From positions 6,369,006 to 6,433,005 of the forward strand of contig NZ_CP045293.1 of the NCBI RefSeq assembly GCF_009363075.1: a DNA stretch of 64,000 nt. The letters run 5' to 3'. Shown one piece after another: positions 1 through 64,000 of this stretch. This stretch comes from Paenibacillus guangzhouensis (GTDB lineage: Bacteria; Bacillota; Bacilli; Paenibacillales; Paenibacillaceae). The first letter of the stretch is position 1; every line of letters begins with the position of its first letter. The notes below the pieces were generated by a model. It saw only the letters and a list, made by a program, of their open reading frames with translations. It had not been told where the DNA came from and searched no databases. The position numbers and the translations under genes are program-made.

Positions 1-4
1 ATTT

Positions 5-973
5 TTGAAATGGGATAGAGATAAAAACTCGGCTTGGAAAACTGTATTGAATCTGTTTAAAAATCCACAATTTTATTTTATTTTCGCAATTCTTCTTGCA
101 TTATGGGGGTTTGCAAATCCTTGGTTAGTTAGATCATACTTCCTTGGGGGAGTTGAAAATTATAGTGTACAGGAAGCAACTTATTCTGAGCAGGTAAAGT
201 CTCCTTCGAACGATAATCAGCCAGATACGCAAGATACTCCTTATCCAACACATAAAGAGTTGGGACCGATTGGTGACTGGTTAGGTGGGACGTCTACACC
301 CCTGCTGACACTAGCGGGGTTTTTAATGATTCTTGCTTCATTTATAGTTCAGCGTCAACAATTACTAAACTCTCAAAAAGAAGTTCATGAGCAAAAATAC
401 ACTTTAGGTAGGCAACGATTCGATAGTGTTTTTTTTAATATGGTTCAACTACATAACGAAATTGTTAAGTCAATGGAGTACACGGAACTAAAATACAACC
501 CACTTAACTATACAGATTTCCATAATAAAATCCCAGTACATAAGTCAGGTAAGGAAAGACTTATTGAATTGGTGAACGATAGTGGAATAGTTAGTAATAT
601 AGCAACAAAACAAGAATTAATGGATAAATTCGAGAAATTATATAACAAAAATGATGATTTATTAGGACACTATTTTAGAAATTTATACAATCTGATTAAA
701 ATTATTGATGAAAGTGAGGATATTATTAGATACAACGCAGATACAGGAGAACTTGATATGGATATGACAGATAGAGAAAGAAAGAGGTATATTAGAATAA
801 TAAGAGCTCAATTATCTTTTTCAGAGTTAATTCTTATCTTCTTCAATTCATTGACCGAAAATGGCAGAGAATTTAAAGAATTAATTGAAAAACATAAGCT
901 CCTAAATAACTTGAAAACGGAAAAGGTCCCAAAAGCAATGCGAGATATTATTGAGGACATGGGCCAACATTAA
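5..973 (+). CDS. Membrane protein with two N-terminal TM helices and a soluble C-terminal domain; possibly an abortive-infection-like island cargo protein. Probably 5'-truncated by the window edge
   Basis: Long ORF in AT-rich DNA. Hydrophobic segments FYFIFAILLALWGF and LLTLAGFLMILASFIV. The reading frame is open to position 5 (TTG), so the true start may lie upstream of the window. Confidence 0.4.
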   Translation: MKWDRDKNSAWKTVLNLFKNPQFYFIFAILLALWGFANPWLVRSYFLGGVENYSVQEATYSEQVKSPSNDNQPDTQDTPYPTHKELGPIGDWLGGTSTPLLTLAGFLMILASFIVQRQQLLNSQKEVHEQKYTLGRQRFDSVFFNMVQLHNEIVKSMEYTELKYNPLNYTDFHNKIPVHKSGKERLIELVNDSGIVSNIATKQELMDKFEKLYNKNDDLLGHYFRNLYNLIKIIDESEDIIRYNADTGELDMDMTDRERKRYIRIIRAQLSFSELILIFFNSLTENGREFKELIEKHKLLNNLKTEKVPKAMRDIIEDMGQH

Positions 974-1284
974 GTACAAATTCGTAGAAGGAATAGATAT
1001 ACAAGAATATTAAGCTATTAGAGTTAAGCACCCCAAGAGGTGCTTTTTATATATCCATGCAGGGGATGAGACACAAATAATGAATAATTTACCATAATTC
1101 TTTTGCGTAAATAAAATTTAATGGGATTTTCTCAGCTGAATTAATTGAATCAAATAACAATCGTATATTATTTGTTGAATCTGGTTTATCAAACCCAAGC
1201 TTATGTAAACAAGGAATATTAGATGAAAAACTAAAAATGATACTTAAACGATGTTTTTTTAAAAATGATTGAGGTGATCTAATT

Positions 1285-2562
1285 TTGGAATTCAACTTTA
1301 GAGAGCATGAAAGAAATATGATTAATACTAATTTTGAAAAATTGCTATTAAAATATTTCAATAAGACAGAGCACAAATGCTATAAACAGGACTGCAATAA
1401 AATTGCTATTGGTTCACATGCTATTTCAAGAAATATATCGCTTGCAAGTATTTCAGTAGATGGGAATATGAAGTATTTTAAATCAAAACGAAGTGGAAAA
1501 GAAAGTAAAACTTTAATATTGGACGATATTGGTATGTATGAGGCTAGTAAGTTTCAAGGATTTTGTTTGGAACATGATGGGGGATTTGAGTTTCTTGGTA
1601 AAAATTCTTATAAGTATAACGTCAAACAAATATTGATGCAATGTTATAGAAGTATATGTTATTCCTTGTTTAAGATCAAACCTTTAGCAGATCAATTTAA
1701 TAATGATTCATTTGATTTTGTTAGAGAACTTGTAATGAAGCCTTCTGTGATTGAGACATTGCTAACAGAAGTAGTTGCCGAATCTAACGATAGTATAGAA
1801 GTATTTACTGAAAAATTAGGGAAAGATAGAACCCTTATTGAATGTTTAAGGGGGAGATTGGAAGAACTTATAGATGAAGAAGTTCTTAGATTTTCCTATG
1901 AGTACGATAAATTTTATGACCTAAAACAAACATTGGAACAGACTCTAGAGATACTGGAAGAAACAAAAACAAACGAACCTTTGGTAAAGTTCGAAAGTTT
2001 GTCTGACCCGTTTGGGGTTGGATTTTTTTATAAACGAATTGATATGAACATTCCTGTGGCGTTGTTGAATCAACACTTAATAGACATTCGAGGAAATGCA
2101 ACTTTTCTCTTTTTCACTGTAATACCATATGAAGATGGTACAGAGATTTATTGGATATTTGATAATAAATACAGGCATGTGTTTTTGAATGAATGGGAAA
2201 AAATGCTTATGAATGAAATTGAGATAATCAACAGAATTGAAAGTAGTATGATGCATTGTGAACAATGGTTTATTGATCCTAAAGTTATAAATAGGATTCC
2301 TCCTGAACGATTGAAAATTATAACAGAAGATATTTATTTTATACATGAAAGAAATCCATTCAAAGATTATGATTTATCGATTTTTGATGAATTGCGTTTA
2401 AATTTGCTAGAGAATCTTGATGAACAAAAAAAACTACGTGAAAAAAATAAGATTAATTCTATAGCGACTCGTGAACCGAGTCATGTCAGAGATAAAAAGC
2501 TTAGAGAATCAGTCCTAAAATCACCATCAAAAATAATTGAAAGACAAATTCGCCAAACATGA
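1285..2562 (+). CDS. Hypothetical protein (425 aa), unknown function, island cargo
   Basis: Uninterrupted 425-aa ORF with AT-rich codon usage consistent with its neighbours. No recognisable catalytic motif. Confidence 0.45.
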   Translation: MEFNFREHERNMINTNFEKLLLKYFNKTEHKCYKQDCNKIAIGSHAISRNISLASISVDGNMKYFKSKRSGKESKTLILDDIGMYEASKFQGFCLEHDGGFEFLGKNSYKYNVKQILMQCYRSICYSLFKIKPLADQFNNDSFDFVRELVMKPSVIETLLTEVVAESNDSIEVFTEKLGKDRTLIECLRGRLEELIDEEVLRFSYEYDKFYDLKQTLEQTLEILEETKTNEPLVKFESLSDPFGVGFFYKRIDMNIPVALLNQHLIDIRGNATFLFFTVIPYEDGTEIYWIFDNKYRHVFLNEWEKMLMNEIEIINRIESSMMHCEQWFIDPKVINRIPPERLKIITEDIYFIHERNPFKDYDLSIFDELRLNLLENLDEQKKLREKNKINSIATREPSHVRDKKLRESVLKSPSKIIERQIRQT

Positions 2563-2639
2563 GGCTGTAAATTTCTTTGTGTAAACTCATAAGTTAAAAT
2601 GAATTAAACTAGGGGAAAGGTTGGTATTAAGAGAATGAC

Positions 2640-3219
2640 ACAAGTGGCACTGTTAGCACGACACCTCCATGGTCGAGGCGAAACTCATTCCCTCTTCCAG
2701 AAAGCCACATGGTCTATAGAAAAATAAAAGGGTTCATTGAAATAGGGTGATGCACCGCAAGAGCAAGCTTGCCGAACAGCTCGGATGGCATGAAAAGTAT
2801 TCAGGGAAGTTCGCTAAGGGCAAGATTCATTGTTCTTGTTCTTGTTGTAGGAAAAAGACGGGGGAAATGGGGTTCCCTAAGTTTGAACTAACCAAGCTGG
2901 AAAATAACATGGTTGAATGATTGTGGTTTTGGATAAGCTTGTTGAAAAGAAATAGATGTATTATGTTTGCTTAAACGGGTGCCAGACCGTTATAAGTGAA
3001 AAAAAATTGTGGGCTAGCCCACGGAGATGGTGCAATGTTTCGGTGGAGAAGAAAGCGGATCCAACGTAAGGCGGTCAACCTTTTTGGCGGTGGGTGATCG
3101 CTTTTTTCATTTGTATTATTACAACAACTATTTTAAGGGGCATTTAAGTGTCGAAGATCCTTTCTATAATGTCTTGGATATAAAAATAAGCCGCGCTGGA
3201 AGATCCGGCACAGCCTTGT
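2640..3219. other. ORF-free segment of about 580 bp, GC-richer than the flanking island DNA; candidate structured ncRNA or degenerate element remnant
   Basis: No ORF of 60 aa or longer except a low-complexity 72-aa frame. Local GC is visibly higher than in adjacent coding DNA. Lies immediately 3' of the integrase remnant. Confidence 0.2.
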
Positions 3220-3420
3220 CTAACCATTTCTCTTTTCTTTCTTAGGTGGCACCAATGAATCCAGTTTATTCGCTGCATCCCTGTCGGCTGATTGTAAGGC
3301 ATGGCCATAGATGTTCATTGTGGTAGAAATATTGGAGTGACCCAAGCGTTCCGATATGAGTTTGGCATGTACGCCTTTGTTGATCAATAAGGTAGCACTC
3401 GTGTGACGAAAGCCCCCCAA
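3220..3420 (-). pseudogene. C-terminal fragment of a tyrosine recombinase/phage integrase; the N-terminal roughly 300 aa are missing
   Basis: 66-aa ORF FRHTSATLLINKGVHAKLISERLGHSNISTTMNIYGH matches the catalytic C-terminal box of tyrosine recombinases (R...HxxR...Y). The gene is cut off at about 3420 by short direct repeats aaaggtcac(cc) and the start of dptF. Confidence 0.75.
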
Positions 3421-3537
3421 GAGCCCCCAAAGGTCACACGAAAGTCACCCAAAGGTCACCCTTTCGATAGTTTATAGGGTTGATTTGATGAGCCTTAAGC
3501 AGGGAAATCATGTATACTTAACGAATTGTAATAGTAC

Positions 3538-5352
3538 ATGTCGAAACTTTATAAGGAGGCTATCAGAGTGAGCGTGCAATCCTATTCCGGCTGCCTGGTA
3601 AGCACTTTGAAAAAATGTAAGCAATCTTCTAAAGAGGCTGTAGATAATTTGGAGTCTTTCGACTCCTTTAAAAAGTATATGCATATTTCAAGGACTGTCG
3701 AAACAGAGTTAGAAGAGATTATTGTAAAATCAAAAAATGCTGAGCAATCACAGCTTATATTAGTATGTGGCGGTGTTGGGGACGGCAAGTCGCACACACT
3801 TGCGTACTTAAAAAGCAAGTATTCTTTCCTAAGCACGACGGAGTTTTATATACATAATGATGCTACAGAAAGTTTTGATCCGCAGAAGACTTCGATTCAA
3901 ACCCTGGCGGAGTGCTTTAGAGACTTCTCAGATGAAGGATTGAAATCTGGAGCTATTAAGAAAGCAATTCTAGCAATAAATTTAGGAGCATTGAATAATT
4001 TTATTGACTCGGATTATGGAAGTCAATTCAGTCAATTGAAAAACTATGTGAACTCTAAGAAAATCCTTGAGTCCACAATAACCTCAAACAATTATGATCC
4101 TAATAGTCACTTTCAATTTGTCAATTTTAGTGATTATTATATGTTTGAATTAACTGAAACCGGAACAAAATCGGATTATTTATTCGGATTAATTAATAAA
4201 ATTACTGCTCCATTACAAGAAAACCCTTTTTACAAGAGCTATCAAAATAACTGCATTAATAACTGTGTGGTCGCCGAACAATGTCCAATTAAAAAAAATT
4301 ACGAGTTGATTGCGGAATCTAATATTCAGAATAAGGTTATTGATCTTATTGTAAAAGCCGTGATAAGTGAAAAGCTCATTGTCTCGTCAAGAGCATTTCT
4401 GAATTTTATTTACAATATTCTGGTTGCTCCCAATTATGAGAATTTGTCAGATGATTCGATTATGAAAGTAAATATGAATATCCAAATTAGCGAATATATT
4501 GAGCGACTATTGCCATTTTTGGTTTTTGCTCAACCGGATAGCTCAAATATAAACTATGCCTTGTCACATTTGAGCCCGACCAATTCGAGAAATGAACATA
4601 TTGATCAAGTATTAATTGATTTTAAAACTGTTGATGATAAGACCGATTTATTTCATAAATACCTCAATATTGACTCATTACCATACCTTTTTAGTCTAAT
4701 AAAAAAATATCAAAAAGATGAACAGCTAAAGTCACAATTGGAACGGGAAGTCGGTAAGTTGTTTGTTCATTTATCATATTTCCTAAATAAGGAACACTGG
4801 AATGTGTTTCATGATCCTGTTTTTGTTAAGTATGTATCATATCTTTACTGGTCAAATATCGGAAATACAGGAAAGTTAGCAAATCTATATAATATCGAAC
4901 TCAAAGAAGCTATTTATCGTTGGAACGGGAATGGGTTTGGTACTTATATAAGTCTCAATGTTGGGCAACCTCAGAATTCTTATAAAACTCTTCAGAAGCT
5001 TGAGATTCAACCTTTAATAAATAAAGATGTAGCGAGTTGTTCAGAGAATCAGCTGTCAAAGTTTCTATTAAAGATTCCTGTTGCATTTAAAGTGAAAAAC
5101 TCAGTTGGTTCAGCTGCTGTAGAACTAGACTATTCACTATATAAACTTGTTACAAAAATAGGTGAGGGTTATCGGCCAAATAAAAATGATAAACTACAAT
5201 TCATTAACTTCGTAGATTTTATTAATAAACTTAGTGAGTTAGGAAACGGACGTGAAGAAATTATTTTTGAGGAAGTTCACTCGGCAAGTAAAAGTAGATA
5301 TTCCTTGAGTTATGATAATATTTTCGAAAATTATACATTTACGGTGGTATAA
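3538..5352 (+). CDS. dptF: Phosphorothioate-dependent restriction protein DptF/DndF, a P-loop NTPase
   Basis: 604 aa with Walker A LVCGGVGDGKSHTL. First gene of a three-gene set whose sizes (604/463/1728 aa) and order match dptFGH. An alternative GTG start at 3568 sits behind AAGGAGG. Confidence 0.7.
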   Translation: MSKLYKEAIRVSVQSYSGCLVSTLKKCKQSSKEAVDNLESFDSFKKYMHISRTVETELEEIIVKSKNAEQSQLILVCGGVGDGKSHTLAYLKSKYSFLSTTEFYIHNDATESFDPQKTSIQTLAECFRDFSDEGLKSGAIKKAILAINLGALNNFIDSDYGSQFSQLKNYVNSKKILESTITSNNYDPNSHFQFVNFSDYYMFELTETGTKSDYLFGLINKITAPLQENPFYKSYQNNCINNCVVAEQCPIKKNYELIAESNIQNKVIDLIVKAVISEKLIVSSRAFLNFIYNILVAPNYENLSDDSIMKVNMNIQISEYIERLLPFLVFAQPDSSNINYALSHLSPTNSRNEHIDQVLIDFKTVDDKTDLFHKYLNIDSLPYLFSLIKKYQKDEQLKSQLEREVGKLFVHLSYFLNKEHWNVFHDPVFVKYVSYLYWSNIGNTGKLANLYNIELKEAIYRWNGNGFGTYISLNVGQPQNSYKTLQKLEIQPLINKDVASCSENQLSKFLLKIPVAFKVKNSVGSAAVELDYSLYKLVTKIGEGYRPNKNDKLQFINFVDFINKLSELGNGREEIIFEEVHSASKSRYSLSYDNIFENYTFTVV

Positions 5353-5355
5353 CAT

Positions 5356-6747
5356 ATGAGCTATCAACTGGACATTGATAAAATTAAGCAAAATTTTAAC
5401 TTCTACGAGGAAAAAATAAGACATAATCCCAGTAAAGTATCGAGATTTTTACCATATACCTCAAAAAAAAATGACGAAGATAAAGTAAAGGACTTTGCGA
5501 TGGTATTGGGGGAGTTTTTTCGTCTAGTTGAAAAGAAAAGAGCGGACGAAAACATCGTTTTTAGTGAGATTTTAGAAAAAATGCTAGCTAAGGTTACTTT
5601 CGATAAAGAGGGGGATAAAGAGTACTTCATTAACCTAGTTAATTCTATTTTTCAAACGGAAAACAATAAGACGTATATTTTCCATCCACATATTTACTTG
5701 TATCTAACTACTGATACTGAGACGAAGAAGATGGGACGGTTTCTATTTGATGTTCTGATTAATGAATCAAAACAAAAGGATATCGTTCTTCAAATAAATT
5801 TTGATACAACAGATGTTCTTTCAAAATTATTTGTTGAAGTATTACCCCAATTAGAGAGTTACCAAGACAATGAAAAGGCGACATATCATTGTGCAATACC
5901 TAATATTTCAACATTATTCACTAAAGATCTTAAATGGTTATTGGCACATCCAAACTTGTTTATACTTCATGTAGAGAAGCTATTGAAGTATTACTACTTT
6001 TTTTACGTATCCCAATTTTCGTTGTCATGTCAACGTTTTTTGACTGAAGAAGAACTTGAGATACAACCTATATACTTTAACCTGGAATGGGAGAGTACAT
6101 CTAGTAACAGGATAAGTTATGAAAATGGTTGGAAAAAAATTGAGGCCCCAATTTCGGTATTATTCTCACATATCAATTGCCTGGAGTTCTTAAACCACAA
6201 GAAACATTCCGATAGTGTTTATTTTTATAATGACATAGTAAGAAAATTAAAATCTGTAGACGCTTCAGGTCGTATGAAACTGTTAAGTGAATTGGAGAAA
6301 CTAATCAAGGACTATATGGATAAATTACCTGACACCAACTGGGAAGGTTTTAAATACAAGGATACTTATGATGATCCAGTGAAGAGCATGATTAATAAAT
6401 TATTCAGAGCAATAGATTACCAGTTTAATGATAGTACTCGTAAAAAACAATATATAATGTATCGGCAATGGTTTGTATCTTTTTGCCAAAGCAACTTTAT
6501 TAAGGTGAGAGGGCGGCTTGGGAAGACATTGAAGTTAACTCCAGAATACCTGTTATTCATTACTAATTTAATCATTAAAGATGAGCCAAAAATAAGATTG
6601 AAGAAATTGTTTGAAGGATTTAAGGAGAGAGGAATTGAATTTGATCGGGATTCACAGAACCAGATTATTAAGTATTTTGAGGCTATAAATATAATTGAGA
6701 AAAAAAGCGATAGTGGGGATGCAATCTATGTCAAATCCTTTTTATGA
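5356..6747 (+). CDS. dptG: Phosphorothioate-dependent restriction protein DptG/DndG
   Basis: 463-aa ORF starting 4 nt after the dptF stop. Identity rests on size and position between the dptF and dptH candidates. Confidence 0.65.
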   Translation: MSYQLDIDKIKQNFNFYEEKIRHNPSKVSRFLPYTSKKNDEDKVKDFAMVLGEFFRLVEKKRADENIVFSEILEKMLAKVTFDKEGDKEYFINLVNSIFQTENNKTYIFHPHIYLYLTTDTETKKMGRFLFDVLINESKQKDIVLQINFDTTDVLSKLFVEVLPQLESYQDNEKATYHCAIPNISTLFTKDLKWLLAHPNLFILHVEKLLKYYYFFYVSQFSLSCQRFLTEEELEIQPIYFNLEWESTSSNRISYENGWKKIEAPISVLFSHINCLEFLNHKKHSDSVYFYNDIVRKLKSVDASGRMKLLSELEKLIKDYMDKLPDTNWEGFKYKDTYDDPVKSMINKLFRAIDYQFNDSTRKKQYIMYRQWFVSFCQSNFIKVRGRLGKTLKLTPEYLLFITNLIIKDEPKIRLKKLFEGFKERGIEFDRDSQNQIIKYFEAINIIEKKSDSGDAIYVKSFL

Positions 6748-9700
6748 TTATCTTGCAAGGAAGGTGGATGAATATTTCTCCAGTACATTCCTTCTTCCTG
6801 GTGATAAATATCATATTTATTTTGATCGTGATGAGCATGTTTCAGTGTTGCTTACTCATTTAAACGCACTTAGCAACAGCGAAACGTTTCATGTCAAAGA
6901 TGAGAGCGGTCATATAGTTTACGAGACATTTTGTTTAAAATATTATGGTTCAAATTTAGTTGTGGGTTCGACGGTTAATGCAACACCGGACTATTTAACA
7001 AAGCTCCGTAATAGTGTTGGAACTGAAAGTAACGATATGCAGGAAACGTCATTTTTACTTATACATAATTCAAATTTAGATAGTTTGGTTCATGGTACAG
7101 ATTCTTTTTATAAGGAAGGCATGCCTTTTCATATTAAGGTAGTTGAAAAAGATATTAAACAATTGTTAGCCACAACTTCTCTTAACACAACTGAGAAAAG
7201 AATACTTGAATTCATTGTTTCTAATAAAAAAGTAATGCGCAGTCAATATGAGGAAACTACCCTTTTTGATTTTATTGATGTACTTGCGGTGCTAAATCGA
7301 TCTGAAATCTCAAATAGTGAGTATATGTCATTTGGGTTGTTCAAAGATAATGATATGGTGCTTCCTACATTAACTGATAAAGATTTCAAAGAACGACTTA
7401 AACTTAACCATGAGTTGTTTACTAAAGTTGATTCTGTCTACAAAAATGGAAATATTGACACCGAACTTGAAAAGTATTTTGATGATGAGGGAGTAGACTT
7501 ATTATCAAACCCAAACTGGGCAGAGACTGAGTTTAATCCCGTTTATATATCCAATCGTAATAAGCAGAATGATAAAGGACTTGAGTACGTTGAAGGAAAG
7601 AAAAAGACCCAAGATGGGCTGAACTTTTGGGAGAGGCCCGCGGGCGAAAGTAAGTCAAAACAAAGGACTCGAAGTTTTCTCATCTTTAATCCAGAAAAAA
7701 AACAAGAAATTAACCTTGAGTTGAACTTCAATGACAAAGTCTTCAACAAGCATGCCAAGTTGGAGACTAAGGTTATTGGTGTAACCACCGATACATATGG
7801 GTCCAAGTTGAAAGTTAAAATTAAGGTGAATGAAGTAGAAAGTAAATTTTTCAGAATAACCTACAAAACGGAGACCTCAAATAAGTTTGATTTTAGGTTT
7901 GCTGTAGTTGAAGTTAATGAATCATTTCTTGCGGGGATTCAAACTTCTTATACTGTTGTACCTACTAAAGAGCCATATCTCTTAATTAGTTCTGAGGAAA
8001 CCGAACTAATAGTGAACCCCTCTGAGAACGATGTCGAAACAAACATGATAACTCTTGATGGTAGGTCTGTTCCGCAGGTTAAGGTGACTACTGGTCAAAA
8101 AGTAATAATTAAAAAATCGCTAGATAGTGATAATGAAGAAGAAGCAATTCGCTTCAATATTTTGTTTAATGACACCTTAATTCCTTTTGCGGTTGAAGAT
8201 ATCGTTGAGCGCCCTGCGCCAATAACAGCATTTACAGTTTGGAAACAAAAGATGTTAAGACAAGAGCACTTCTATTATAAAATCGAAAACGAGAAAATGA
8301 AGATAATTTATGGAAATCGAGAAACTTTCGCACAGGGGGAATTTAAGAAAAGTTTGGAGCGGGAGTATGAGTTAATTCATTCTGATGGGCTCTATTTCCA
8401 TGAAGGCGTTATAGGGTTACTAAACAAAGAAATTGAGGTTCCCGATAGTATTAGAAGCTCTTATTCGAATCTAATTACTTATTTTAAAACAAAAAAATTG
8501 TTACCCAGTCTGGCATATATGGATGAGGAATATAAAAGCCTGGTCGAGGTCTACATATCCTCGTTCATTGATGAACTAGAGCAGCTAGAAAACGGACAGT
8601 TAACTCAAAAGAGTCGTAATATAGGTCTAGTTGGAACTATCGACCGGACGATAGGAGAAAAGGAATGGTTATTTAGTCCGTTGCATCCTATGAATCTTGT
8701 TTTTCAAATTGTATTAAACAAGTTGATAGCTGGGCAAGAACTTCAAGACGAATTGTTGAAAACGTTAAGGGGAACTTTTTTAATTCCTCATGTTCGATTT
8801 GGAAATGATAAGCTCTATAAGGTTACAGATCAATCAGACTCATACGAGTGGAACACCTATGTAGATAATGATCTACCTAGGTACGAAGGTAATAGGTCAT
8901 TCGTGAATAAATTAGTATATGAAAAGATTGAGGAGTTTATCGAGCACTTTAAGTATTTGTTTGACACTGATGAGCGTTCGCCCTTAAAAGTAAATGTAGT
9001 GAATATGGGGGATTGCCGTGAGATAACGCAAGGACTTTTAGAATTTTACAAGAGACAACTTAAAAAGAAGATAAGCAAAGAGAAGCTAGTACCTATTAAT
9101 ATAAATATTTATTCTGAAACTCCTGAGACAAATGTGTTTGAAGAAATTTCAGAATTATCAAAGGTTGAAGATATCGAGGAACGACTTGATCTAAAACTAT
9201 CTGTAGACGATTACTTAGCAGAAGAAGTAATTAATATTTTTCATGACAAGGTAACTTTTTTTTCGAAAGATGCCGCTAATGATAAGTACGAGTATAGTCA
9301 TGTTACTTTCTATCAAATGAAGAAAATTGAACAGATAGCCGACAGCAAGATGGTGGATATCCCAACGGGCCTATCCTTATTCGGACTGTCTTCAGGAGTA
9401 CCGTCTGCGTTTGTCAACGGAAATTATTTAACTGGGTTCGGCAGCAAATCTTTGCCGGATAGCAATAACTTAATTCATCGTCTCGCTCCGCGAATGAATG
9501 CTTTGTTAAGAGTTGCAAGGAACTTAAATAGCTACCAGGACGACTCGGCGGTAGTTACTGCGATATCTTCCGAAGGGAAACATATCCTTAATAAGATATA
9601 TGATTCAACTCACTGGGTTACATTCGTAGAACCTCGTGTAGACTTGAGTTTTTTTAAAAATGACACAAGAAATAACGATTTATTAGTTATTCACTATAAC

Positions 9701-11881
9701 GACCAATATACAACTTCTAACGCCTTGGATGCTATTACTGTAACTCGGCGATCGAAACAATACCAAGTACTTATTCAGGAATTTTTGGCTTCAAAAGGCG
9801 TACCTATTCAGGAAGATGTAACAATAAATATTATTAATCTTTTCAACGCACTAAATGGTAATTGGTTATTGCGTTTGCTTGCCCAGAATAATCATTTTCC
9901 AAAAGAAAAAATTAGTATTCTCTCTGCTGCTAAATTGGCACTAGCATTCCTATGGACTTCTGACATCATATGGATTCCGATTTCTATGGAGGAAGTGCTT
10001 AGGATCTCTGGTGGAACTGGACTTAAGCAAGCAGAGGGGTTATTCTCGGCGAAGAATTTACGTCAACATGGCTCGTATAGTGATGACTTACTTTTCATTG
10101 GAATTGAAACGTGTGATGGTAGCAACATTAAAGTCCATTTATGTCCAGTTGAAGTGAAAATCGGAGTTAATAGTAATGTTCAGGCTAAGGCCATTTCGCA
10201 AGTAAAGGAAACTCATCGACTTCTTTATGAATTTTTGACAGGGGATGCCCCATCGGCCATGATCTATCGCAACTTTTTCATCCAGTTGGCGTTGGCCAAC
10301 CTGGAGAAATTAACTATTTATGATGTTTGGCCGGAACAAAATTTTAGAAATAAAGTTGATTATGTAATTAAGGAACGGCTTTTGAATGATGAGTATATCC
10401 TTTCTAATGAATTTAAAGAAGTCTTAGGAGAAGGTCTTGTTATTTCCTTCAAGCGTGATCTCATCTTTGCAGAAGCAAAAAAAATTGATGATGTAATGTA
10501 CATCAGCTACCCGGAGAAGACTGGGTACAATTTCGTTACTACAAGCGTTGAAAATTTGAAAGCTGCACTGCACAATGGCCAGTCCAGCATCGATAAAAAT
10601 TTGCTTTTATCAAATTGTCATAATAAATCGGATGCGACTACTGTTATTTCTTACGTACACGATAGTAACGAGAGTATAACACCTATTTCTGAGGCTAATG
10701 TACATTCTCCTGTAGCTGAAGCTTTACCTTCTGATGAAGATAAGCCGTTAGAAATTTTATTTGGAACGAATGTAGAAAATGGTGATAATGTCACCTGGTT
10801 TCCAACTTCTACAAATAAAGTCCTTCATACGAATACAGGTATAATTGGAACAATGGGGACGGGGAAGACACAATTCACGAAATCACTTGTAGCTCAACTT
10901 AAAAAGAACTCTGGTCAAAATCTATATAAAACACCAATTAAGGTTTTGATTTTTGATTACAAAGGAGACTATATAAAAGATGATTTTGTGAAGTCAACAG
11001 GAGCTAAAATTTACGATTTATTTCATTTGCCATATAATCCTTTGTCTTTGTTTGTTACCCAACCGATAAAACCTTTATTACCGGTTCATACCAGCAGTAC
11101 TTTAACTGATACTATTTGCACTGCATTTAACCTTGGTCCCGTTCAGACAATAACCTTAAAAGATTTAATTATGGATGCGTATGCAAATAAAGGGATTTTA
11201 AAAACTGACTCGTCCACTTGGAATAAACCCGCTCCAACATTCAATGATTTGTTTGAGTTGTTTTCACAGAAAGATGGATTAAAGATAGACAGTTTGTACG
11301 CAGCACTAAAGGAATTATACGATACAGAAGTGTTCGAGCCTGATTCAACAAAAACAATTCCATTATTTGATTTAATTGAGGGAATAACTGTAATTAATTT
11401 GTCTGGCTACAACGATAGTATTCAGAATTTGGTTGTCGCAATTACTTTGGACAACTTCTACAATCAGATGCAGATGTCCGGGCATAGTAGGATACAAGGC
11501 AACATAAGAGAAATTACAAGAATGATATTGGTAGATGAAGCTGACAACTTCTTAAGTAAGGATTTTAAGGCAATTAAGAAAATCCTGAAGGAAGGCAGAG
11601 AATTTGGAGTAGGTACAATTCTTTCGACCCAATTTTTAAGTCATTTCTCAACGAACGATAACGATTATGCAAACTATATCTTAACTTGGGTCCTCCATAA
11701 TGTTTCGGAATTGAGTAGTAAAGAGATAAGAATGTTATTTAATACTCAGTCCAAGACCGAAGAAGAAAATATTATGAGTCAGATTAAAAAGTTAGAAAAG
11801 CATCATAGTGTGGTTAAGGGGATTGGCAAGGAACCGATACTGATGAGAGATAAAGCTTTTTGGGAGTTATTTAATTATTAA
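6728..11881 (+). CDS. dptH: Phosphorothioate-dependent restriction protein DptH/DndH, a large protein with a C-terminal FtsK/HerA-like ATPase
   Basis: Roughly 1720 aa. Near the C-terminus, Walker A IGTMGTGKTQFTKS and Walker B ILVDEADNF. Overlaps the dptG 3' end; start uncertain between 6695, 6719 and 6728. Confidence 0.8.
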   Translation: MSNPFYDYLARKVDEYFSSTFLLPGDKYHIYFDRDEHVSVLLTHLNALSNSETFHVKDESGHIVYETFCLKYYGSNLVVGSTVNATPDYLTKLRNSVGTESNDMQETSFLLIHNSNLDSLVHGTDSFYKEGMPFHIKVVEKDIKQLLATTSLNTTEKRILEFIVSNKKVMRSQYEETTLFDFIDVLAVLNRSEISNSEYMSFGLFKDNDMVLPTLTDKDFKERLKLNHELFTKVDSVYKNGNIDTELEKYFDDEGVDLLSNPNWAETEFNPVYISNRNKQNDKGLEYVEGKKKTQDGLNFWERPAGESKSKQRTRSFLIFNPEKKQEINLELNFNDKVFNKHAKLETKVIGVTTDTYGSKLKVKIKVNEVESKFFRITYKTETSNKFDFRFAVVEVNESFLAGIQTSYTVVPTKEPYLLISSEETELIVNPSENDVETNMITLDGRSVPQVKVTTGQKVIIKKSLDSDNEEEAIRFNILFNDTLIPFAVEDIVERPAPITAFTVWKQKMLRQEHFYYKIENEKMKIIYGNRETFAQGEFKKSLEREYELIHSDGLYFHEGVIGLLNKEIEVPDSIRSSYSNLITYFKTKKLLPSLAYMDEEYKSLVEVYISSFIDELEQLENGQLTQKSRNIGLVGTIDRTIGEKEWLFSPLHPMNLVFQIVLNKLIAGQELQDELLKTLRGTFLIPHVRFGNDKLYKVTDQSDSYEWNTYVDNDLPRYEGNRSFVNKLVYEKIEEFIEHFKYLFDTDERSPLKVNVVNMGDCREITQGLLEFYKRQLKKKISKEKLVPININIYSETPETNVFEEISELSKVEDIEERLDLKLSVDDYLAEEVINIFHDKVTFFSKDAANDKYEYSHVTFYQMKKIEQIADSKMVDIPTGLSLFGLSSGVPSAFVNGNYLTGFGSKSLPDSNNLIHRLAPRMNALLRVARNLNSYQDDSAVVTAISSEGKHILNKIYDSTHWVTFVEPRVDLSFFKNDTRNNDLLVIHYNDQYTTSNALDAITVTRRSKQYQVLIQEFLASKGVPIQEDVTINIINLFNALNGNWLLRLLAQNNHFPKEKISILSAAKLALAFLWTSDIIWIPISMEEVLRISGGTGLKQAEGLFSAKNLRQHGSYSDDLLFIGIETCDGSNIKVHLCPVEVKIGVNSNVQAKAISQVKETHRLLYEFLTGDAPSAMIYRNFFIQLALANLEKLTIYDVWPEQNFRNKVDYVIKERLLNDEYILSNEFKEVLGEGLVISFKRDLIFAEAKKIDDVMYISYPEKTGYNFVTTSVENLKAALHNGQSSIDKNLLLSNCHNKSDATTVISYVHDSNESITPISEANVHSPVAEALPSDEDKPLEILFGTNVENGDNVTWFPTSTNKVLHTNTGIIGTMGTGKTQFTKSLVAQLKKNSGQNLYKTPIKVLIFDYKGDYIKDDFVKSTGAKIYDLFHLPYNPLSLFVTQPIKPLLPVHTSSTLTDTICTAFNLGPVQTITLKDLIMDAYANKGILKTDSSTWNKPAPTFNDLFELFSQKDGLKIDSLYAALKELYDTEVFEPDSTKTIPLFDLIEGITVINLSGYNDSIQNLVVAITLDNFYNQMQMSGHSRIQGNIREITRMILVDEADNFLSKDFKAIKKILKEGREFGVGTILSTQFLSHFSTNDNDYANYILTWVLHNVSELSSKEIRMLFNTQSKTEEENIMSQIKKLEKHHSVVKGIGKEPILMRDKAFWELFNY

Positions 11882-11889
11882 TTTATTCA

Positions 11890-11920
11890 GGATGCCCTTT
11901 TTGGGCATCTTTTCTTTATT
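11890..11920 (+). terminator. Rho-independent terminator after dptH
   Basis: Hairpin gatgccc-ttttt-gggcatc followed by a T-rich tract. Confidence 0.6.
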
Positions 11921-12002
11921 GACCGCTAATGTTTAATTATGTACAATAGGATATAGAGACTTCCAAAATAGAATTACAAACTTCCAAATTCGGAGGGAAA
12001 AA

Positions 12003-13094
12003 ATGCAACAGCATCTTCCAATGTTCTATACATTTCCATCCATTCGTGGTATACAGGCAGGGCGGGAATATTACATAACCATGTGCCCGTTAAAACTAAT
12101 ACCAAGAATCTTCCTTTTTGACGAAGAGGATATTGATCCCACCGTAAGATCTCAGAGGGTTTTAAATAAAGCACGAGTACCTGAGATTGCTGAATATCTT
12201 ATTAATAATTGTAAGGATTACGTTTTTTCGGCCATTACCGCTTCAATTGATGGACTGGTAGATTTTGTACCTTTATCAGATGATCCTGTCAACTACAATA
12301 TTGGTATTATTAAAGTTCCTATGACATCAAAAATTGTAATTAATGACGGGCAGCATAGACGTGCAGCAATTGAGGCAGCCTTAAAAAAGAAGCCAGAACT
12401 TGGGGATGAAACGATCTCTGTTGTTTTCTTTCTAGACGAGGGCTTGAGAAGATCACAGCAAATGTTCGCAGATCTTAATCGCTATGCTATTCGACCCTCT
12501 GGCTCCCTAAATATCTTATACGATTACAGAGATCCAGTAGCTGAAATCGCTAGACAACTATCGTATGAACTAGATTTATTTGATGGACTGACTGAAATGG
12601 AAAAGACAACCATATCGAATAGATCAACAAAGCTATTTACGTTAAGTGGGTTGTATCGTGCTACCAATGAACTGATTAATAATAAGATTGACAAACCTTA
12701 TGAAGAGCTAAAAGAAATATCCTTCAAATATTGGGCAGTAGTCGGTAAACATATTAAGGAATGGAATAGTGTTAAGGAAGGCGTTGTAAAGGCTTCTGAA
12801 TTAAGAAAAGACTATATCAACGCTCATGCTATTACATTAGTAGCCTTGGGTAAGGTTGGTTATTGTTTATTAGATGAATTTCCTGATACCTGGGAAAAGG
12901 AACTGGAAAAGTTACAATTAGTTGAATGGTACCGTGGAAATAAGTATTGGGAAGGTCGCGTTACTGTTGGTGGGAAAATTTCCTTCTCGAGAAATAATCT
13001 CATTTTATTAACTAGTGCACTCAAAAAGGTACTAGGGATTCCGCTATCTACAGAAGAGCAAGAGGCGGAAAGATCTTTACAGTCAAGTAATTAG
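12003..13094 (+). CDS. dndB: DNA sulfur modification protein DndB (DGQHR domain)
   Basis: 363 aa with the diagnostic INDGQHRRAAIEAALKK motif. RBS GGAGGG precedes the ATG. Confidence 0.85.
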   Translation: MQQHLPMFYTFPSIRGIQAGREYYITMCPLKLIPRIFLFDEEDIDPTVRSQRVLNKARVPEIAEYLINNCKDYVFSAITASIDGLVDFVPLSDDPVNYNIGIIKVPMTSKIVINDGQHRRAAIEAALKKKPELGDETISVVFFLDEGLRRSQQMFADLNRYAIRPSGSLNILYDYRDPVAEIARQLSYELDLFDGLTEMEKTTISNRSTKLFTLSGLYRATNELINNKIDKPYEELKEISFKYWAVVGKHIKEWNSVKEGVVKASELRKDYINAHAITLVALGKVGYCLLDEFPDTWEKELEKLQLVEWYRGNKYWEGRVTVGGKISFSRNNLILLTSALKKVLGIPLSTEEQEAERSLQSSN

Positions 13095-13114
13095 TGTTTG
13101 ACGGAGGAGCTATA

Positions 13115-14614
13115 ATGAGCACAGCATTTAAAATAAATAAAGAATACCTACAGGAAATAAATGAACGAATTCAAGATTTGTATTTATCAGACCATATTCC
13201 TTGGATTGTGGGTTACAGTGGGGGCAAAGATTCCACGGCAACGTTGCAACTGGTTTGGAATGCCATAAAAACTTTACCAGAGGAAAAAAGAAATCACAAA
13301 GCTATACACGTCATAAGTACAGATACGCTTGTAGAACAACCAATTGTCGCGGCGTGGGTAAACAACTCTTTGAAAAAAATGAGAGAAACCGCTGTAGCAA
13401 TGGGTATGCCCGTTACTCCACATAGATTAACTCCAGATGTATCAAATTCTTTTTGGGTTAATTTAATAGGTCGGGGATATCCTGCGCCGCGGCCGACCTT
13501 TAGATGGTGTACAAGTCGTCTTAAGATTGATCCATCTAATAAATTTACAACGGACCTTGTTAAAGATTTTGGTGAAACAATTTTGGTTCTAGGAACGAGA
13601 AAAGCGGAAAGTACAAGACGGGCAGGAACCATGAATAAATACGAGAAGCATAGGATCAGAGAGTGGTTAAGTCCTAATGGCAGCTTGCAAAATTCGTGGG
13701 TATTTTCCCCAATTGAGGATTGGACGAGTGATGATGTGTGGTTGTACTTGATGCAGCATACAAATCCTTGGGGAATCTCCAACAAAGATTTGATGGCTAT
13801 GTATCGTGAGGCTACAAACGATAATGAGTGTCCATTAGTGGTAGATACTTCAACACCGAGCTGTGGGAATAGCAGGTTCGGTTGCTGGGTATGCACGTTG
13901 GTATCTTCGGATAAGTCGATGGAAGCCATGATTCAGAATGATGATGAGAAGGCTTGGATGGAGCCGCTTTTGAAGTTCCGTAATGAAGAAATTGGTATGC
14001 TAAATGAGAACGGGAGAATAGATGATCATGATAAGAGGGACTTCCGAAGAAAAGGGGGAGCGATTACTTTAAAAAGGAGCGGTACTGATGTAACTCCAGG
14101 TCCTTATCTTAAAAGTCATCGTGAACATTTACTTCGCCGGCTACTTGAAGTTCAAGAGGAAGTTCGTGAATTAATGCCGGAGGACATGGAAGGGCTAGAA
14201 CTTATCGCACTAGAGGAGATAAAAGAAATTCAAAGGATTTGGGTTCAGGATAAGGCGGAATTTGATGATGCTGTCCCGAAAATCTATCATGAAGTTACAG
14301 GAGCAATTTGGCCATTTAATGATAAATATAGCTCGTTTGGTCGAGAAGAGTGGAGTATTCTCGAGGAGATAACTGAAGGCAATCATGTCACTATGGATTT
14401 GTTCTCTTCACTGCTATATATGGAGGAGCAACATACCACTCTGAGGGGAAGAAAAGCTGTCCTCAGTGAGATCGAAAAACATATCAAAAGATGTTTTTAT
14501 GAGGATGCTCAAGATGCACTTGCGTTTAAGCAGAACCAAGTTGCACTTAGGGATAACGCTAATCCGGATGAGTTAGCCAGCCAACTTGAAATGGAGTCAG
14601 AAGATGATTATTAA
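13115..14614 (+). CDS. dndC: DNA phosphorothioation protein DndC (PAPS-reductase-like PP-loop ATP pyrophosphatase)
   Basis: PP-loop IVGYSGGKDSTATL. About 500 aa. The ATG at 13115 follows GGAGG; the ORF track begins at GTG 13094. Confidence 0.9.
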   Translation: MSTAFKINKEYLQEINERIQDLYLSDHIPWIVGYSGGKDSTATLQLVWNAIKTLPEEKRNHKAIHVISTDTLVEQPIVAAWVNNSLKKMRETAVAMGMPVTPHRLTPDVSNSFWVNLIGRGYPAPRPTFRWCTSRLKIDPSNKFTTDLVKDFGETILVLGTRKAESTRRAGTMNKYEKHRIREWLSPNGSLQNSWVFSPIEDWTSDDVWLYLMQHTNPWGISNKDLMAMYREATNDNECPLVVDTSTPSCGNSRFGCWVCTLVSSDKSMEAMIQNDDEKAWMEPLLKFRNEEIGMLNENGRIDDHDKRDFRRKGGAITLKRSGTDVTPGPYLKSHREHLLRRLLEVQEEVRELMPEDMEGLELIALEEIKEIQRIWVQDKAEFDDAVPKIYHEVTGAIWPFNDKYSSFGREEWSILEEITEGNHVTMDLFSSLLYMEEQHTTLRGRKAVLSEIEKHIKRCFYEDAQDALAFKQNQVALRDNANPDELASQLEMESEDDY

Positions 14615-16598
14615 ATCAATTAGTCTTTGCAACTTTGGTGTATACGCAGGGGTACAACAACTAAATCTAGCTCATGATGGGAAAGGGAAAGGCCAGGTCG
14701 TAACACTGGTTGGTGGACTGAATGGGCGAGGAAAGACCAGTATCCTTGAGGCTCTCCTGCTGGCCTTTTATGGAAATCGCTCTCCCAAAGTAAGGGAGAG
14801 TGGACGCAGTTATTCAAATTACTTGGCCGAATTAATTCATGGTCGTGGAGTTGAAGAACTGGAAAGTTGGGTGATACTTGAGCTAGAAGTTCCTCTGGAC
14901 AGCTCGGTAAGCAATATCAAACTAAAGCGTTCTTGGGGAAAAAAGAATGTACGGGTGACGGACTTCCTACAGGTATGGCGCGATGAACGAGAAGATCCAT
15001 ACCTAGCGGAGAATTGGGATAGCTACGTTGAAGAATTAATACCGTCCGCTATAGCAGAGCTATTCTTTTTTGATGGTGAACGGATAAGTACTCTGGCCGA
15101 ATCTGATGAAACAGTGGAATCATTGCGAAAAGCCATTCAAACGCTTCTAGGTATTGAGACTATTGATAGGCTTACAAAGGATTTGGAGCTTTTAATAAAA
15201 AGAAATAGAGCTGTTTCAGTAAATACTGAATTAAAAGATGAGTTACAGGAAATTAACGAGTACCTTCAGTCTATAGAGCTGAAATATAGTCATGTAAACC
15301 AGGAAAGAAGTAGTTTGAATTCGAAAATGCAATATATGACTCAGCAATTGGAGCTACTGAAAAAAGCATATGGTGAAGCTGGGGGAGGATACTTTGATAA
15401 TCAAGGTAAACTTCTTAAACGTCAAGGGGAGCTCCATATTGAATTAGATGAGCTAAAATTAAGTGTAGGCTCTGTTCTAGCGGGTGCTTTTCCTTTAATT
15501 CTTGTTGAAGACCAGGTTAGGAAGGTTAAACAAACTGCTAAACGCGATTTGGTAAACAATCAAGCCAAGGCATCTTTATCTTTCATTAAGAATATCTCTT
15601 CAGATATTATGTCGAGCATCAATATTCTAGAGATTGACAGTATCGAGAAAGATAAAGTACAACAGCTGATCTTATCGAAGATAGCCGGAGTGGAACAATC
15701 AGCAAAAGAGGATCCTCTATTTCCGGTCGGGCTTACGATGTCGAATCAACTGGATAATATATTGGGCCTTTTAAGCTTAGAAAAAACAAATGCCCGGGAA
15801 TTGATTAGTAGATATGAAGAGATTGATCACGAACTTTATCAAATAGAAAAGAATATGCCATCCGATCCGGATGTCGATGCTCTCAAGGATTTGCTAGAAA
15901 AGCAGAAAGAAACAGAGATGACCATAGGTGAGTACTCCAGGGCCATCTCTCAATATGACGAAGAGTTGAGATTGTTAAAAATTGAGGAGCAAAGGGCCAA
16001 GGAAAAGATCGTGAAGATGAGTACTTTGAAGGCCGAAGCAGACGAGACAGAGCGCATGATCAAATATGCCCTTCAGACTCAGCTGAAAATGAAAGTTTTT
16101 CGGGATCGATTAACAGAGCAGAAAGTAAATAAATTAGCGGAGTTTATTTATGAGGCGTTCAAATTATTAACCCATAAGAGCAGCTTGGTCTCGCAGGTAA
16201 CTGTAGACGCAGAGAATTTCAAAATAAAGCTTTATGATATAAGTGGTGCAGAAATTTCTAAGTTTAAACTGTCTAGCGGTGAGAGGCAAATGTTGGCTCT
16301 TGCGATTCTATGGGGGCTAGCAAAAGCATCTGGTAAAACATTGCCTGTTGTCATAGATACACCAATGGGGCGGCTGGATTCACTCCATCGGATTAACTTC
16401 GTAGGGAAGTACCTTCCTAATGCAAGCCATCAAGTTGTTGTGCTTTCCACGGATACTGAAATTGAAGGAAAGTACCTAAAGATGCTTTCGCCATATGTCG
16501 GCAAGAAGTATTTATTGATATACGATGAAACAAACCGGGCTACCGAGATCACCGAAGGATACTTGCTACCTGAAAATGAGATGGAGACACTTGTATGA
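14604..16598 (+). CDS. dndD: DNA phosphorothioation protein DndD (SMC-like ABC ATPase)
   Basis: N-terminal ISLCNFGVY...LVGGLNGRGKTSILEAL Walker A, long coiled-coil middle region, and C-terminal ABC signature-like LSSGERQMLALAIL with Walker B VVIDTPMGRLD. The ATG at 14604 follows GGAG. Confidence 0.85.
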   Translation: MIIKSISLCNFGVYAGVQQLNLAHDGKGKGQVVTLVGGLNGRGKTSILEALLLAFYGNRSPKVRESGRSYSNYLAELIHGRGVEELESWVILELEVPLDSSVSNIKLKRSWGKKNVRVTDFLQVWRDEREDPYLAENWDSYVEELIPSAIAELFFFDGERISTLAESDETVESLRKAIQTLLGIETIDRLTKDLELLIKRNRAVSVNTELKDELQEINEYLQSIELKYSHVNQERSSLNSKMQYMTQQLELLKKAYGEAGGGYFDNQGKLLKRQGELHIELDELKLSVGSVLAGAFPLILVEDQVRKVKQTAKRDLVNNQAKASLSFIKNISSDIMSSINILEIDSIEKDKVQQLILSKIAGVEQSAKEDPLFPVGLTMSNQLDNILGLLSLEKTNARELISRYEEIDHELYQIEKNMPSDPDVDALKDLLEKQKETEMTIGEYSRAISQYDEELRLLKIEEQRAKEKIVKMSTLKAEADETERMIKYALQTQLKMKVFRDRLTEQKVNKLAEFIYEAFKLLTHKSSLVSQVTVDAENFKIKLYDISGAEISKFKLSSGERQMLALAILWGLAKASGKTLPVVIDTPMGRLDSLHRINFVGKYLPNASHQVVVLSTDTEIEGKYLKMLSPYVGKKYLLIYDETNRATEITEGYLLPENEMETLV

Positions 16599-16981
16599 TT
16601 GTGAAACAAATTCGGCTTTCGAACAAAGCAAAAGAGCAGTTAATTCGACTAAAGGCGAAAACAGGTATCCAACAATGGAATATCTTATGCCGTTGGGCGC
16701 TCTGTCTATCAATAAAAGAACCAAACCCACCGATGGACATTGATTACCCAGCGGATAGCAACGTCGAAATGACTTGGCAGGTTTTTGGTGGAGAACATCA
16801 AGATATTTATGAGGCTCTAATTATTCAACGTTGTTTGGATGATGGTTTGGGAACTGATCCGAATGTGCTTGCAAAACAGTTTAGGTTACACTTACACAGA
16901 GGGATCGGACGACTCGCTGCACACGGTTCTAGGCTTAAAAAATCTACGGATCTATTAAAGGTAGGTTTAGGAAAATTCTAG
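16595..16981 (+). CDS. dndE: DNA phosphorothioation protein DndE
   Basis: 128-aa ORF whose ATG overlaps the dndD stop (ATGA). Size and position are typical of DndE. Confidence 0.7.
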   Translation: MIVKQIRLSNKAKEQLIRLKAKTGIQQWNILCRWALCLSIKEPNPPMDIDYPADSNVEMTWQVFGGEHQDIYEALIIQRCLDDGLGTDPNVLAKQFRLHLHRGIGRLAAHGSRLKKSTDLLKVGLGKF

Positions 16982-16993
16982 GAAAGAAGAGAT

Positions 16994-18121
16994 TTGATGA
17001 TGCCACTTTACCTTGACTTTAATGCAACAAGCCCTGTTCATGATGAAGTGTTAGAAGTGATGGTTGAAGCTTACAAGAATAATTTCGGAAACCCCGCCAG
17101 TAGGACGCATCATCACGGGCATCAAGCAAAACAACTAGTGGATAATTCACGCAAAAATATCGCTGCGGTTCTTGGGGTGGTCCCCAATGATATTATTTTT
17201 ACTAGTGGCGCTACTGAGAGCAATAATCTGTCCATTCTTGGGCTTGAGGAATTCGGTGTAAAACAAAATAAAAAGCACATTATATCTACAGTTATAGAGC
17301 ACAGTTCAATTTTGGAACCACTAGAGCATCTATCCAAAAAGGGCTTTAAGATTGACCTTGTTCCAGTGGATTCATCAGGAAGGGTTTCAGCTGAGGATAT
17401 TATAAACCGTGTTACAGACGATACCTTACTAGTTACTATTATGCATGCTAATAATGAAACTGGGATTATCCAACCCGTGAAAGAAATTGGCGATGCCCTG
17501 GTTGACCGTGACGTATTTTTTCATATTGATGCAGCTCAGACCTTTGGAAAGCTTGTTGATGAATTGCAAGAAGTAAAATACGATCTTTTAAGTATAACAG
17601 CTCATAAGATATATGGACCCCAGGGAATTGGTGCGCTTGTTTTTCGGAATAAAAAATATAAGCGTCCACCAATTACTCCATTGATGTATGGTGGGAAACA
17701 AGAAAAAGGACTAAGGCCGGGTACCTTGCCTGCTCCGTTAATTGCAGGGTTTGGTAAAGCAGCAGAGTTGATATTATCTAATTATTTAAATTGGGCCAAG
17801 GCTGAATTGATTATTAGACAAAGTATTATAGAACAGCTTAAAGAAGTAGAATATACTATAAACGGTGACATTTCCTTATGCTTACCGAATTGCATTAATA
17901 TCAGCTTCCCTGGAGTAGACTCGGAGGCGTTAATGTTATGTGTTAGACAAAAATTATCGTTATCAAATGGATCAGCATGCACCTCATCTGAATATAAACC
18001 AAGCCATGTTTTATCCTCAATGGGAGCACTAGCTGAAAACAGTGTAAGGATATCTTGGGGACCTTACTTAGAAAATGTTGATTTATCAGAAATGATACTT
18101 TTTATAAAAAAAATTATTTAG
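16994..18121 (+). CDS. dndA: Cysteine desulfurase of the NifS/IscS family, serving as DndA
   Basis: 375 aa with class V aminotransferase motifs (FTSGATESNNL and SITAHKIYGPQGIGAL, the PLP-lysine region). Directly downstream of dndE. Confidence 0.85.
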   Translation: MMMPLYLDFNATSPVHDEVLEVMVEAYKNNFGNPASRTHHHGHQAKQLVDNSRKNIAAVLGVVPNDIIFTSGATESNNLSILGLEEFGVKQNKKHIISTVIEHSSILEPLEHLSKKGFKIDLVPVDSSGRVSAEDIINRVTDDTLLVTIMHANNETGIIQPVKEIGDALVDRDVFFHIDAAQTFGKLVDELQEVKYDLLSITAHKIYGPQGIGALVFRNKKYKRPPITPLMYGGKQEKGLRPGTLPAPLIAGFGKAAELILSNYLNWAKAELIIRQSIIEQLKEVEYTINGDISLCLPNCINISFPGVDSEALMLCVRQKLSLSNGSACTSSEYKPSHVLSSMGALAENSVRISWGPYLENVDLSEMILFIKKII

Positions 18122-18124
18122 ATT

Positions 18125-18160
18125 AAAAAGAAGCTGTGACTTACATAACAGCTTCTTTTA
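18125..18160. terminator. Bidirectional Rho-independent terminator shared by dndA (+) and the convergent Toprim gene (-)
   Basis: Perfect inverted repeat aaaagaagctgt ... acagcttctttt. Confidence 0.65.
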
Positions 18161-18974
18161 CTAATGTTGAGAATAACTTTTCAAAATAACAAATAAGTTC
18201 AATAATCTTCGGATCTTGTTGAATTTTTTGATCAGAAATATAATCAGTGTCACTTATTATTACCTTGTTAGTTTTTCCTGGCTTTTTTAATTGTCCAGCA
18301 ATCCCTATGCTCATCTTTTGAGTATCGGACGAATGTTTTTTAGGTATGTATGAACTGTTTTTTTGTAAAAACGTCTCTATATCTGTGAATAGTGGCTCAT
18401 GATCTTTAATCATAAGGGGAAGTACAACATCTTCAAGTTTCCCCATCCCATCTCCTTTTTCAAAAATGTAACAACCCAAGAATAACTCTTTATTATTTTT
18501 CTCCTCATTACAGATAATATCTAAATTAGATATTTCTTTAATTAATGGGAGGGTTTTGCTATACTCTTCTTTAAAAATATTTACTACAGATTCAATTCCT
18601 TTGTCGTCTGCATCATTAGTAAAAACAAAGGAGATATTTGTGATTTCAGTATCAGTTGCTGGTACTTCTAGAATATCAAGGTACTTGCCTATTAAGTCCC
18701 GTACTCTATCGTGCTTAGTATTTCCTCCAACACTGTATAATAACACAATTATTTTATCCTTATAGAGTATATCCATAGGCAGTAGCGGGTAGTAATTTTG
18801 TAAATTTAATTGGTTTAAATCATGTTTTTCTATTGCGTTCTTGAAAATTGCATTTAGTGGATAAGGTGCTTTGCCTATTTTTTCTCCATAATTTCGAAAA
18901 TTCATAGTTCGTAAAACCCTGTATATAAAAGCGACGTCGTGGGGACCTTCACATAGAATTAATACTACTTTCAT
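18141..18974 (-). CDS. Toprim-domain protein, OLD/RloB/AbiLii/DUF4276-like; predicted nuclease partner of the upstream ATPase
   Basis: 277 aa. N-terminal MKVVLILCEGPHDVAFI fits the Toprim hhhhEG..D glutamate motif. FVFTNDADDKG supplies a DxD motif. Start overlaps the ATPase stop by 4 nt. Confidence 0.6.
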   Translation of the reverse strand: MKVVLILCEGPHDVAFIYRVLRTMNFRNYGEKIGKAPYPLNAIFKNAIEKHDLNQLNLQNYYPLLPMDILYKDKIIVLLYSVGGNTKHDRVRDLIGKYLDILEVPATDTEITNISFVFTNDADDKGIESVVNIFKEEYSKTLPLIKEISNLDIICNEEKNNKELFLGCYIFEKGDGMGKLEDVVLPLMIKDHEPLFTDIETFLQKNSSYIPKKHSSDTQKMSIGIAGQLKKPGKTNKVIISDTDYISDQKIQQDPKIIELICYFEKLFSTLVKEAVM

Positions 18975-21007
18975 AAGCCACCTCTAAGATCCAAGTCAAG
19001 ATTCTCAATCAGCCTTGCCAAACTAGGGCCAGAATAGTAATTTGAAGTTATTTGGCTGTTCTCATAGTTAAATCTATAAGCAGATATGAATGAATTAGTC
19101 AAACAGTTGTTAACCAAAGCATTAATGCATTCTTTGCTATGAGAGGTAACAAAAATCTGCACATTAAATATTTCAGCAAGCTCACCGATGAATTTAGAGA
19201 ATTCGACCAATAGGGAGTGGTGTAATGCATTCTCTAATTCATCAATGAATATTACTCCATTCTCAACTGCGGCAAATTGAAGAGATATGTGGAATATCCT
19301 CTGGAAACCTTCTCCAAAATTTGTGATATCCACTGCTGATTTGAAATTTTTATGGTTTACAAGGAAACGCTTCATCTCCCCTGCTAATTCTATATTTTCT
19401 ATTCCGCTGTCTAATCGTGAATTAATAAACTTAACTATACGTTCGATATTTCGAGTTTCTACACTTTTTTCATGTAATCTGATTAGTTCTTCCTGATTTT
19501 GCATTGAAAAGGGAGTTGTGTAGGTTGAGAAACATAATTGATGTATTTTATCATAGAAGATTTCATTTTCTTTCTCGATAAAAAGTCTTGATTGCGTAGT
19601 GAATGTTCTATCCTCTACGGTTGCTATTAAATTCAAAGAAGTGATATACGAGTTTTTATTTAGATTATTAATACTTTCTTCTTCTTTAACTAATTTTGTT
19701 GATATAGATTTACCTTCGAAGTTACCAGATATATTAATTTCATCAGGAATAACGGAAGAAAGCCATGAAAAATCTAACTCATCATGAAATTTTCCTCTTC
19801 TTCTAAATACATCATAGTAACCGAAAATATCATTTAATCGCGTAAGAAAGTAAAGGGCTTCTAAAAAACTAGACTTACCCGTATTATTGATTCCAGCAAT
19901 AATATTGATCTTATTCAAATTTTCTACTCTAAAGTTCCTGAAGAGTTTATAGTTTTCAATGTTTACAGAACAGAAATGATTTGTTACTTTTTCAATAAGT
20001 GTATTCTTTAACACTACAGTATTTTTACTAAAATCGTTGCCTGTTTGAGGAGATATACTAATTGCTTCAAGTAACTCTTGCTTATCTTTATAGTTTAAAG
20101 CTTTATCAACTGATTTAGTATTTTCCATATACAGAAGAGTTCTTTCGTCATCCAAAATTGAGCGAAGATTTCTTATATCGGTGTAGTTTTTGATTATACG
20201 TTCACCGGGAGAGTTATCACCGTTAGTGTTATCGTCTAAATCTTCTTCATCAATTGATAACCAATTAAACAATCGATTAAGGTTCTTACTATTACTTGCT
20301 TTTAAGTTTTCCTCATCCCATTCAATCCATGCTCTAAGATTCGGGCTTTTGATAATTTCTTCAAAAATTGTGTACATATCTGGTTTAAATTGCTCCCCGA
20401 ATTCGCAGATTCGGAACTGATCTATTAAACCTAAAGTTCTTAGTGCACGTTTAATAGTTCCTGATTTAATCCCTAGAGTATCTGCAACGTCCTTCTCATT
20501 TAGTTTTTTCTCATGAATTAAATAATGGAGATATTTTGCCTGATTCCAAGCAGGCCAGCTTTTTGTACCGCTTATATGTTTTAGGCCCATAATAATTTGA
20601 TAATTTTCAAGACTTTTTTCTGAATAGACCACGACTGGGATTGTAGAAAAAATGCTAGGATCTAGCCCTCCAATATCTAAACCAAGTTTATAACGTTCGT
20701 ATAAAACTTTTAATGTAGAGACACGACGATTACCTTCGATTACTTCATATTTGTCTTCTGATAAATTAGTTACCTGGATTAAATCTACAGGCAAATACCC
20801 ATTTTTTGTAAAACTCAGAAGCAAATCATCTATGTTTTCATTTTTGTTCCCTGTAACAAGAATTCTTGTTCTAGTTTGTAAAACAGGGTCAGTTATATCT
20901 TCAATTTTTTGTCCAAATTCAATCTCATGAACTAAGCGGAAATTTTTGGGATCTAGATATAGATTATCAATGTGGACTTCTTTGTGCTCATAAGCTTTAT
21001 CCATCAT
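18971..21007 (-). CDS. Fusion protein: N-terminal ParB/Srx-like domain, an HTH, and a C-terminal ABC-type ATPase (AAA_15/AAA_21, as in AbiLi, AriA and the OLD N-terminal half)
   Basis: 678 aa. ParB-like motifs LYLDPKNFRL and YEVIEGNRRVSTL. HTH-like IKSGTIKRALRTLGL. Walker A IIAGINNTGKSSFLEAL, Walker B VIFIDELENALH, H-loop IFVTSHS. Confidence 0.7.
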   Translation of the reverse strand: MMDKAYEHKEVHIDNLYLDPKNFRLVHEIEFGQKIEDITDPVLQTRTRILVTGNKNENIDDLLLSFTKNGYLPVDLIQVTNLSEDKYEVIEGNRRVSTLKVLYERYKLGLDIGGLDPSIFSTIPVVVYSEKSLENYQIIMGLKHISGTKSWPAWNQAKYLHYLIHEKKLNEKDVADTLGIKSGTIKRALRTLGLIDQFRICEFGEQFKPDMYTIFEEIIKSPNLRAWIEWDEENLKASNSKNLNRLFNWLSIDEEDLDDNTNGDNSPGERIIKNYTDIRNLRSILDDERTLLYMENTKSVDKALNYKDKQELLEAISISPQTGNDFSKNTVVLKNTLIEKVTNHFCSVNIENYKLFRNFRVENLNKINIIAGINNTGKSSFLEALYFLTRLNDIFGYYDVFRRRGKFHDELDFSWLSSVIPDEINISGNFEGKSISTKLVKEEESINNLNKNSYITSLNLIATVEDRTFTTQSRLFIEKENEIFYDKIHQLCFSTYTTPFSMQNQEELIRLHEKSVETRNIERIVKFINSRLDSGIENIELAGEMKRFLVNHKNFKSAVDITNFGEGFQRIFHISLQFAAVENGVIFIDELENALHHSLLVEFSKFIGELAEIFNVQIFVTSHSKECINALVNNCLTNSFISAYRFNYENSQITSNYYSGPSLARLIENLDLDLRGGL

Positions 21008-21652
21008 TAGGGTGCAACCCTCCTTTGTGATATTAATATAATAGTAGCATTTTCCATTCGGTTATGAAATGGATATATTCAATTATAGCCTTATATGATT
21101 AGAAATAACCCATAAAAACCAATATGTTTTATTGTTAGAATATAGGCTGAATATCTAGGAATCTTAAAGCCTTTACTTACTATAAAGCCTAATTATGTTA
21201 TTTTGTTGATGAATTATGTCAACAAACAATAAATCAATTTTGTTACGATGCATGTAGAAGGGTTAACTTATAGAATCTAAGCGATTCAATTCAATAAAAT
21301 ATTTACAATAACTCCATCGATCATTCAATTCACACCATTGTTAGTTTCAGGAAAATACTTTATCAACATAAACCAAAAGTATATATGAGAATTAATTTTA
21401 GAATAAGTGTCCTATTCATTATTTCAGAGCTACGTATACGAAAATCTCGTAATATTTTCACCCTGTTCCTCCACATATAAATAAGCGAAAATACGATCAG
21501 TGGCCAAGAACATCGAGGCACATGGGATGGGTTACTTCGCCTATTAAGTGTACCTATCCCAACTTATTCCTCAATGATCTTTCCACAGGAAGTTGCGGGG
21601 GCCGTTAAGGTCATCCGCATGATCCCAAATTATAGTGTAGGAGTAGATTGAG

Positions 21653-22822
21653 ATGGCGATCGTCCAAGTGAGATCCACGAATCCGCAGTTCTCGTATTTA
21701 ATTAAGAAAAATCCGAATTCCGGCATGATGCTTCGCTCGATCCGCAGAGGTATGACGTACGGATGGTACACCGATGACCAGACCTATAACGTTTATTTTA
21801 AAGACGCAGACAATGAAATTTCCTATAAACAGCATGAGCAGGAGAATTTCGAATATCTAAATGTATCGAGGTACAACACGCCGTTATTTCCTCTTAATGC
21901 TATTAATGAATTCTTCTCCGCGCCGCTTAAGGCACAAGACGAACGAGATGTAGAGGGTTATGAGCATACCTTCTTTATTAATATGATACATATCGAACTG
22001 ATCCGGTATATTGAGTTTTTCGAGAAACATTTGAAAGATTTCTCTTTCGAAATCACCCACCAGGCCCATAAGAGCTATTCGCTCACCGTTACGACGAAGG
22101 AGAGCCTGTATCAGCTGCTGCATGCGGTCAGTGTATTATGCTTATTCCTGTCCATGTTCGGCAACGAGTACATCGATATCTCGGACAGCATTCTAGATAA
22201 GTACATCAAGAGCATGAATGTGATTGATGCACCATTCTATATTCGTAGCCTGTTCGTACGGAACTTCTTGTCTTCAAGAGATCGGTTTCATAAATACAAG
22301 GCAGAGCTTGAGAAAACGGAGCGATATGACATTCAGTTCGCCTACGGAGGTACGGCACTGCAGCGAAGAAATTATATCGGAAGCGCACTGGCTTTTGACA
22401 AATCGATCTTGGATGTAGGGTGTGGAGAGGGATTCTATGCGCTCCCTTTTGCGGGGAAAATAGAAGGCAGCTACTATGCGGTGGATATCCATGAGGAGTC
22501 TCTGGAGAAGGTAAGGCGTAAAGCTGAGGCCAGGGAGATCGATAACATCGTCATATTCGGCTCGATCGATCAGTTCCTGGAAAGCTATAACGGAGAGCAA
22601 GTCGACGTGATTCTTACGGAGGTTATTGAACATATGAGCCAGAATGAGGCCAAACTGCTGATCCATCAAATCTCCGCGCATGTCGATTTTGACAGATTTA
22701 TTATCACGACGCCTAACGCCGATTTTAATATCTACTATGAGCTGAACGATTTCCGTCATGACGACCATAAGTGGGAAATGGGCGAGGAATCATTCCAGCA
22801 GTGGATGCGCGATGTGATTTAG
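21653..22822 (+). CDS. hen1: Hen1-like RNA 3'-terminal 2'-O-methyltransferase (class I SAM-dependent MTase with an N-terminal Hen1-type domain)
   Basis: 389 aa. SAM motif I ILDVGCGEGFYAL. Hen1-type metal motif VILTEVIEHM. Immediately upstream of pnkp. Confidence 0.65.
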   Translation: MAIVQVRSTNPQFSYLIKKNPNSGMMLRSIRRGMTYGWYTDDQTYNVYFKDADNEISYKQHEQENFEYLNVSRYNTPLFPLNAINEFFSAPLKAQDERDVEGYEHTFFINMIHIELIRYIEFFEKHLKDFSFEITHQAHKSYSLTVTTKESLYQLLHAVSVLCLFLSMFGNEYIDISDSILDKYIKSMNVIDAPFYIRSLFVRNFLSSRDRFHKYKAELEKTERYDIQFAYGGTALQRRNYIGSALAFDKSILDVGCGEGFYALPFAGKIEGSYYAVDIHEESLEKVRRKAEAREIDNIVIFGSIDQFLESYNGEQVDVILTEVIEHMSQNEAKLLIHQISAHVDFDRFIITTPNADFNIYYELNDFRHDDHKWEMGEESFQQWMRDVI

Positions 22823-22921
22823 GATACGAATCTGCATGCTGAATTTGTAGCCGTTGGCGATGGCGTCAACAATATCAAGACGACGCAGGGCGTCATACTT
22901 AAGAGAAGGGGGGCCTGAACC

Positions 22922-25507
22922 ATGGATATTCAAACGAAAATTCATACGATTTTCATGCTGATCGGGTCTACCGAATGCGGCAAAACGACGTTCGCCAAGG
23001 AAGTACTAATTCCCGGGTTGCGTTTTGAGGATGCCAGCCGGAATGTTAGGGGCAACGTTCAATATTTATCCTCAGACCAGATCCGCCAGGAGGTTCTTGG
23101 CTATGAATACGATAAGTATGACCAAGTGATGCTCGAGGCTAGCGAACAAGCTTTTCACCTGTTGTTTGAACGGTTGAAGATGGCAACGTCTTTTCCGATC
23201 AATGCAGAGTTTGTGGTCGTTGATACAACTGGGTTGTCGGAGGATTTCCGCGCAAAGGTGAAGGAAGTTGCGTTTCAGAACAATTACAACCTTGAGGTCA
23301 TTGTCTTCGATTATCGCAAACGGGAAGATTATTATGCCTCGGAGCGTTCGAAGAAATTGATTACGAATCACATTAACCGTCTGAAAAAAGAAGTTCTCGG
23401 TTCGTTATCTCGCGAAGGATACGGCAAGATTCATAAAGTGCGCGCCAAGGATTTTTATCTGCCCGAAGAAGGAAGAGCGAACCCAGAATACAACATTGTC
23501 ATCGAGGATTTGGATTCTTATTTATCGACTGTTCTGCCACAGGATCAGCAATATATCATCATTGGGGATGTCCACGAATGTGTGGATGATCTGAAAGGGC
23601 TGCTCCTCGACCACGGGTACAAGATGGATGCAGGCAAGCTGGTTGTAACAGATAAGCTGAAGCATACCAAGCTCATTCTCGTTGGGGACTGGATTGATAA
23701 AGGCAAACAGACGCAGGACATCGTTCAGTTTTTATATGATAACCAGGAGCACTTCTACTTCGTGCTAGGGAATCACGAGAACTTCGTCGACAAGTATATC
23801 AAAGGTGAAATAAAAGGCGTCGATCAAGAGTTGCTCCATACGTATTTTGATTCAACGCAAGTGTTATTGAACGATTCGGTGCTACTGGATAAATTCCAGC
23901 ACCTCGTGTCGATTTCCAAACCGTTCTATCGGTATGTAGGCGTCAACGGTTCGTCCTTCTATGTCACACATGCCCCGTGCCGGAATAAATACATCGGGAA
24001 GCTGGATACGAATTCTATTCGACATCAGCGGAACTTCCGAATCGATCGGGAGGCGCCATTGGAGGGTCAACTTGCATTTCTGCAGGAGGAAGCGGTCAGA
24101 AATCATCCGTATCACGTGTTCGGTCACGTTGCAGCCAAGCAGTCTTTCCAAATCGGCAACAAGCTTCACATCGACACGGGAAGCGTGCATGGTAACCTAT
24201 TAACTTCCGTCAGTATCTCGTATAAGCCGTTTATGAAGTCCCACAAATCCCACCAAGCGGTGATTACTGAGGAATTGCAGACTTTATTCAAGCAAGAGCG
24301 AAAGGTATCCATGCAAGACCTTGCAGAGGACGATATCCGCAGACTCCATTATTGCTCGCGACACAAAATCAATTTCATCTCAGGTACCATGTCCCCAGCG
24401 GATAAGGACGACGAGACGAATGAGTTGGAATCCTTAAAGTGTGGACTCGAATATTTCAAAGAACGCGATGTCCAGCAGGTTGTTCTGCAGCCGAAATATA
24501 TGGGTTCGAGATGCAATATTTATTTGCATAGAGATCCGGAGCAATGCTTCGCTGTCAGTCGCAACGGTTACAAAATCAATCATGTGGATTTATCGGAGAT
24601 CTACGGTGAGCTGCTGCAAAAGTTCGGTAGCTATATGGAAGAGCAGAAGATTGCCATGATGATTCTAGATGGAGAGCTTCTTCCGTGGATGGCGCTTGGC
24701 GAAGGACTGATCGAAAGACAGTTTAAGCCTATTGAAAAATCGCTGGAGACTGAGCTAACATTCCTACAGCAAAACGGTTTTGAGGAAGCCTTTCTTAAGC
24801 TTATGACTGAGTACGAGGCGAGTGGTTTTGAACAAGATCAACATCATACAGCCAAGTCTGTGTTAAGTGATAAGTACGGCTCAAGCGTATACCAAAACTA
24901 TAAGTACGCCCATGATATTCGGGGAACGTATGTCCCATTATCCGAGCACATGAAGGCTTATCAAACGTATAGAAGACAGTTGGAGCTATATGCGCAAGAC
25001 GAGGCTATGAAGTATAAACCGTTTGCCGTGTTGAAAATCGTATATGATGACGGGCAGGAAGAAGTTCCAGAATGGAAGACCAGCGAGATGTATGCTTTTC
25101 TCTCGGAAGATGAAGCGATCACATTGGATCTATCCGAGCCGGACGGCTTGGAGCGAGCTGAACGTTACTTCTCGAAGCTTACGACGGAGAACCATATGGA
25201 AGGGATCGTAATCAAACCGGAGATAAGGAACGGAAAAACGGTACCGTATATGAAAGTGCGTAATCCCGATTATTTGTCCATCATTTACGGATATGACTAC
25301 AAGTTCCCGCATAAATACCGTAAGCTGCTTAAACAAAAGAATGTCAATCCAAAGCTTCGTACTTCACTCAAGGAGTACCAATTGGGGATGCAAATGCTAG
25401 CGGTACCATTTGATGCAATTACGCCTGAGCATGAGGCTTATAAAGAGATCGCTGCTAATCTACTGTTCGAGGTTGCACAGGAGCGGGAGATCGATCCGCG
25501 TCTATAA
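22922..25507 (+). CDS. pnkp: Bacterial polynucleotide kinase-phosphatase (Pnkp): P-loop kinase, calcineurin-like phosphoesterase and adenylyltransferase/ligase domains
   Basis: 861 aa. Kinase P-loop GSTECGKTTF. Phosphoesterase motifs GDVHEC, GDWIDKG and GNHEN. Ligase motif I-like KYMGSR. Confidence 0.85.
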   Translation: MDIQTKIHTIFMLIGSTECGKTTFAKEVLIPGLRFEDASRNVRGNVQYLSSDQIRQEVLGYEYDKYDQVMLEASEQAFHLLFERLKMATSFPINAEFVVVDTTGLSEDFRAKVKEVAFQNNYNLEVIVFDYRKREDYYASERSKKLITNHINRLKKEVLGSLSREGYGKIHKVRAKDFYLPEEGRANPEYNIVIEDLDSYLSTVLPQDQQYIIIGDVHECVDDLKGLLLDHGYKMDAGKLVVTDKLKHTKLILVGDWIDKGKQTQDIVQFLYDNQEHFYFVLGNHENFVDKYIKGEIKGVDQELLHTYFDSTQVLLNDSVLLDKFQHLVSISKPFYRYVGVNGSSFYVTHAPCRNKYIGKLDTNSIRHQRNFRIDREAPLEGQLAFLQEEAVRNHPYHVFGHVAAKQSFQIGNKLHIDTGSVHGNLLTSVSISYKPFMKSHKSHQAVITEELQTLFKQERKVSMQDLAEDDIRRLHYCSRHKINFISGTMSPADKDDETNELESLKCGLEYFKERDVQQVVLQPKYMGSRCNIYLHRDPEQCFAVSRNGYKINHVDLSEIYGELLQKFGSYMEEQKIAMMILDGELLPWMALGEGLIERQFKPIEKSLETELTFLQQNGFEEAFLKLMTEYEASGFEQDQHHTAKSVLSDKYGSSVYQNYKYAHDIRGTYVPLSEHMKAYQTYRRQLELYAQDEAMKYKPFAVLKIVYDDGQEEVPEWKTSEMYAFLSEDEAITLDLSEPDGLERAERYFSKLTTENHMEGIVIKPEIRNGKTVPYMKVRNPDYLSIIYGYDYKFPHKYRKLLKQKNVNPKLRTSLKEYQLGMQMLAVPFDAITPEHEAYKEIAANLLFEVAQEREIDPRL

Positions 25508-25608
25508 CAGGGATGAGGTGTCTGACTTAGAGTCGGGCACCTTTCCTTTGTACAAAAGATGTGTAAATCTATAATTCTCCTATCTCTTATTTTTCGAAAC
25601 AAGTATAA
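25192..25608 (+). repeat. Direct repeat copy 1 (about 416 bp): the last 315 bp of pnkp plus 100 bp of downstream sequence
   Basis: Near-identical to 26765..27180, including the hairpin gtgtctgactTAgagtcgggcac and the tail ttttcgaaacaagtataat. Confidence 0.85.
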
Positions 25609-25634
25609 TGCTCAATACTTCAGACTTTAGTGAA

Positions 25635-25815
25635 GTGCAACACGCGGCCAATTTAGGCGGAGACTCGGACACGATTGCCTAGGGCCTGGCGGGGGTGTAT
25701 TGGGTATATAGCAAGATTCCATCGGTGTTGCTGATGGATTATTGATCAAAGATCGACTAGAAGAAGTCATTTCGTATCTGTATCGTTACGGACAGGAGAG
25801 AAAGCCCCCTTCATA
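25635..25815 (+). pseudogene. Remnant of the C-terminus of an ADP-ribosylglycohydrolase gene (premature stop plus frameshift)
   Basis: Translates as VQHAANLGGDSDTIA*GLAGVYW...IPS then, frame-shifted, LIKDRLEEVISYLYRY. This is homologous to the 3' end of the ARH gene at 35190-35362 (AANLGNDSDTIGAIAGGLAGIHWGYREIPS...LINERLNDIALRLYRS). Confidence 0.55.
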
Positions 25816-26019
25816 AGCATAGAAAAGAAGCTTCGGCAATCATACTCAACGATTGTCGAAGCTTCTTTGTTATGTTCCTATTCCTCAACCAAATACACAA
25901 TCTCCCGAATATCCTCGCTATTCAGTGCCTCCGCAACTCGCTCAATATGGCTGAAATTAATATTCACCCGCTTGCCATTAGCCAACTCGCTTAATGCGGC
26001 ATGTCTTACATCGGACAGC

Positions 26020-26223
26020 CTAGGAAGGTTCTCGTCTGTCCTTCCATTCATTTACTTCTCTAGGATCAATATCTAGAAGCTCGCAGATATGCAAAGCTAT
26101 GGTCACTGTGGGCGTTGTTATACCATGTTCGATGTTTTGGTAATGTTTCAATGAAACGTTAATAGCTCGACTTAGCTTTTCTTGACTAATACCTTTATGT
26201 TTTCTGGCTTCACTTAGATTCAA
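26020..26223 (-). CDS. XRE-family HTH regulator, apparently disrupted at its 3' end (C-terminal homology continues out of frame to about 25880)
   Basis: 67-aa ORF with HTH GISQEKLSRAINVSLKHYQNIE. DNA at 25880-26040 is homologous to the 3' end of the XRE gene at 41574-41700 but is not in the same frame. Confidence 0.5.
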   Translation of the reverse strand: MNLSEARKHKGISQEKLSRAINVSLKHYQNIEHGITTPTVTIALHICELLDIDPREVNEWKDRREPS

Positions 26224-26429
26224 AAGTAAACAACTCCTAGCTGGTTTTTACCATCGTAACAAAAGTGTGAAATTTAAATAACAAATTATTATTGGCAAAT
26301 TTTAATACGAGAATTATAATTACTAATTAAGTGAACTGTTAACTTGGAAAGAGGTGAGGATATGGTATCGATGTATGAATAAAATAGTTTTGTGGTCCTA
26401 AAGGAAATTTATTCAACTATTTACATGAG

Positions 26430-26738
26430 ATGTCATTGAATAGCAGACAAAATGAGGTGGCAGATATGAATGATACATTTAAAAAATACGAAGAAGCCAT
26501 CCAAGAAGAACACACACTAATGCAAAGAATCTGCCTGTGCAAAGAACTCATCAACGTTATACTAGAGTATATCTCCAACAAGGCAGATAATATTCATTTG
26601 CCTACTGCGGAGGACATTGTGACTGCCATCCATACGATGGGGCAGGATCTCGATACAGAGCTGCTTCATCTGCAGTTAGAAATGGGAGTCCTCGAGAGGG
26701 AGATTAAAAGCTTAAGGTTACAGAAAGAATACCTCTAG
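26430..26738 (+). CDS. Small conserved 102-aa protein of unknown function, divergently paired with the XRE gene; copy 1 of a three-member family in this window
   Basis: Close paralog of 41885..42193 (the YEEAIQEEHTLMQRI...IHLPTAEDIVT.IHTM...DTELLHLQLEM block is conserved). Confidence 0.6.
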   Translation: MSLNSRQNEVADMNDTFKKYEEAIQEEHTLMQRICLCKELINVILEYISNKADNIHLPTAEDIVTAIHTMGQDLDTELLHLQLEMGVLEREIKSLRLQKEYL

Positions 26739-26764
26739 ATGCCTCGATGCGTACGCTGGAGACT

Positions 26765-27180
26765 ATATGGAAGGGATCGTGATCAAACCGGAGATATGGA
26801 ATGGAAAAACGGTACCGTATATGAAAGTGCGGAATCCCGATTATTTGTCCATCATCTATGGATACGACTACAAGTTCCCGCATAAATACCGCAAGCTGCT
26901 CAAACAAAAGAATGTTAATTCAAAGCTTCGTACTTCATTCAAGGAGTACCAGTTGGGGATGCAAATGCTAGCAGTACCATTTGATGCAATTACGCCTGAG
27001 CATGAGGCTTATAAAGTGATCGCTGCTAATCTACTGTTCGAGGTAGCGCAGGAGCGGGAGATCGATCCGCGTCTATAACAGGGATGAGGTGTCTGACTTA
27101 GAGTCGGGCACTTTTCCTTTGTACAAAAGATGCGTAAATCTATAATTCTCCTATCTCTTATTTTTCGAAACAAGTATAAT
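26765..27180 (+). repeat. Direct repeat copy 2, containing a duplicated pnkp 3' fragment (ORF 26767..27078, 103 aa, a non-functional gene fragment)
   Basis: The 103-aa product is near-identical to the last 103 aa of Pnkp with a few substitutions (R>W, P>S, L>F, E>V). The downstream 100 bp are also duplicated. Confidence 0.85.
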
Positions 27181-27228
27181 ACAATTAATGGAATTGTTAT
27201 GATAGCATTGGGAAGCGAAGGAGTAGTT

Positions 27229-27784
27229 ATGTTAAATCAAGTTATGGAACAAAGCTTAAGCAAATTAATGACGAAGATTCTGCGGCACACACCGGAGGAT
27301 TTTGGAGTTCTCTTGGATCCTGAGGACAGTTCATGTCCGCTAGATTCGTTATTGGAAGCCCATTCAAGCACAGCCTAAGTGGTCGTTGGTTAAAATGGAA
27401 GATATAGAGCAGGTGGTCCGTAATTCAGAAAAGCAGCGTTTTGAAATCGAAGGCAGCCGCATCCGAGCAAGGTACGGTCATAGTCATGCCAAAGTCCAAT
27501 ATGCCCCGGGTGAGCCTCCGGCCATTCTATATCATGGAACGAATAAGAAGGCTCTTTCGTCGATCTTGAAGGAAGGGCTGCGACCGATGAGCCGGCAGTA
27601 TGTGCATTTGTCGGAAGGCACCCATTTTGCAACGCTGGCAGGGAGCCGCAGGGGAGAGCTTGTCATTCTCAAGGTAGACACCGCTCATGCCAAGCAGTTA
27701 GGAATTACATTCTACTACGCAGGGAACGAAGTATGGCTAGCTGACCGGGTGCCGCCTACAAGCTGCTCGGTCATGGAGCCCTAG
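27229..27784 (+). pseudogene. kptA: RNA 2'-phosphotransferase KptA/Tpt1 interrupted by a frameshift near 27370-27380
   Basis: N-terminal part LSKLMTKILRHTPEDFGVLLDPEDSSCPLDSLL lies in one frame and ends in a stop. The continuation KWSLVKMEDIEQVVRNSEKQRFEIEGSRIRARYGHS...HGT...RRGELVILKVD...VWLADRVP lies in the +1 frame. Together they align to Tpt1/KptA end to end. Confidence 0.7.
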
Positions 27785-27804
27785 GAAAAGGAGCAATTAT
27801 AATC

Positions 27805-28590
27805 ATGAATCATCCAATCATTGATATCGGTGTCAATTTGATGCATCGTTCGTTTCACCAAGATCGAGAGCAAGTGGTTGAAAGAGCGGCAGCGAATAAC
27901 GTTTCACCTCTTATCCTTACAGGAACGAGTCTAAGGAACAGCGTCGATGCGGCTCGATATGCAGGCCGTTACAAAGGAAAATTGTATTCTACAGCAGGAG
28001 TTCATCCGCATGATGCGAAGAGCTGCGACGATCGGACGATCGCGAAGCTCAGAGAATTGGCGGCGATGCCACAGGTTGTCGCAATTGGCGAGTGTGGTCT
28101 AGACTATAACCGGGACTTCTCGCCGCGGGATGTACAACGGAAATGGTTCGCTGAGCAAATTCAATTGGCGCTTGAGCTGAATATGCCGTTGTTTCTACAT
28201 GAGCGGGACGCATTCACGGATTTTACGGCGATGCTGAAGGAACATGCTGTACAGAAGGCAGTGGTACATTGCTTTACCGGGAATCTGAATGAACTGAAGA
28301 CATACCTGAATATGGGACTCTACATAGGCATTACAGGATGGATTTGCGATGAGCGGAGAGGGAAGCATCTGAGGGACCTGGTCCGCATCATCCCACTCGA
28401 CCGATTGATGATCGAGACGGATGCGCCGTTCTTAACCCCGCGCGATCTGAAGGAGAAGCCGGCAGACGGACGCAATGAGCCTGCATTCTTGCCGCATATT
28501 TTGGAAGCTGTAGCACGATGTACGGGTAAGACGGTAGAAGAGGTGGCGAAGGCTACGACGGAGACGGCCGTAGAGTTTTTCCGAATTTGA
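27805..28590 (+). CDS. tatD: TatD-family metal-dependent hydrolase/DNase
   Basis: 261 aa with TatD motifs GVHPHDA, AIGECGLDY, LFLHERDA, HCFTG and ETDAPFL. RBS AAAGGAG present. Confidence 0.85.
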   Translation: MNHPIIDIGVNLMHRSFHQDREQVVERAAANNVSPLILTGTSLRNSVDAARYAGRYKGKLYSTAGVHPHDAKSCDDRTIAKLRELAAMPQVVAIGECGLDYNRDFSPRDVQRKWFAEQIQLALELNMPLFLHERDAFTDFTAMLKEHAVQKAVVHCFTGNLNELKTYLNMGLYIGITGWICDERRGKHLRDLVRIIPLDRLMIETDAPFLTPRDLKEKPADGRNEPAFLPHILEAVARCTGKTVEEVAKATTETAVEFFRI

Positions 28591-28684
28591 TACATCTCAA
28601 TGAAAACAAGAAGCTCAAGCATCGGTTTCACAAGCCGACAGTTGAGCTTTTTTTCTATGTACGAATATTCGAATTTCATGATCC

Positions 28685-29545
28685 TTACGAAGATCGTTCC
28701 TCATTGACTGTAGCGGTAGCGACGCCATATCGCTCCAACGCTTTCGTTGACGCCTTTAGCATCCTTCTTTTTAAATAATCTCCCTCGATCACCCGAACAC
28801 GTTTCCCGAGAAAACGAATCTTGGAAAGCAAATACTTCATTTCATCTCCTAGCAGAGAGACTCTGATTCGATAGGTATCATGATCCAGATCATACTCGAC
28901 ACTTTTTTCGAAGCTGGAGAAGGCGTAGAGGATGCGGGACAACTCTTCGTTATACATTGGAATAATCTCGATGACCACTTCACTTTTGCGCGAATCCAAT
29001 GTGTTACCGATTTCCTGAAGGATGCTCTCTGCAACTGATTGTCGGATCGATTCTTCTGTAACCTCATGAATATGCTTCAGCCGGGTGCTCATAAAGGCGT
29101 TATATCTGGTGTGGTACCATAGCAAATACCATTCTCTCTTGACCATGGAATATTCCAGCTTATACGGAAAACCTGAATGGTCTGTTTTCAATCGTCCGCT
29201 CTTAATCTCGTAAGTGATGCGAATTCCCGTCTTATTCATAATGTGCCGACGTAGTGTGGGCAGGAGCGGGTGATACACCTGTTTCTCCAGACTGCGGGCT
29301 TTTTCAATCAAATGAGAGGAGGTATCCATCACTTGATCCGACGCAAGGATGGAACGTAACTTGTTCAACGTGTCTGCAGTGAAAGCCTCGGCAGCCGCAG
29401 GATGTTCAAGCATCGTCTTCAGCCATGCCCGTTCATGCGAGGTGACCATGAAGGTACCGGAATCCTCCAAACGTGAGATGATCTGGTGGTTAAATATTTT
29501 CTCGAACAGGTTCATAGTAGGCTTGAATCTCCTTCCACTCGGCAA
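28685..29545 (-). CDS. WYL-domain protein without an obvious N-terminal HTH (WYL plus a C-terminal extension)
   Basis: 286 aa. WYL signature KREWYLLWYHTRYNAFMSTRLKHIH. Start uncertain (TTG at 29545 or ATG at 29515). Confidence 0.7.
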   Translation of the reverse strand: MPSGRRFKPTMNLFEKIFNHQIISRLEDSGTFMVTSHERAWLKTMLEHPAAAEAFTADTLNKLRSILASDQVMDTSSHLIEKARSLEKQVYHPLLPTLRRHIMNKTGIRITYEIKSGRLKTDHSGFPYKLEYSMVKREWYLLWYHTRYNAFMSTRLKHIHEVTEESIRQSVAESILQEIGNTLDSRKSEVVIEIIPMYNEELSRILYAFSSFEKSVEYDLDHDTYRIRVSLLGDEMKYLLSKIRFLGKRVRVIEGDYLKRRMLKASTKALERYGVATATVNEERSS

Positions 29546-30812
29546 TCATTTCCCGCCGGAGCTGCATAGGCTCTAGAATCTCGCAGCTGGAACCGAAACT
29601 GCGCAGCCATGGCTTGATTTCGGTCGTCCCGTTCACGGTAATTTCGTAGATAAACGCATGTTCATCTTCGGAGACGATCTGTCCCCACTGTCCCTGCAGC
29701 ATGACTCGGTCCTTGACGAAGTTTGGTTCGGACCCACCCGGATTATAGAATTTAGCGCGTACCGTCACCGGTCGTCCCGTATCGATGAGCCAACTATACT
29801 GCATTTTGGCGGCAAGTTCGGTCTTCTTTTCTTCACACCATGCCTCGTCCACAGATTCATCCTCTTCGATTTGCGTGATCCCTTCGATACGGTATTTGCG
29901 GATTCCCTCTCTGCCATAGGCAAGCAAATACCATCTACCATACTGATGATCGTACACAATCTTAAGCGGGAGCGTCTTCTCGGTTTTGCCTTCCGTATCC
30001 CGTTCAAATAAGGGGTTGGTATTCTTGGAGGCATAGCTTTTCTCGGACTTCGGCGAGAAGTAGAGAAAACGGACCTTCCTACGGTGACGGATCGCATGCA
30101 GCAGCGTGAACAGATGCGCCTCATCCAATATGCGTGAGTGATAGTGATATTTATATAAAAATGGCTCGACGGCATGCTGCTCGACTTGATTGCGCAAGAG
30201 AAGCTTCTTCAGTCCGTCACGCAGCAGATAACCTTGAACAGAAGGCACCTGCGTATTCGCCATGACGTCGACAAAATCATACAAATCGATAAGCTCTTCA
30301 TCCGATAAGCTGCGAACCAAGTCATCCTGAATGCGATAACGGTAGGGGCGAGGTCCAGGCTCTTTCTTGATGACTCCGACCTCCTCCAAGTATTTGAGAT
30401 CGGACCGAATTGTCTTCTCATCAGGGAGTGGAAGATCCGAAGATAGGCTGTTGCAGCATACATCCAAGAGCTCCATTGCCGTCAGAGCCTGCTCATTCAT
30501 CGCACCTAGCAGCAGCGAGATTCGTTGACTTTCGGATTCCTTGACGGATTTGGCGCGGAACAGGAACAAGAGCAGTGGATCGGTGGTGTCATAGTAGCTG
30601 TACCGAATCGTCTCGGATAATTCCTTACTCTGTTCTTGAGGCAAAACCTGATGCAGCGAGCTGACGACTTCTTTGAGCCGTCGTATTGTTTTATCGAATG
30701 TGTGGACGGAAATGCCAAGCCGTTCTGCGAATTGCTGTCTACTGAAGGCACCGCTGGTCAACACAAGCATACGTAGGAATTGGATTTCTTTATCAAAACT
30801 TTCCTTAGCCAA
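29490..30812 (-). CDS. HTH-WYL transcriptional regulator (YafY/PafB-like)
   Basis: 440 aa. N-terminal HTH FAERLGISVHTFDKTIRRLKE. WYL signature YGRWYLLAYGREGIRKYRIEGI. Overlaps the downstream WYL gene by 56 nt. Confidence 0.7.
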   Translation of the reverse strand: MAKESFDKEIQFLRMLVLTSGAFSRQQFAERLGISVHTFDKTIRRLKEVVSSLHQVLPQEQSKELSETIRYSYYDTTDPLLLFLFRAKSVKESESQRISLLLGAMNEQALTAMELLDVCCNSLSSDLPLPDEKTIRSDLKYLEEVGVIKKEPGPRPYRYRIQDDLVRSLSDEELIDLYDFVDVMANTQVPSVQGYLLRDGLKKLLLRNQVEQHAVEPFLYKYHYHSRILDEAHLFTLLHAIRHRRKVRFLYFSPKSEKSYASKNTNPLFERDTEGKTEKTLPLKIVYDHQYGRWYLLAYGREGIRKYRIEGITQIEEDESVDEAWCEEKKTELAAKMQYSWLIDTGRPVTVRAKFYNPGGSEPNFVKDRVMLQGQWGQIVSEDEHAFIYEITVNGTTEIKPWLRSFGSSCEILEPMQLRREMIAEWKEIQAYYEPVRENI

Positions 30813-31105
30813 TGGGATCCCCCGTTCAAATGAAACATCTTATACTATTGTATCAGGGGAGATACTTGGGTGAAATGGAAAACTTTATGGGCAGTCGTAA
30901 TACTTTCGCCATGTTCGTTCGGGTTGAAATGAGCGATGATAGAACCTGTAAGACGCACGGAGCAAGGTGGTAAACGCCAGATGGCGTTTCATCATACATT
31001 GTTTCTTATTCGGACGGTCGTAACGAGGCGAGGATATCGAGGTATCCCGCAGTGCCGCGCATGGTATGTGACTGTATCCTGTACGGTCGGATCGGTAAGG
31101 AACCA

Positions 31106-31136
31106 ACATTTGGGGTTCGATTCCCCAATCGCCTGT
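31106..31136 (+). other. tRNA 3'-end-like fragment (T-arm plus acceptor 3' strand) in intergenic DNA; possible att-site remnant
   Basis: tgggg-TTCGATT-cccca-atcgcctg has a canonical T-stem-loop, but no complete cloverleaf could be built from the upstream sequence. Confidence 0.25.
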
Positions 31137-31441
31137 GGAGCGATTTTGGTAGCATACTCGACTTCCAATCGAGCGAAAATTATTCAAAAGACCAAAAGGA
31201 TAGAATCCCTAGCGGCTATTTTAAGCGCACTGCAGGAAGGCTTTGCAGTCCGTGGATACCGATGGAGCGAAATTTCTGGAAGTTCTCTTGGATGGAAGAA
31301 TAAGTAGTGCGGCTGAAGCAGGGTCACGCTCTTATTCCAAAATCCTTGCAAACGAAGGATGGATTGCTCCGCTAAAGCGAGATTCCGCCAGAACGCAGTG
31401 GGATTCTAAGTCCATTGGTCGAACTATTTAGGGGGTTAACA

Positions 31442-32560
31442 ATGATGATTACAAAAGTAACGATTCAAGCAGACGAACGCGGTTTGCTATTTGATAAAGG
31501 AAGTTATGTGAAAAAGCTGATGCCGGGGACGTATCGCTTTTCCATGTGGTCTAAATCCACCGTTGTGGTGATGAATATCGCTAAACCGTTCCATGTGGAC
31601 GGAAAAGATCTGAAGTTGTTCCTTCATGACGAGAATCTCGTGCGTGAGCTCGATATTGTGCGGGTGCAAGATCATGAATACGTTCTGCACTACGAGGACG
31701 GACAATACGTACAATTGCTTAAGCCTGGTACCTACGCCTATTGGAATATGCTTAAAAAACATACCTTTGTGCATGCGGATATCCGACAACCTGAATTGCC
31801 TGTCGAGGTTAATCGTTCAATTATATCGAAGCTTACTGCCAATGTGCAGTCCTACGAAATCGCGAGTTACGAATCCGGATTTTTGTTCTATGACCACGTT
31901 CTACAACGAGAGCTGTCTCCTGGTAAGTACTACTTCTGGAGAGGTCCAGTCTCGACAATGGTTAAGACGATTGACCTAAGACAGCAACAAATGGATCTGA
32001 TCGGCCAGGAAATCATGACAGAAGACAAAGTCACGCTGCGTTTGAATTTCGTCTGCCAGTACAAGATCGTGAATCCACTGCGCGCGCTAGAAATGAAGTC
32101 ATTCGACGACCAAATCCATATCCAGCTTCAGCTTGCGCTTCGGGAATATGTCGGGGCTCTAAAGTTGGACGATCTATTGAGACGCAAAGAGGACGTAGCG
32201 ACGTTCGTACTTACTCGACTGCGGGAGAAGGAGGAAGAGTTCGGCGTGCAATTTCTGAGTGCAGGGGTGAAAGATGTCGTCTTGCCGGGGGAAATGCGAG
32301 ATATCTTGAACACCGTCCTGCTCGCGGAGAAGAGGGCACAGGCGAATCTCATTACGCGTCGCGAAGAGACGGCCTCGACCCGAAGCCTGCTTAACACCGC
32401 GAAGCTGATGGACGAGAATCAGACGTTGTTCCGGTTGAAAGAGTTGGAATTCCTCGAGAAAATATGCGAGAAAGTCGGGTCCATCTCACTATCGGGCGGC
32501 GGGGATCTGTTGGAACGTCTGAGTGCACTTATTGGTGAGAGGAAGGCTACGAGCAAGTAG
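31442..32560 (+). CDS. SPFH/Band-7 (stomatin/flotillin-like) domain protein with an N-terminal triple beta-repeat
   Basis: C-terminal half carries the SPFH pattern (TEDKVTLRLNFVCQYKIVNP...KDVVLPGEMRDIL...AEKRAQANLI). The N-terminal half carries three repeats: KLMPGTYRFSMW, LLKPGTYAYWNM and LSPGKYYFWRGP. The ATG at 31442 follows AGGGGG. Confidence 0.75.
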   Translation: MMITKVTIQADERGLLFDKGSYVKKLMPGTYRFSMWSKSTVVVMNIAKPFHVDGKDLKLFLHDENLVRELDIVRVQDHEYVLHYEDGQYVQLLKPGTYAYWNMLKKHTFVHADIRQPELPVEVNRSIISKLTANVQSYEIASYESGFLFYDHVLQRELSPGKYYFWRGPVSTMVKTIDLRQQQMDLIGQEIMTEDKVTLRLNFVCQYKIVNPLRALEMKSFDDQIHIQLQLALREYVGALKLDDLLRRKEDVATFVLTRLREKEEEFGVQFLSAGVKDVVLPGEMRDILNTVLLAEKRAQANLITRREETASTRSLLNTAKLMDENQTLFRLKELEFLEKICEKVGSISLSGGGDLLERLSALIGERKATSK

Positions 32561-32605
32561 TGAACACCATGCGGATGAGATTTTCCGATCCGTGCTGAGA
32601 GAAAT

Positions 32606-34195
32606 ATGGGAAAAAGGGTGATAAAAACAATGGTTATTTTCTTCAATAAAGCAACACGGTCGCCTTGGGAAGGGAAGGCTTCCATTTACGCATATATTCG
32701 TGATCAAGGGGAACATGTTGGCGATTCCTTGCCGGATGACGAGGAATACTGGTCAGACAGTCCAATCAGGTGGGTAGCCGGCGGAATGGATGGAGCATTA
32801 GGGCATCATGCAGGGAGCAGTGACGTGCCAAATGAGGCGCACGAGCTTGCGAACCTATTGGCGAAGCACTCCAGGAAACCGAATAACTCAACGAGAAAAG
32901 AGCTTTATGCTAGAGTTGTGACGGCTCAAGTAGGGGGCATGATGGACGCCATCTTGGACGAGGTGCGCAAACATCCCGGCATCCAAGCAGGTGTTGTTTT
33001 CGACGAGGCCAGATGGTTCGTTGAGCATGCGGCACATCGTAATGTCGTTAAATTCGGAATTGCGCTTTTGGGACTCTTTCAGAACGAACAGGTTAAAGAA
33101 CTGCTTCTTACGCTTGGTAGACATGAAGAATTTACACTATATTCCGCAGTAGCGATTCAGAATGGGATGGAAGACAGTAACGAGGTTCTCTTTGAGCTAG
33201 CTCAACATGTCCATGGTTGGGGGAAGATAAATCTCGTCGAGAGACTCGAGCCGAATACAACAGAAATTAAAGATTGGCTGCTTCGACATGGCTGCCAAAA
33301 TAGTATCATGAACGAATATCTAGCCTGTATTTGTGCGAGAAATGGAGATTTGCGAGAGGCTCTCGTACCGGATCAGGTCGACCGAGAATTATTTGAAGGA
33401 GCGTCTACGATCATCGAAGCGTTGTTGTATGGCGGTCCTGCCGAGGATATCGATGATTATGAACATGCGCCACAGGTGCTATCTGATTACGTGAGGCTGT
33501 CCGGGGAAATGTGCTCAACCACCAAGCATCTATCTGTCATGTTGAACATTCGAGACTTCTTAGATCAGGATGAGGAGAAGTGGGAAGGGCGGATGTCAGC
33601 GGGATGGACAGCGCAGGCAAGAGGCGATATTCATGATGCTTGTCAATTCATCATTGGTGATTCCAAGTGGAGCAGCTTAATTATGGATGCGGTCAGCTCT
33701 AATGACTCACAGAACCGCTACTATGGCGTGGCTTGTGCGGAAAAGCTCGGCATGGATATTTGGGAGACGCTCTATAGCCAATTAGCTGTAAATCCGCTTC
33801 AAGACGCACATTACCTTCAGCTCATGAAATCGAATGATCCCGCTAGAATTCAGAAGTTGGTTCATTTTGCTACGGAACATTTGCCGCTGCCGCAGATTGC
33901 TACAGGCCCTGGGGATGAAATGGGATTCGGCAAAGAATATGAAGCGCATAGAAGCTTGGACACCATTCTGCAAAGCTTGGATTCGTTCGAGGGGATGGGC
34001 AAGGAGCTGATCCTTACCGGACTGAAAAGTCCTGTGATCCGGAATCGGAATATGGCGATCATGGCGCTAGAGGGGTGGAACGTTGCTTCTTGGGGAGATC
34101 AGCTTATAAAAGCAGTTATACATTTATCAGGTATAGAGCCCGATGATTCTGTAAAAGAGCGACTTCAACAGCTGCGGACGGAAAAAGAAGTATGA
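32606..34195 (+). CDS. Hypothetical protein (about 520 aa), predicted alpha-helical, unknown function
   Basis: Long uninterrupted ORF in the same orientation as the SPFH gene. Alternative start at 32630. No recognised motif. Confidence 0.45.
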   Translation: MGKRVIKTMVIFFNKATRSPWEGKASIYAYIRDQGEHVGDSLPDDEEYWSDSPIRWVAGGMDGALGHHAGSSDVPNEAHELANLLAKHSRKPNNSTRKELYARVVTAQVGGMMDAILDEVRKHPGIQAGVVFDEARWFVEHAAHRNVVKFGIALLGLFQNEQVKELLLTLGRHEEFTLYSAVAIQNGMEDSNEVLFELAQHVHGWGKINLVERLEPNTTEIKDWLLRHGCQNSIMNEYLACICARNGDLREALVPDQVDRELFEGASTIIEALLYGGPAEDIDDYEHAPQVLSDYVRLSGEMCSTTKHLSVMLNIRDFLDQDEEKWEGRMSAGWTAQARGDIHDACQFIIGDSKWSSLIMDAVSSNDSQNRYYGVACAEKLGMDIWETLYSQLAVNPLQDAHYLQLMKSNDPARIQKLVHFATEHLPLPQIATGPGDEMGFGKEYEAHRSLDTILQSLDSFEGMGKELILTGLKSPVIRNRNMAIMALEGWNVASWGDQLIKAVIHLSGIEPDDSVKERLQQLRTEKEV

Positions 34196-34475
34196 TTACC
34201 AAGGTTATTCCTATATAAAAACGCAAGCGCCGGGCTCCCCAGTCCGGCGCTTATGCTTATTTTCTTTTATAGAGTTTTTCCCATTTCTTGGTCACTTCTG
34301 CCCGAGTCCGTCGTTGGTCCCTCGGATTAGTTGAAGTTTCCCATTCGTGACGCCGTAAAGAAGAATTGGTTGCACGGAAGTAAGATATGAATCTACGGCT
34401 CCATCCAATCATCAAAGTATGGTACGATTTGGATAGTGAGCATTTTTAGTTCCACATAGGGATTGGATGGTGTCG

Positions 34476-35362
34476 TGATGAAAGATGATCCATTATTCAA
34501 TAGAATCAAAGGCGGACTATACGGCGTGGCTGTCGGCGATGCACTTGGAGGAACGACCGAGTTCATGCATCCTCGTGAGATTAAAGCCCAGTACGGCTAT
34601 TTAACAGAAATCATCGGAGGCGGCGTCTGGTAGCTGGAACCAGGGGAAGTAACCGATGATACCATGATGACGCTATGCGTCGCGGAGGGGATTCTGGAGA
34701 ACCGCTTAGATCCGATGGAACCGATTGGGCGCCGATTTTTGGCTTGGTATCATACGAAACCAAAGGATATTGGCAATACCATTCGCCATGTGTTCAAAAT
34801 TTATGAGGGAGATTGGTTCGAGGCGGCGTTTCTCTCGGATATGGATCTAGGTCAAAGCGGGGGAAATGGGTCCTTGATGCGCTGTCTTCCGGTGGCGCTG
34901 GCCTATACCGATCTGCATGATTTGGAACGCGTATCACGAATGCAATCGAAAATGACACATTATGACGAGCAGTGCAGCGAGGTGTGCGTCATCTATAATC
35001 GAATAGCCCGCAGGCTCCTGCATGGGGGAGTGTTAAAAGATGCGATTCTGTCTGAGGTGTCCGGAACGGAATATGAGGCGTTTATCAAGAAAGCGCCTGA
35101 TTGCGAACCGAGCGGGTATGTCGTGCATACGTTCCGCTGGGTGCTGCACATTCTGCTTCATGCTTCGAGCTTCAGCGAAGTCGTGCAACAAGCGGCTAAT
35201 CTGGGGAACGATTCCGATACGATCGGGGCCATCGCCGGTGGTCTTGCGGGAATCCATTGGGGGTACCGCGAAATTCCATCGACCTACTCTGATGTCATCC
35301 TGATCAACGAACGTCTGAACGACATTGCCTTGCGATTGTATCGATCACGAGTAGGGGGATAA
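34476..35362 (+). pseudogene. ADP-ribosylglycohydrolase (ARH/DraG family) interrupted by an in-frame TAG at 34631-34633
   Basis: N-terminal GLYGVAVGDALGGTTEF...GGGVW then TAG, then LEPGEVTDDTMM...GNGSLMR...GNDSDTIGAIAGGLAG. All family hallmarks lie in one frame on both sides of the stop. Confidence 0.7.
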
Positions 35363-35411
35363 GCTTCGATAGACTATTTAATGCTATAAAATGCATCCAC
35401 GGGAGGAGCAC

Positions 35412-36782
35412 ATGTCAAGAAAAGAGCAATTAATTCGAATTCGCAGGAAGCTGGAACTAGCGGCTCAAGCGGACCCAACGTACAACGTATTCGGATCCAG
35501 AGCGCATCGATATCAACTGAATGAGCCGCTAAGCCTTGCTGAAGTAGAACAGTTTGAGCGAGAGCACGGGATCACGCTGCCAGAGGACTATGTTGATTTT
35601 ATGACGGAGATCGGGAACGGCGGCGCGGGACCCTATTATGGCATACATCCGTTGGGCGCCAAGCAGGCTATTGAACTTGATCTTATTGGACAGCCGTCAC
35701 CTTTGAAACCGAGGAACGAATGGAGCGGGACGGGCTGGTCTGAAGATAAATTGGTTGACGATGCTATGGATGATGAAGAAGAGGAATATCCGGGTCTGCT
35801 GAATATCGGTGAGCAGGGCTGTAGTTATGAGACGATGCTGGTCATTACTGGGGAATATCGCGGTAAAGTGATCTATATCAACTTAGACAGCCAGAAGACG
35901 TTTTTTACATATGAGGCGAACTTTCTCGATTGGTATGAACGTTGGCTGAACGAGACGATTGCGGGGTATGAGAACTCGTGGTTCGGGATGCGTCGAGGCG
36001 GCGATGATCGAGCGTTAATGGAGTTGTACCGTTCGACTGAAGATGAGCGGATACACATCGAAGCGTTGGAAGGGATGCTCAAGCTGCCGCGTATTGCCGA
36101 TGAGACGGTGGACTTTCTCATACAGCAGTATCATGCGAATGATGGCGAGGTGCGCCGCTGGGCGCTTCAAGTGCTAGCGAAGATGCGGTTTAACGAAGCC
36201 GAGCCCCTCATTAGGGAAATGCTTCGCAGCCAGGACGGAACAAATCGACTGCTTGCATTGCAATTGATCAAATGGTACCTGCCTGAAGGCGATCGGCGAT
36301 TTACGGCGGAGTTGGTCAGCATGGTGGCGCTGGAGAACGGTGTGGAGGCATTCCGATTCTTAACCAATATTTTGCATGAAGCCGAAGTGAATATGTTGCC
36401 ACTGATGTTACCTTTCTTCAGTCATGGGGACAAGGACATTCGGATTCAGGCGCTATATCAGGCGGGGCATGCTCCTGTTCCAGAGAGAGTAGAGCAATTG
36501 CATCATTTCATCGCTGCTTTAGATGATCCGGAAATATATGTGCAGCTCATCGCGTTGCAGGCCTTGAGTGGCGTGACGGACGCACGGCTCCTTGAAGTTT
36601 TTGAGCAGCTGCTTGAGCGGCATAAGACGGATAAGGATTATATCCGATCGAACGTGAAGATTCTGCTCGAGGGATTCACGTTCAGCGATCTGGAGCAAGT
36701 GGAGCGGGAAATTCCTGATGCGTTGCGGCAGGTGAAGGGGATATTAAGGAAGAAAATGATGGAACACAAGAAATTCTTATAA
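35412..36782 (+). CDS. SMI1/KNR4 (SUKH-1) domain protein with C-terminal HEAT-like repeats
   Basis: LPEDYVDFMTEIGNGG is the SUKH signature. C-terminal repeats NDGEVRRWALQVLAKM, DKDIRIQALYQAG and DPEIYVQLIALQALS. The ATG at 35412 follows GGGAGGAG. Confidence 0.65.
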   Translation: MSRKEQLIRIRRKLELAAQADPTYNVFGSRAHRYQLNEPLSLAEVEQFEREHGITLPEDYVDFMTEIGNGGAGPYYGIHPLGAKQAIELDLIGQPSPLKPRNEWSGTGWSEDKLVDDAMDDEEEEYPGLLNIGEQGCSYETMLVITGEYRGKVIYINLDSQKTFFTYEANFLDWYERWLNETIAGYENSWFGMRRGGDDRALMELYRSTEDERIHIEALEGMLKLPRIADETVDFLIQQYHANDGEVRRWALQVLAKMRFNEAEPLIREMLRSQDGTNRLLALQLIKWYLPEGDRRFTAELVSMVALENGVEAFRFLTNILHEAEVNMLPLMLPFFSHGDKDIRIQALYQAGHAPVPERVEQLHHFIAALDDPEIYVQLIALQALSGVTDARLLEVFEQLLERHKTDKDYIRSNVKILLEGFTFSDLEQVEREIPDALRQVKGILRKKMMEHKKFL

Positions 36783-36793
36783 GCGCATGAAGA

Positions 36794-36840
36794 AAAGCGT
36801 TGATGATCATTGCAATGAACATTAACGCTTTTTTTTATTT
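36794..36840 (+). terminator. Rho-independent terminator
   Basis: Hairpin aagcgttgatg...cattaacgctt followed by T8. Confidence 0.6.
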
Positions 36841-37049
36841 TCAGATGTCATTCCTAAACCTAGGTTGGAAGTCTACTCACGAAGCCTTTATGGAAGAGTT
36901 AGCGCGCTTTGTGTGACAATCCGTCTTTTAATATTCTATTGGGCGGATTAAAATTAGGTGAGAGGGAAGACTCGCATGAATAATGAGTAGCATTTTTGAG
37001 AGCTTGTGGATTCAACTCAACAATAAAAAGCCAATGAAGCGGAATAGGT

Positions 37050-38699
37050 ATGGAGGCATCAAATATGAAACCAATCACAGAAGTTGCAGCACAATTGGGC
37101 CTGGAGCCCGATCAGCTTGAGCTATATGGAAAATGGAAAGCGAAGCTAACCGAGGATGTATGGGCATCCGTCTCTCAGCGGCCAGAAGGAAAGCTTATCC
37201 TTGTTACTGCTATGAATCCGACGCCGGCGGGAGAAGGCAAGACGCTGACAACGATCGGGCTCACGCAAGGATTGAATCGGATTGGACGGAAGGCGGCCGC
37301 CGCGCTGCGTGAGCCATCGCTCGGACCGTGTATGGGCATGAAGGGCGGCGCCACAGGCAGTGGCAAAGCCCAGATTGTGCCGGCCGAGGATATTAATCTG
37401 CACTTTACGGGCGATATCCATGCGATTACATCAGCGCACAATCTGTTGGCGGCACTCATTGATAATCATATTCACCAAGGAAACGCTCTACGTCTTGACC
37501 CGGCGCGCATCGTATGGAAACGGGCGCTCGATATGAACGATCGGCCGTTGCGCCAGATCATCATCGGCATCGGCGACAACAACGGCACTGTGCGTGAAGA
37601 CGGCTTCCTTATTTCAACCGCTTCGGAAGTGATGGCGGTATTGTGTTTAGCGGAAAATATGGCTGATTTGAGATCGCGGCTCGGCCGGATCGTCGTGGCG
37701 TATGACATGGACAGGCGGCCGGTGACGGCGGGTGAGTTCCGGGCGGTGGACGCGATGTGCACCCTGCTGAAGGATGCAATCCATCCGAATCTGGTACAGA
37801 CGCTCGAAGGCGACCCGGTGTTCGTTCACGGCGGTCCGTTCGCCAACATTGCCCACGGGTGCAACAGCATACGGGCAACTCGTCATGCGCTCAAACTGGC
37901 CGATTACGTCGTGACGGAAGCAGGATTCGGTGCCGATCTGGGCGCGGAAAAATTCATGAACATCAAGTGTCGTCTGGGAAGCCTGCATCCGGCGGCTGTG
38001 GTCATCGTCGCGACCGTGCGTGCGTTAAAATACAACGGCGGCGTATCGAAGCAGGAACTGTTGACGGAGAGTGCCGAGGCAATATGGTCCGGATTCGGCA
38101 ACTTACGGCGACATGTTGAGAACATGCGCGCCTTCGGCGTGCCGGTAATCGTCGCTATTAACCGCTTTGCTGCGGATACGGAGGCAGAGCTGGCGCAGGT
38201 TGCCGCTCTCTGCGCAGAGCTTGGCGTGAAGGCGATTGTCTCGGACGCTTGGGAACATGGCGGTGAAGGTTGCCGCGAGTTGGCGCAGGAAGTGGCCGCG
38301 TTGGCCGATGGATCGACGGTGGATACGTTCCAACTGCTCTATTCTGACGACATGTCGCTTACAGAGAAGATTGAGACGATCGTTACGCGCATCTATCGCG
38401 GAGCCGGAGTCAATTATCGCCCGGCTGCGAGGCGAGCACTGCAGGAACTGGAGCAGCTTGGCGTGCGCGACCTTCCCGTCTGCATGGCGAAGACGCCGTA
38501 TTCGTTTACAGACCGTCCCACCGTCCTCGGGGCGCCTGAGCAGTTTACGATTGAGGTGCAGGATGTCCGCTGGTCGGCCGGCGCAGGATTCGTCGTCGTG
38601 CTGACGGGGCAGGTGGTCACGATGCCAGGGTTGCCTGCGGAACCGGCAGCGTGGCGCATAAGGCTGGATGAGGCGGGACATATCGAAGGCTTGGACTGA
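37050..38699 (+). CDS. fhs: Formate--tetrahydrofolate ligase
   Basis: 549 aa with PTPAGEGKTLTTIGL and the typical family length. High-GC core gene. Confidence 0.95.
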   Translation: MEASNMKPITEVAAQLGLEPDQLELYGKWKAKLTEDVWASVSQRPEGKLILVTAMNPTPAGEGKTLTTIGLTQGLNRIGRKAAAALREPSLGPCMGMKGGATGSGKAQIVPAEDINLHFTGDIHAITSAHNLLAALIDNHIHQGNALRLDPARIVWKRALDMNDRPLRQIIIGIGDNNGTVREDGFLISTASEVMAVLCLAENMADLRSRLGRIVVAYDMDRRPVTAGEFRAVDAMCTLLKDAIHPNLVQTLEGDPVFVHGGPFANIAHGCNSIRATRHALKLADYVVTEAGFGADLGAEKFMNIKCRLGSLHPAAVVIVATVRALKYNGGVSKQELLTESAEAIWSGFGNLRRHVENMRAFGVPVIVAINRFAADTEAELAQVAALCAELGVKAIVSDAWEHGGEGCRELAQEVAALADGSTVDTFQLLYSDDMSLTEKIETIVTRIYRGAGVNYRPAARRALQELEQLGVRDLPVCMAKTPYSFTDRPTVLGAPEQFTIEVQDVRWSAGAGFVVVLTGQVVTMPGLPAEPAAWRIRLDEAGHIEGLD

Positions 38700-38804
38700 T
38701 TGCGGGGCATGACGGATCACCGCATACGCTTGCGGTCCAAGGTGATCCTATAGTCCTTTGTGGAAATACCACGCAGGCGAACCCAGGATTGAATGATTCC
38801 AACT

Positions 38805-39236
38805 TTAGTATAAAGAGGGACGAGATGGAATAACGGAGAAGATGATTATACCTTCCACAATGGAGTATAGATCCTGATGAGAATGATTTGGAAAACGATC
38901 TATGTTGGACAGAATGGAGTCCTTTGGCGGATGAATATGATAGGGCTCCGTTTCCGTTTGGTAACGTTTATCCTGATCATGGGGTTCGCTATGGTATTGA
39001 GCTTTTAATCGACCGCTCTCATCTTCCCAGTCGTAAAAGTACTTATCTATATAACCTGATTTATTCGTATATTCCGTAATGTAAAGCTTGGAATAATCAG
39101 TGAAGGTAATTGTTGCTCGTTGAGCATATATACTAGAAGTTATTCCTGATCGGTCCGTATTTCGTATTTCGCCTAAAATCCCGTGGCCCAGGTCGCGACG
39201 AATACGATCTAAATTACTTTTGGATTTACCGATCAC
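38805..39236 (-). CDS. Hypothetical 143-aa protein; possible toxin of a two-gene toxin-antitoxin-like pair (TumE/DUF6516-like is only a guess)
   Basis: Overlaps the upstream HTH gene by 11 nt. His-rich C-terminus (YHIHPPKD...HSHQD). Confidence 0.35.
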   Translation of the reverse strand: MIGKSKSNLDRIRRDLGHGILGEIRNTDRSGITSSIYAQRATITFTDYSKLYITEYTNKSGYIDKYFYDWEDESGRLKAQYHSEPHDQDKRYQTETEPYHIHPPKDSILSNIDRFPNHSHQDLYSIVEGIIIFSVIPSRPSLY

Positions 39237-39906
39237 CTGCGATCTCCTTCATGACATAACGCCATTCGTCAGCATCCCGCATCCATTTCCAGTCATGGGA
39301 AGATTCAGGATCGCCTAAACGAGCTACAACGTCCTCATATTTGCCACCATATTTCTCTTCAAAGGCTAGAATGACCTTGACTAGTGCTTTCATTCGTTCC
39401 ACTTCATCATAATCCGGCGCTAAAGATTTCTGGCTTTCGTATTCTTGAACGATTTCACGAAGAATTGTCTCTTTCCCATTAGGGGCTTTGTAGATAGCTG
39501 TGTCCGGGATTCGAGCTTGCTTATAAGAGGGCTTGTCATTCATCCCTTGGTAAGAAAGACGTTTTTCTCGAAGCCAGTTATTAATTGTCGTGATGGATAC
39601 ACCGAAGTATGTGCTCATTTGTCCCGTTGTATAATATGTTGGTTTGTCTAATTCTGATGCATATTGGAACGCTAAATCGAGGAGTTGGATCATTTCTATA
39701 GATAGATTACTCTGGTCAATATGATTATTGACATCACTCGTAGTAGAATGGGCAAAACGATGCTCTATTAATTCTGCTGGGCTAATCCGACTTAATAAAT
39801 TGTATAGGAGTTTAAAAGTGGCCAATCCGTACTGGGGATTACTCCGTATATCCCGAATAAACTCTTCCTCGACAAGTCTCCGATCCTCATAAGTAATCAT
39901 TAACAA
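39226..39906 (-). CDS. HTH-containing protein (226 aa), candidate antitoxin/regulator partner
   Basis: MerR/excisionase-like HTH TGQMSTYFGVSITTINNWLREKRL in the central region. Confidence 0.45.
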   Translation of the reverse strand: MLMITYEDRRLVEEEFIRDIRSNPQYGLATFKLLYNLLSRISPAELIEHRFAHSTTSDVNNHIDQSNLSIEMIQLLDLAFQYASELDKPTYYTTGQMSTYFGVSITTINNWLREKRLSYQGMNDKPSYKQARIPDTAIYKAPNGKETILREIVQEYESQKSLAPDYDEVERMKALVKVILAFEEKYGGKYEDVVARLGDPESSHDWKWMRDADEWRYVMKEIAGDR

Positions 39907-40099
39907 ATCACCTCACCCCCATATGATAACAGAATGACATCTTAACTACAAGTAAACTACAAGTAAACTGAAACAGAACTGAAAGTTATTATTAAATATA
40001 GTCAGACGGTGAGTGTTTTATTCATCACATCTTTGACAGTTTCGAAATTAGGAAAAGTCTATTATGATGAAATGAAGAGACCTGTAGAAAGGTTGAGGT

Positions 40100-41479
40100 G
40101 TGAAGTCCGTGAGCAAACAGTCAGATTTAAGTAAAGTATTGAACAGCCTCACGAAAGAACAATTAATCGATATCATTGAGCAAGTCGCTCAGGGTGATCA
40201 AATTATTGCAAACAAGCTCATCGTCAAGTACGGCGAAGTTCAATCTGGGCAAGAAATAATGCTGTGTAAGAAATTGATCAAATCCATCGTAGCGAGGTGT
40301 AAGGGGAGAGAAGGATTTATCCACTACCGAGAAACGTATGGATTTGTTCAAGAAATGATGGATGTACTCGAGAAAATCCATATTACGTCCGATGTATTGC
40401 TAGCATTAGATATTGCATTTCTAGTGCTGGGTGAAGCCGTAGAAGCTTTTCAATATGCAGATGATTCCAATGGAGAAATTGGATTTCTAGTACAAGAAGT
40501 CTTAAAACAGGTACGGAGGATGGTGCTTGAAAGAGAGACTGAGGATAATAGAGTAAATACTGCAATGTTCGATAGGATCTTGGTTCAATCTGATAGTGAG
40601 ATATTTAAGGGCTGGGAAGATTTCCGTATCGAACTTCTAGGAATATGCGCCGAGTTTACTGATAACGTTGTTCTTAGGGAGCGACTTCAAGTGAAGCTTC
40701 GGCATGTAATAACAGAGAAATCCGACGATGATTATATGGAGTATACCCAAGAGCAGCTGCTCCAGTTACTATTCATGCTCGTGACGGATTATGGTACAGA
40801 AGAGGAGAAGGATCAATTCATTCAAGAGCACATTCATTTTACCTTTTTCCGGGAGCGGGCCATCGACCAATACTTGGTGCAACACAATTACGATAAGGTA
40901 ATTGAATTGGCGTTGGTTGGAGAGGAACAAGACAAGCAATTTGCAGGATTAGTCCATCGGTGGAAGAAATCCAGATACTTAGCTTACCATAAGCTTTCAT
41001 TCAGGAAAGAGCAATGGGCGTTAGCTGAAGAAATGTTATTGGATGGGGACTTCGAATATTATCACGAATTGAAGTTATTGGCTGACAAGGATCAACCTCA
41101 TTATTACCAAGAGATTAAAGAAAAACTGAAGAAAACGCCGGGTTGGCGAAGCAAGGAGATCTATCTTAAGGTTATTGAGCTGGAAGAAGATATTGAGGAA
41201 ATGATGGATGTGGTTCGACACGACCCCAGCAGTATTGAGCATTATGCCGATAGACTGATAGATTCGCACAAAGATGAAGTGATCTTAATCTATGGCAATC
41301 ATATTGAAAACGCAGCGAGACAATCGAACAATCGAAAAGCTTATCAACAAGTATGTAAAATCATAAAACGATACAAAGCGATAGCAGGTAAGGATCGCTA
41401 TGATGAATTAGTGATGAAACTAAAAGAGCTACATGGAAATCGGCCAGCCTTTTTGGATGAACTGAGCAAGCTGAAATAA
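40100..41479 (+). CDS. Hypothetical protein (459 aa), low-GC accessory gene
   Basis: Uninterrupted ORF at about 40% GC, contrasting with the flanking roughly 60% GC core genes. Confidence 0.45.
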   Translation: MKSVSKQSDLSKVLNSLTKEQLIDIIEQVAQGDQIIANKLIVKYGEVQSGQEIMLCKKLIKSIVARCKGREGFIHYRETYGFVQEMMDVLEKIHITSDVLLALDIAFLVLGEAVEAFQYADDSNGEIGFLVQEVLKQVRRMVLERETEDNRVNTAMFDRILVQSDSEIFKGWEDFRIELLGICAEFTDNVVLRERLQVKLRHVITEKSDDDYMEYTQEQLLQLLFMLVTDYGTEEEKDQFIQEHIHFTFFRERAIDQYLVQHNYDKVIELALVGEEQDKQFAGLVHRWKKSRYLAYHKLSFRKEQWALAEEMLLDGDFEYYHELKLLADKDQPHYYQEIKEKLKKTPGWRSKEIYLKVIELEEDIEEMMDVVRHDPSSIEHYADRLIDSHKDEVILIYGNHIENAARQSNNRKAYQQVCKIIKRYKAIAGKDRYDELVMKLKELHGNRPAFLDELSKLK

Positions 41480-41573
41480 AAGTAAGAAGTAATTTGTCTT
41501 GAATATAAGGTTTTACAGAAAAGAAGCTTCAGTAATCATCTCGATGATTATGAAGCTTCTTCTATTTTGAGTT

Positions 41574-41855
41574 CTATTCCTCAACCAAATCAATAATCTC
41601 CCGAATATCCTCAATCTTCAGGGCCTCGGCAATTCGCTCAATATGGCTGAAATTTATATTCTCCCGCTTGCCATTTGACAATTCACTTAACGCCGCATGT
41701 CTCACATCAGACAATCTAGATAACTCGCGTAAGGAAATGTTATGTTGTTTGGTTAGTTCATTTATTTTAACAACGACTTTTCTAGCCATATAAAGAATCA
41801 CCTTCGAACAATGAATGTTGACTATACGCATTAACGTACCATATAATATGTTCAT
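41574..41855 (-). CDS. XRE-family HTH regulator (intact copy)
   Basis: 93 aa with HTH LRELSRLSDVRHAALSELSNG. Divergent from the small-protein paralog. Confidence 0.7.
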   Translation of the reverse strand: MNILYGTLMRIVNIHCSKVILYMARKVVVKINELTKQHNISLRELSRLSDVRHAALSELSNGKRENINFSHIERIAEALKIEDIREIIDLVEE

Positions 41856-41884
41856 AACTGGTACGTATATACGTACCGATAGAG

Positions 41885-42193
41885 GTGACAGCGATGCATG
41901 ATCTCCTTACCCAATACGAAGAAGCCATCCAAGAAGAACACACACTCATGCAAAGAATCAGCCTTTGCAAAGAAATCATCGACGTTATCCTAGAGTATAT
42001 CTCGAGTAAGGCAGATGTGATTCATTTACCTACGGCAGAGGACATCGTCACGACGATCCATACGATGGAGCAGAATCTTGATACGGAGCTGCTTCATTTG
42101 CAGCTAGAAATGTGCGTTCTGGAGCGCGCTCGGCGGAAGAAAGGAAAGTCTACGGAAGGGATCAGGGGGCTTGAAGTAACTTACAAACCATAA
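41885..42193 (+). CDS. Small conserved 102-aa protein, copy 2 of the family
   Basis: Paralog of 26430..26738. Confidence 0.6.
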   Translation: MTAMHDLLTQYEEAIQEEHTLMQRISLCKEIIDVILEYISSKADVIHLPTAEDIVTTIHTMEQNLDTELLHLQLEMCVLERARRKKGKSTEGIRGLEVTYKP

Positions 42194-42279
42194 ATTCTAT
42201 TTACCTCACCGCGTTAATCTGATAATATAAATCCAACATTGAAATGCGATGAAGAGAAGAGTAGATAACTTGATTCTTA

Positions 42280-42535
42280 CACAGAGAGCTCCGGCAGCTG
42301 GAAAGGGGCAAAGAATTCGTTATTGAAAAAAGACTCAGAGCAGCACGTCGGAACCTTTCCAGGAGATGATGTGCCAGGTGCTCCTGTTATCGAGCTAGAG
42401 TATAAGCATTACATCGTAATGCCGTACTTGAAGAGGTTAGTATGGTGACATACTAGCGAATTTAGGGTGGTACCACGGGAACATACAGATCTCGTCTCTA
42501 AGACTATACGTCTTGGAGGTGGGATCTTTTTTGTT
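42280..42535 (+). promoter_or_regulatory. T-box-like leader (tRNA-sensing riboswitch) upstream of asd
   Basis: Conserved T-box motif aatttAGGGTGGTACCaCGG at 42459-42478, followed by a hairpin and T-run ending 42532. An AGAGA-containing stem-I-like region sits upstream. The specifier codon was not determined. Confidence 0.45.
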
Positions 42536-42615
42536 GTGAACAAGCGTACACAGCACACATGCAGCATACGATACATCAACTATAATGTTCGAATAGGAAA
42601 GGATCTGAATTTCTT

Positions 42616-43701
42616 ATGGCAATGAAATTAAAAGCAGGTATTGTTGGCGGAACTGGAATGGTTGGACAGCGGTTTATCGAACTGTTGAATGGGCACCCTT
42701 GGTTTGAAGTAACGACGATCGCAGCAAGCGGCAGATCTGCAGGTAAAACCTATGAAGAATCTGTCCAAGGCAGATGGAAGCTCGCAACACCTATGCCTGA
42801 TGCGGTGAAAAATATTGTCGTGCTCGATGCATCGAAAGTAGAGGAAGTTGCGTCTCAAGTCGATTTCATCTTCTGTGCAGTCGATATGACGAAGTCTGAG
42901 ATTCAAGCATTAGAAGAAGCTTATGCGAGAACAGGTACCCCGGTCATCTCTAACAACTCAGCGCATCGTTGGACACCGGATATTCCAATGGTTATTCCGG
43001 AGATTAACCCACAGCATATTGAAGTGATCGCTGCGCAAAGAAAGCGTCTGGGGACTTCAACAGGCTTCATTGCGGTGAAACCGAACTGTTCGATTCAAAG
43101 TTATGTGCCAGCACTTCATGCACTGCTTGATTTCAAACCGACTCAGGTGGTGGCATCGACGTATCAAGCGATTTCAGGAGCGGGTAAGAACTTCACAGAC
43201 TGGCCTGAAATGCTGGATAACGTCATCCCTTATATTGGCGGCGAAGAAGAGAAGAGTGAGCAAGAGCCGCTGCGTATCTGGGGAAGTGTGAATAACGGTG
43301 AAATTGTAAAAGCAAGTTCACCGATCATTACAACACAATGTATCCGCGTTCCCGTTACAGATGGACACTTGGCAACGGTATTCGCGTCGTTCGAGAACAA
43401 GCCTGCGAAGGAAGAAATTCTTGCTCGCTGGTCGAACTTCAAAGGCCGTCCGCAGGAGCTCAGTCTACCAAGTGCACCGAAGCAGTTCATTACGTATTTT
43501 GAAGAAGACAACCGTCCACAGACGAAGCTGGATCGTGAGATTGAGCGCGGCATGGGGGTTTCCGTGGGACGATTGCGGGAGGACTCCATCTATGATTATA
43601 AATTTGTAGGACTATCCCACAACACATTGCGCGGCGCAGCAGGCGGCGCAGTTCTCATCGCGGAGCTTCTGAAGGCTGAAGGATATATTCAAGCGAAATA
43701 A
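42616..43701 (+). CDS. asd: Aspartate-semialdehyde dehydrogenase
   Basis: 361 aa with N-terminal GIVGGTGMVGQRF Rossmann motif and the typical asd length. Confidence 0.9.
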   Translation: MAMKLKAGIVGGTGMVGQRFIELLNGHPWFEVTTIAASGRSAGKTYEESVQGRWKLATPMPDAVKNIVVLDASKVEEVASQVDFIFCAVDMTKSEIQALEEAYARTGTPVISNNSAHRWTPDIPMVIPEINPQHIEVIAAQRKRLGTSTGFIAVKPNCSIQSYVPALHALLDFKPTQVVASTYQAISGAGKNFTDWPEMLDNVIPYIGGEEEKSEQEPLRIWGSVNNGEIVKASSPIITTQCIRVPVTDGHLATVFASFENKPAKEEILARWSNFKGRPQELSLPSAPKQFITYFEEDNRPQTKLDREIERGMGVSVGRLREDSIYDYKFVGLSHNTLRGAAGGAVLIAELLKAEGYIQAK

Positions 43702-43726
43702 GGTATCACATGGTCGAGAGTCTGTT

Positions 43727-43771
43727 AACCCGAGCGATTTCTGTAAAGTCGTTCGGGTTATTTAATTTTTC
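43727..43771 (+). terminator. Rho-independent terminator after asd
   Basis: aacccgagcgatttctgtaaagtcgttcgggtt followed by a T-rich tract. Confidence 0.6.
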
Positions 43772-43856
43772 AGTATCTATATACTGGAAATAATCTCTTG
43801 ATCTTATGTTAAAATGAATAGAGCTAGCCGATGTTATAGTAATATTTGATAGAGGG

Positions 43857-44489
43857 ATGAAGCGAGGGGATGAAGGAATGGATATGCACACGACAAGGCA
43901 ACGTATCCTGATCGAAGCAGAAAAACAATTTATAACGCTCGGGATCGCCAATGTCCAAATGAAAGATATAGCATCGGCCGTAAACATCAATCGAAGAACA
44001 CTCTATCGTTATTTCCCTACGAAAGATGAATTAGCATTTGAAATTGAAATCCTGGTGATGAAACAAATACAGGACTACCTTACGCTGGATATTGGGGATA
44101 CGACTGGCAAAACGGGTTTTGAAAAAGTAAAAGCGTACTTCTTTCAGGTTGATCTAGATAAAGTTAAAGAGCAGATCAAATTCACTGCCGAGTTCGACAG
44201 GTATTTTCAGGAGAGTTATCCGAATCCAGAGCTGGAACAATCGTTTATTGAAGCTATGAATCCCGATCGTGACCCGCTGTTTCATTATATTCGCGAAGGG
44301 GTGACAGACGGCTCCATTCGTAACGATCTGACGGTCGAAGAGCTGTATCACTTTATAAGCCACAGCTTTATCTCTCTTTTCCAACGTCTGATTCTGAGAG
44401 AGAACCACTTGAAGCATGAATACTGCGATAATATTGATTTTCGCAAATCTTTTCGGAATATTGTACTAAGTGGAATACAGCGCACATGA
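43857..44489 (+). CDS. TetR/AcrR-family transcriptional regulator
   Basis: N-terminal HTH ILIEAEKQFITLGIANVQMKDIASAVNINRRTLYRYF. Confidence 0.8.
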   Translation: MKRGDEGMDMHTTRQRILIEAEKQFITLGIANVQMKDIASAVNINRRTLYRYFPTKDELAFEIEILVMKQIQDYLTLDIGDTTGKTGFEKVKAYFFQVDLDKVKEQIKFTAEFDRYFQESYPNPELEQSFIEAMNPDRDPLFHYIREGVTDGSIRNDLTVEELYHFISHSFISLFQRLILRENHLKHEYCDNIDFRKSFRNIVLSGIQRT

Positions 44490-44546
44490 ATACCGGAGTT
44501 GATGGACTGCGGTGTCATGTGCGTTGTATCGGCGGTTATTCGATAA

Positions 44547-46127
44547 CTAAGGCGTTAGTACGACCCTGACAACACCGCAATATGGCGTAGCCCAGAAACT
44601 TCCGAATACGGATTCATCGCCATTTCGGGTGCGCGTGGGTACGAACTCGCCTGTCTCTGTCAGATAACCTTCCTCCACGGAAAGATAGTCGACGGGGGTC
44701 TGTACTAACGACATTTTCAGAGCATCCAACCATCCAGGTCCTGACCTAGGAACCATAAAGAGATGGAAGTTGCCGGCCAAGTAAAATTCTTGCGGTCCGG
44801 CTTCGATGATTAGCCCGTGTTTAGGTCGACCTTCAATCAACTGAGGATTACGGGCATGTCGATGGTCCTTGTTCTCGCTCGCCCCGCCCATATTGATAAA
44901 AGGCACTGCTCCGATGTAATGTTCGAATTCAAAACTCTGGTTCATTTGATAATCCTCTTCGACGACAGCATGAACTTTGCCTGTGCCTCGATACTTCTGA
45001 ATCAACGGCAATAAACTCATGACGCTGCGGAAACTCTCGGCGAATAATACGGCATCTTCCAGCAGATTGCCTTCCATATCCAGGATGCTGTCTACGCCAA
45101 AACAAAAATAACCGATCGCGTTGTAGTCAGCCAAAGCCCGGAGCATATTTCTCGCATTAAGCCCGTCTGGGCTGGATTCCGGAACAAATAAAGGATTGTC
45201 TGGCCGGTGATAGTCGTCGCACACAATCTTGTAGTCACTAAAATTAACAGAGTAAATATCCGGTGCGATCAGATCCAAATGAGGCGCCGCAAATTTCCAA
45301 ATGTCTATCGTGCTCCTAGCAGGCCCGCCGGCAGGATAGAATCCCGGAATCGGCCAACCCGGAAAAGAGAGCCAAGCATTGGTATACATAGGAATGTTAT
45401 ATACCGCGCGGCCTTCTGCGGCGATGTGATCGATATATTTGGCAATAGACCAAGCTGTGCAGAATTCCCCGCCCTCGACACCGAAAACTTCCTCCCAATT
45501 CCCTTGTTCTTTAGAACCGTTCTTCTGAAACACCTTCCAGACATTCCCTTCTTCAAGGCCCCTCACATGTTCGAGAAGTTCGGAGGGTACAGCCCCGGAT
45601 AATGCGGCATTTGCCTCAGGTCCATAATCCCTGTCACAGCCAAGAATGCCCGGTTCATTCTCTACTTGCACCGCAATAACCGTCTCCGTCTCGCTATCCT
45701 TTTCTTTCAGATAGCCCATCAAGGCTCGGAACGCTCTTGCATCCGCCTGAAGCGCTTCTTCACAAAAAGACGAAAGGATATTCATAGGGACGCCGTCACT
45801 GCGAAGCACCCTGAAAAACCGCTGTTTGTCTGTCTTGATCCAGCCGGGACAATAACGCATCTCGCCATTCTTCCAGGTTGCAAACCATAATACGATAAGG
45901 TGCAAGTCATTCTTCCGGCACTCCTCCAGCAACATGTCTACCGAAGAAAAATCAAATTGCCCCTCTATAGGCTCTACTTGTTCCCAATAGACCGGAGCTT
46001 CCAGCGTATTGCCTCCCAATGCCTTGACACCCGCAATAGCAGATGCCAATTCTTCCGCGTTATAGGCGCTGGAGTTTTTGGACTGGCCTCCCATTGGCAT
46101 GAATGGTTTTCCCTTTACTGTAAACAT
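44547..46127 (-). CDS. Glycoside hydrolase, GH35-like beta-galactosidase family
   Basis: KALGGNTLEAPVYWEQVEPIEGQFDFSSVD...LHLIVLWFATWKNGEMRYCPGWI resembles the GH35 TIM-barrel N-terminal region. Start taken at MFTVKG (ATG 46127) behind AGGAGAGG. Confidence 0.55.
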   Translation of the reverse strand: MFTVKGKPFMPMGGQSKNSSAYNAEELASAIAGVKALGGNTLEAPVYWEQVEPIEGQFDFSSVDMLLEECRKNDLHLIVLWFATWKNGEMRYCPGWIKTDKQRFFRVLRSDGVPMNILSSFCEEALQADARAFRALMGYLKEKDSETETVIAVQVENEPGILGCDRDYGPEANAALSGAVPSELLEHVRGLEEGNVWKVFQKNGSKEQGNWEEVFGVEGGEFCTAWSIAKYIDHIAAEGRAVYNIPMYTNAWLSFPGWPIPGFYPAGGPARSTIDIWKFAAPHLDLIAPDIYSVNFSDYKIVCDDYHRPDNPLFVPESSPDGLNARNMLRALADYNAIGYFCFGVDSILDMEGNLLEDAVLFAESFRSVMSLLPLIQKYRGTGKVHAVVEEDYQMNQSFEFEHYIGAVPFINMGGASENKDHRHARNPQLIEGRPKHGLIIEAGPQEFYLAGNFHLFMVPRSGPGWLDALKMSLVQTPVDYLSVEEGYLTETGEFVPTRTRNGDESVFGSFWATPYCGVVRVVLTP

Positions 46128-46164
46128 ACAATCCTCTCCTGTTCTTATATTTAAATGGGGTAGA

Positions 46165-47511
46165 TCACATACTTGCACTGATTTTCTTCTCGTCGTATTT
46201 AAGAAAAGCGAATAAGGATAAGAGGGCAACAAGGGCAGCGATGATGACGGATATTCGGATCCCGGAATCATCATGAATCGAATTCCCGATGGCTAGTATG
46301 GTGGGTAAGATAATTACGGATAAAGCGGTTCCAAATTTCGTTAGAAATGAGCGTACGCCAAAGTACAGCGCTTCTTTGTTTTCTCCGCTTGAACTGGCGT
46401 CATAGACGGCGCAATCCGCAACGATGGCATTCGGCAATATACCTGATATGGCCGAGGTAACCGCAGAGAGAAGAACGATGGGAATCAACTGTAAAAATCC
46501 GTTAAACGGTAACATCCCCATAAGCGAGATATAGATGAAAGAAACGAAAAGAGAAACGAACGATACGATCATCAGCTTCTTCTTGCCATACCTTTTACTT
46601 AATCGATTGACGAGTGGATACAGCAGGAACGAAACGACGCCGACGGCAGCCACAATCAGCCCGACATCCGTTTCCTTCTGCCGTGCGAGCACCGTAATGT
46701 AGTATACAAGGGATGATTGAAAGAAACTGTTCGTGAACCAATACCCTAGCTCGCTCATTAAGAAGAATCGGAAATCTCGATTTTGAAATATTGCTGTAAC
46801 GGATGCTTTGATGTCCAAGCTTGTCGCGTTTGTGGAACCATACAGATTCTCATTAATCGTATAGGCCGGTATGAGCATAAGGATCAATGCAATGGCTGCT
46901 AGTCCTGCAAAGGTCCACTGAATCGAAGCGGTTTTGGAAATATCGAAGACCGTCATCACGGTCTCCCAAATATTAGGGGCGAACGTTGCGATAATCAGAC
47001 CCAGAAACCAGGTAACCGAGATATACGTCGATAGATCGATTCGGTCTTCCGTGCTGCGGCCCAATTCGCTTAGCAGGGCAGTGTAGGGTATCACATAACA
47101 AGTAAAAGCAACAAAGTATAGAGGCAGGAGGATGAGGAGCCATATGGAATTGATGGTATGAATGCCGTTTTGAAAGGGAACGAAAAATATGCACACGAGC
47201 AAAATGGCGCAAGGCAGCGCGCTTCGTCTCATAAACGGCGTTCGTCTCCCAAGGCGGTGCCTGGTTCTATCGCTCATGTTCGCAATCCATAGGTCAGTCA
47301 CTGCATTGATCAACGTAGAGATTCCCATGATGACGCCAATAATCGTAACGCCCATAAACACACTATCTTGCGGGATCACCACATGTATGCCGGATTCTTC
47401 TGGAGGCAAATAAAAATAGATGAGCCATGTACCCATGATGCCGGCCAGAATCGACCAGCCTAACTGCCCAAGCGAGTAGAACACCCTGATCTTCCTTGGT
47501 AATTCCACCAT
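46165..47511 (-). CDS. Glycoside-pentoside-hexuronide (GPH) cation symporter, MelB-like MFS transporter
   Basis: 448 aa, about 12 hydrophobic segments, GPH-type N-terminus YSLGQLGWSILAGIMGTWLIYFY. Confidence 0.8.
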   Translation of the reverse strand: MVELPRKIRVFYSLGQLGWSILAGIMGTWLIYFYLPPEESGIHVVIPQDSVFMGVTIIGVIMGISTLINAVTDLWIANMSDRTRHRLGRRTPFMRRSALPCAILLVCIFFVPFQNGIHTINSIWLLILLPLYFVAFTCYVIPYTALLSELGRSTEDRIDLSTYISVTWFLGLIIATFAPNIWETVMTVFDISKTASIQWTFAGLAAIALILMLIPAYTINENLYGSTNATSLDIKASVTAIFQNRDFRFFLMSELGYWFTNSFFQSSLVYYITVLARQKETDVGLIVAAVGVVSFLLYPLVNRLSKRYGKKKLMIVSFVSLFVSFIYISLMGMLPFNGFLQLIPIVLLSAVTSAISGILPNAIVADCAVYDASSSGENKEALYFGVRSFLTKFGTALSVIILPTILAIGNSIHDDSGIRISVIIAALVALLSLFAFLKYDEKKISASM

Positions 47512-47672
47512 TGAAGCCCTCCTTTGCTATTGCTTTTACTTGAATGCCACACGTGTGGCATGTGGTAATTGTACAATATTGGAAATAATTGCGTCAATAT
47601 CCTTTCGCTCGCAAAAAAACCTCCGACAGCAGGTCTTGCCTGCGTATCGAAGGTTTTGTATTCATGATTACG

Positions 47673-50042
47673 CTATGGAGTGGTGTTCACTAAGATCTTA
47701 GCACCAGCCCAGTCTGCATGGTCATAATTGTTATTGACGCCTTTCGTGACGACGAGCTTAAGAATTTTGGCTCCGGTGATATCGACATCGATATGCTGTA
47801 CCGGTGAGCTGCCAGTCAATTCGCCACTGTCGTAGACCTTAATCCCATCGGCCCATACTTGGAATACGACAGAACCGTTGTCTCCGACTTCATCATCAAT
47901 CCCAACGTCGGCAATAAACTTGGCGAATTTGCCGCCAATGTAATAGGTGATGGCTGAATCGGCGTGCGTTCCAAGTCCTTTGTCATACGTGGTGCCATCG
48001 ATGGTGATTGCGTGCCCATCTCCGGAACCGGATTCTCCGTTGCTCTGATCTCGCTCAACAGGGCCCCAGCCGTTCTCCGCTTCAAGCCAATTGATATCGC
48101 TAAGGTAAGTATCTGTTGCGGGTGGAGCTGCATACACTTTGATCTGGCTTGTTGCCTGCTTATCTCCCTGTTCATGACCTCGATAATTATAATCTGTCTT
48201 GGCATGGATGTCGTATACCCCCGTAGTCGCACCGCTGGACACGGTCATATCCCATGTCGTGGTAATGGACTTCCCTGGAGGAAGGCTATGAAAGGAGGTT
48301 GGCGAAGTCGCGTTCACATTCCATCCGGTAGGCGTCTGTAACTGGATTTCGATTCTTTGAAGCGCTATTTTGCCGTTATTCGTAAATGTCGCCGTGACCT
48401 GGCCGGATTGACCTGCTTCAACCGTGGGATCTGCTGTGACTGTAAGATTGGTTGACGGCTGGGTCATGTTCGGCGTTCCAGGTTGGACTCTGAACATGAC
48501 AGCTCCATGGGACGGCACATCGGCGCTAATGGTGTTCGTTGCTGCACTCTCACTGTGCTCCCATAGGTCGCGCACGATATATACAGGTGCCTTCTTCAAG
48601 CCGAGCTCATCGATGTTCAAACTCATGGATGTTGCTGCCTGGCTCCGGTTAAAGAACAATACGGCCTTGTCACCGTTAGACAACGGCTTAACCCATACCT
48701 CATAGTCCCCGTCGTCACGTATTTTACTTCCCTGTACGCCTGCCGGGTCCTGATCGATGGCAATGACTTCTTTGTTCAGTAGGATCTTCTTCGTCGCATC
48801 CGACATTGCCGTAATATCGTTGCCTGCGATGAGAGGGGCAGCCATGATGCTCCACAAGCTGAAATGCGCACGGTACTCCGTATCCGTCATCCCGCCGTTG
48901 CCAACCTCGAGCATATCCGGATCATTCCAATGTCCCGGGCCTGCGTATTGGGCCAGCACGGAATTTTCGTCCAACAAGGTGGTCATGCTGTTCCATGTGT
49001 CGGTGATATCGCCGGTTGTACGCCAGAGATGTCCTACGGAAGGACCCCACAGCCATGGTTTATTGGCTCCCCATTCGCAAATGCTGAACATGATCTTACG
49101 CCCCGTCGCTTGCAGCGCATCTCGCATGGCTCCGTACTGTTGTGCCGATATAGCCGATCCGTCTTCCGGGTTGTAGAACTTGATCGTATTCTCGCCTTGC
49201 TGCAGCGTAACCTGAATCGGATAAGCAGCAGCCGTATCCCAGCCGCCGGAAGAAGACAGGCTGTATTTCTGTCCCGTCCCGCCGTTCACGCTGACGTACA
49301 GATTTCTGCTAGGGTCCCCATTTAGATAGTGGATAGTTAACGTATAAGTGCCTGCCGCCGACGCATTGATTTTGTTGATAATTAATTCACCGGAGTTATT
49401 GCCTATAAATCCGACCTTTGAGCCGGCTATTTTGGCGCCTCCGACGAGCGTATTGTCAGGCGATTCCGCTTCGTATGTCTTGGTGTTACCCCCATTGGAT
49501 ACCACAATCTTATCTAGATCTGGCGCATACGTAGAGAATCTCACATTATAGCAGAAGTCATATTTTAGATAGTCGACTTCCCATTCTGCGAATTTGGCCG
49601 CGTCTCTCTGTTCATTGCCTTGGCTCGCTGGAAGGCCCATGCATGTCTTCGTCCCGTTAGAGGAGTAAATGCCAAGCTTCAAGCCTTTGCTGTGAACGTA
49701 ATCCGCAACGCCTTTAATGCCGTCGGGGAATCTCGTAGGATCGGGCACGAGATCGCCGTTCGCATCCCTGGAACTGGTCATCCAGTTATCGTCGATATTG
49801 ATATATTCATAGCCTGCATCCTTCATGCCGTTCTCTACCATCGCATCTGCCATGGCCATGATCTTCCATTGGTCGATGTTGCCGCCGAACTTGTTCCAGC
49901 TGTTCCAACCCATCGGGGGCGTAAGCGCAAGTCCATCATCTAATGCATAGGCGGTGGGTGTCAGCTTGCTCATAACGCCGGTCTGCATCCATAGGGCACA
50001 TACCATTGCGACGGATAACAATAACATTCTGAACTTACGCAT
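47673..50042 (-). CDS. Secreted alpha-galactosidase (GH27) with C-terminal NPCBM/NEW2 carbohydrate-binding domain
   Basis: Signal peptide. GH27 core LDDGLALTPPMGWNSWNKFG...YEYINIDDNWM...LKYDFC. C-terminal NPCBM-like TIDGTTYDKGLGTHADSAITYYIGG. Start taken at MRKFRMLL (ATG 50042) behind GGAGG. Confidence 0.85.
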   Translation of the reverse strand: MRKFRMLLLSVAMVCALWMQTGVMSKLTPTAYALDDGLALTPPMGWNSWNKFGGNIDQWKIMAMADAMVENGMKDAGYEYINIDDNWMTSSRDANGDLVPDPTRFPDGIKGVADYVHSKGLKLGIYSSNGTKTCMGLPASQGNEQRDAAKFAEWEVDYLKYDFCYNVRFSTYAPDLDKIVVSNGGNTKTYEAESPDNTLVGGAKIAGSKVGFIGNNSGELIINKINASAAGTYTLTIHYLNGDPSRNLYVSVNGGTGQKYSLSSSGGWDTAAAYPIQVTLQQGENTIKFYNPEDGSAISAQQYGAMRDALQATGRKIMFSICEWGANKPWLWGPSVGHLWRTTGDITDTWNSMTTLLDENSVLAQYAGPGHWNDPDMLEVGNGGMTDTEYRAHFSLWSIMAAPLIAGNDITAMSDATKKILLNKEVIAIDQDPAGVQGSKIRDDGDYEVWVKPLSNGDKAVLFFNRSQAATSMSLNIDELGLKKAPVYIVRDLWEHSESAATNTISADVPSHGAVMFRVQPGTPNMTQPSTNLTVTADPTVEAGQSGQVTATFTNNGKIALQRIEIQLQTPTGWNVNATSPTSFHSLPPGKSITTTWDMTVSSGATTGVYDIHAKTDYNYRGHEQGDKQATSQIKVYAAPPATDTYLSDINWLEAENGWGPVERDQSNGESGSGDGHAITIDGTTYDKGLGTHADSAITYYIGGKFAKFIADVGIDDEVGDNGSVVFQVWADGIKVYDSGELTGSSPVQHIDVDITGAKILKLVVTKGVNNNYDHADWAGAKILVNTTP

Positions 50043-50634
50043 AAGAATACCTCCACATGATTTCATTCTGAATTATCGTTATTGCGTATGTAACGATTTT
50101 CTGTAATATCACCTGCCTTCCAAAATATCGGGGGATAAAATTCCATTTTAAGGGATAAAATTCAATCGTTTACATCGTATGCGATCGCCTATTTACGTAT
50201 GCGGTAAATTTTTGTTGCCACTAGATCTAAAAAAGTTGTGATCATCCCGAATGAGATCTATCCGAATGAGGCGATCAAGAGCGTCTGCTTTATCAAAAAT
50301 GTGATCACGCGTCACGCATCACAATGAGTTCCTATCACGGAGTGGTTCTAAACAAAATGGGGAGAGCGTTCACCTGTTAAACTCAGAGAAATGATCGCTC
50401 CTTAATAACGATCCTTAGTCTCTGATATGCCGTAAGATAGTGGAAGCACAAAGCAGACGCGTAGTGTGTTCGTGAGGATTGGTGCGGTGGCGATTGAAGA
50501 AGGTCGTGAAACCCCTAGCGCAGTAAAGTGACTTGTGTTATTTCATATAAATAGTAAAATGACTAGATATTTAATTTAATTTATGGTGAAAATCACGGCC
50601 ATACAATGACATCATCACAATGGAGGTTTACCTC

Positions 50635-51108
50635 ATGTTAATTAGAGAGATTGCAGAAAAAGATAACGAACAAGTAGAGTACCTTATTAGATCTTGTTTG
50701 ATGGAATTTGGAGCGAATAAGCCGGGGACGGCTTGGGCTGATCCGACATTAGGAGATTTTTATAATCTGTACAGTAATGAGGGTTCTAAATATTGGGTTG
50801 TTGAGGATAATAACAAAATAGTAGCTGGTTGTGGTGTTGGACCGGTTCATAGCTGGCCGGATATTTGTGAATTACAAAAGATGTATGCATTAAAAGAAAT
50901 GCGAGGTACAGGATTTTCAAGCGAGTTGCTGCGGATTGCCCTAGATTTTGCGAAAAAGCACTATAAAAAATGCTATCTTGAAACGCTTAGCAATATGGTC
51001 GCAGCCAATAAGTTTTACAAAAAGAATGGATTCATTCAATTAGATAAGCCGCTAAATGCAACGGAACACTTTGCTTGTGATGTATGGTATATGAAAACGT
51101 TAAAATGA
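50635..51108 (+). CDS. GNAT-family N-acetyltransferase
   Basis: Acetyl-CoA-binding region KMYALKEMRGTGFSSELL. The ATG at 50635 follows GGAGG. Confidence 0.8.
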   Translation: MLIREIAEKDNEQVEYLIRSCLMEFGANKPGTAWADPTLGDFYNLYSNEGSKYWVVEDNNKIVAGCGVGPVHSWPDICELQKMYALKEMRGTGFSSELLRIALDFAKKHYKKCYLETLSNMVAANKFYKKNGFIQLDKPLNATEHFACDVWYMKTLK

Positions 51109-51242
51109 TACTGAAGATGTATTGGTGGGAAATAGAAGAGGGGCGAACCCCTCTTTTTTGTTTTTATTATGCCTATTTCGGGTGATTTACACCTAGTCAA
51201 TATTCTAAAATTTTCAGGTGCGTCAAACTTCTGTAGATATTG

Positions 51243-51935
51243 TTATTCGAAAATCACTGGCAGCGATGAGGTGCTATGATCCAGCAACAACGAGCTGACA
51301 ATCAAAGACAATGTTTGCCTGTATGTTGCATGCGCAGATTGAACATCACCTAAATGTCCTCCCATGTAAAGATGAATGACGCCATGGAGCGAGGCCCAGA
51401 ATATGCGAACAACGGATACAGTGTCATATTGGTCGGGAATGAGACCTTGCTTCTGAGCATTGCTGATCACCGTCAATAATTGTAGCATGGCGGTTTCGGT
51501 ACCATTTAGGCTTTCCTCATCTGGTTTGAAATCTGCGAAAGCGCCTCCGAACATCAGTTTAAAATAACTAGAGTAACGTTGTCCGAATTGCCAAAAAGTT
51601 TCGCCTAAATTCAGCAAACACTGTGCCGGATCAGAAGCTTGCGGCGTCTCCTCGAACTCATTAGCGAGAAGCTTACAACCCTCCAGATACAATTGCTGAG
51701 CCAACCCCTCTTTATTGACAAACAAGCTATAAATGATTTTTGTCGAGCAATCCATTTTCTGCGCTACTTTACGCACCGTAACGGCTTCTGGGCCCTCTTC
51801 TTGCAAGAGTGATGCCGCAGCATCAACAACGAGCTTGCGGAGATTTTCAGTATTTTGTAAGCGAACTTCTTGGTAGGTTTTCAATTTATGTGAATTCACA
51901 TTGGAGGAAATATCTTGGCCGCTCATAGTCATCAC
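51243..51935 (-). CDS. TetR-family transcriptional regulator
   Basis: N-terminal HTH LVVDAAASLLQEEGPEAVTVRKVAQKMDCSTKIIYSLF. Confidence 0.75.
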   Translation of the reverse strand: MMTMSGQDISSNVNSHKLKTYQEVRLQNTENLRKLVVDAAASLLQEEGPEAVTVRKVAQKMDCSTKIIYSLFVNKEGLAQQLYLEGCKLLANEFEETPQASDPAQCLLNLGETFWQFGQRYSSYFKLMFGGAFADFKPDEESLNGTETAMLQLLTVISNAQKQGLIPDQYDTVSVVRIFWASLHGVIHLYMGGHLGDVQSAHATYRQTLSLIVSSLLLDHSTSSLPVIFE

Positions 51936-52200
51936 CTTCGGTTGTTTTCGTCAGGAAACAAAGTTTCTGACTCTCTTATTAGGGATTTTATTCAGTTGTC
52001 CGGCAGTTGTCAAATGTGACGTTGGATGTTCAAAGTTCATATTGACTTTCTAAAAAAGCGTGGTTACAATGAAATCTAACGGAAACAGTGTTACCAAACA
52101 ATGCGATGATTCTTAATTTTTTGGGGATTTCGGATTCTTCTAAGCTTACGGTAACAGTGTTACTATATTAAAACGTAGTACCTAAAAGGAGAATGACATT

Positions 52201-53025
52201 ATGAATATTCAAGGAAAATGGGCGCTTATCACGGGAGCTTCTTCCGGTATTGGAGAGCAATTCGCAAGACAACTGGCTAAACAAGGCAGCCATCTGGTAC
52301 TTGTGGCCCGATCGAAGGGCAAGCTTGAGAGTCTGGCATCAGAGCTCAGAAAGATGTATGGAATCAAAGCCGAGGTTATCTCTATGGATCTTTCGAAAGA
52401 GGGAGCTCCCAGCGAGTTATATCAGCAATGTCAACTTTTGAAAGTGGATATCGAACTGCTGGTCAACAATGCGGGCTTTGCTACACATGGATTGTTTGAA
52501 CAAGTGTCAGGTGAACGTCAACATGAGGAAGTGATGCTCAATGTCGCCGCTGTTGTAGATATGACCCACTTATTCTTGCCGGGTATGTTGCGCAAAAGCT
52601 CAGGTGCAGTAATCAATGTTGCTTCAACCGCCGGATTTCAACCGCTTCCCTATATGGCCGTATATGGGGCGACAAAAGCTTTCGTCTTGTCGTTTACTCA
52701 AGCGTTATGGTGGGAAAACCGCGACCGCGGTGTACAATTCTTCGCACTTTGTCCTGGTGCGACGGATACCAGTTTCTTTGATGTCGTAGGAACGGAAGAT
52801 GCCTCCGTCGGAAAGAAAGACACGCCGGAAAGAGTCGTAGAGATTGCACTGCGTGCCTTGGAGCAAGGGAAACTGTATGTTGTTCCCGGTATGCAGAATT
52901 ATATGGGGGCGCAGTTAGCGCGTTTTATTACACGAAAGCAAGGCCTTAAGCTTGTTGGGGGCATGCTTCGTCCACGCAATAGCTCCAGTAATAATAACAA
53001 ACCGGGTAATCAAAACGGCTTCTGA
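52201..53025 (+). CDS. Short-chain dehydrogenase/reductase (SDR)
   Basis: ALITGASSGIGEQFARQL Rossmann motif and the catalytic YGATKAF motif. Confidence 0.85.
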   Translation: MNIQGKWALITGASSGIGEQFARQLAKQGSHLVLVARSKGKLESLASELRKMYGIKAEVISMDLSKEGAPSELYQQCQLLKVDIELLVNNAGFATHGLFEQVSGERQHEEVMLNVAAVVDMTHLFLPGMLRKSSGAVINVASTAGFQPLPYMAVYGATKAFVLSFTQALWWENRDRGVQFFALCPGATDTSFFDVVGTEDASVGKKDTPERVVEIALRALEQGKLYVVPGMQNYMGAQLARFITRKQGLKLVGGMLRPRNSSSNNNKPGNQNGF

Positions 53026-53168
53026 CCATGGCTGAACTCGACATATCAACGCCGGGCCATTGCAGGAGTTGGAGAATCATCGCGCTCTTGGCTGAAGGGA
53101 AGCAATATTTCGGTAAAATCGTAGTACAAATCTAAAATTCTCGCTTACATTACAAAGGAGGCGCTCTA

Positions 53169-54332
53169 ATGCCCAATACAACAGTAAATCCCGATAAAGC
53201 TTCTAAAGGTCTGAATCATCCGAAACGCTCAGTGAGTAAAAAAATACGCAGATGGGGCTTATCATTGCTTGCAGTACTCCTTCTTGGCGTGCTTGTGTTC
53301 TTACTTGTACCTTCACCCGTCGTACCGGCTAAATGGATAGCACCTGCAGCACCCTCGTTCCAAGAAGCAGGTCCGTGGAAACAGAACAACAAACTCAGCT
53401 CGGCTGAGCTTGTTACGGATGCCCCTCATTTCCCAGAATTTATTACCTTTGATAAGGAAGGCCAGCTATATGCAGGAGATTCCGATGGGAAGATCTACAA
53501 GGTTCCTTTTGATGCAGTAGGCAATCCGCAACAGGCTCAAGTATTTGCAGATACCAAAGGAACGCCTAATGGGCTTAAATTTGACACGAGTGGAAATTTG
53601 ATCGTTACGGATATCCAGAGAGGGCTGCTGTCTATAGATTCATCCGGTAACATAGAGGTCCTGGCCGATCACGTTAACGGCGGACCGATTTACTTGGCCA
53701 ACGAGCTTGATATTGCTCAGGACGGCTCGATTTATTTTTCCGATACCTCAACCTATGGTCGGGTGATGTTCAAAGAAATGGCGGAGAACAAACCGCATGG
53801 ACGACTGTTGAAGTATGATCCAAAGACCAATCAGACGACAGTACTGTTAGATAATCTTTATTTTGCTAACGGGGTAGCCTTGTCTGCGGATGAAGATTTT
53901 GTGCTTGTGGCGGAATCGTATCATTATCAGTTGACCAGATACTGGCTCAAGGGTCCAAAGAAGGGGACATCTGATATTTTTGCAGACAATATTGCAGGCT
54001 TTCCAGACAATATTACACGCGATGAGCAAGGCCAGTTCTGGGTCGGTATCTTCACGACTCGTCTTGCCTTTGTGGATCAGATGCATAGCAATCCTTGGCT
54101 AGCCGGCAACATGGCCAAAATACCGCAGGCGCTGCTAAACGGGGCGAGCGCGCCGGTGAAGCACGGGCTTGTGGCGGAATACAGCCCGCAGGGGGAACTG
54201 ATGGACAGCTGGCATGATCCCAACGGTTCATTGTATGGCATAACCACGGCTGTAAGCCATCATGAATATTTATATATTGGAACGGCGCCGGGCGGTAGCC
54301 AAGGCGTGCATCGCGTACCTTTAACAAAATAA
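53169..54332 (+). CDS. Strictosidine-synthase-like/SMP-30-gluconolactonase-LRE (SGL) family beta-propeller protein with N-terminal membrane anchor
   Basis: N-terminal TM segment LSLLAVLLLGVLVFLLV and repeated propeller-blade-like segments (GTPNGLKFD, IYFSDTS, FANGVAL). Confidence 0.65.
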   Translation: MPNTTVNPDKASKGLNHPKRSVSKKIRRWGLSLLAVLLLGVLVFLLVPSPVVPAKWIAPAAPSFQEAGPWKQNNKLSSAELVTDAPHFPEFITFDKEGQLYAGDSDGKIYKVPFDAVGNPQQAQVFADTKGTPNGLKFDTSGNLIVTDIQRGLLSIDSSGNIEVLADHVNGGPIYLANELDIAQDGSIYFSDTSTYGRVMFKEMAENKPHGRLLKYDPKTNQTTVLLDNLYFANGVALSADEDFVLVAESYHYQLTRYWLKGPKKGTSDIFADNIAGFPDNITRDEQGQFWVGIFTTRLAFVDQMHSNPWLAGNMAKIPQALLNGASAPVKHGLVAEYSPQGELMDSWHDPNGSLYGITTAVSHHEYLYIGTAPGGSQGVHRVPLTK

Positions 54333-54398
54333 TGTTGGAATCTATGTTGGAATCTGGAGCAGTCTGGTACTGCTCTCAGCATATAAGGAGGCTACGTA

Positions 54399-54597
54399 AT
54401 GGAGCTTGATGATTTGGCGCTATCATGGAATACGAAGGAGAGTCTGGCCGGCAAAATAGCTTTGGTGACAGGTGCCAACAGCGGGATCGGGGCGTTGGAA
54501 TTTTCTCAAGCAGCTGGGTATTCCGAGGAAGAAATTCGTGCGTTTACTTCGAACATTCTGCCTTTACATCCCGATAATGTTGCAGAGGTGGCGCTTT
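54399..54597 (+). pseudogene. SDR gene fragment (N-terminus fused to a C-terminal piece by an internal deletion)
   Basis: KIALVTGANSGIGAL followed directly by C-terminal-like PDNVAEVALY. Only about 66 aa. Confidence 0.4.
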
Positions 54598-54750
54598 ATG
54601 GCAGATACGATCCACATGCCTACTAAAGAGGACTTGGTGACGGCCATCCATACCATGGGTTAGGATCTCGATCGGGAGCTGCTCCATTTGCAATTAGAGA
54701 TGGGCGTCTTTGCACATACGATTAAGAGTTTACAGAATCAGAGCCAAAAT
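54598..54750 (+). pseudogene. Degenerate copy 3 of the 102-aa small-protein family (C-terminal half only, internal stop)
   Basis: MADTIHMPTKEDLVTAIHTMG*DLDRELLHLQLEMGVFAHTIKSLQNQ aligns to residues about 50-100 of the 26430 and 41885 proteins. Confidence 0.45.
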
Positions 54751-54890
54751 AGATCGGCTTCTCAATTTTAACTTTTTCATAACTTTTTATCTCCGATCGC
54801 GAGATACAATGGAATGAACTGAGAAAAATTAGAAGAAATGTCGAATATGCGGCTGCGGTGCAGCGGTAGGCATTTCGTTCGGAGGAAACG

Positions 54891-55925
54891 ATGACCACGA
54901 ATCACAAATCTTCAGTACTGCGGCGGACGATCTGGATCTCCGCACTCGTGCTCGGCACGCTGCTGCTCGTTGTGGCAGGTTATCTCGGACATCTCTACTA
55001 TAAGGCGGATTCCGCGATTGAGAGGATGGCGGCACCGTCAGATGCAATGCAAGAGAAGGAAGAACAATCCCATGAAGTTGCTACGAATGAGAAGGCGATC
55101 CGTCCGTTCCTCATGCTGCTCGCCGGAATCGATAACCGGGAAGGAAGCGGGGGCACGCTGAATACCGATGTCCTGATGTTTATCAGCTACAACCCGGAGA
55201 CGCGCTCGGCGAGCATGATGTCGCTGCCGCGGGATCTGCTGATGAAGCCGAAAAATTTGCCTAATCGGAAGGCGAATTTCTACTATGCTTATTATGCGAT
55301 CAAGGATAAGGCAGCTGCCATTGCGAATACGAAACGGTTCTATAGCGATATGCTGGGATTGCCGATTGATTATATGGCACTGGTGAATTTCGATGCACTG
55401 CGTCAAACCGTGAACACGGTTGGTGGGCTCGAGATCGACGTTGATATGGATATGAAATACGTGGATACCGCGGATGGTACCCACATTGATCTTAAAAAAG
55501 GATTGCAGAAGCTGGATGGGCAGAAGACGCTCGACTTCGTTCGATACCGCAAATCCAATCGGGGGACGCAAGAGTCCTCCGACTTCGCGCGAGGTGAACG
55601 GCAGCAGCAAGTCATCAAGCAATTAACGGATAAATTGAGTGCTTTCCAAGGGATGACGCAGTGGGGAAAGGTCCTGGATATTATCGGGGACAACGTGAAG
55701 ACCGACATGCCGGCGAACGAGTTAAAACAATGGCTATTCAACTTCCCGACCTACTATCCGAAGACGATTCGCTCGTTGCATGTGGAGGCCGATTGGAAGA
55801 GTCCTTATGTCTACGCGAGCGAAGAGGATATGAAGCAAGCGCTCGCGGATCTGCGGGCGGAAGTTGGCGATAAGAAGGACAGCCCGATTCGTCTAGGCGA
55901 TGTGATGGGGCTGATGAAGAATTAA
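54891..55925 (+). CDS. LytR-CpsA-Psr (LCP) family cell-wall polymer transferase
   Basis: N-terminal TM anchor and LCP core LLAGIDNREGSGGTLNTDVLMFISYNPETRSASMMSLPRDL. Confidence 0.85.
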   Translation: MTTNHKSSVLRRTIWISALVLGTLLLVVAGYLGHLYYKADSAIERMAAPSDAMQEKEEQSHEVATNEKAIRPFLMLLAGIDNREGSGGTLNTDVLMFISYNPETRSASMMSLPRDLLMKPKNLPNRKANFYYAYYAIKDKAAAIANTKRFYSDMLGLPIDYMALVNFDALRQTVNTVGGLEIDVDMDMKYVDTADGTHIDLKKGLQKLDGQKTLDFVRYRKSNRGTQESSDFARGERQQQVIKQLTDKLSAFQGMTQWGKVLDIIGDNVKTDMPANELKQWLFNFPTYYPKTIRSLHVEADWKSPYVYASEEDMKQALADLRAEVGDKKDSPIRLGDVMGLMKN

Positions 55926-55961
55926 TGACATACTCGAACGAGCTGAGCGAGTAGCAACAAG

Positions 55962-55999
55962 AAACGTTAGCAAACCGTGTGGTCTGCTAACGTTTTTTC
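55962..55999. terminator. Bidirectional terminator between convergent genes; member of a repeated terminator family
   Basis: aacgttagca-aaccgtgtggtc-tgctaacgtt followed by a T-run; near-identical to 61058..61099. Confidence 0.65.
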
Positions 56000-56010
56000 A
56001 TTGCAAGGAT

Positions 56011-58194
56011 TTACTTGCGATATTCATTCATTTTGACGCGTCCGAGATCGACGCTAATCTGATATAGATAGTTCGGTTCGGTCTCGATATTAATAATGAG
56101 CTTATCGGCATCCAGATTGTCGGCCGTTAACGTGAAGTTGCCCCCGGCATCGCCTGTGACGGTCTGCGTCAGAAGTTGTTTCTGCTTCGGTGCAGGTCCA
56201 TTGACGAAGACGGTAACCGTGCGGTTCGCGATTTTCGAGAAGGTTCCTTTGAGAATCAACTGGTGATCGGAGGTGAAGGAGGCGCGGACCGTATAGTCGG
56301 GGAATCCTCCGTTTTTCTCGTTATCCGTGAAGATCGTGAATGCTTCCGGACGTCCATGTAGCTCGAACCCGTGCTCATAGAGATTTTTCAAAAAGGCGAC
56401 AGCCTCCGCGCGCGTTAGCTTCTCTTGCCCAGCAAAACCTTCGACGGTCGGTGCAGTTTTTCCAGTGGAAAAGCCCATGTTCAATAGATAGCGTATCGCG
56501 TCCTGACGATCGGCGTAGTTCCTGCCATTAAGGCTGGCTACGATGTAAGCTACTTCTTGACGGGTGATGGGGCGGTCTCGCAGCTTCTTGTTCTTAATTG
56601 CCTCCAGATCGACGTTGTAGGACCTTGCATATCGATAGTATTTGTCGCTCCATACTTCGATTTTGATCGGATGTTCTTGATCTAACTGTTGGAGTATTTT
56701 CGTATCCGCGTAGAGCTTGAACAACATCGCCAGAAATTCAGCTTCCGTTACTTCGTTATTCGGTCTGAAGGTTCCATCCGCATATCCGCTTGCCATCTGT
56801 CGCTGAACTCCCCATTGAATCGCCTCGCGGGCCCAATGGTTGCCGATATCCGTTAATGAGGTCGATGGTTTGACATTGACCTTCAGTTCGGCCGTCTTGC
56901 CCTCGTAACGGATCGTGATCTTCGCGATACCGGGTTGCAGTCCCTTGATCTTCCCGTTGCGAACGTCGATTAGCTGAGAAGAGGAGGTGTAAGAGAAGCC
57001 GGACTTCATCGAAAATTGTTCTCCGTTCTCCGTATATGCGCGTACCGCAGGCATTGCTATTTCGTCGCCTGCTTGCACAGTGATCTCCCGCGGTTCGATG
57101 GACAAGCCGCTTACACGGTCTTCCGTGCGCGAATCGATGCTGAAGAAGCGGGTCTGGTAGGAGATATCGGCCGGTGTGCCGTCCGTCTTCTTAAGACCGG
57201 TAATGTTGACCTTGAATACGTCGCCATTCTTCAATAATTGCACATCATCCGGACGGAAAGTAATCGCATAATTGTTCCCGTAATTGATCGTACTGATATT
57301 GAAATGGAGCTGTTCAATGTCCTTGTCTTGGGTACTCTGGTCAAAAGTCCAACGTCGCTGGTCTCCGAGGCGGATGAGCTCGACGCGAACATCGTCTAAT
57401 GCAGGCTCTTGAAAACGCTTCGGATTTAATTGAACGGACCAAGCATAATCGCTTTTGAAGGCCTCGAGTGGAAAAGCGCCTTGGTTCGGAAATAAGCTAT
57501 AGTTGTAATCGATCGTGTTGGTTCGGCTTTTATCTTGCACTTGCATGCTGCTATAAGATTTGTCTTGGTGCGCTGCTAATCCGAAGCCGATCTGCTGCAA
57601 TTGCGGATTCAGGATCCATCGGCGATGGCCGACGTTGTCGATGTTCTTGTCGTCCGAATCGTCCATGTAGGCACGAACGCTATCCACAAGTAGATTCGAA
57701 TCGAGCGAACGCGTCGTATAGTATAAGTTCGAAGAGGTTGTCGATCGATACCCTTTGTCATAGAAAGCTTTGTCCATATCGGACGGCTGTGATGGATAAT
57801 GACTGAGCCGGCCAAGCGTCGAGACGAGGACAGCGCCATACTGTGCCTGCTCGTTAAGGCTCGGATCAAGACGCAGATCGCCAGGCAACCCACTAATGAA
57901 GCGATAGAAATTCGTCGCGTCCAATCCTTGCTGAACATAAGCTTCATTTAATTTGCCTGCTCGGTAAGGGGAGGAGGTCAACGGTGTCTCATCAAAGACG
58001 GTTTGTCCTTTGCTGGACGGATTCATCCACTGGCTCCATTTATCTTTGATTTCCTGCTCGCTGCGTTCTGGAAGCAGACTGTCCACGGATTCCGCGAAAG
58101 CAGCAGGGGGATTCCATACGAAATAGAGCAAGCATACGGCGATAAAACTGATCATTTTGATACATCGTGGTGTTCTGTTAGACACATGTAGCAC
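56011..58194 (-). CDS. Cell-surface protein with CAP/SCP domain, Big_2-like domain and three C-terminal SLH repeats
   Basis: Signal peptide. CAP-like VGHRRWILNPQLQQIGFG. Big_2-like ITVQAGDEI...KITIRYEGKTAELKVNV. SLH repeats (GTFRPNNEVTEAEFLAMLFKL, ITRQEVAYIVASLNG, LTRAEAVAFLKNLYE). Confidence 0.7.
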   Translation of the reverse strand: MLHVSNRTPRCIKMISFIAVCLLYFVWNPPAAFAESVDSLLPERSEQEIKDKWSQWMNPSSKGQTVFDETPLTSSPYRAGKLNEAYVQQGLDATNFYRFISGLPGDLRLDPSLNEQAQYGAVLVSTLGRLSHYPSQPSDMDKAFYDKGYRSTTSSNLYYTTRSLDSNLLVDSVRAYMDDSDDKNIDNVGHRRWILNPQLQQIGFGLAAHQDKSYSSMQVQDKSRTNTIDYNYSLFPNQGAFPLEAFKSDYAWSVQLNPKRFQEPALDDVRVELIRLGDQRRWTFDQSTQDKDIEQLHFNISTINYGNNYAITFRPDDVQLLKNGDVFKVNITGLKKTDGTPADISYQTRFFSIDSRTEDRVSGLSIEPREITVQAGDEIAMPAVRAYTENGEQFSMKSGFSYTSSSQLIDVRNGKIKGLQPGIAKITIRYEGKTAELKVNVKPSTSLTDIGNHWAREAIQWGVQRQMASGYADGTFRPNNEVTEAEFLAMLFKLYADTKILQQLDQEHPIKIEVWSDKYYRYARSYNVDLEAIKNKKLRDRPITRQEVAYIVASLNGRNYADRQDAIRYLLNMGFSTGKTAPTVEGFAGQEKLTRAEAVAFLKNLYEHGFELHGRPEAFTIFTDNEKNGGFPDYTVRASFTSDHQLILKGTFSKIANRTVTVFVNGPAPKQKQLLTQTVTGDAGGNFTLTADNLDADKLIINIETEPNYLYQISVDLGRVKMNEYRK

Positions 58195-58377
58195 TCCTTA
58201 GCTGGTTAAAATATGGGAAATATTCTCATGATAGTCCCATACAAAATAGCATAGAGTGTGCTAGGGTTCAACAAAAATCGGCATATTTCCCATCTTCAAT
58301 AGATCATCGGCCTCACCCAAAAAGGGCGAACGCCCCCCAAATAAGAGGAACACTCACCCTTAAACTCATCGATATGC

Positions 58378-58417
58378 CTTACTCCGCCTTGACCAGAATC
58401 TTCACTTGATTCTTCTC
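58378..58417. repeat. 40-bp duplicate of the 3' end of the Zn-ADH gene at 61109..61148
   Basis: Exact shared sequence ccttactccgccttgaccagaatcttcacttgattcttctc. Confidence 0.7.
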
Positions 58418-58492
58418 TTTCAGTTGCTGAGCTCGACTGTTTTTTTGCTTCCGCTCTGGACCACGAGCTGGCCGAGGGCTCGACGAATGCGC

Positions 58493-59611
58493 CTAACCCT
58501 CAGTCTTCCTCGTCGAATAGCCAACCACCAACTCCCCAACCAAGTTGACCTTGGCAACGGAAGCTGGATTATTAATAAGCTGCATTATCTGCGTGATGCA
58601 TTCCTCGCCGAGCCGATGCTGCGGCTGCTGGATATGCGTAAATCGGAATCCCGCCTGGTTATAATAGTTGTCCGGATGGTCGAAGCAGACGACCGATAAA
58701 TCCTCAGGCACGCGCTTGCCGATCTGATCGCAGGCTTGTCGGATGAGCAGCGCAATGCTGTACTCCGTAGCCACGATGCCGGTCATGGCTGGATGCTCTT
58801 CGATGAAGGAGGCGATTTTGTCGATATCCTCTTGAAAATGGACATCGGAGCCCGGAATCACGGACTCGACGAAGCTGTATCGCAAGGAAGGATCCATGGA
58901 GACATGATTCGCAGCATGCGCTTGTACATAGCCCTGAATGCGCTCCTCGACGGTAGAGACGATATTGCTCGAAGTTACGATGCCGATATGCTTGTGGCCT
59001 AGATCGATCAAATGGGAGGTAAGTATTTCGGCCGATTCGGTATTGTTGGTTGTGATCGAAGATATCGGCAGGTTCTCAAGTGTACGATCGATCACGATCA
59101 GCGGGAACTTCCGCGATGCAAGCTCCAGAATGATCGGCGACAAATACTTCGAGGTGGAGGGGAGCAGCAGAATGCCGGCCACGTTCATTTGGATAAATTC
59201 TTGGATCAACTGTTCTTCCACCTGCATATGTCCCAGCGATTTCTTCACAATGACATGAGCGCGGGAGTCGCTAGCTTCCAAGATGCCGGATAGGATCTTG
59301 GTGCCGAACGTATCATTGAAATCGGTCATGATGCAGCCGATGAGCGGCAGATGGAAATGCTGAACCGCGGCAGGCGTAGTCTGTTTCGTATTCGAGATGA
59401 CGATCGTGCCTTGCTTAGGCTTCCTCGATATATATCCTTGTTTTTTCAGCTCATCTAATGCTCGCTTGACGGTAATGATGCTTACGTTGTATTCATCCGC
59501 TAATTCGTGTTCGAACGGGAGCTTATCTTGAATTTGATATTCTCCATGGATGATTTTCTCTTCGATGGCATCAAATACTTGTTGGTATAATAATTTTTTC
59601 AACAAATGCAC
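58493..59611 (-). CDS. Transcriptional regulator: GntR-type N-terminal HTH fused to a LacI/periplasmic-binding-protein-like sugar-binding domain
   Basis: HTH LPFEHELADEYNVSIITVKRALDELKKQGYI and a PBP-like C-terminal domain. Confidence 0.75.
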   Translation of the reverse strand: MHLLKKLLYQQVFDAIEEKIIHGEYQIQDKLPFEHELADEYNVSIITVKRALDELKKQGYISRKPKQGTIVISNTKQTTPAAVQHFHLPLIGCIMTDFNDTFGTKILSGILEASDSRAHVIVKKSLGHMQVEEQLIQEFIQMNVAGILLLPSTSKYLSPIILELASRKFPLIVIDRTLENLPISSITTNNTESAEILTSHLIDLGHKHIGIVTSSNIVSTVEERIQGYVQAHAANHVSMDPSLRYSFVESVIPGSDVHFQEDIDKIASFIEEHPAMTGIVATEYSIALLIRQACDQIGKRVPEDLSVVCFDHPDNYYNQAGFRFTHIQQPQHRLGEECITQIMQLINNPASVAKVNLVGELVVGYSTRKTEG

Positions 59612-59758
59612 CCACTAGTTTTAAATATATTTTTTATCATTAATTATATTTTAAGACGATCGGCAAGTAAATGAGAGGGGAGATTGACATCAAAAAACAT
59701 ACCCCGTACTATATAAATATATTATAAATAATAAAATATATTTATTGGTGGTGTACAT

Positions 59759-61051
59759 ATGATTATAAAAGATCGGAAGTTTATTCAAGCTGCGAAACAA
59801 GCTTTGTTAGACACGTTCCAAGATGAGAAAGTCGCTGGGATGTTTGAGAAATGCATGGAGAACACACTCGACACGACGATTAAAATCCAAGACGGCGAGA
59901 CATTTATTCTCACGGGCGACATCCCAGCCATGTGGTTGCGCGACTCGGTGTGCCAAGTTCGTCCATTCCTGCTATTCGCCAAAGATCATGCAGAAATTCA
60001 AGAGATGCTGCTCGGCCTAATTAAGAAGCAAGTAAAATTGATTGCGATGGATCCTTATGCGAATGCATTCAATGAATCGGCCAATGGTGCGGGGCATCAG
60101 AATGATAAGACGGAGATGTCACCGGCAGTATGGGAGAGAAAGTACGAAATCGATTCGCTCTGTTACCCGGTTCAGCTTGCGTATCTGATCTGGAAAATAA
60201 CGGGGCGTACGGAGCATTTTACGACGGAGTTCAAGCAATGCATCGATACGATCGTGACGTTGTGGAAAGTCGAACAGCATCATGAGGAGAAGTCGCCATA
60301 CCTGTTCGAGCGCGAGGATTGCGTGCCGACAGATACGTTAGTACGGAAAGGCAAAGGATCGCTGACGGGATATACGGGCATGACATGGTCCGGATTTAGA
60401 CCAAGCGACGATGCTTGCACGTATGGCTATCTTGTTCCTTCGAATATGTTCGCTGCGGTGGTGTTGAAGTATGCGGAAGAAATGCTATCCGCTTTCTATT
60501 CGGAAGAGCTTGCATTGCTGGAGCGTGTGCGCGAGCTGCGCACTCAGATCGAAGAGGGTATTGAGAAGCACGCGATCGTAACGGATGATTGCTACGGAGA
60601 GATGTATGCTTATGAAGTGGATGGCTTAGGTCATACGCTTCAGATGGATGATGCGAACGTGCCAAGTCTGATGGCGCTGCCATTCTTGAATTATTGCGAT
60701 CCGCAGGATGCGCGGTACCAGAATACCCGGAGATTCATTCTCAGCTCGAAGAATTCAACCTTTTTCAAAGGGAGAGAAGCGAATGGTGTAGGAAGCCCGC
60801 ATACGCCGAACAATTATGTATGGCCGATCGCGCTGTCTATTCAAGGGTTGACCAGTCAATTTGAATCCGAGAAAAGAGATATCGTTGCTACATTATTGCG
60901 TACAGACGCTGGTACAGGCTTAATGCATGAGTCTTTCAATGTCAATAATGCCAACGAATACACGAGAGAATGGTTCTCTTGGGCCAATATGATGTTCTGT
61001 GAGCTTGTACTTGATGTCGCAGGAATCAATATGCACAAATTCATCCGATAA
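59759..61051 (+). CDS. Glycoside hydrolase family 125 (metal-independent exo-alpha-1,6-mannosidase)
   Basis: DGETFILTGDIPAMWLRDSVCQVRPFL signature, about 430 aa. Confidence 0.8.
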   Translation: MIIKDRKFIQAAKQALLDTFQDEKVAGMFEKCMENTLDTTIKIQDGETFILTGDIPAMWLRDSVCQVRPFLLFAKDHAEIQEMLLGLIKKQVKLIAMDPYANAFNESANGAGHQNDKTEMSPAVWERKYEIDSLCYPVQLAYLIWKITGRTEHFTTEFKQCIDTIVTLWKVEQHHEEKSPYLFEREDCVPTDTLVRKGKGSLTGYTGMTWSGFRPSDDACTYGYLVPSNMFAAVVLKYAEEMLSAFYSEELALLERVRELRTQIEEGIEKHAIVTDDCYGEMYAYEVDGLGHTLQMDDANVPSLMALPFLNYCDPQDARYQNTRRFILSSKNSTFFKGREANGVGSPHTPNNYVWPIALSIQGLTSQFESEKRDIVATLLRTDAGTGLMHESFNVNNANEYTREWFSWANMMFCELVLDVAGINMHKFIR

Positions 61052-61057
61052 ACGCAA

Positions 61058-61099
61058 GAAACGTTAGCAAACCGTACAGGTCTGCTAACGTTTTTTTTG
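61058..61099. terminator. Bidirectional terminator, second copy of the repeated terminator family
   Basis: aacgttagca-aaccgtacaggtc-tgctaacgtt followed by T8. Confidence 0.65.
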
Positions 61100-61109
61100 C
61101 ATCAAACGC

Positions 61110-62168
61110 TTACTCCGCCTTGACCAGAATCTTCACTTGATTCTTCTCGCGAAGCAGCGCTTCAAATCCTTCCTCTACAACTTCATCGAGCTTAATCCGT
61201 TTGGTCACGAGCTTCTCAGCCGAGAAGTAGCCTTGCGCCATCAAGCTGATCACGGCAGGGAAGACGTTGCGGTAGCCGATAATTCCTTTGACGGTACGCT
61301 CCATCATGACAATGTTGTTCGGCATAATCGGTGCTTCCTTCTCGAAAATGCTGACGATCATCAATTCGCCGCCGATTTTCGTGGAGTTCAGCGCCTGCGT
61401 GAGGACAGGAGGGACCCCGGTCACTTCATAAGCAACGTCCGCGCCGCCGCCAGTACGCTTATGGATTTCCTTCACGACGTCATATTCTTTCGGATCGATG
61501 ACGATCGCGCCGAGCTCGGCTGCTTTTTGCTTCCGCTCAGGAGACAGCTCCACCGCATAGATTTCGGCAGCGCCCGAAGCTTTCAACGCTTCGATCACGA
61601 GCAGGCCGATTGGGCCGGCGCCGAAGACGACTGCTTTGTCGCCGACTTTCAGCTTGCTCTGGCGTACTGCATGGAGCGCCACGGCTGAGGGCTCAACGAG
61701 TGCACCTTGCTCATAGGAGATGCTGTCCGGAATTTTGTGAACCATATATTCTTCCGCTGCGACGTATTCGGAGAATCCGCCACCACCGCCCGCAAGACCA
61801 AGGAAGCCCATGGTGGAGCAGAGGTTATAGTAACCTGCCTTACATGCATCGCATGTGCCGCAGGCATAGATCGGTTCAACGACGACGCGGTCGCCGACTT
61901 TCACTCTGGATACGCCTTCACCAATCTCGACGACCTGTCCGGAAAATTCATGCCCCATGACGATCGGCGCTTTCTCTCCCGTAATCGGATGCGGAGTTCC
62001 CTCCGGAATGAAGATCGGTCCTGCTGTATATTCATGTAAGTCGCTGCCGCAAATGCCGCACCATTCGACTTTGATTTTCACTTTGCCAGGTAATGCCTTT
62101 GGTTCTTCAATTTGTTCTACACGCAAATCTTTGAGGCCGTGCCATCTGAGTGCTTTCACCTTGTTCAT
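61110..62168 (-). CDS. Zn-dependent medium-chain alcohol/polyol dehydrogenase (butanediol/threonine dehydrogenase-like)
   Basis: GICGSDLHEY zinc motif and GAGPIGLL NAD motif. Start taken at MNKVKALRW (ATG 62168) behind AAGGGG. Confidence 0.9.
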   Translation of the reverse strand: MNKVKALRWHGLKDLRVEQIEEPKALPGKVKIKVEWCGICGSDLHEYTAGPIFIPEGTPHPITGEKAPIVMGHEFSGQVVEIGEGVSRVKVGDRVVVEPIYACGTCDACKAGYYNLCSTMGFLGLAGGGGGFSEYVAAEEYMVHKIPDSISYEQGALVEPSAVALHAVRQSKLKVGDKAVVFGAGPIGLLVIEALKASGAAEIYAVELSPERKQKAAELGAIVIDPKEYDVVKEIHKRTGGGADVAYEVTGVPPVLTQALNSTKIGGELMIVSIFEKEAPIMPNNIVMMERTVKGIIGYRNVFPAVISLMAQGYFSAEKLVTKRIKLDEVVEEGFEALLREKNQVKILVKAE

Positions 62169-62403
62169 CCCCTTAGAAATGTTGAATTGCGAATTCATCT
62201 ATATTATTTTCGGAAATTCAATTATTTTCGGGAAACGTTTCCGACACCTACTATGTCACTAAATTGTCAAACTGTCAATGTTAAAAATGTTATTGACGCA
62301 AAATGGTGGCTCATGTATCTGATTCCAATCCGTTGTGTTATAATAAAAATATTGATAAATTACACAAACATTCGTGGAAACGATTTCGGAATAAAGTAGG
62401 GGC

Positions 62404-63441
62404 GTGCTAGCATTGGCGAAAGACAAAGTGACGATCGAGGATGTCGCTGCGCGAGCAGGGGTTGGGATTGCAACCGTATCGCGGGCGATTAACAATATGG
62501 GAGGCATCAGCTCGAAGACGAAAGCGAAGGTGATGGAGGCGGTCGAGGAGCTCGGCTTCATTCCGAATACGAACGCTCAGAACTTGAAGCTGCGGCAGAC
62601 GAAGCTGCTCGCGCTCGCCGTACCGGACATTCGCAACGCGTTCGTGCCTGAGATTGCTTATTCGGTCGAGCAGGCCGCGAAGCATTACGGTTATCGTGTG
62701 GTGCAGATCAATACGTTAGGGAATATTCATTCCGAGCTGGAGCTGCTGCGAGACATGAAGAAGCTGCATGTGGACGGGCTGATTATTCTGCCGCTGGCTT
62801 ACCCGGATACGCTGAAAGATCTCATCAACAAAGCCAAGCTGCCAATCTCGATCATTAACTATGGCAAAAAACTGGATCAAGACATCAAGGCGGACATCGT
62901 CAGCCTCGCGACGCAAGAGGGTAAGCTCGTGATGGAGCATCTGATCAGCATCGGCAGGACGCGTATCGGCTATGCTGGAGCACCGAAAGAGATCATTGAA
63001 GAACGGTTTTTCGCTTACGAGGATGCGCTAGAGCATTTTGACCGGTCGCTGGTCTATTTCGGCGACGATTTCTCCTTGCAGACGGGCGCGCGGGCGGCGG
63101 ATTATTTCGTGAACCTGACGCATATGCCGGATGCGATCTATGCTGGGAACGATATGGTCGCGATCGGACTGCTGAACCGGTTCAAGGAATTAGGCGTCCG
63201 TGTGCCGGAAGACATCGCGATCGTCGGCATCGATAACAACCTGTTATGCACGATCTCGACACCGAAGCTGAGCTCGGTCTCCATCATGGGGGCGGAAGTG
63301 GCCAAGGTAGCGACGGAGCTGCTGCTCCAGCGCATCCATGAACAGAAGAAAGGGCTCTATGAACGGATTCAGTTCGAACCAAGGCTTATCGTGCGAGAAT
63401 CTAGCTTGCCGCGAACACGTACAACGCAGCAGATCGATTGA
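62404..63441 (+). CDS. LacI-family transcriptional regulator
   Basis: N-terminal HTH VTIEDVAARAGVGIATVSRAINN and a PBP-type C-terminal domain. Confidence 0.85.
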   Translation: MLALAKDKVTIEDVAARAGVGIATVSRAINNMGGISSKTKAKVMEAVEELGFIPNTNAQNLKLRQTKLLALAVPDIRNAFVPEIAYSVEQAAKHYGYRVVQINTLGNIHSELELLRDMKKLHVDGLIILPLAYPDTLKDLINKAKLPISIINYGKKLDQDIKADIVSLATQEGKLVMEHLISIGRTRIGYAGAPKEIIEERFFAYEDALEHFDRSLVYFGDDFSLQTGARAADYFVNLTHMPDAIYAGNDMVAIGLLNRFKELGVRVPEDIAIVGIDNNLLCTISTPKLSSVSIMGAEVAKVATELLLQRIHEQKKGLYERIQFEPRLIVRESSLPRTRTTQQID

Positions 63442-63613
63442 GCGGAGCATGAACATTAAAGGGGCTGTTTCCTAAAGGAAAACGGCTTTTTTACTGTGTC
63501 TATGACGCTAACCTTAAAAAATTGAGAAAAAATTCAGAATTTCTTTGCCTTCGTCTTCATTTTTCAAGCGTAAGATGGAACTTAATCATTTACTTGCGGT
63601 TGGAGGGATGCAG

Positions 63614-64000
63614 ATGAGACTTTTGGAGATCGTATTGATTGCGATCAATTTTGGACTGTTGTTCTGGATGGTGACTGGGAACCGGAAGGTTGGGAAGTCA
63701 GCTGCGATACCGCTGGTGGTTGCCTTTGGTCTGGTGATTGCTCAGATCGCGGTAGAAGCCGCGCGATGGGAGATGATCCCGGCGTACCTGACGCCATTTG
63801 TATTAACAGCTTATCTCTATGCAGGTAGGCGGTCCAAAGGACGACGAAGTCTGGTGGCGTTCACGATCCAGATGGTATGCCTAACGCTGTATCTGATCGT
63901 GTCGATTGCCCCGCCTTGGCTGATGCCGGTATTCGCATTCGAGCGGCCGACAGGAAAGTACGCGGTCGGAACGTCTGTGTATCATTGGGTGGATGAACAA
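63614..64000 (+). CDS. Membrane protein, 3'-truncated by the window edge
   Basis: ATG at 63614. Several hydrophobic helices (LLEIVLIAINFGLLFWMV, IPLVVAFGLVIAQIAV). The frame stays open to the end of the window. Confidence 0.35.
   Translation, partial: MRLLEIVLIAINFGLLFWMVTGNRKVGKSAAIPLVVAFGLVIAQIAVEAARWEMIPAYLTPFVLTAYLYAGRRSKGRRSLVAFTIQMVCLTLYLIVSIAPPWLMPVFAFERPTGKYAVGTSVYHWVDEQ

Follow-up and report, generated by a model that had tools for sequence, protein, structure and literature searches.

What has become of the Tpt1/KptA RNA 2'-phosphotransferase gene of Paenibacillus guangzhouensis, and what do its neighbors say about the role of Tpt1 in bacteria? In Runella, Tpt1 sits in an RNA-repair cluster, an adjacency that has been read as a clue to a role in RNA repair, and bacterial Tpt1 has no known physiological substrate (PMC6097658). 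We analyzed a stretch of 64,000 nucleotides of the P. guangzhouensis genome, here called the window, in which a preliminary description had noticed two halves of a Tpt1 gene in different reading frames and had offered a pseudogene, a sequencing error, or programmed frameshifting as explanations. The features on which our analysis draws are collected in Table 1.

Table 1. Features of the Tpt1 locus and its surroundings, in window coordinates.
Feature	Position	Strand	Remarks
Hen1 (Hen1_N + SAM methyltransferase)	21653..22918	+	in-frame TAG at 22820-22822
Pnkp, intact, 861 aa	22922..25507	+	100% identical to WP_152396594.1 (Paenibacillus guangzhouensis)
Direct repeat, copy 1: Pnkp 3' end, hairpin resembling a terminator (25515-25543), and a leader found ahead of Tpt1 elsewhere	25171..25609	+	94.3% over 439 bp to copy 2
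Relic of an ADP-ribosylglycohydrolase (ARH) gene, 3' end only, decayed, with stops and a frameshift	25609..25792	+	71.5% identity to ARH 3' end of L001
Inserted module: HTH_3 (XRE-type) gene 26020-26223 (-) and 102-aa ORF 26430-26738 (+)	26020..26738	.
Direct repeat, copy 2: orphan Pnkp 3' fragment (ORF 26767-27078), hairpin 27086-27114, Tpt1 leader	26743..27180	+
Tpt1/KptA codons 1-44, frame 1, with catalytic Arg19-His20	27229..27360	+	34/44 identical to P0001, E = 3e-25
Frameshift site: CC lengthened to CCC by one base, at the junction of Ala codon 44 (GCC) and Ile codon 45 (ATT)	27359..27361	+
Tpt1/KptA codons 45-184 and TAG stop, +1 frame	27362..27784	+	PF01885, 1.2e-30; end-to-end alignment with homologues and solved Tpt1 structures
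Premature TAA of Tpt1, met in frame 1 past the insertion	27376..27378	+
TatD-family 3'-5' exonuclease/hydrolase (predicted), intact	27805..28590	+	PF01026, TIGR00010; WP_152396598.1
Two overlapping genes for WYL-domain regulators, of 286 aa (WYL) and 440 aa (HTH-WYL-WCX)	28685..30812	-
ARH gene	34478..35362	+	codon 52 of 294 is a TAG, in frame, at 34631-34633; CAG in L001

Results

A single inserted base divides the predicted Tpt1 gene

Frame 1 of the Tpt1 gene starts with an ATG that is preceded by GAAGGAG and encodes a peptide of 49 aa. A Pfam scan of this N-terminal ORF by itself returned no match, and because Pfam was silent we tested its homology against close homologues instead. The first 44 residues showed 77% identity to the closest homologue, P0001, in an alignment that ends exactly at Ala44. 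Past the insertion, frame 1 runs through five out-of-frame codons before it meets the TAA. The second frame, which is open from 27344 to the TAG at 27782-27784, matches PF01885 over profile positions 47-176 of 177, and its codons 45-184 encode the remainder of the RNA-binding lobe and the entire NAD+ lobe, including Arg70 and Arg122. As judged from these alignments, the homology of both halves to Tpt1 is far beyond chance. When one C of the CCC run is removed, a 184-aa ORF results, to which P0001 is 89% identical over 100% of the length, with no gap across the junction of LLEA and IQAQPKW. At the lesion, the closest DNA relative reads GAA GCT ATT and the window reads GAA GCC C ATT. The wider site is GAAGCTATT in the related locus L001, GAAGCCATT in the P. 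harenae locus L005 and the commonest relatives, and GAAGCCCATT in the window, and the repaired 21-mer over the lesion is the same as in L005. The matches to PF01885 and P0001, together with the restoration of the ORF by a one-base repair, bear out the earlier observation that both halves are present in different frames with an intervening stop. From the sequence, we conclude that the Tpt1 gene of P. guangzhouensis is broken by a single-base insertion after codon 44.

The repaired protein also matches solved Tpt1/KptA structures, among them PDB 9ld4, 1wfx, and the C. thermocellum entries 6e3a and 6ede, to which its residues 9-178 align with E values from 1e-32 to 1e-34 (2e-34 among them). The LRH, KxRF/YE, and RQYVH motifs of these proteins are kept in the repaired window protein, whereas the ORF as it stands is interrupted past residue 44. 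Residues R19, H20, R70, and R122 are invariant in our homologue alignment (A1) and conserved in comparison to 9ld4. An Arg-His-Arg-Arg tetrad, consisting of Arg16, His17, Arg64, and Arg119, is essential in the Runella enzyme RslTpt1 (PMC6097658), and mapping by motif suggests that the four window residues correspond to it. The repaired protein scores under the NCBIfam equivalog cut-offs (173 bits vs 239), which is expected of a lineage-specific subfamily.

Of the catalytic residues, the encoded 49-aa peptide keeps only Arg19-His20; Arg70 and Arg122 are missing, as is the NAD+ lobe. The 140 codons past the break have no ribosome-binding site, as neither of the candidate starts TTG 27386 and ATG 27395 is preceded by a Shine-Dalgarno sequence. 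Judged by what it encodes, the window Tpt1 gene is dead and represents a pseudogene of the PF01885 family. A promoter scan of the + strand found no sigma-70 consensus promoter upstream of Tpt1, and Rfam and tRNA scans found nothing within or near the locus. A block conserved with L001 contains a TATAAT (27175-27180) that lacks a good -35 element.

Genes around Tpt1 carry further lesions

Downstream of Tpt1, the TatD gene is full length by family standards: its product matches PF01026 over profile positions 1-252 of 253 (1.5e-74, 251 bits) and TIGR00010 above the curated cut-off (217.9 bits vs 206). The adjacency to Tpt1 that the preliminary description reported holds, with a corrected distance of 20 nt, rather than 21 bp, to the TatD start codon, and TatD keeps its own AAGGAG site.

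Upstream, Hen1 adjoins Pnkp, which contains kinase (AAA_33), metallophosphoesterase (Metallophos), and ligase (PNKP_ligase) domains; the Hen1_N and methyltransferase domains of Hen1 were likewise assigned with Pfam. Only Pnkp is intact: the Hen1 stop drops the conserved last 32 residues and leaves 389 aa, compared to 421 aa in homologues. Hen1 and Pnkp of the window also score far under the NCBIfam equivalog cut-offs (62 vs 340 bits and 186 vs 750 bits, respectively), and so the pair belongs to a divergent subfamily. From the Pnkp stop to Tpt1 we counted 1721 nt, in agreement with the roughly 1.7 kb given earlier. This spacer is a mosaic insertion between the copies of a 439-bp repeat that duplicates the Pnkp 3' end together with the terminator-like hairpin beyond its stop. 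Copy 1 is abutted directly by the ARH relic, the inserted module is paralogous to window positions 41517-42193, and copy 2 is the orthologue of a Pnkp remnant in L001. In the relative that resembles the window most closely, a 95-bp Pnkp remnant persists at the same place, and so Hen1, Pnkp, Tpt1, and TatD were contiguous in the ancestor.

Beyond TatD lie the WYL pair, which recurs in other genomes beside Tpt1-TatD and beside Ro60-RlaP-Hen1-Pnkp, and the ARH gene with its early stop. We considered amber read-through of the TAG codons in Hen1 and ARH and dropped it for want of support.

Origin of the lesion

Could the two frames be productive as they stand? A programmed +1 ribosomal frameshift or transcriptional slippage would join them into full-length Tpt1, and the two frames do overlap, at 27344-27375, where a +1 shift would have this effect; conservation is also good in both halves. 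However, Tpt1 is a single ORF in all 81 related loci and in all of the 120 best database homologues, and so the split is conserved in none of them. A search of the lesion for a slippery heptamer of the form X XXY YYZ found none; at the GCC-C-AUU site there is neither a stop nor a rare codon, and a strong Shine-Dalgarno-like stimulator is likewise missing; and the RNA downstream is not stabler than shuffled sequence (z = +1.44), with 185/200 shuffles folding at least as well. Polymerase slippage requires a run longer than the three C present here. In prfB, the programmed +1 frameshift site, CUU UGA C, is accompanied by an upstream Shine-Dalgarno-like stimulator and conserved across bacteria. 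Joining the Tpt1 frames would likewise take a +1 shift, but none of the prfB features (site, stimulator, or conservation) is found at the lesion. Because the shift is unconserved and lacks a slippery heptamer, a stimulatory structure, and an internal ribosome-binding site (a search of Tpt1 for an internal Shine-Dalgarno sequence found none), we regard a programmed shift as very improbable, and this part of the earlier proposal is already close to refuted. We give slightly less credence still to separate production of the two pieces, either as a split enzyme or with a function of its own for the C-terminal piece. An ORF of 129-132 aa that covers the entire NAD+ lobe does stay open from either of the internal start codons, yet these have no Shine-Dalgarno sequence, the N-terminal RNA-binding lobe is itself interrupted instead of being parted from the other lobe, and no relative shows such a split. 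The break also cuts Arg19-His20 off from Arg70 and Arg122, and RslTpt1 requires all four residues (PMC6097658).

Of the two other readings, a pseudogene and a sequencing error, we rate the pseudogene as the more probable. If the extra C were an artifact of the 6.9-Mb single-contig assembly, then the organism would have an intact 184-aa Tpt1. The lesion lengthens a homopolymer by one base, and homopolymer length changes are the commonest type of consensus error in long-read assemblies. The repaired site is the sequence of relatives, the purifying-selection statistics of Tpt1 resemble those of its intact neighbors, and metagenomes offered no second instance of the frameshift: an exact 33-mer over it had 0 matches in metagenome contigs, with the species represented by one genome. 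On the other hand, a CCC homopolymer is very short, and no second frameshift appeared among the examined window genes, which otherwise look full length (Pfam-scanned ORFs; six genes compared to L001). The stops in Hen1 and ARH are both of substitution type, which argues for real decay because consensus indel errors do not yield substitutions. We therefore consider an assembly error rather unlikely and judge the Tpt1 lesion to be probably a real mutation, since the cluster has taken further hits, namely the Hen1 TAG, the ARH TAG, the reduction of a second ARH copy to a relic, and the duplication of the Pnkp 3' end. The cluster holds gene relics and a direct repeat around a 1.1-kb mosaic insert, and decay at the same locus is seen elsewhere as a Pnkp pseudogene (L002), a split ARH (L013), and truncated TatD genes (L007, L048, and L049). 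RefSeq protein accessions exist for Pnkp and TatD and are missing for Hen1, the Pnkp fragment, and the Tpt1 pieces, which fits pseudogene flags; standard annotation probably flags the broken Tpt1 as a pseudogene already.

A real mutation of Tpt1 would be evolutionarily very recent. The dN/dS of Tpt1 between the window and L001 is 0.124, and outgroup-polarized counts assign 16 synonymous changes to the window branch and 12 to the L001 branch, along with 8 and 9 non-synonymous ones, respectively, so that the window branch has no excess of non-synonymous change. The window Tpt1 deviates once from columns with a conservation of 97% or more. These three measures (conserved columns, pairwise dN/dS, and polarized branch counts) gave no signal of relaxed selection on Tpt1, which dates the lesion, if real, as recent and fits a very recent mutation as well as an artifact.

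Conservation of the neighborhood

We surveyed 81 Tpt1 loci of the Paenibacillaceae, whose counts are not phylogenetically independent, and, from the other side, 44 Pnkp loci for which 3 kb or more of the sequence downstream was available. In 22/81 Tpt1 loci the gene is immediately preceded by intact Hen1-Pnkp, 8 others keep remnants of the pair upstream, and the remaining 51 show no trace of it. TatD follows Tpt1 directly in about 55 of the 81, and in P. puerhi (L003) the two are fused. The Tpt1-TatD pair also persists after deletion of Hen1-Pnkp. Orthologues of ARH occur in 13 of the Tpt1 loci, 11 of which also carry Hen1-Pnkp or its remnants (Fisher p = 6e-6, a value that ignores the kinship of the loci). 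NADAR and PARG genes, like ARH, recur in Tpt1 clusters, and one locus (L087) holds the complete set of cluster genes. One protein, P0320, is a TPR-Tpt1-ARH fusion. Other long Tpt1-containing proteins have mostly unrelated partners (DHQ synthase, shikimate kinase, GNAT, TPR, and HEAT), so that P0320 is the only one with a bearing on the ARH question. From the Pnkp side, Tpt1 was present in just 3/44 loci; window-type Hen1-Pnkp is more commonly accompanied by Ro60, RlaP, and the WYL pair.

The larger RNA-end-processing neighborhood suspected in the preliminary description is therefore supported from the side of Tpt1 and only weakly from that of Pnkp. Its suggestion that ARH genes are an added link to Tpt1 gains from both their co-location and the fusion. 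By gene order, Tpt1-TatD is a conserved gene pair in the Paenibacillaceae, often found downstream of Hen1-Pnkp and upstream of ARH with the WYL pair nearby, and its predicted functional link to Hen1-Pnkp is facultative.

It is quite possible, if somewhat short of an even chance, that Tpt1-TatD is an independent two-gene unit beside a hot spot of mobile defense and repair cassettes, Hen1-Pnkp among them, in which case adjacency would be uninformative about Tpt1 function. The rarity of Tpt1 at Pnkp-anchored loci, the preference there for other partners, the many Tpt1 loci without Hen1-Pnkp, and the terminator-like hairpin past Pnkp are all consistent with such independence, as is the location of the window region in a defense island (AbiC, Dnd, and AAA_21 with DUF3226). 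However, two distantly related Hen1/Pnkp subfamilies, of the PF22032 and PF12623 types, are both found just ahead of Tpt1 and read in its direction, often at a distance of 25-170 bp. The recurrence of ARH, NADAR, and PARG in the same clusters, the existence of Tpt1-TatD and Tpt1-ARH fusions, and the inactivation of Tpt1, ARH, and Hen1 together in P. guangzhouensis likewise argue against it.

Discussion

Among known systems, the Runella slithyformis cluster offers a close parallel, as it also places an Arg-His-Arg-Arg Tpt1 beside RNA end-healing and sealing enzymes (PMC6097658). There the partners are HD-Pnk and a separate ligase, whereas the Paenibacillus partners are Hen1 and a trifunctional Pnkp, with TatD, ARH, and WYL regulators, and the window copy of Tpt1 is disrupted. 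The Hen1-Pnkp pair resembles the canonical Pnkp/Hen1 cassette of Clostridium thermocellum and Anabaena in combining a kinase-phosphatase-ligase protein with a 3'-terminal 2'-O-methyltransferase (PMC6097658, PMC4411300), but the window pair is divergent, and its Hen1 has Hen1_N (PF22032) instead of Hen1_L (PF12623) as well as a premature stop. In the literature that we examined, no Tpt1, TatD, or ARH partner of the canonical cassette was described. Nor did we find a paper that describes a Tpt1/KptA cluster with TatD, Hen1, Pnkp, or WYL, in a search that excluded Burroughs & Aravind 2016 (NAR 44:8525), the likeliest survey to contain one. The recurrence of Tpt1 with ARH (13/81) and their fusion in P0320 recall the reversible ADP-ribosylation of RNA and DNA 5'-phosphate ends by Tpt1/KptA/TRPT1, which is reversed by ARH3, PARG, and macrodomain hydrolases (PMC8883491). 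That chemistry has been seen in vitro only, with an ARH3 of eukaryotic origin, and the Paenibacillus ARH is at most a candidate for action on nucleic-acid ends.

These parallels lead us to propose, tentatively and as an unlikely rather than a favored reading, that Hen1-Pnkp, Tpt1-TatD, and ARH constitute one extended RNA-damage response module in the Paenibacillaceae, probably under the WYL pair. In species with intact clusters, Pnkp would heal breaks with 2',3'-cyclic-phosphate and 5'-OH ends made by ribotoxins, and Hen1 would methylate the 3'-terminal ribose. With NAD+, Tpt1 might then either remove a 2'-phosphate at or near the junction or ADP-ribosylate 5'-phosphate ends to form a 5'-phospho-ADP-ribose cap, ARH would erase the ADP-ribose mark left by Tpt1, and TatD would trim 3' ends. 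This sequence of steps is as doubtful as the module itself. P. guangzhouensis would have lost Hen1 and the ADP-ribose arm formed by Tpt1 and ARH.

By itself, the Tpt1 frameshift carries little weight, being either ordinary gene decay or a sequencing error, and the P. guangzhouensis copy is unsuited to testing the cluster hypothesis. More useful is the recurrent genomic context that it has drawn attention to, in which Tpt1 has Hen1-Pnkp upstream, TatD downstream, ADP-ribose hydrolases (ARH, NADAR, and PARG) nearby, and WYL regulators. Species with intact clusters, such as P. aestuarii (L004), Gorillibacterium sp. sgz5001074 (L006), and P. turpanensis (L015), now permit a test of the hypothesis that Tpt1 acts on RNA ends broken by ribotoxins and that ARH reverses or cleans up the ADP-ribose products. 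If the module is real, then P. guangzhouensis, in which Tpt1, ARH, and Hen1 are all inactivated, would have lost one functional unit. The conserved cluster hints at a role for bacterial Tpt1 and, were the module to prove true, would supply the first physiological substrate for the enzyme in bacteria.

A one-base frameshift disrupts Tpt1

A preliminary description placed two halves of an RNA 2'-phosphotransferase (Tpt1/KptA) gene in different frames, with a stop at 27376-27378, which we confirmed from the ORFs, the PF01885 match and an alignment to the closest homologue, P0001. The 49-aa N-terminal ORF alone has no Pfam match, and Tpt1 residues 1-44 are 77% identical to P0001 (E = 3e-25) in an alignment that stops exactly at Ala44. 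Deleting one C from CCC 27359-27361 yields a 184-aa Tpt1 that is 89% identical to P0001 over 100% of its length, aligns without gaps across the junction between LLEA and IQAQPKW (A44, I45, Q48 and W51 are invariant), and shows end-to-end matches to Tpt1 proteins of solved structure (9ld4, 2e-34; 6e3a, 6e-32). The site reads GAA GCC C ATT in the window versus GAA GCT ATT in the closest DNA relative, L001; among relatives, GAAGCCATT is the most frequent version, and the repaired 21-mer across the site matches P. harenae exactly. These protein and DNA comparisons place the lesion between codons 44 and 45, where one extra C turns CC into CCC. As it stands, the gene is non-functional, and neither fragment can have enzyme activity, because the break parts Arg19-His20 from Arg70 and Arg122. 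In Runella slithyformis Tpt1, all four residues of the Arg-His-Arg-Arg tetrad are required (PMC6097658). The TatD gene is intact and starts 20 nt past the Tpt1 stop, and 1721 nt separate the Pnkp stop from the Tpt1 start.

Features of the Tpt1 locus and its surroundings (window positions)
Feature	Position	Strand	Remarks
Tpt1 first frame	ATG 27229 to TAA 27376-27378	+	GAAGGAG precedes ATG
Tpt1 second frame	open 27344 to TAG 27782-27784	+	PF01885 (Tpt1/KptA), 1.2e-30, profile positions 47-176 of 177
Hen1 premature stop	gene 21653-22918; in-frame TAG 22820-22822	+	389 aa vs 421 aa in most homologues of its cluster
ARH nonsense stop	gene 34478-35362; TAG 34631-34633	+	codon 52 of 294; CAG in L001
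Decayed ARH 3' relic	25609-25792	+	in repeat-flanked spacer
439-bp direct repeat	25171-25609 and 26743-27180	+	94.3% identical; flanks mosaic insert
Two overlapping WYL-domain genes (WYL; HTH-WYL-WCX)	28685-30812	-	beside Tpt1-TatD
AbiC-like gene	5-973		defence island
Large genes ending with HerA/DUF87-type ATPase	3538-11881		defence island; possibly DndFGH-like
DndB, PAPS-reductase (DndC-like), SMC-like ATPase, small ORF, cysteine-desulfurase-like gene	12003-18121		defence island
AAA_21 with DUF3226	18141-21007	-	defence island
T-box leader	42240-42502		RF00230, 99.1 bits; upstream of ORF 42616-43701

The frameshift is probably a real mutation

It is highly improbable that programmed frameshifting joins the two frames, as the preliminary description had entertained. 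Tpt1 is a single ORF in 81/81 related loci, and its 120 best database homologues (158-205 aa) are likewise unsplit, each with at least 84% query coverage. No X XXY YYZ slippery heptamer occurs between 27300 and 27400, no Shine-Dalgarno sequence lies ahead of the internal starts 27386 and 27395, the GCC-C-AUU shift site holds no stop or rare codon, and a 121-nt stretch spanning the site and its downstream flank forms less stable folds than shuffled sequence does (z = +1.44). With nothing found in its favour, this explanation was rejected.

No signal of relaxed constraint on Tpt1 appeared in conserved-column deviations, dN/dS or branch counts. The window Tpt1 deviates once at columns that are at least 97% conserved (other sequences: mean 0.36, maximum 3), dN/dS against L001 is 0.124 (TatD, 0.052; ADP-ribosylglycohydrolase, ARH, 0.079), and the window branch carries 16 synonymous and 8 non-synonymous changes (L001, 12 and 9), which indicates that the lesion, unless it is an error, arose very recently. 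No metagenome contig contains the exact 33-mer spanning the site, and a second assembly of the species, Paenibacillus guangzhouensis, was not found. Indel-type consensus errors do not yield in-frame TAG substitutions such as those in Hen1 and ARH. Past the Hen1 TAG, the conserved last 32 codons remain in frame to TGA 22916-18 (..WMRDVI, stop, DTNLHAEFVAVGDGVN..RGA, stop), and dN/dS of the rest of ARH is still low (0.079). The remaining window genes examined all look full length. Pnkp and TatD have RefSeq accessions (WP_152396594.1 and WP_152396598.1, each 100% identical); Hen1, the Pnkp fragment and the Tpt1 pieces are gene calls without accession only, which fits pseudogene flags. Based on the further cluster lesions, the full-length state of other genes and the accession pattern, we consider the frameshift probably real and give an assembly error a modest chance. 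Tpt1 has most probably become a pseudogene through a genuine and recent mutation, in a cluster that has been hit several times.

Through the direct repeat, the Pnkp 3' end is present twice, as are a terminator-like hairpin and the leader of Tpt1, and the orphan 103-aa Pnkp C-terminal ORF (26767-27078) is its by-product. Repeat copy 1 joins the ARH relic directly at 25609, as if a second cluster copy had lost Tpt1 through most of ARH. An HTH_3 (XRE) gene and a 102-aa ORF without family match form a divergent small module at 25821-26738 and 41517-42193 (~83% identity), with a third, partial copy at 54600-54708, and may constitute a mobile or cassette-boundary element. A defence island (5-21007) lies upstream of Hen1. 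Decay of the same cluster was also observed in other species: P. piri Pnkp lies in four frames (L002 7515-9843), Gorillibacterium massiliense ARH is split (L013 12298-13228), and TatD is truncated or split downstream of Tpt1 in three species (L007, L048, L049).

Tpt1-TatD recurs beside RNA-repair and ADP-ribose genes

We surveyed 81 Tpt1-anchored loci, 80 from GTDB genomes and one from an ENA scaffold. Full-length TatD lies directly 3' of Tpt1 in ~55/81 and is truncated or split in five (L007, L028, L048, L049, L080); in P. puerhi SJY2 (L003 10001-11356) the two genes form an in-frame fusion, one 452-aa ORF (..SCSVMETKERATRIMNHPIVDIG..). Hen1-Pnkp lies upstream of Tpt1 in 22/81 loci, of which 15 have the window type (Hen1_N, PF22032) immediately 5' in the same orientation and seven have canonical Hen1_L/Pnkp (PF12623; PNKP_ligase, 490 bits). 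Eight further loci retain only remnants, such as a multi-frame Pnkp pseudogene (L002) or 95-170-bp Pnkp 3' stubs (L001, L007, L010, L013, L017). In L001, near P. terrigena, sequence 5' of Hen1 is joined to the last 95 bp of Pnkp, which shows that the ancestor had contiguous Hen1-Pnkp-Tpt1-TatD and that Hen1-Pnkp was deleted in L001.

ARH orthologues occur in 13/81 loci, 11 of them with Hen1-Pnkp or remnants (Fisher p = 6e-6, loci counted without phylogeny correction). NADAR and an R2K ATP-grasp gene replace ARH in L002, and PARG with NADAR flank Hen1-Pnkp in P. elgii. R2K-clade ATP-grasp, NADAR and microbial PARG genes in the same clusters (L002 11877-13585, L018 12338-13237, L085 2891-4273) are further ADP-ribose-processing partners. 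A 1294-aa ENA metagenome protein, P0320, combines TPR repeats with Tpt1 (357-522) and ARH (719-1008) domains.

The WYL pair adjoins Tpt1-TatD in 30/81 loci and elsewhere is divergent, upstream of Ro60-RlaP-Hen1-Pnkp (L083, L087, L095, L097-L100 and others). The two WYL proteins probably form a heterodimer that regulates this RNA-repair system. A published proposal holds that transcription factors of the WYL type sense RNA ends and control repair systems (PMC9503650). Between the WYL pair and ARH stand a Band_7/SPFH gene and an ORF of 529 aa without family match (31415-34195), an arrangement shared with L001; Band_7 also turns up close to several of the Tpt1 and Pnkp loci.

In a survey anchored on Pnkp (4 genomes and 68 metagenome loci), Tpt1 was present in only 3/44 loci whose sequence continues for 3 kb or more downstream, and commoner partners of window-type Hen1-Pnkp were the WYL pair (14 loci), RlaP (12) and Ro60 (8), which indicates that the Tpt1/Hen1-Pnkp link is real yet facultative; it is concentrated in Paenibacillaceae. 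L087 carries the full set of WYL pair, Ro60, RlaP, Hen1, Pnkp, Tpt1, truncated TatD and ARH. A terminator-like hairpin follows the window Pnkp stop, so that transcription may not run on from Hen1-Pnkp into Tpt1. The RNA-end-processing neighbourhood suggested in the preliminary description, with ARH as a co-occurring gene, is partly supported: the Tpt1-anchored counts bear it out, whereas the link seen from Pnkp is weak.

Discussion

Tpt1 belongs to a conserved Tpt1-TatD pair in a recurrent Hen1-Pnkp/ARH/WYL context. In intact clusters, Tpt1 may act on the ends of broken RNA that Pnkp and Hen1 process, where it could either take off a 2'-phosphate or ADP-ribosylate 5'-phosphate ends, with ARH, NADAR or PARG as putative erasers of ADP-ribose and TatD as a candidate trimmer of 3' ends. 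Tpt1/KptA ADP-ribosylates 5'-phosphate ends in vitro, a documented reaction that ARH3, PARG and macrodomain hydrolases reverse (PMC8883491).

Runella already provides an example of Tpt1 inside a bacterial cluster for RNA repair (PMC6097658). Our literature search, which did not extend to the survey closest to the topic (Burroughs & Aravind 2016), found no paper on Tpt1 beside Hen1-Pnkp, TatD or ARH. The window Tpt1 is a disrupted representative of a known family, and the cluster adds modest novelty to a kind of system that is already known. The frameshift is not the source of interest; the value of the locus lies in a testable context for bacterial Tpt1.

Follow-up and report, generated by a model that had tools for sequence, protein, structure and literature searches.

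In a 64,000-nucleotide window of the Paenibacillus guangzhouensis genome, two overlapping minus-strand genes encoding the WYL-domain proteins WYL_A and WYL_B were found beside an asymmetric 22-bp promoter site, TCGTAATACTTTCGCCATGTTC, and the genes located 3′ of this conserved site are RNA-repair genes: SPFH, Rsr/Ro60, RlaP-RtcB and Hen1-Pnkp. On balance we favour the reading that the two proteins form an A:B heteromer, probably an activator, which controls this RNA-repair regulon. The unequal pair and its conserved site together suggest that WYL regulators may be paired in a second way, and that Gram-positive bacteria may have an equivalent of RtcR.

WYL_A (29490..30812, minus strand) encodes a 440-aa regulator with a TTG start and matches a protein already annotated in P. 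guangzhouensis at 100% identity. The adjacent ORF was first called as 28685-29545(-), with its earliest candidate start codon, TTG 29545, taken as the start. An N-terminus beginning at ATG 29515 reads MNLFEKIF and is kept in 47 homologues, with M1, F4, K6 and F8 invariant, and a Shine-Dalgarno sequence, GGAAGGAG, is located 13 nt 5′ of this ATG (29529-29536, within the 3′ end of WYL_A). On both grounds WYL_B starts at ATG 29515 and encodes a 276-aa partner (28685..29515, minus strand). The A/B overlap (29490-29515, in a junction spanning 29490..29536) is therefore 26 nt, and not the 56 nt given in the initial annotation, a figure which came from TTG 29545. Among related loci the overlap was 14 nt in 64 and 26 nt in 10, and the Shine-Dalgarno sequence and overlap at the junction are kept in about 75 loci. 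The two proteins would be made from one transcript, with the ribosome-binding site of WYL_B inside the end of WYL_A. A consensus scan identified a predicted promoter of WYL_A itself (30847..30874, minus strand), composed of TTCACC, a 16-nt spacer and the extended −10 TG-n-TACAAT, in which CTGnTACAAT is conserved across loci.

The pair was examined over a span of 16.8 kb per genome in 80 Paenibacillaceae genome loci. A and B were adjacent and overlapping in 79 of these, the sole exception being cut by a contig end, and the arrangement is therefore far from chance. In this family the pair is chromosomal and shows 61-91% identity, and the genes with which it is associated are those of RNA repair and not cas genes; no recurrent sigma or anti-sigma gene was found in the 80 loci. 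The remote WYL_B homologues (27-47% identity) follow an overlapping A-like WCX gene in all five cases examined, and three of these five remote pairs sit in type III CRISPR-Cas loci, beside Csm6/Cas10 genes. The A-like proteins of loci L081 and L083 align with WYL_A. A and B form an obligate overlapping unit in the Paenibacillaceae and in remote relatives, as a heteromer would predict, and from the conserved overlap and synteny we infer an A:B heterodimer.

Both proteins displayed WYL and WCX folds in the combined Pfam, PADLOC, AlphaFold2 and Foldseek results, in agreement with the initial annotation, which had described the adjacent minus-strand genes as both WYL and had placed an HTH in the upstream one only. 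Of the features of class-A WYL factors (HTH-WYL-WCX, 'YafY/PafBC class A'), WYL and WCX are present in both proteins and the N-terminal (w)HTH in WYL_A only. In WYL_A, Pfam identified HTH_11 at residues 10-48 (28.3 bits, cut-off 25), WYL at residues 233-316 (35.3 bits) and WCX at residues 348-429 (46.2 bits), and the PADLOC WYL profile matched with an E of 1.4e-29. A second, wHTH-like domain is predicted at about residues 92-161 from the AlphaFold2 model and Foldseek, in a model that is poor (pLDDT 62, pTM 0.35) and of low confidence in the N-terminal HTH. The WYL_A model matches DriD and PafBC in Foldseek.

WYL_B scored 21.4 bits with Pfam WYL, slightly below the cut-off of 21.8, and matched the PADLOC WYL profile PDLC01652 at residues 75-259 with an E of 1.5e-13. 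No HTH was detected in it by the Pfam search or in the AlphaFold2 model. This model (pLDDT 78.6) predicts an Sm-like barrel at 85-155, with strands at 97-155, and a ferredoxin-like WCX at 178-262 with the topology beta-alpha-beta-beta-alpha-beta-alpha, and so supports a WYL fold in the second protein. Among solved structures, Foldseek matched it best to DriD (E as low as 3e-10), PafBC, BrxR and CapW. Residues 1-75 are N-terminal helices that correspond to the linker bundle seen in canonical WYL regulators, and canonical relatives of 320-345 aa align to WYL_B only beyond their residue ~80; to judge from sequence, WYL_B is a YafY-like protein minus the wHTH. Its N-terminal region is also its most conserved part. 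BLASTP of WYL_A against WYL_B gave just E=0.11, around the WYL motif, and the WCX signature common to both, read from the sequences, is [RS]F[LG]G..v.v.E...L(k/r)R.M. Profiles made from 42 sequences for A and 47 for B found no sequence-level match to solved WYL proteins in the PDB at E<=1.

The 22-bp site, with a weak −10 after it, is located about 100 bp upstream of WYL_A in nearly all loci, and without exception on the opposite strand. The conserved stretch includes the blocks TCGTAATAC and CCATGTTC, and the consensus from 87 sites was gTCGTAATACTTtcgCCATGTTCgt-N8-aAAT.AGcGA..AT. Two sites were observed in the window against 0.16 expected by chance. Site 1 (30895..30940, plus strand) holds the 22-bp sequence at 30895-30916, followed after 18 nt by a predicted weak −10, GATGAT, at 30935-30940; it faces the leader and SPFH operon and is common to the divergent WYL_A. 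The initial annotation had placed the SPFH gene set divergent from the pair and tied the two together. The divergence was confirmed, SPFH starting at ATG 31442, and the tie is borne out by the conserved promoter site between them. Site 2 (21447..21492, plus strand) consists of TCGTAATATTTTCACCCTGTTC at 21447-21468, 18 nt and a predicted −10, GAAAAT, at 21487-21492. It is located 160 nt upstream of hen1, and an equal layout 5′ of hen1 was present at 14 sites of other genomes. The predicted promoters at the site carry a weak −10 of sigma-A type, and the site occupies the position of their −35, which is a poor one (TGTTCG). No inverted repeat or palindromic operator was found at the site, which fits a heteromer with a single DNA-binding subunit. 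A loose pattern (CAGAAGGCCGAC-like), meant to capture a conserved element directly behind the −10, gave no useful information.

From its co-location with the site, the A/B pair is the candidate reader of it. The mechanism that we propose is a heteromer joined via the WCX domains, in which WYL_A would provide all DNA binding through its N-terminal HTH and the second wHTH-like domain, and WYL_B would add a second WYL/WCX module and the very conserved N-terminal helical bundle. The complex would recognise the site, spanning the −35 position and roughly 20 bp upstream of it, at weak promoters with the −10 GAnnAT. Activation is suggested by the position of the site on the −35 of poor −35/weak −10 promoters, as in DriD-regulated promoters. 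In that system the site covers the place of the missing −35, and the linker three-helix bundle contacts RNA polymerase (PMC13004042); the bundle of WYL_B would correspond to this linker bundle. Of the solved structures, DriD matches both proteins best, and its linker bundle is retained in WYL_B, but DriD is a homodimer with a palindromic site, an ssDNA ligand and a DNA-damage regulon. A repressor, too, would be expected at the −35 position, which counts against an activator.

BrxR and CapW are homodimeric repressors with palindromic operators and belong to the same HTH-WYL-WCX fold family as A and B. A ligand-released repressor of this type, blocking the −35 of the RNA-repair promoters until a nucleic-acid ligand binds, is possible but rather unlikely. 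Beyond the overlap of the site with the −35 position, several defence-system WYL regulators repress, the WYL_B fold also matches BrxR and CapW, and for ADP-ribose-processing systems Aravind's group described a negative regulatory role of WYL transcription factors (PMC9503650). The poor −35 and weak −10, however, look activator-dependent, the site is asymmetric where homodimeric repressors have palindromic operators, and in structure the proteins come closest to two activators, DriD and PafBC. BrxR and CapW differ from A/B also in being placed at a defence operon rather than at RNA-repair genes, and no BrxR or CapW profile of PADLOC matched A or B.

The genes downstream of the site define what the A:B heteromer would control. 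Wherever a downstream ORF could be called, at 85 sites in all, it was SPFH (n = 19), Rsr (n = 17), RlaP with or without RtcB (n = 29), Hen1 (n = 14), RtcB (n = 4) or a 695-aa protein (n = 2), with target families assigned by Pfam (TROVE+vWA_Ro60; RlaP 6e-99; RtcB 3e-68). The control of generic anti-phage operons that had been envisaged earlier is not supported, since the genes facing the site are those of RNA repair, neither DNA-repair nor generic anti-phage. The target cluster in the window (21653..28590, plus strand, convergent with WYL_B) contains hen1 (21653-22822), pnkp (22922-25507), a 1.27-kb insert with a flanking 300-nt duplication, a frameshifted kptA (27130-27784) and tatD (27805-28590). 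The hen1-pnkp-kptA-tatD genes form a single contiguous cluster in L018, L054 and other loci. The SPFH target operon (31442..36782, plus strand) encodes SPFH/Band-7 (31442-32560), an unknown protein of 529 aa (32606-34195), an ADP-ribosylglycohydrolase (ARH; 34478-35362) whose reading frame contains a TAG, and, at 35391-36782, a SUKH+HEAT protein. As kptA and the ARH gene are disrupted in the present strain, the regulon may be in partial decay. The predicted target promoters in the window would thus be those of hen1-pnkp, with kptA and tatD downstream, and of the tRNA-like leader-SPFH-529-aa-ARH-SUKH/HEAT operon, and in other genomes also those of rsr (Ro60) and rlaP-rtcB.

The same gene set bears on a PafBC-like DNA-damage regulator with an ssDNA ligand, in which the RNA-repair genes would be part of the DNA-damage response. 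PafBC and DriD bind ssDNA and the Salmonella RNA-repair operon is induced following DNA damage, but we regard this reading as unlikely: none of the 85 sites had a DNA-repair gene downstream, and the remote pairs are associated with type III CRISPR systems, which target RNA. PafB and PafC are each HTH-WYL-WCX proteins, their WYL domains are functionally unequal, and PafBC is described as the one WYL factor so far known to be a heterodimer (PMC11804915). A/B resembles it in the adjacent genes, the unequal WYL+WCX subunits and the asymmetric promoter element, and the A/B models match the structures 9fnd and 6sj9. PafBC differs in its DNA-repair targets and in the motif and its position, and the A/B host is a firmicute without the pafA context. 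The likeness is at the fold level only, as the PafBC chains in the PDB gave no match to the A or B profiles at E<=1. Even at a tolerance of one mismatch, the window contained no copy of the RecA-NDp-type motif TGTCGGTG-N8-TAnnnT. The suggestion of a PafB/PafC-type pair in the initial annotation could therefore not be upheld, given the lack of an HTH in WYL_B, the extra wHTH-like domain of WYL_A and the absence of sequence similarity and of the PafBC motif.

In the proposed activator complex, damaged nucleic acid would turn A:B into its active form, and the ligand would be bound mainly in the WYL groove of A, where the RxxR arginines are kept. This is suggested by the retention of R305/R308 in WYL_A against M142/R145 at the equivalent positions of WYL_B, in parallel to the unequal PafBC WYL domains, and by the remote pairs beside Csm6/Cas10. 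The characterised ligands of PafBC and DriD are ssDNA and not RNA, which counts against an RNA ligand. The loss from the WYL_B groove of one of two key arginines, together with its lack of any HTH, would also suit an antagonist rather than an obligate partner, a decoy or ligand sponge that ties A up in heteromers without activity and leaves DNA binding to an A homodimer. We hold this to be more doubtful still than the DNA-damage reading, because the site has no dyad symmetry for an A homodimer, the conserved overlap and Shine-Dalgarno sequence imply roughly matched co-production, the conservation of the WYL_B N-terminus suggests a positive role and the pairing holds down to 27% identity. It is very improbable that the site is read by another factor, such as an alternative (ECF-type) sigma, with the WYL pair a mere neighbour or only self-regulating, for although the WYL_A strand of the site reads GAAC-N15-CGAC and is loosely ECF-promoter-like, WYL_A is preceded by a separate, conserved promoter with an extended −10, the loci have no recurrent gene for a sigma or anti-sigma factor, and an ECF-type promoter of WYL_A was ruled out by the hen1 sites, where the WYL_A-strand orientation faces away from the conserved genes, and by the second block, AAAT.AGCGAnnAT, which is sensible solely as an opposite-strand −10.

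The A:B activator would be a sigma-A-dependent, WYL-based functional counterpart of RtcR, the CARF-AAA+-HTH sigma-54 activator of rsr-yrlBA-rtcBA, which is nucleic-acid-sensing and encoded beside its targets (PMC7790460). The predicted target genes are similar (rtcB, and rsr with tRNA-like RNAs), whereas the protein families are unrelated and the likeness lies in predicted function only; neither CARF, AAA+ or sigma-54 domains nor a sigma-54 promoter were found for A/B. A more far-reaching reading can be offered only tentatively. A/B would be a second, independent heteromeric WYL class, with two HTHs in one subunit and none in the other, which senses RNA damage by binding cleaved RNA or 2′,3′-cyclic-phosphate oligoribonucleotides, possibly also type III CRISPR signalling products, and switches on Hen1-Pnkp, RtcB-RlaP, Ro60/Y RNA and Band-7/tRNA-like RNA. 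It would then be a module common to RNA-repair regulons and type III CRISPR-Cas loci, and the Gram-positive counterpart of RtcR. Among CRISPR-associated WYL proteins, A and B match the PADLOC profiles PDLC01652 and PDLC01457, and also the HTH-WYL profiles of 435-437 aa, the latter at their C-terminal ends.

RtcR was the only regulator of RNA-damage sensing found in the literature searched, and the present locus offers a concrete candidate outside the Proteobacteria, with two proteins, a 22-bp site at 87 places and a defined set of downstream genes. If true, the proposal would place a second heteromeric WYL kind beside PafBC, with all DNA binding in one subunit, and the finding that other lineages have the pair in type III CRISPR loci suggests that RNA repair may share a sensing logic with RNA-targeting immunity. 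In the literature searched, the two-gene A/B unit was not found described, nor was there any report joining WYL with Pnkp/Hen1, or SPFH with tRNA-like RNA and RNA repair. Later papers from Aravind's group imply a general link of WYL factors to operons of this kind.

Site 1 is followed by a structured leader RNA of the SPFH operon (30948..31441, plus strand), in which a tRNA-type T-arm, GGGGTTCGATTCCCC, is located at 31112-31126. The leader DNA shows 72-88% identity across species, and its structure was derived from the alignment and RNAalifold. ARAGORN detected no tRNA in the intergenic region, and Rfam gave two matches there far under the gathering scores, which were taken as chance, and no family; in eight related loci, rsr leaders (possible Y RNAs) included, Rfam found nothing. 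A 123-aa ORF within the leader (30936-31307) was rejected as a gene, most orthologous leaders being without an ORF of at least 70 aa. The T-arm was found at the SPFH-type leaders of 17 loci, with one more match in L074, and the leader probably belongs to the 'band 7-associated tRNA' type. The promoter site provides a way to express and study this putative band 7-associated tRNA-like RNA. A Dnd/Dpt defence island is also present in the window, near the pair.

Two overlapping minus-strand genes, here termed WYL_A (29490-30812, 440 aa) and WYL_B (longest ORF 28685-29545), are present as described in the initial annotation, and both products are 100% identical to annotated P. guangzhouensis proteins. 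The 56 nt overlap reported then was an artefact of reading WYL_B from the most upstream start codon available. Homologues (20, later 47 sequences) share the N-terminus MNLFEKIF, with M1, F4, K6 and F8 invariant, and the Shine-Dalgarno sequence GGAAGGAG is found 13 nt upstream of the ATG at 29515. This ATG is therefore the start of WYL_B, which gives a protein of 276 aa and an overlap with WYL_A of 26 nt.

A scan with one genome per species identified 338 loci encoding a WYL_B relative, and the 80 taken for comparison were nearly all from Paenibacillus, Gorillibacterium or Fontibacillus. WYL_A was directly upstream of WYL_B in 79 of the 80, the single exception being interrupted by a contig end. 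Most loci (64) had an overlap of 14 nt; in 10 it was 26 nt and in a single locus 11 nt. The Shine-Dalgarno sequence of WYL_B was conserved within the WYL_A coding sequence. Identity to the proteins of the window ranged from 67 to 91% for WYL_A and from 61 to 83% for WYL_B. Five remote WYL_B homologues (27-47% identity) were all preceded by an overlapping WYL_A-like gene, which encodes 415-485 aa including a WCX domain. Of these homologues, three (found at five loci, L081-L085) were within type III CRISPR-Cas loci with Csm6, Cas10, Cas6 and RAMP genes adjacent, one was divergent from rlaP and one adjoined NERD and unknown genes; the WYL_A-like proteins from two of the CRISPR-linked loci align with WYL_A over their full length. 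This is strong comparative evidence that the pair constitutes an obligate two-gene unit. Scaffold10 of Gorillibacterium sp. sgz5001074 harbours two pairs approximately 70 kb apart (loci L009 and L039), one adjoining SPFH and the other RtcB and Rsr, the latter with a slightly different variant of the promoter site described below.

Both proteins belong to the WYL group, as initially proposed. In WYL_A, Pfam detected HTH_11 (residues 10-48, 28.3 bits), WYL (233-316, 35.3 bits) and WCX (348-429, 46.2 bits). WYL_B scored 21.4 bits on Pfam WYL, slightly below the 21.8 cut-off, and matched a PADLOC WYL profile over residues 75-259 (E 1.5e-13). No HTH was detected in WYL_B, in agreement with the earlier statement that only the upstream gene carries one. 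An AlphaFold2 model of WYL_B from a 47-sequence alignment (pLDDT 78.6) displayed a helical N-terminal region of lower confidence (residues 1-75), a helix with five strands (85-155), a linker helix and a beta-alpha-beta-beta-alpha-beta-alpha domain (178-262). The closest solved structures to this model were DriD (E 3e-10), PafBC, BrxR and CapW, and WYL_B therefore has the WYL fold, the feature whose absence from the second protein would have spoken against the initial reading.

Only 139 WYL_B relatives were found among 1.84 billion cluster representatives, and those of about 265-295 aa lacking an HTH extend down to 22% identity. Since canonical WYL regulators of 320-345 aa align with WYL_B only from their own residue ~80 onwards, WYL_B is a YafY-like protein in which the wHTH has been lost and the linker bundle retained. 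For WYL_A the model was poor overall (pLDDT 62), with good confidence in three parts: the WYL barrel, the WCX domain and a winged-helix unit at 92-161. It matched DriD and PafBC, with 375-387 columns aligned, and also SmtB-type wHTH proteins. The modelled winged helix together with the separate HTH_11 match suggests two HTH-type domains in WYL_A and none in WYL_B, the N-terminal one being seen in the Pfam match alone. The profiles of WYL_A and WYL_B gave no sequence-level match to solved WYL proteins, and the sequence resemblance between the two is confined to the surroundings of the WYL motif (E 0.11). At the RxFR element of their alignment WYL_A keeps R305 and R308, and WYL_B has M142 and R145.

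The 200 bp upstream of WYL_A were aligned from all loci. WYL_A's own promoter is conserved on the minus strand (30847-30874) with the extended -10 CTGnTACAAT, and a second conserved block is found ~50 bp further upstream. On the opposite strand the block reads TCGTAATACTTTCGCCATGTTC, followed after ~18 nt by GAnnAT (consensus of 87 sites). From its sequence it looks like a promoter element directed away from WYL_A: the -10 is weak (GATGAT, GAAAAT or GAATAT), a poor -35 hexamer, TGTTCG, stands 17 nt before it, and the block spans the -35 position plus roughly 20 bp upstream. No inverted repeat was found in it. The window contains two copies against 0.16 expected by chance, both on the plus strand: site 1 (30895-30916) faces the SPFH side and site 2 (21447-21468) is located 160 nt upstream of hen1. 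The two align block for block, including an AAAT(G/A)AGCGA element before the -10. At many rsr, rlaP and hen1 sites a further conserved stretch, such as ACAGAAGCCGATGCGA or CATAAGGCCGACACGA, occurs just downstream of GAnnAT (L006, L011, L015-L019, L037-L041 and other loci), and may mark where the transcript, or a Y-like RNA, has its 5′ end.

When the first ORFs downstream of every site were classified, all 85 sites with a callable ORF faced genes connected with RNA repair: RlaP, alone or together with RtcB (29 sites), SPFH/Band-7 (19), Rsr (Ro60; 17), Hen1 followed by Pnkp (14), RtcB (4) and an unknown 695 aa protein (2). Pfam confirmed the downstream families with TROVE and vWA_Ro60, RlaP (6e-99) and RtcB (3e-68), and in the window with the Pnkp ligase domain, Tpt1/KptA, TatD and ADP-ribosylglycohydrolase; NCBIfam matches to bacterial Hen1 and Pnkp in the window were weak and below cut-off. 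The SPFH/unknown/ARH/SUKH set is thus one arm of an RNA-repair cluster, and the convergent hen1-pnkp-kptA-tatD set across the pair is the other. In other genomes the genes of this cluster are shuffled around the pair.

The 529 aa protein of the SPFH arm (32606-34195, plus strand; also in L070 around 4134-5726), without match in Pfam, NCBIfam or PADLOC, occurs with SPFH in 12 loci and once after rlaP, and is an uncharacterised component linked to RNA repair. A 695-707 aa protein, likewise without Pfam match, is found downstream of the site in L035 and L058. A frameshift divides the RNA 2′-phosphotransferase gene kptA (27130-27784, plus) into two parts, 27130-27378 and 27386-27784, and points to either a pseudogene or an assembly error. 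The ADP-ribosylglycohydrolase gene (34478-35362, plus) has an in-frame TAG at 34631, in the conserved GGG..LEPGE.TDDT region, and has probably become a pseudogene in this strain. By tblastn, its orthologues from L018, L037 and L060 aligned over about the same length. A 300 nt direct repeat with 94% identity (25191-25490 and 26762-27061) represents a duplicated pnkp 3′ end flanking a 1.27 kb insert, which stands between pnkp and kptA-tatD and contains an XRE-type HTH ORF (26020-26223, minus) and a 102 aa ORF.

Between site 1 and the SPFH ATG at 31442 is a conserved structured leader RNA of ~490 nt (30948-31441, plus), with 72-88% DNA identity across species and no conserved ORF. RNAalifold with 18 sequences found a conserved multi-stem fold of 134 pairs, 81 with two or more canonical pair types; in the 5′ domain 8 of 52 pairs showed compensatory changes. 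A canonical tRNA T-arm, GGGGTTCGATTCCCC, is located at 31112-31126 and is present in the leaders of 17 SPFH-type loci, with one more match at L074. ARAGORN found no tRNA in the leader, and Rfam gave only two matches, far below threshold. Burroughs and Aravind 2016 are credited (bioRxiv 10.1101/312249) with the unvalidated prediction of a 'band 7-associated tRNA' that lies beside Band-7 proteins within RNA-repair operons, and the SPFH leader is most likely of this kind. In L026 the leader is absent and SPFH directly follows the promoter.

The best-supported reading is that WYL_A and WYL_B are co-translated and act as a heteromer. WYL_A would provide DNA binding at a two-block asymmetric site, and WYL_B a further WYL/WCX module along with an N-terminal bundle that is nearly invariant. 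In DriD the corresponding three-helix bundle makes the contact with RNA polymerase (PMC13004042). Binding at this site might in principle repress or activate. Activation is favoured, because the site occupies the -35 place in promoters without a good -35 and DriD promoters have the same build, with the site in place of the -35 (PMC13004042). As to the signal, PafBC (PMC11804915) and DriD (PMC13004042) are activated by ssDNA. [quoted passage not shown] RtcR is similar in function, although the proteins are unrelated.

The proposed PafB/PafC-like arrangement holds in that the pair is likewise an unequal two-gene WYL unit, but it is not of the PafBC family, from which it differs in domain content, host context, motif and target genes, and with which it shares no sequence similarity; the first reading pointed in the right direction but assigned the wrong family. 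The feature itself is real, a putative WYL transcription-factor unit whose candidate operator is well defined and which has a candidate regulon of RNA-repair genes. In 2025 PafBC and its orthologues were described as the only WYL proteins so far reported to be heterodimeric (PMC11804915). A possible role of WYL or CARF factors in regulating RNA-repair pathways has been stated in general terms (PMC9503650), citing a 2016 survey, and the bare association may thus already be in print; in the literature covered, nothing was found on the unit of two genes, on the site or on the gene set it faces.

A low-GC (31-40%) defence island (3538-21007) directly adjoins the RNA-repair cluster. It carries DNA-phosphorothioation genes, namely DptH-like (1728 aa), DndB, DndC-like, DndD-like and DndA-like, followed by an AAA_21 ATPase and a DUF3226 gene on the minus strand. 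A T-box leader (42240-42502, plus; Rfam RF00230, 99.1 bits) upstream of an ORF at 42616-43701 is unrelated to the pair.

Follow-up and report, generated by a model that had tools for sequence, protein, structure and literature searches.

Introduction

RNA-repair systems of the RtcB/Band-7/'b7a-tRNA' type were predicted by Burroughs and Aravind (2016, Nucleic Acids Res); according to the summary in bioRxiv 10.1101/312249, a Band-7 protein alongside RtcB and an RNA resembling tRNA was already part of that prediction. No experimental test of the prediction was found in the literature. The rtc locus of P. aeruginosa contains an SPFH (Band-7) gene, whose deletion gave no phenotype in standard assays, and RNA damage is not among the conditions described in the excerpted text of that report (PMC13086221). 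The roles of the repair proteins RlaP and KptA have been described (PMC7824862). YrlA and the bacterial Y RNAs (Rfam RF02553) are bound by Ro60, or Rsr (PMC4201824).

We analyzed 64,000 nt of Paenibacillus guangzhouensis DNA (the window; Table 1), of which a sequence-only reading had covered positions 31442-36782. The core unit of the locus is best explained as a two-part module in which the gene for a cytosolic SPFH protein comes directly after a large structured RNA, and as a member of the RtcB-centered RNA-repair systems with a predicted Band-7 scaffold and 'Band-7-associated tRNA'. We give this explanation as a whole a probability of about 0.62. Like the 2016 systems as summarized in the preprint, the locus has a Band-7 gene adjoining a tRNA-like non-coding RNA, and RtcB and the RlaP nucleotidyltransferase share the operon in many orthologous loci. 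In contrast to those systems, the window has no RtcB and merely a remnant of RlaP, and its tRNA-like part is a permuted module of ~65 nt within a conserved structure of ~410 nt rather than a stand-alone, tRNA-sized RNA.

Table 1. Positions of features in the 64,000-nt window
Feature	Position	Strand	Basis or description
Second box5 copy	21447..21495	+	~160 nt upstream of Hen1-Pnkp operon; nhmmer E 1e-4
Hen1	21653-22822	+	Pfam
Pnkp	22922-25507	+	Pfam
KptA/Tpt1, frameshifted	27130-27784	+	Pfam
TatD	27805-28590	+	Pfam
Divergent overlapping WYL-type regulator pair, 440 aa and 286 aa	28685..30812	-	Pfam, PADLOC
box5, 53-nt leader or cis element	30894..30946	+	GTCGTAATACTTTCGCCATGTTCG...AGCGATGATAG; 5' edge of conserved block
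Conserved RNA domains, ~410 nt	31001-31407	+
RNA 5' domain	31001..31103	+	Two nested closing helices and two hairpins; invariant CCGCAGUGCC, GGUAUCCUGUAC
tRNA-like module, permuted order	31108..31173	+	Seen directly in alignment A2; support from helices 8-10
RNA 3' domain	31202..31407	+	Long irregular stem with internal branches; closed by AGAAUCCC / GGGAUUCU; helices 11-22
SPFH/Band-7 protein, 371-372 aa	31442/31445..32560	+	Pfam, PDB match, AlphaFold2
Beta repeat 1	31448-31576	+
Beta repeat 2	31649-31780	+
Beta repeat 3, canonical SPFH N-terminal sub-domain	31844-31975	+
Alpha/beta core and long helix	to about 32473	+
RlaP nucleotidyltransferase C-terminus remnant	32574..32646	+	tblastn to RlaP residues 248-271, E 5e-4
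Predicted ARM/HEAT solenoid protein, 521 aa, all-alpha	32630..34195	+	Homologs, AlphaFold2
Intrinsic terminator-like hairpin	34225..34252	+	12-bp stem, 8 G-C pairs, T-rich tail; ends RNA-SPFH-solenoid unit
ADP-ribosylglycohydrolase (ARH) gene, premature TAG	34478..35362	+	Pfam E 5e-45
SUKH (SMI1/KNR4) and HEAT protein	35412..36782	+	Pfam SMI1_KNR4 and HEAT_2

A structured RNA upstream of the SPFH gene

The sequence-only reading had treated the 630 nt that separate the WYL pair from the SPFH gene as plain intergenic DNA and thereby overlooked a large structured RNA. No other feature of the locus is as conserved as this RNA. Its conserved domains lie behind the box5 leader and the whole measures about 500-540 nt. 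DNA identity upstream of SPFH was 67-88% across 300-629 nt. In 79 of 80 loci all three core domains lie upstream of SPFH, and individual sub-domains were found in 79-80 of the 80, making the pairing with this protein family consistent. Covariation supported 126 base pairs, which were 90.3% paired, compared to 35-43% in controls where one partner was slid by 1-3 columns. Compensatory changes were seen in 75 pairs (36-42 in the slid controls), including 23 of 40 pairs in helices 3-6 of the 5' domain and all eight pairs of the helix closing the 3' domain. None of 500 shuffles reached the observed pairing or covariation values. The many conserved G-U pairs establish that the RNA is on the + strand. 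The single-sequence fold energy was unremarkable (z = -1.6), and this counts against our explanation.

A metagenome scan with the RNA motif returned 80 stretches, 56 of which have a downstream SPFH homolog (31-97% identity). Eight SPFH-less stretches that were inspected resemble chance matches within ORFs, and many of the other SPFH-less stretches stop too near the match for the presence of SPFH to be judged. The core motif also precedes distant SPFH homologs (31-48% identity), many of which are followed by a short RtcB. This metagenome core motif is that of the RNA 5' domain.

The box5 element was present in 80/80 loci and almost invariant across the 43 that were aligned. Since it is nearly without covariation (helix 2), it may act as DNA. 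Searching the window with the box5 motif gave two matches, against 0.05 expected by chance, and three other loci (L008, L012, and L023) also have box5 upstream of Hen1. The presence of the element upstream of both the RNA-SPFH unit and the Hen1-Pnkp unit points to a single regulon. Elsewhere, box5 precedes RtcB (L034) or DUF6847 (L052) and the remaining RNA comes after that gene, which places the RNA inside an operon transcript in these genomes.

A tRNA-like module

One module of the RNA mimics a tRNA. Its order is a T-arm (GGGGUUCGAUUCCCC), an acceptor stem capped by a loop (AUCGC-CUGUGGA-GCGAU), a decayed D-loop (UUGGUAG), and an anticodon-like arm (CUCGA-CUUCCAA-UCGAG). The capped acceptor stem covaries, with C-G in 38 sequences and U-A in four. 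The D-arm of the window copy is decayed and its Rfam match is weak and confined to the T-arm, a second point against our explanation. The module of L065 attains the Rfam tRNA gathering score (29.9 vs 29), and that of the distant L087 has a tRNA score of 42.2 bits.

The succession of T-arm, loop-capped acceptor stem, and D-arm is that of YrlA. Partial Rfam YrlA matches were obtained in L065 (YrlA positions 29-81, 27.6 bits) and in L087, and YrlA and the RNA described here share an association with RtcB loci and a proposed role as the RNA component of a scaffold that includes protein. These matches score 27-33 bits, however, far under the YrlA gathering score of 69. The window RNA also differs from YrlA in its probable partner, an SPFH protein rather than Ro60, in a length 4-5 times greater, in 5' and 3' domains that are unrelated, and in an anticodon-like arm that is a closed hairpin.

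Another possible explanation is that the element is no partner RNA of the protein and serves the SPFH mRNA solely as a cis-acting leader, controlling SPFH expression by sensing, for example, uncharged or damaged tRNA or a protein. The element is always on the same strand immediately upstream of SPFH, and its last helix ends ~35 nt before the ribosome-binding site. No terminator-like site was found on the + strand between the 3' domain and that site and, thus, the RNA could act only in cis. We nevertheless regard this as unlikely. An Rfam search returned no T-box or other leader family, the YrlA-like order is that of a protein-bound RNA, one orphan copy (L009) has no SPFH gene downstream, and RtcB or another gene splits box5 from the RNA in some genomes.

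The SPFH protein

Pfam Band_7 matched the SPFH protein at aa 143-309 (E 7e-23), and the best PDB sequence match was stomatin (E 1.6e-15), limited to aa 141-345. The protein is named 'slipin' or 'regulator of protease activity HflC' in databases. Three PG(T/K)Y-aromatic motifs were found at aa 26-36, 93-103, and 158-169. A profile-profile comparison of the three units in 36 orthologs gave P = 5e-7 to 2e-6, and the repeat is therefore real. The 45 aa first assigned to each repeat correspond only to the conserved core of a unit; the period is ~66 aa. The third repeat also exists, but it represents the N-terminal beta sub-domain that is canonical for the SPFH fold and not an added unit, so the protein has two extra copies. 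AlphaFold2 (pLDDT 81.7) modeled five-stranded beta units at aa 3-45, 70-113, and 135-178, the SPFH core, and a 60-residue helix. The architecture had been taken as undescribed, but it belongs to a large family (NCBI name 'slipin family protein'), and 389 clusters (50% identity) contain the N-terminal repeat module.

Foldseek aligned 420-475 columns only with the major vault protein, the sole solved structure to align along the whole model, compared to ~240 with stomatin, HflK/C, and prohibitin. The model resembles the major vault protein in having N-terminal five-stranded beta repeats, an SPFH-like 'shoulder', and a long helix in the same order. Vaults are ribonucleoproteins with small RNAs, a TROVE protein, and a PARP; to our knowledge, vault RNAs are not tRNA mimics of the kind seen here. 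Unlike the major vault protein, the window protein has two extra repeats rather than nine (its relatives have 4, 6, or 8), a core nearer to stomatin, and no Pfam Vault or MVP_shoulder match, and its cage is only predicted.

The closeness of the core to stomatin and the database names would fit an ordinary stomatin/HflC-like scaffold of membrane microdomains, with the upstream conservation unrelated to function. This seems very improbable. The sequence-only reading was right that there is no membrane anchor (the highest 19-residue Kyte-Doolittle mean is 0.83), in contrast to the transmembrane or hairpin anchors of stomatin, HflK/C, and QmcA ('slipin'). NfeD, FtsH, or another protease partner is absent from the recurrent neighbors, and the protein has extra beta units and a putative RNA partner. 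The near-universal presence of the core RNA domains and the recurrence of repair genes nearby also argue against it.

Neighboring genes

The 529-aa ORF that follows, previously called unknown, is real, with a start probably at 32630 that gives 521 aa. Pfam and NCBIfam searches gave no match, and its homologs carry the database name 'limonene hydroxylase'. AlphaFold2 predicted helices throughout (pLDDT 90.6, pTM 0.85), and the best PDB fold matches were designed armadillo proteins, CAND1, and importin-alpha, which identifies the modeled protein as an ARM/HEAT solenoid. In L002, L005, L016, and L027, its gene is flanked by SPFH/RlaP on one side and a short RtcB on the other. Intact RlaP occupies the position of the remnant in 22/79 loci, as it does in metagenome contig L144 (96% identical).

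All genes named by the sequence-only reading are present at or close to where it placed them, including the SUKH-HEAT protein and the amber-interrupted ARH. The ARH gene has one in-frame TAG (34631-34633) at codon 52, a position occupied by Gln in the intact P. terrigena ortholog of 294 aa; apart from the TAG, the two are 85% identical over 293 aa, and the amber is a single CAG-to-TAG change. That reading had also joined SPFH, the 529-aa protein, ARH, and SUKH-HEAT in one conserved conflict or immunity operon. SUKH domains are typical of immunity proteins, the four genes are tightly spaced on one strand, and their order is identical in P. terrigena and one metagenome contig. The single unit did not hold up, and a four-gene operon is hardly credible. 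A strong terminator follows the second gene, the arrangement is complete only in the closest relatives (P. terrigena and the 96%-identical contig L124), and the ARH gene is disrupted in the window. Among 79 related loci, the 529-aa gene follows SPFH in six and ARH in one; SUKH-HEAT-like matches in two are weak and located on the opposite side. The neighborhood of another SUKH-HEAT ortholog (72% identical) is unrelated. SUKH-HEAT is a lineage-specific neighbor outside the conserved system, and both it and ARH are recent neighbors rather than components.

The divergent WYL pair was confirmed. The 440-aa protein has HTH_11, WYL, and WCX domains, and the 286-aa protein matches the PADLOC WYL model (E 1.6e-13) and falls just under the Pfam WYL cut-off. 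Adjacent overlapping genes divergent from a probable target unit, and the domains of the larger protein, recall the PafBC-type paired HTH-WYL-WCX regulators, whereas no sequence match of the pair to any solved WYL protein was detectable. The pair lies upstream of the RNA in 27/79 loci. It is the likely regulator, and we infer that regulation occurs through box5.

RNA repair and the proposed function

RNA-end-healing genes (Hen1, Pnkp, KptA/Tpt1, and TatD) are close to SPFH in 11-14 of 79 loci. By gene, RtcB is found near SPFH in 26/79, RlaP in 22/79, Pnkp/Hen1 in 13-14/79, and KptA in 11/79. The earlier view of an accessory stress or conflict locus rather than a housekeeping one stands, in the specific form of an RNA-repair island. 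The neighborhood is rich in defense genes (dnd-like genes, an AAA_21/DUF3226 pair, and WYL regulators).

The RNA-SPFH particle could instead be a defense decoy or sensor, in which tRNA-mimic modules lure anticodon nucleases or phage factors that target tRNA, or signal that these are active, and the cage sequesters them. The defense-rich surroundings, the tRNA mimicry, and the retention of the module in a genome with no ligase nearby agree with such a role. It is quite unlikely, since the recurring partners are the repair enzymes RtcB, RlaP, Pnkp/Hen1, and KptA and not effectors, PADLOC did not recognize the SPFH or solenoid proteins, and a scan of viral contigs with the RNA motif gave no match.

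The window holds a trimmed copy of the repair system, with KptA and ARH disrupted, RlaP reduced to a remnant, and no RtcB within the 64 kb. A repair role here would thus need enzymes encoded elsewhere, or the module functions otherwise. For the RNA-repair module as a whole, we propose that copies of the SPFH protein join by their C-terminal helices to form a soluble ring or cage, as do all solved SPFH proteins and the major vault protein, and that the beta repeats would make its wall longer. The assembly would bind the structured RNA, with the ARM/HEAT solenoid as a possible adaptor. The resulting ribonucleoprotein may present or organize broken tRNA-like substrates for the enzymes that heal and seal RNA ends. 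In related genomes these would be RtcB and RlaP, and in the island of the window they would be Pnkp/Hen1 and KptA.

A structured RNA precedes the SPFH gene

The window was compared with 79 genome loci carrying SPFH orthologs of 66-90% identity, from Paenibacillus, Fontibacillus, Gorillibacterium, Marinicrinis and Ammoniphilus. A 630-nt stretch between the WYL pair and the gene for the SPFH (Band-7) protein is conserved as DNA upstream of SPFH in nearly all 79 loci (67-88% identity across 300-629 nt), including loci that lack the WYL pair. The conserved block starts at the invariant GTCGTAATACTT (window 30894) and reaches the ribosome-binding site, spanning 490-640 nt in most loci. Coding potential was considered and rejected: no frame is open across loci and the indels are not multiples of three. 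The ORFs on both strands of the stretch are by-products of DNA conservation.

A consensus RNA fold, scored on 43 sequences, contains 126 pairs in 22 helices. The proportion of cells that were paired was 90.3%, compared to 35-43% in slid controls, in which one pairing partner was shifted by 1-3 columns, and 75 pairs showed compensatory changes as opposed to 36-42 in the controls. The covariation score was 0.224 versus about 0.06 for the slid controls; shuffled alignments averaged 0.134 and none of 500 reached the observed value. Because many conserved pairs are G-U, the RNA can be assigned to the + strand. In profile searches, all 80 loci had box5 (a 53-nt leader box at the 5' edge of the RNA), the 5' domain and the 3' domain upstream of SPFH, and 79 of them also had the tRNA-like module there. 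Rfam 15 returned no family for the large RNA, either with 14 kb at E <= 1 or with the element alone at E <= 10, and matched a T-arm fragment only. ARAGORN found no tRNA or tmRNA.

Features of the locus and of related loci. Positions are those of the window unless a locus or amino acids (aa) are named.
Feature	Position	Strand	Remark
dnd-like genes	13094-21007		PAPS_reduct, AAA_23, 128-aa ORF, Aminotran_5; span includes AAA_21 ATPase and DUF3226 protein
box5, second copy	21447-21495		upstream of Hen1-Pnkp operon
box5, other genomes	L008:1848-1894, L012:1771-1816, L023:2159-2204		upstream of Hen1-Pnkp
Direct repeat	25191-25490 and 26762-27061		pnkp 3' end
XRE-type HTH ORF	26020-26223	-	between pnkp repeats
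KptA/Tpt1	27130-27784		frameshift-split
box5 leader box	30894-30946	+	5' edge of RNA
RNA 5' domain	31001-31103	+	
tRNA-like module	31108-31173	+	
A-rich linker		+	between tRNA-like module and 3' domain
RNA 3' domain	31202-31407	+	
RNA copies in L009	700-1179, 2881-3365, 8422-8907		
Tandem modules in L087	12281-12412	-	
Five-stranded beta units, SPFH protein	aa 3-45, 70-113, 135-178		AlphaFold2
SPFH alpha/beta core, then helix	aa 283-344 (helix)		AlphaFold2
RlaP remnant	32574-32646		about 25 codons
529-aa gene, probable start	32630		521 aa
Spacer, 529-aa gene to ARH	34196-34477		L080: 6299-7053
In-frame TAG in ARH	34631-34633		

The tRNA-like module has the order T-arm, loop-closed acceptor stem, D-arm and anticodon-like hairpin, which is the shape of a tRNA with permuted connectivity. 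Its D-stem has decayed in the lineage of the window, and in the window itself only the T-arm scores in Rfam. The module of locus L065 passes the Rfam tRNA gathering score (29.9 bits against 29) and matches positions 29-81 of YrlA, a tRNA-mimicking bacterial Y RNA, at 27.6 bits. In L087, where the SPFH protein is 41% identical, two YrlA-like modules of T-arm, capped acceptor and D-arm lie in tandem; they interleave, score 42.2 bits with the Rfam tRNA model across both, and reach 33.1 and 32.6 bits with YrlA. The likeness to YrlA is partial, since the gathering threshold of that family (RF02553) is 69 bits and nothing in the window matches it. Ro60/Rsr (TROVE), the partner of YrlA, was not among the recurrent SPFH neighbour families identified. 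With this tRNA mimicry, the RNA-SPFH particle could instead be a defence decoy or sensor, an unlikely rival to the reading in which it serves RNA repair.

Metagenomes were scanned with a motif running from the 5' domain through the T-loop, and 80 stretches were returned. An SPFH homolog lies downstream of the motif in 56 of these, and many of the others stop too near the match for its presence to be judged. Just 31-48% identity was seen for 38 of the 56 homologs, often with a short RtcB after them. In these distant loci the motif is 270-715 nt (median 476) from the SPFH start, and there are one or two T-loops with canonical D-arms. The large RNA, and more than its tRNA-sized piece, is thus an old and consistent partner of the SPFH family. 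Eight SPFH-less matches that were examined look like chance matches within ORFs, and the viral contigs scanned with the motif gave no match.

The SPFH protein has extra beta units and no membrane anchor

The SPFH gene runs from 31442 or 31445 to 32560. The only Pfam match in the SPFH protein is Band_7 (PF01145) at aa 143-309 (E 7e-23, 82 bits against a cut-off of 23.6), and a PDB sequence search aligned stomatin to aa 141-345 only. The sequence-only reading had described a protein with no obvious membrane anchor and three N-terminal repeats of about 45 residues. The first point holds, as there is no hydrophobic segment (the highest 19-residue hydropathy mean is 0.83) and the N-terminus is modelled as beta strands at a pLDDT of about 90, where membrane SPFH proteins have a transmembrane or hairpin anchor. 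The repeats are real as well: profiles built from 36 orthologs show the three units to be alike (P 5e-7 to 2e-6). The spacing has to be revised to a period of about 66 aa, since the PG(T/K)Y-aromatic motifs lie at aa 26-36, 93-103 and 158-169. The third unit corresponds to the beta sub-domain with which the SPFH fold normally starts. The protein thus has two extra copies of a canonical sub-domain, which replace the membrane anchor.

In the AlphaFold2 model (pLDDT 81.7), the beta units are followed by an SPFH core and a helix at the place of the oligomerising helix of membrane SPFH scaffolds. An ordinary membrane scaffold of the stomatin/HflKC/slipin kind, with which it has this core and helix in common, is an unlikely reading of the protein, and the anchor of those proteins is absent. 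[quoted passage not shown] The predicted architecture resembles that of MVP in having tandem beta repeats, an SPFH-like shoulder and a cap helix, although no Pfam Vault repeat or MVP shoulder is matched. A full HMMER scan with aa 1-140 found the N-terminal module in 389 clusters at 50% identity. Among the relatives, P0249 (496 aa), P0243 (637 aa) and P0244 (787 aa) have 4, 6 and 8 extra N-terminal beta units with Band_7 last, and P0331 (3093 aa) has nine matching stretches. The number of beta units in SPFH relatives runs from 3 to 9; MVP has 9 repeats.

The neighbourhood matches a predicted RNA-repair system

An RtcB-associated system with a Band-7 scaffold and a "Band-7-associated tRNA" was predicted by Burroughs and Aravind (2016), according to a later preprint, where that tRNA is noted as lacking validation (bioRxiv 10.1101/312249). 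The neighbours of SPFH match this prediction. Of the 79 loci, 22 have an intact RlaP (PF10127, E 7e-98) immediately 3' of SPFH, and 26 have RtcB, which is placed between box5 and the RNA, is a downstream paralog, or has a short form after the 529-aa gene. RtcB is also present in 17 metagenome loci, and Pnkp/Hen1, KptA and TatD are recurrent neighbours. The roles of RlaP and KptA have been described (PMC7824862). This is a kind of system already known as a prediction, and the first reading of the locus was partly right.

The window has the Band-7 protein with a tRNA-like non-coding RNA beside its gene, and Hen1, Pnkp, a frameshifted KptA and TatD are found just upstream. It differs from the predicted system in having neither RtcB (neither type was found in the 64 kb by tblastn, even at E <= 1) nor an intact RlaP, of which a remnant is left; a 96%-identical metagenome relative (L144) retains RlaP. 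The RNA 2'-phosphotransferase KptA/Tpt1 is split into ORFs of 82 and 132 aa, and is intact at 192 aa in relatives. Together with the amber codon in ARH, these are three genes within about 8 kb that have either decayed or been affected by assembly errors. A 2026 study of P. aeruginosa noted an SPFH gene in the rtc locus, and deleting the gene had no phenotype in the assays that it describes (PMC13086221). No experimental test of the Band-7/tRNA-like RNA arm was found in the literature accessible to this analysis.

Two other features of this region were observed. The 3' end of pnkp is present twice, in copies of at least 300 nt that are 94% identical and in direct orientation. The 1.57-kb insert between them resembles a small integrated element and contains a small XRE-type HTH ORF. 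Further upstream, an AAA_21 ATPase and a DUF3226 protein adjoin the dnd-like genes on the opposite strand, and this looks like a defence island beside the RNA-repair genes.

SPFH, the 529-aa gene, ARH and SUKH-HEAT are not a conserved unit

All the genes named in the sequence-only reading are present, including the divergent WYL pair (an HTH-WYL-WCX protein of 440 aa and a WYL-like protein of 286 aa). The SPFH, 529-aa and SUKH-HEAT proteins are each 100% identical to an NCBI protein of P. guangzhouensis. ARH is interrupted by a single in-frame TAG, one CAG-to-TAG change in an otherwise intact gene, and the SUKH-HEAT protein has SMI1_KNR4 (PF09346, E 5e-9) and HEAT_2 domains, both as had been proposed. 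That reading placed SPFH, the 529-aa gene, ARH and SUKH-HEAT together in an accessory stress or conflict locus and proposed checking whether they form one operon and are conserved in other Paenibacillaceae; a conserved four-gene operon is a rival reading that did not hold up. The WYL pair is near SPFH in 27 of 79 loci, the 529-aa gene in 6, ARH in 1 and SUKH-HEAT-like genes in 2, as weak matches on the opposite side. Only P. terrigena, with an intact ARH of 294 aa, and a near-identical metagenome contig share the full order, and a 12-bp terminator hairpin is found 3' of the 529-aa gene. Given the low co-occurrence, the terminator and the restriction to closest relatives, the four do not make up a conserved unit. 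ARH is the sole conserved neighbour of SUKH-HEAT, in closest relatives only, and both are recent neighbours of SPFH. One SUKH-HEAT ortholog adjoins a SUFU-family gene in an unrelated neighbourhood (L082), and no toxin gene was recognised beside SUKH-HEAT in the window. PADLOC and NCBIfam gave nothing specific beyond WYL for the four proteins. The window has about 470 nt less than P. terrigena between the 529-aa gene and ARH, and no RtcB or RlaP remnants were detected in either spacer.

The 529-aa protein matches no Pfam or NCBIfam family and has no significant similarity to the SUKH-HEAT protein. Its family is named "limonene hydroxylase" in NCBI and UniRef, a name that traces to a B. stearothermophilus clone; the enzyme of strain BR388 is an oxygen- and NADH-dependent monooxygenase (PMC4097962). 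The model is an all-alpha ARM/HEAT solenoid (pLDDT 90.6) with no recognisable cofactor-binding domain, and the nearest folds are designed armadillo proteins, CAND1 and importin-alpha. The gene sits within RNA-repair operons, and in several genomes it lies between SPFH/RlaP and RtcB. An adaptor of the repair system is a more plausible role for this protein than an oxygenase, and hundreds of ARM/HEAT proteins from these operons probably carry a misleading name.

box5 is found at several repair units

Copies of box5 precede the Hen1-Pnkp operon in the window and in three other genomes, and box5 also precedes RtcB or DUF6847 where either gene comes before the RNA. It shows little covariation. Given this and its presence at several repair units, box5 probably acts as a common element, at the DNA level or as a leader, by which these units form one regulon. 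No convincing sigma-70 promoter was seen within box5 by eye and none was listed in a promoter scan. From its distribution, one regulator may act on both the RNA-SPFH unit and the Pnkp/Hen1 repair unit, and the most obvious one to consider is the adjacent WYL pair; a PDB sequence search with both WYL proteins gave no match.

The position of box5 also bears on whether the large RNA is a cis-acting leader of the SPFH gene, a rival reading that its place directly upstream of the gene would fit. Full-length RtcB is inserted between box5 and the remaining RNA in L034, L043, L049, L050, L059 and L061-L064, as is DUF6847 (151 aa) in L052-L058 and L060 (P. elgii / ehimensis / tyrfis group, at about 8700-9520). 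In those genomes the RNA thus lies within a longer transcript. Paenibacillus sp. CCS19 (L009) has three RNA copies in 14.5 kb; SPFH paralogs follow two of them, and the third is an orphan lacking a downstream SPFH gene.

A possible vault-like particle

The best-supported reading is that a cytosolic SPFH oligomer would bind the large tRNA-mimic RNA and that this assembly would serve RNA repair. A bolder proposal, to which we give about one chance in four, is that in bacteria the RNA and the repeat-bearing protein may assemble into a soluble ribonucleoprotein cage that resembles the vault. The number of beta repeats would determine how long its wall is, and its cargo or organiser would be an RNA of about 400-500 nt, not in Rfam 15, with one or two tRNA-mimic modules. 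On this view the eukaryotic vault would have a counterpart among prokaryotes, perhaps a related one, with a link to RNA repair.

What vault particles and cytosolic SPFH proteins do has long been an open question. This locus gives a testable pair, a strongly covarying RNA of about 410 nt that is absent from Rfam 15 and a small soluble SPFH protein with a vault-like predicted fold, and the pair is present in every related locus examined, distant lineages included. Follow-up is merited by the extended RNA and the vault-like series of repeats, and box5 may define an RNA-repair regulon under WYL control.
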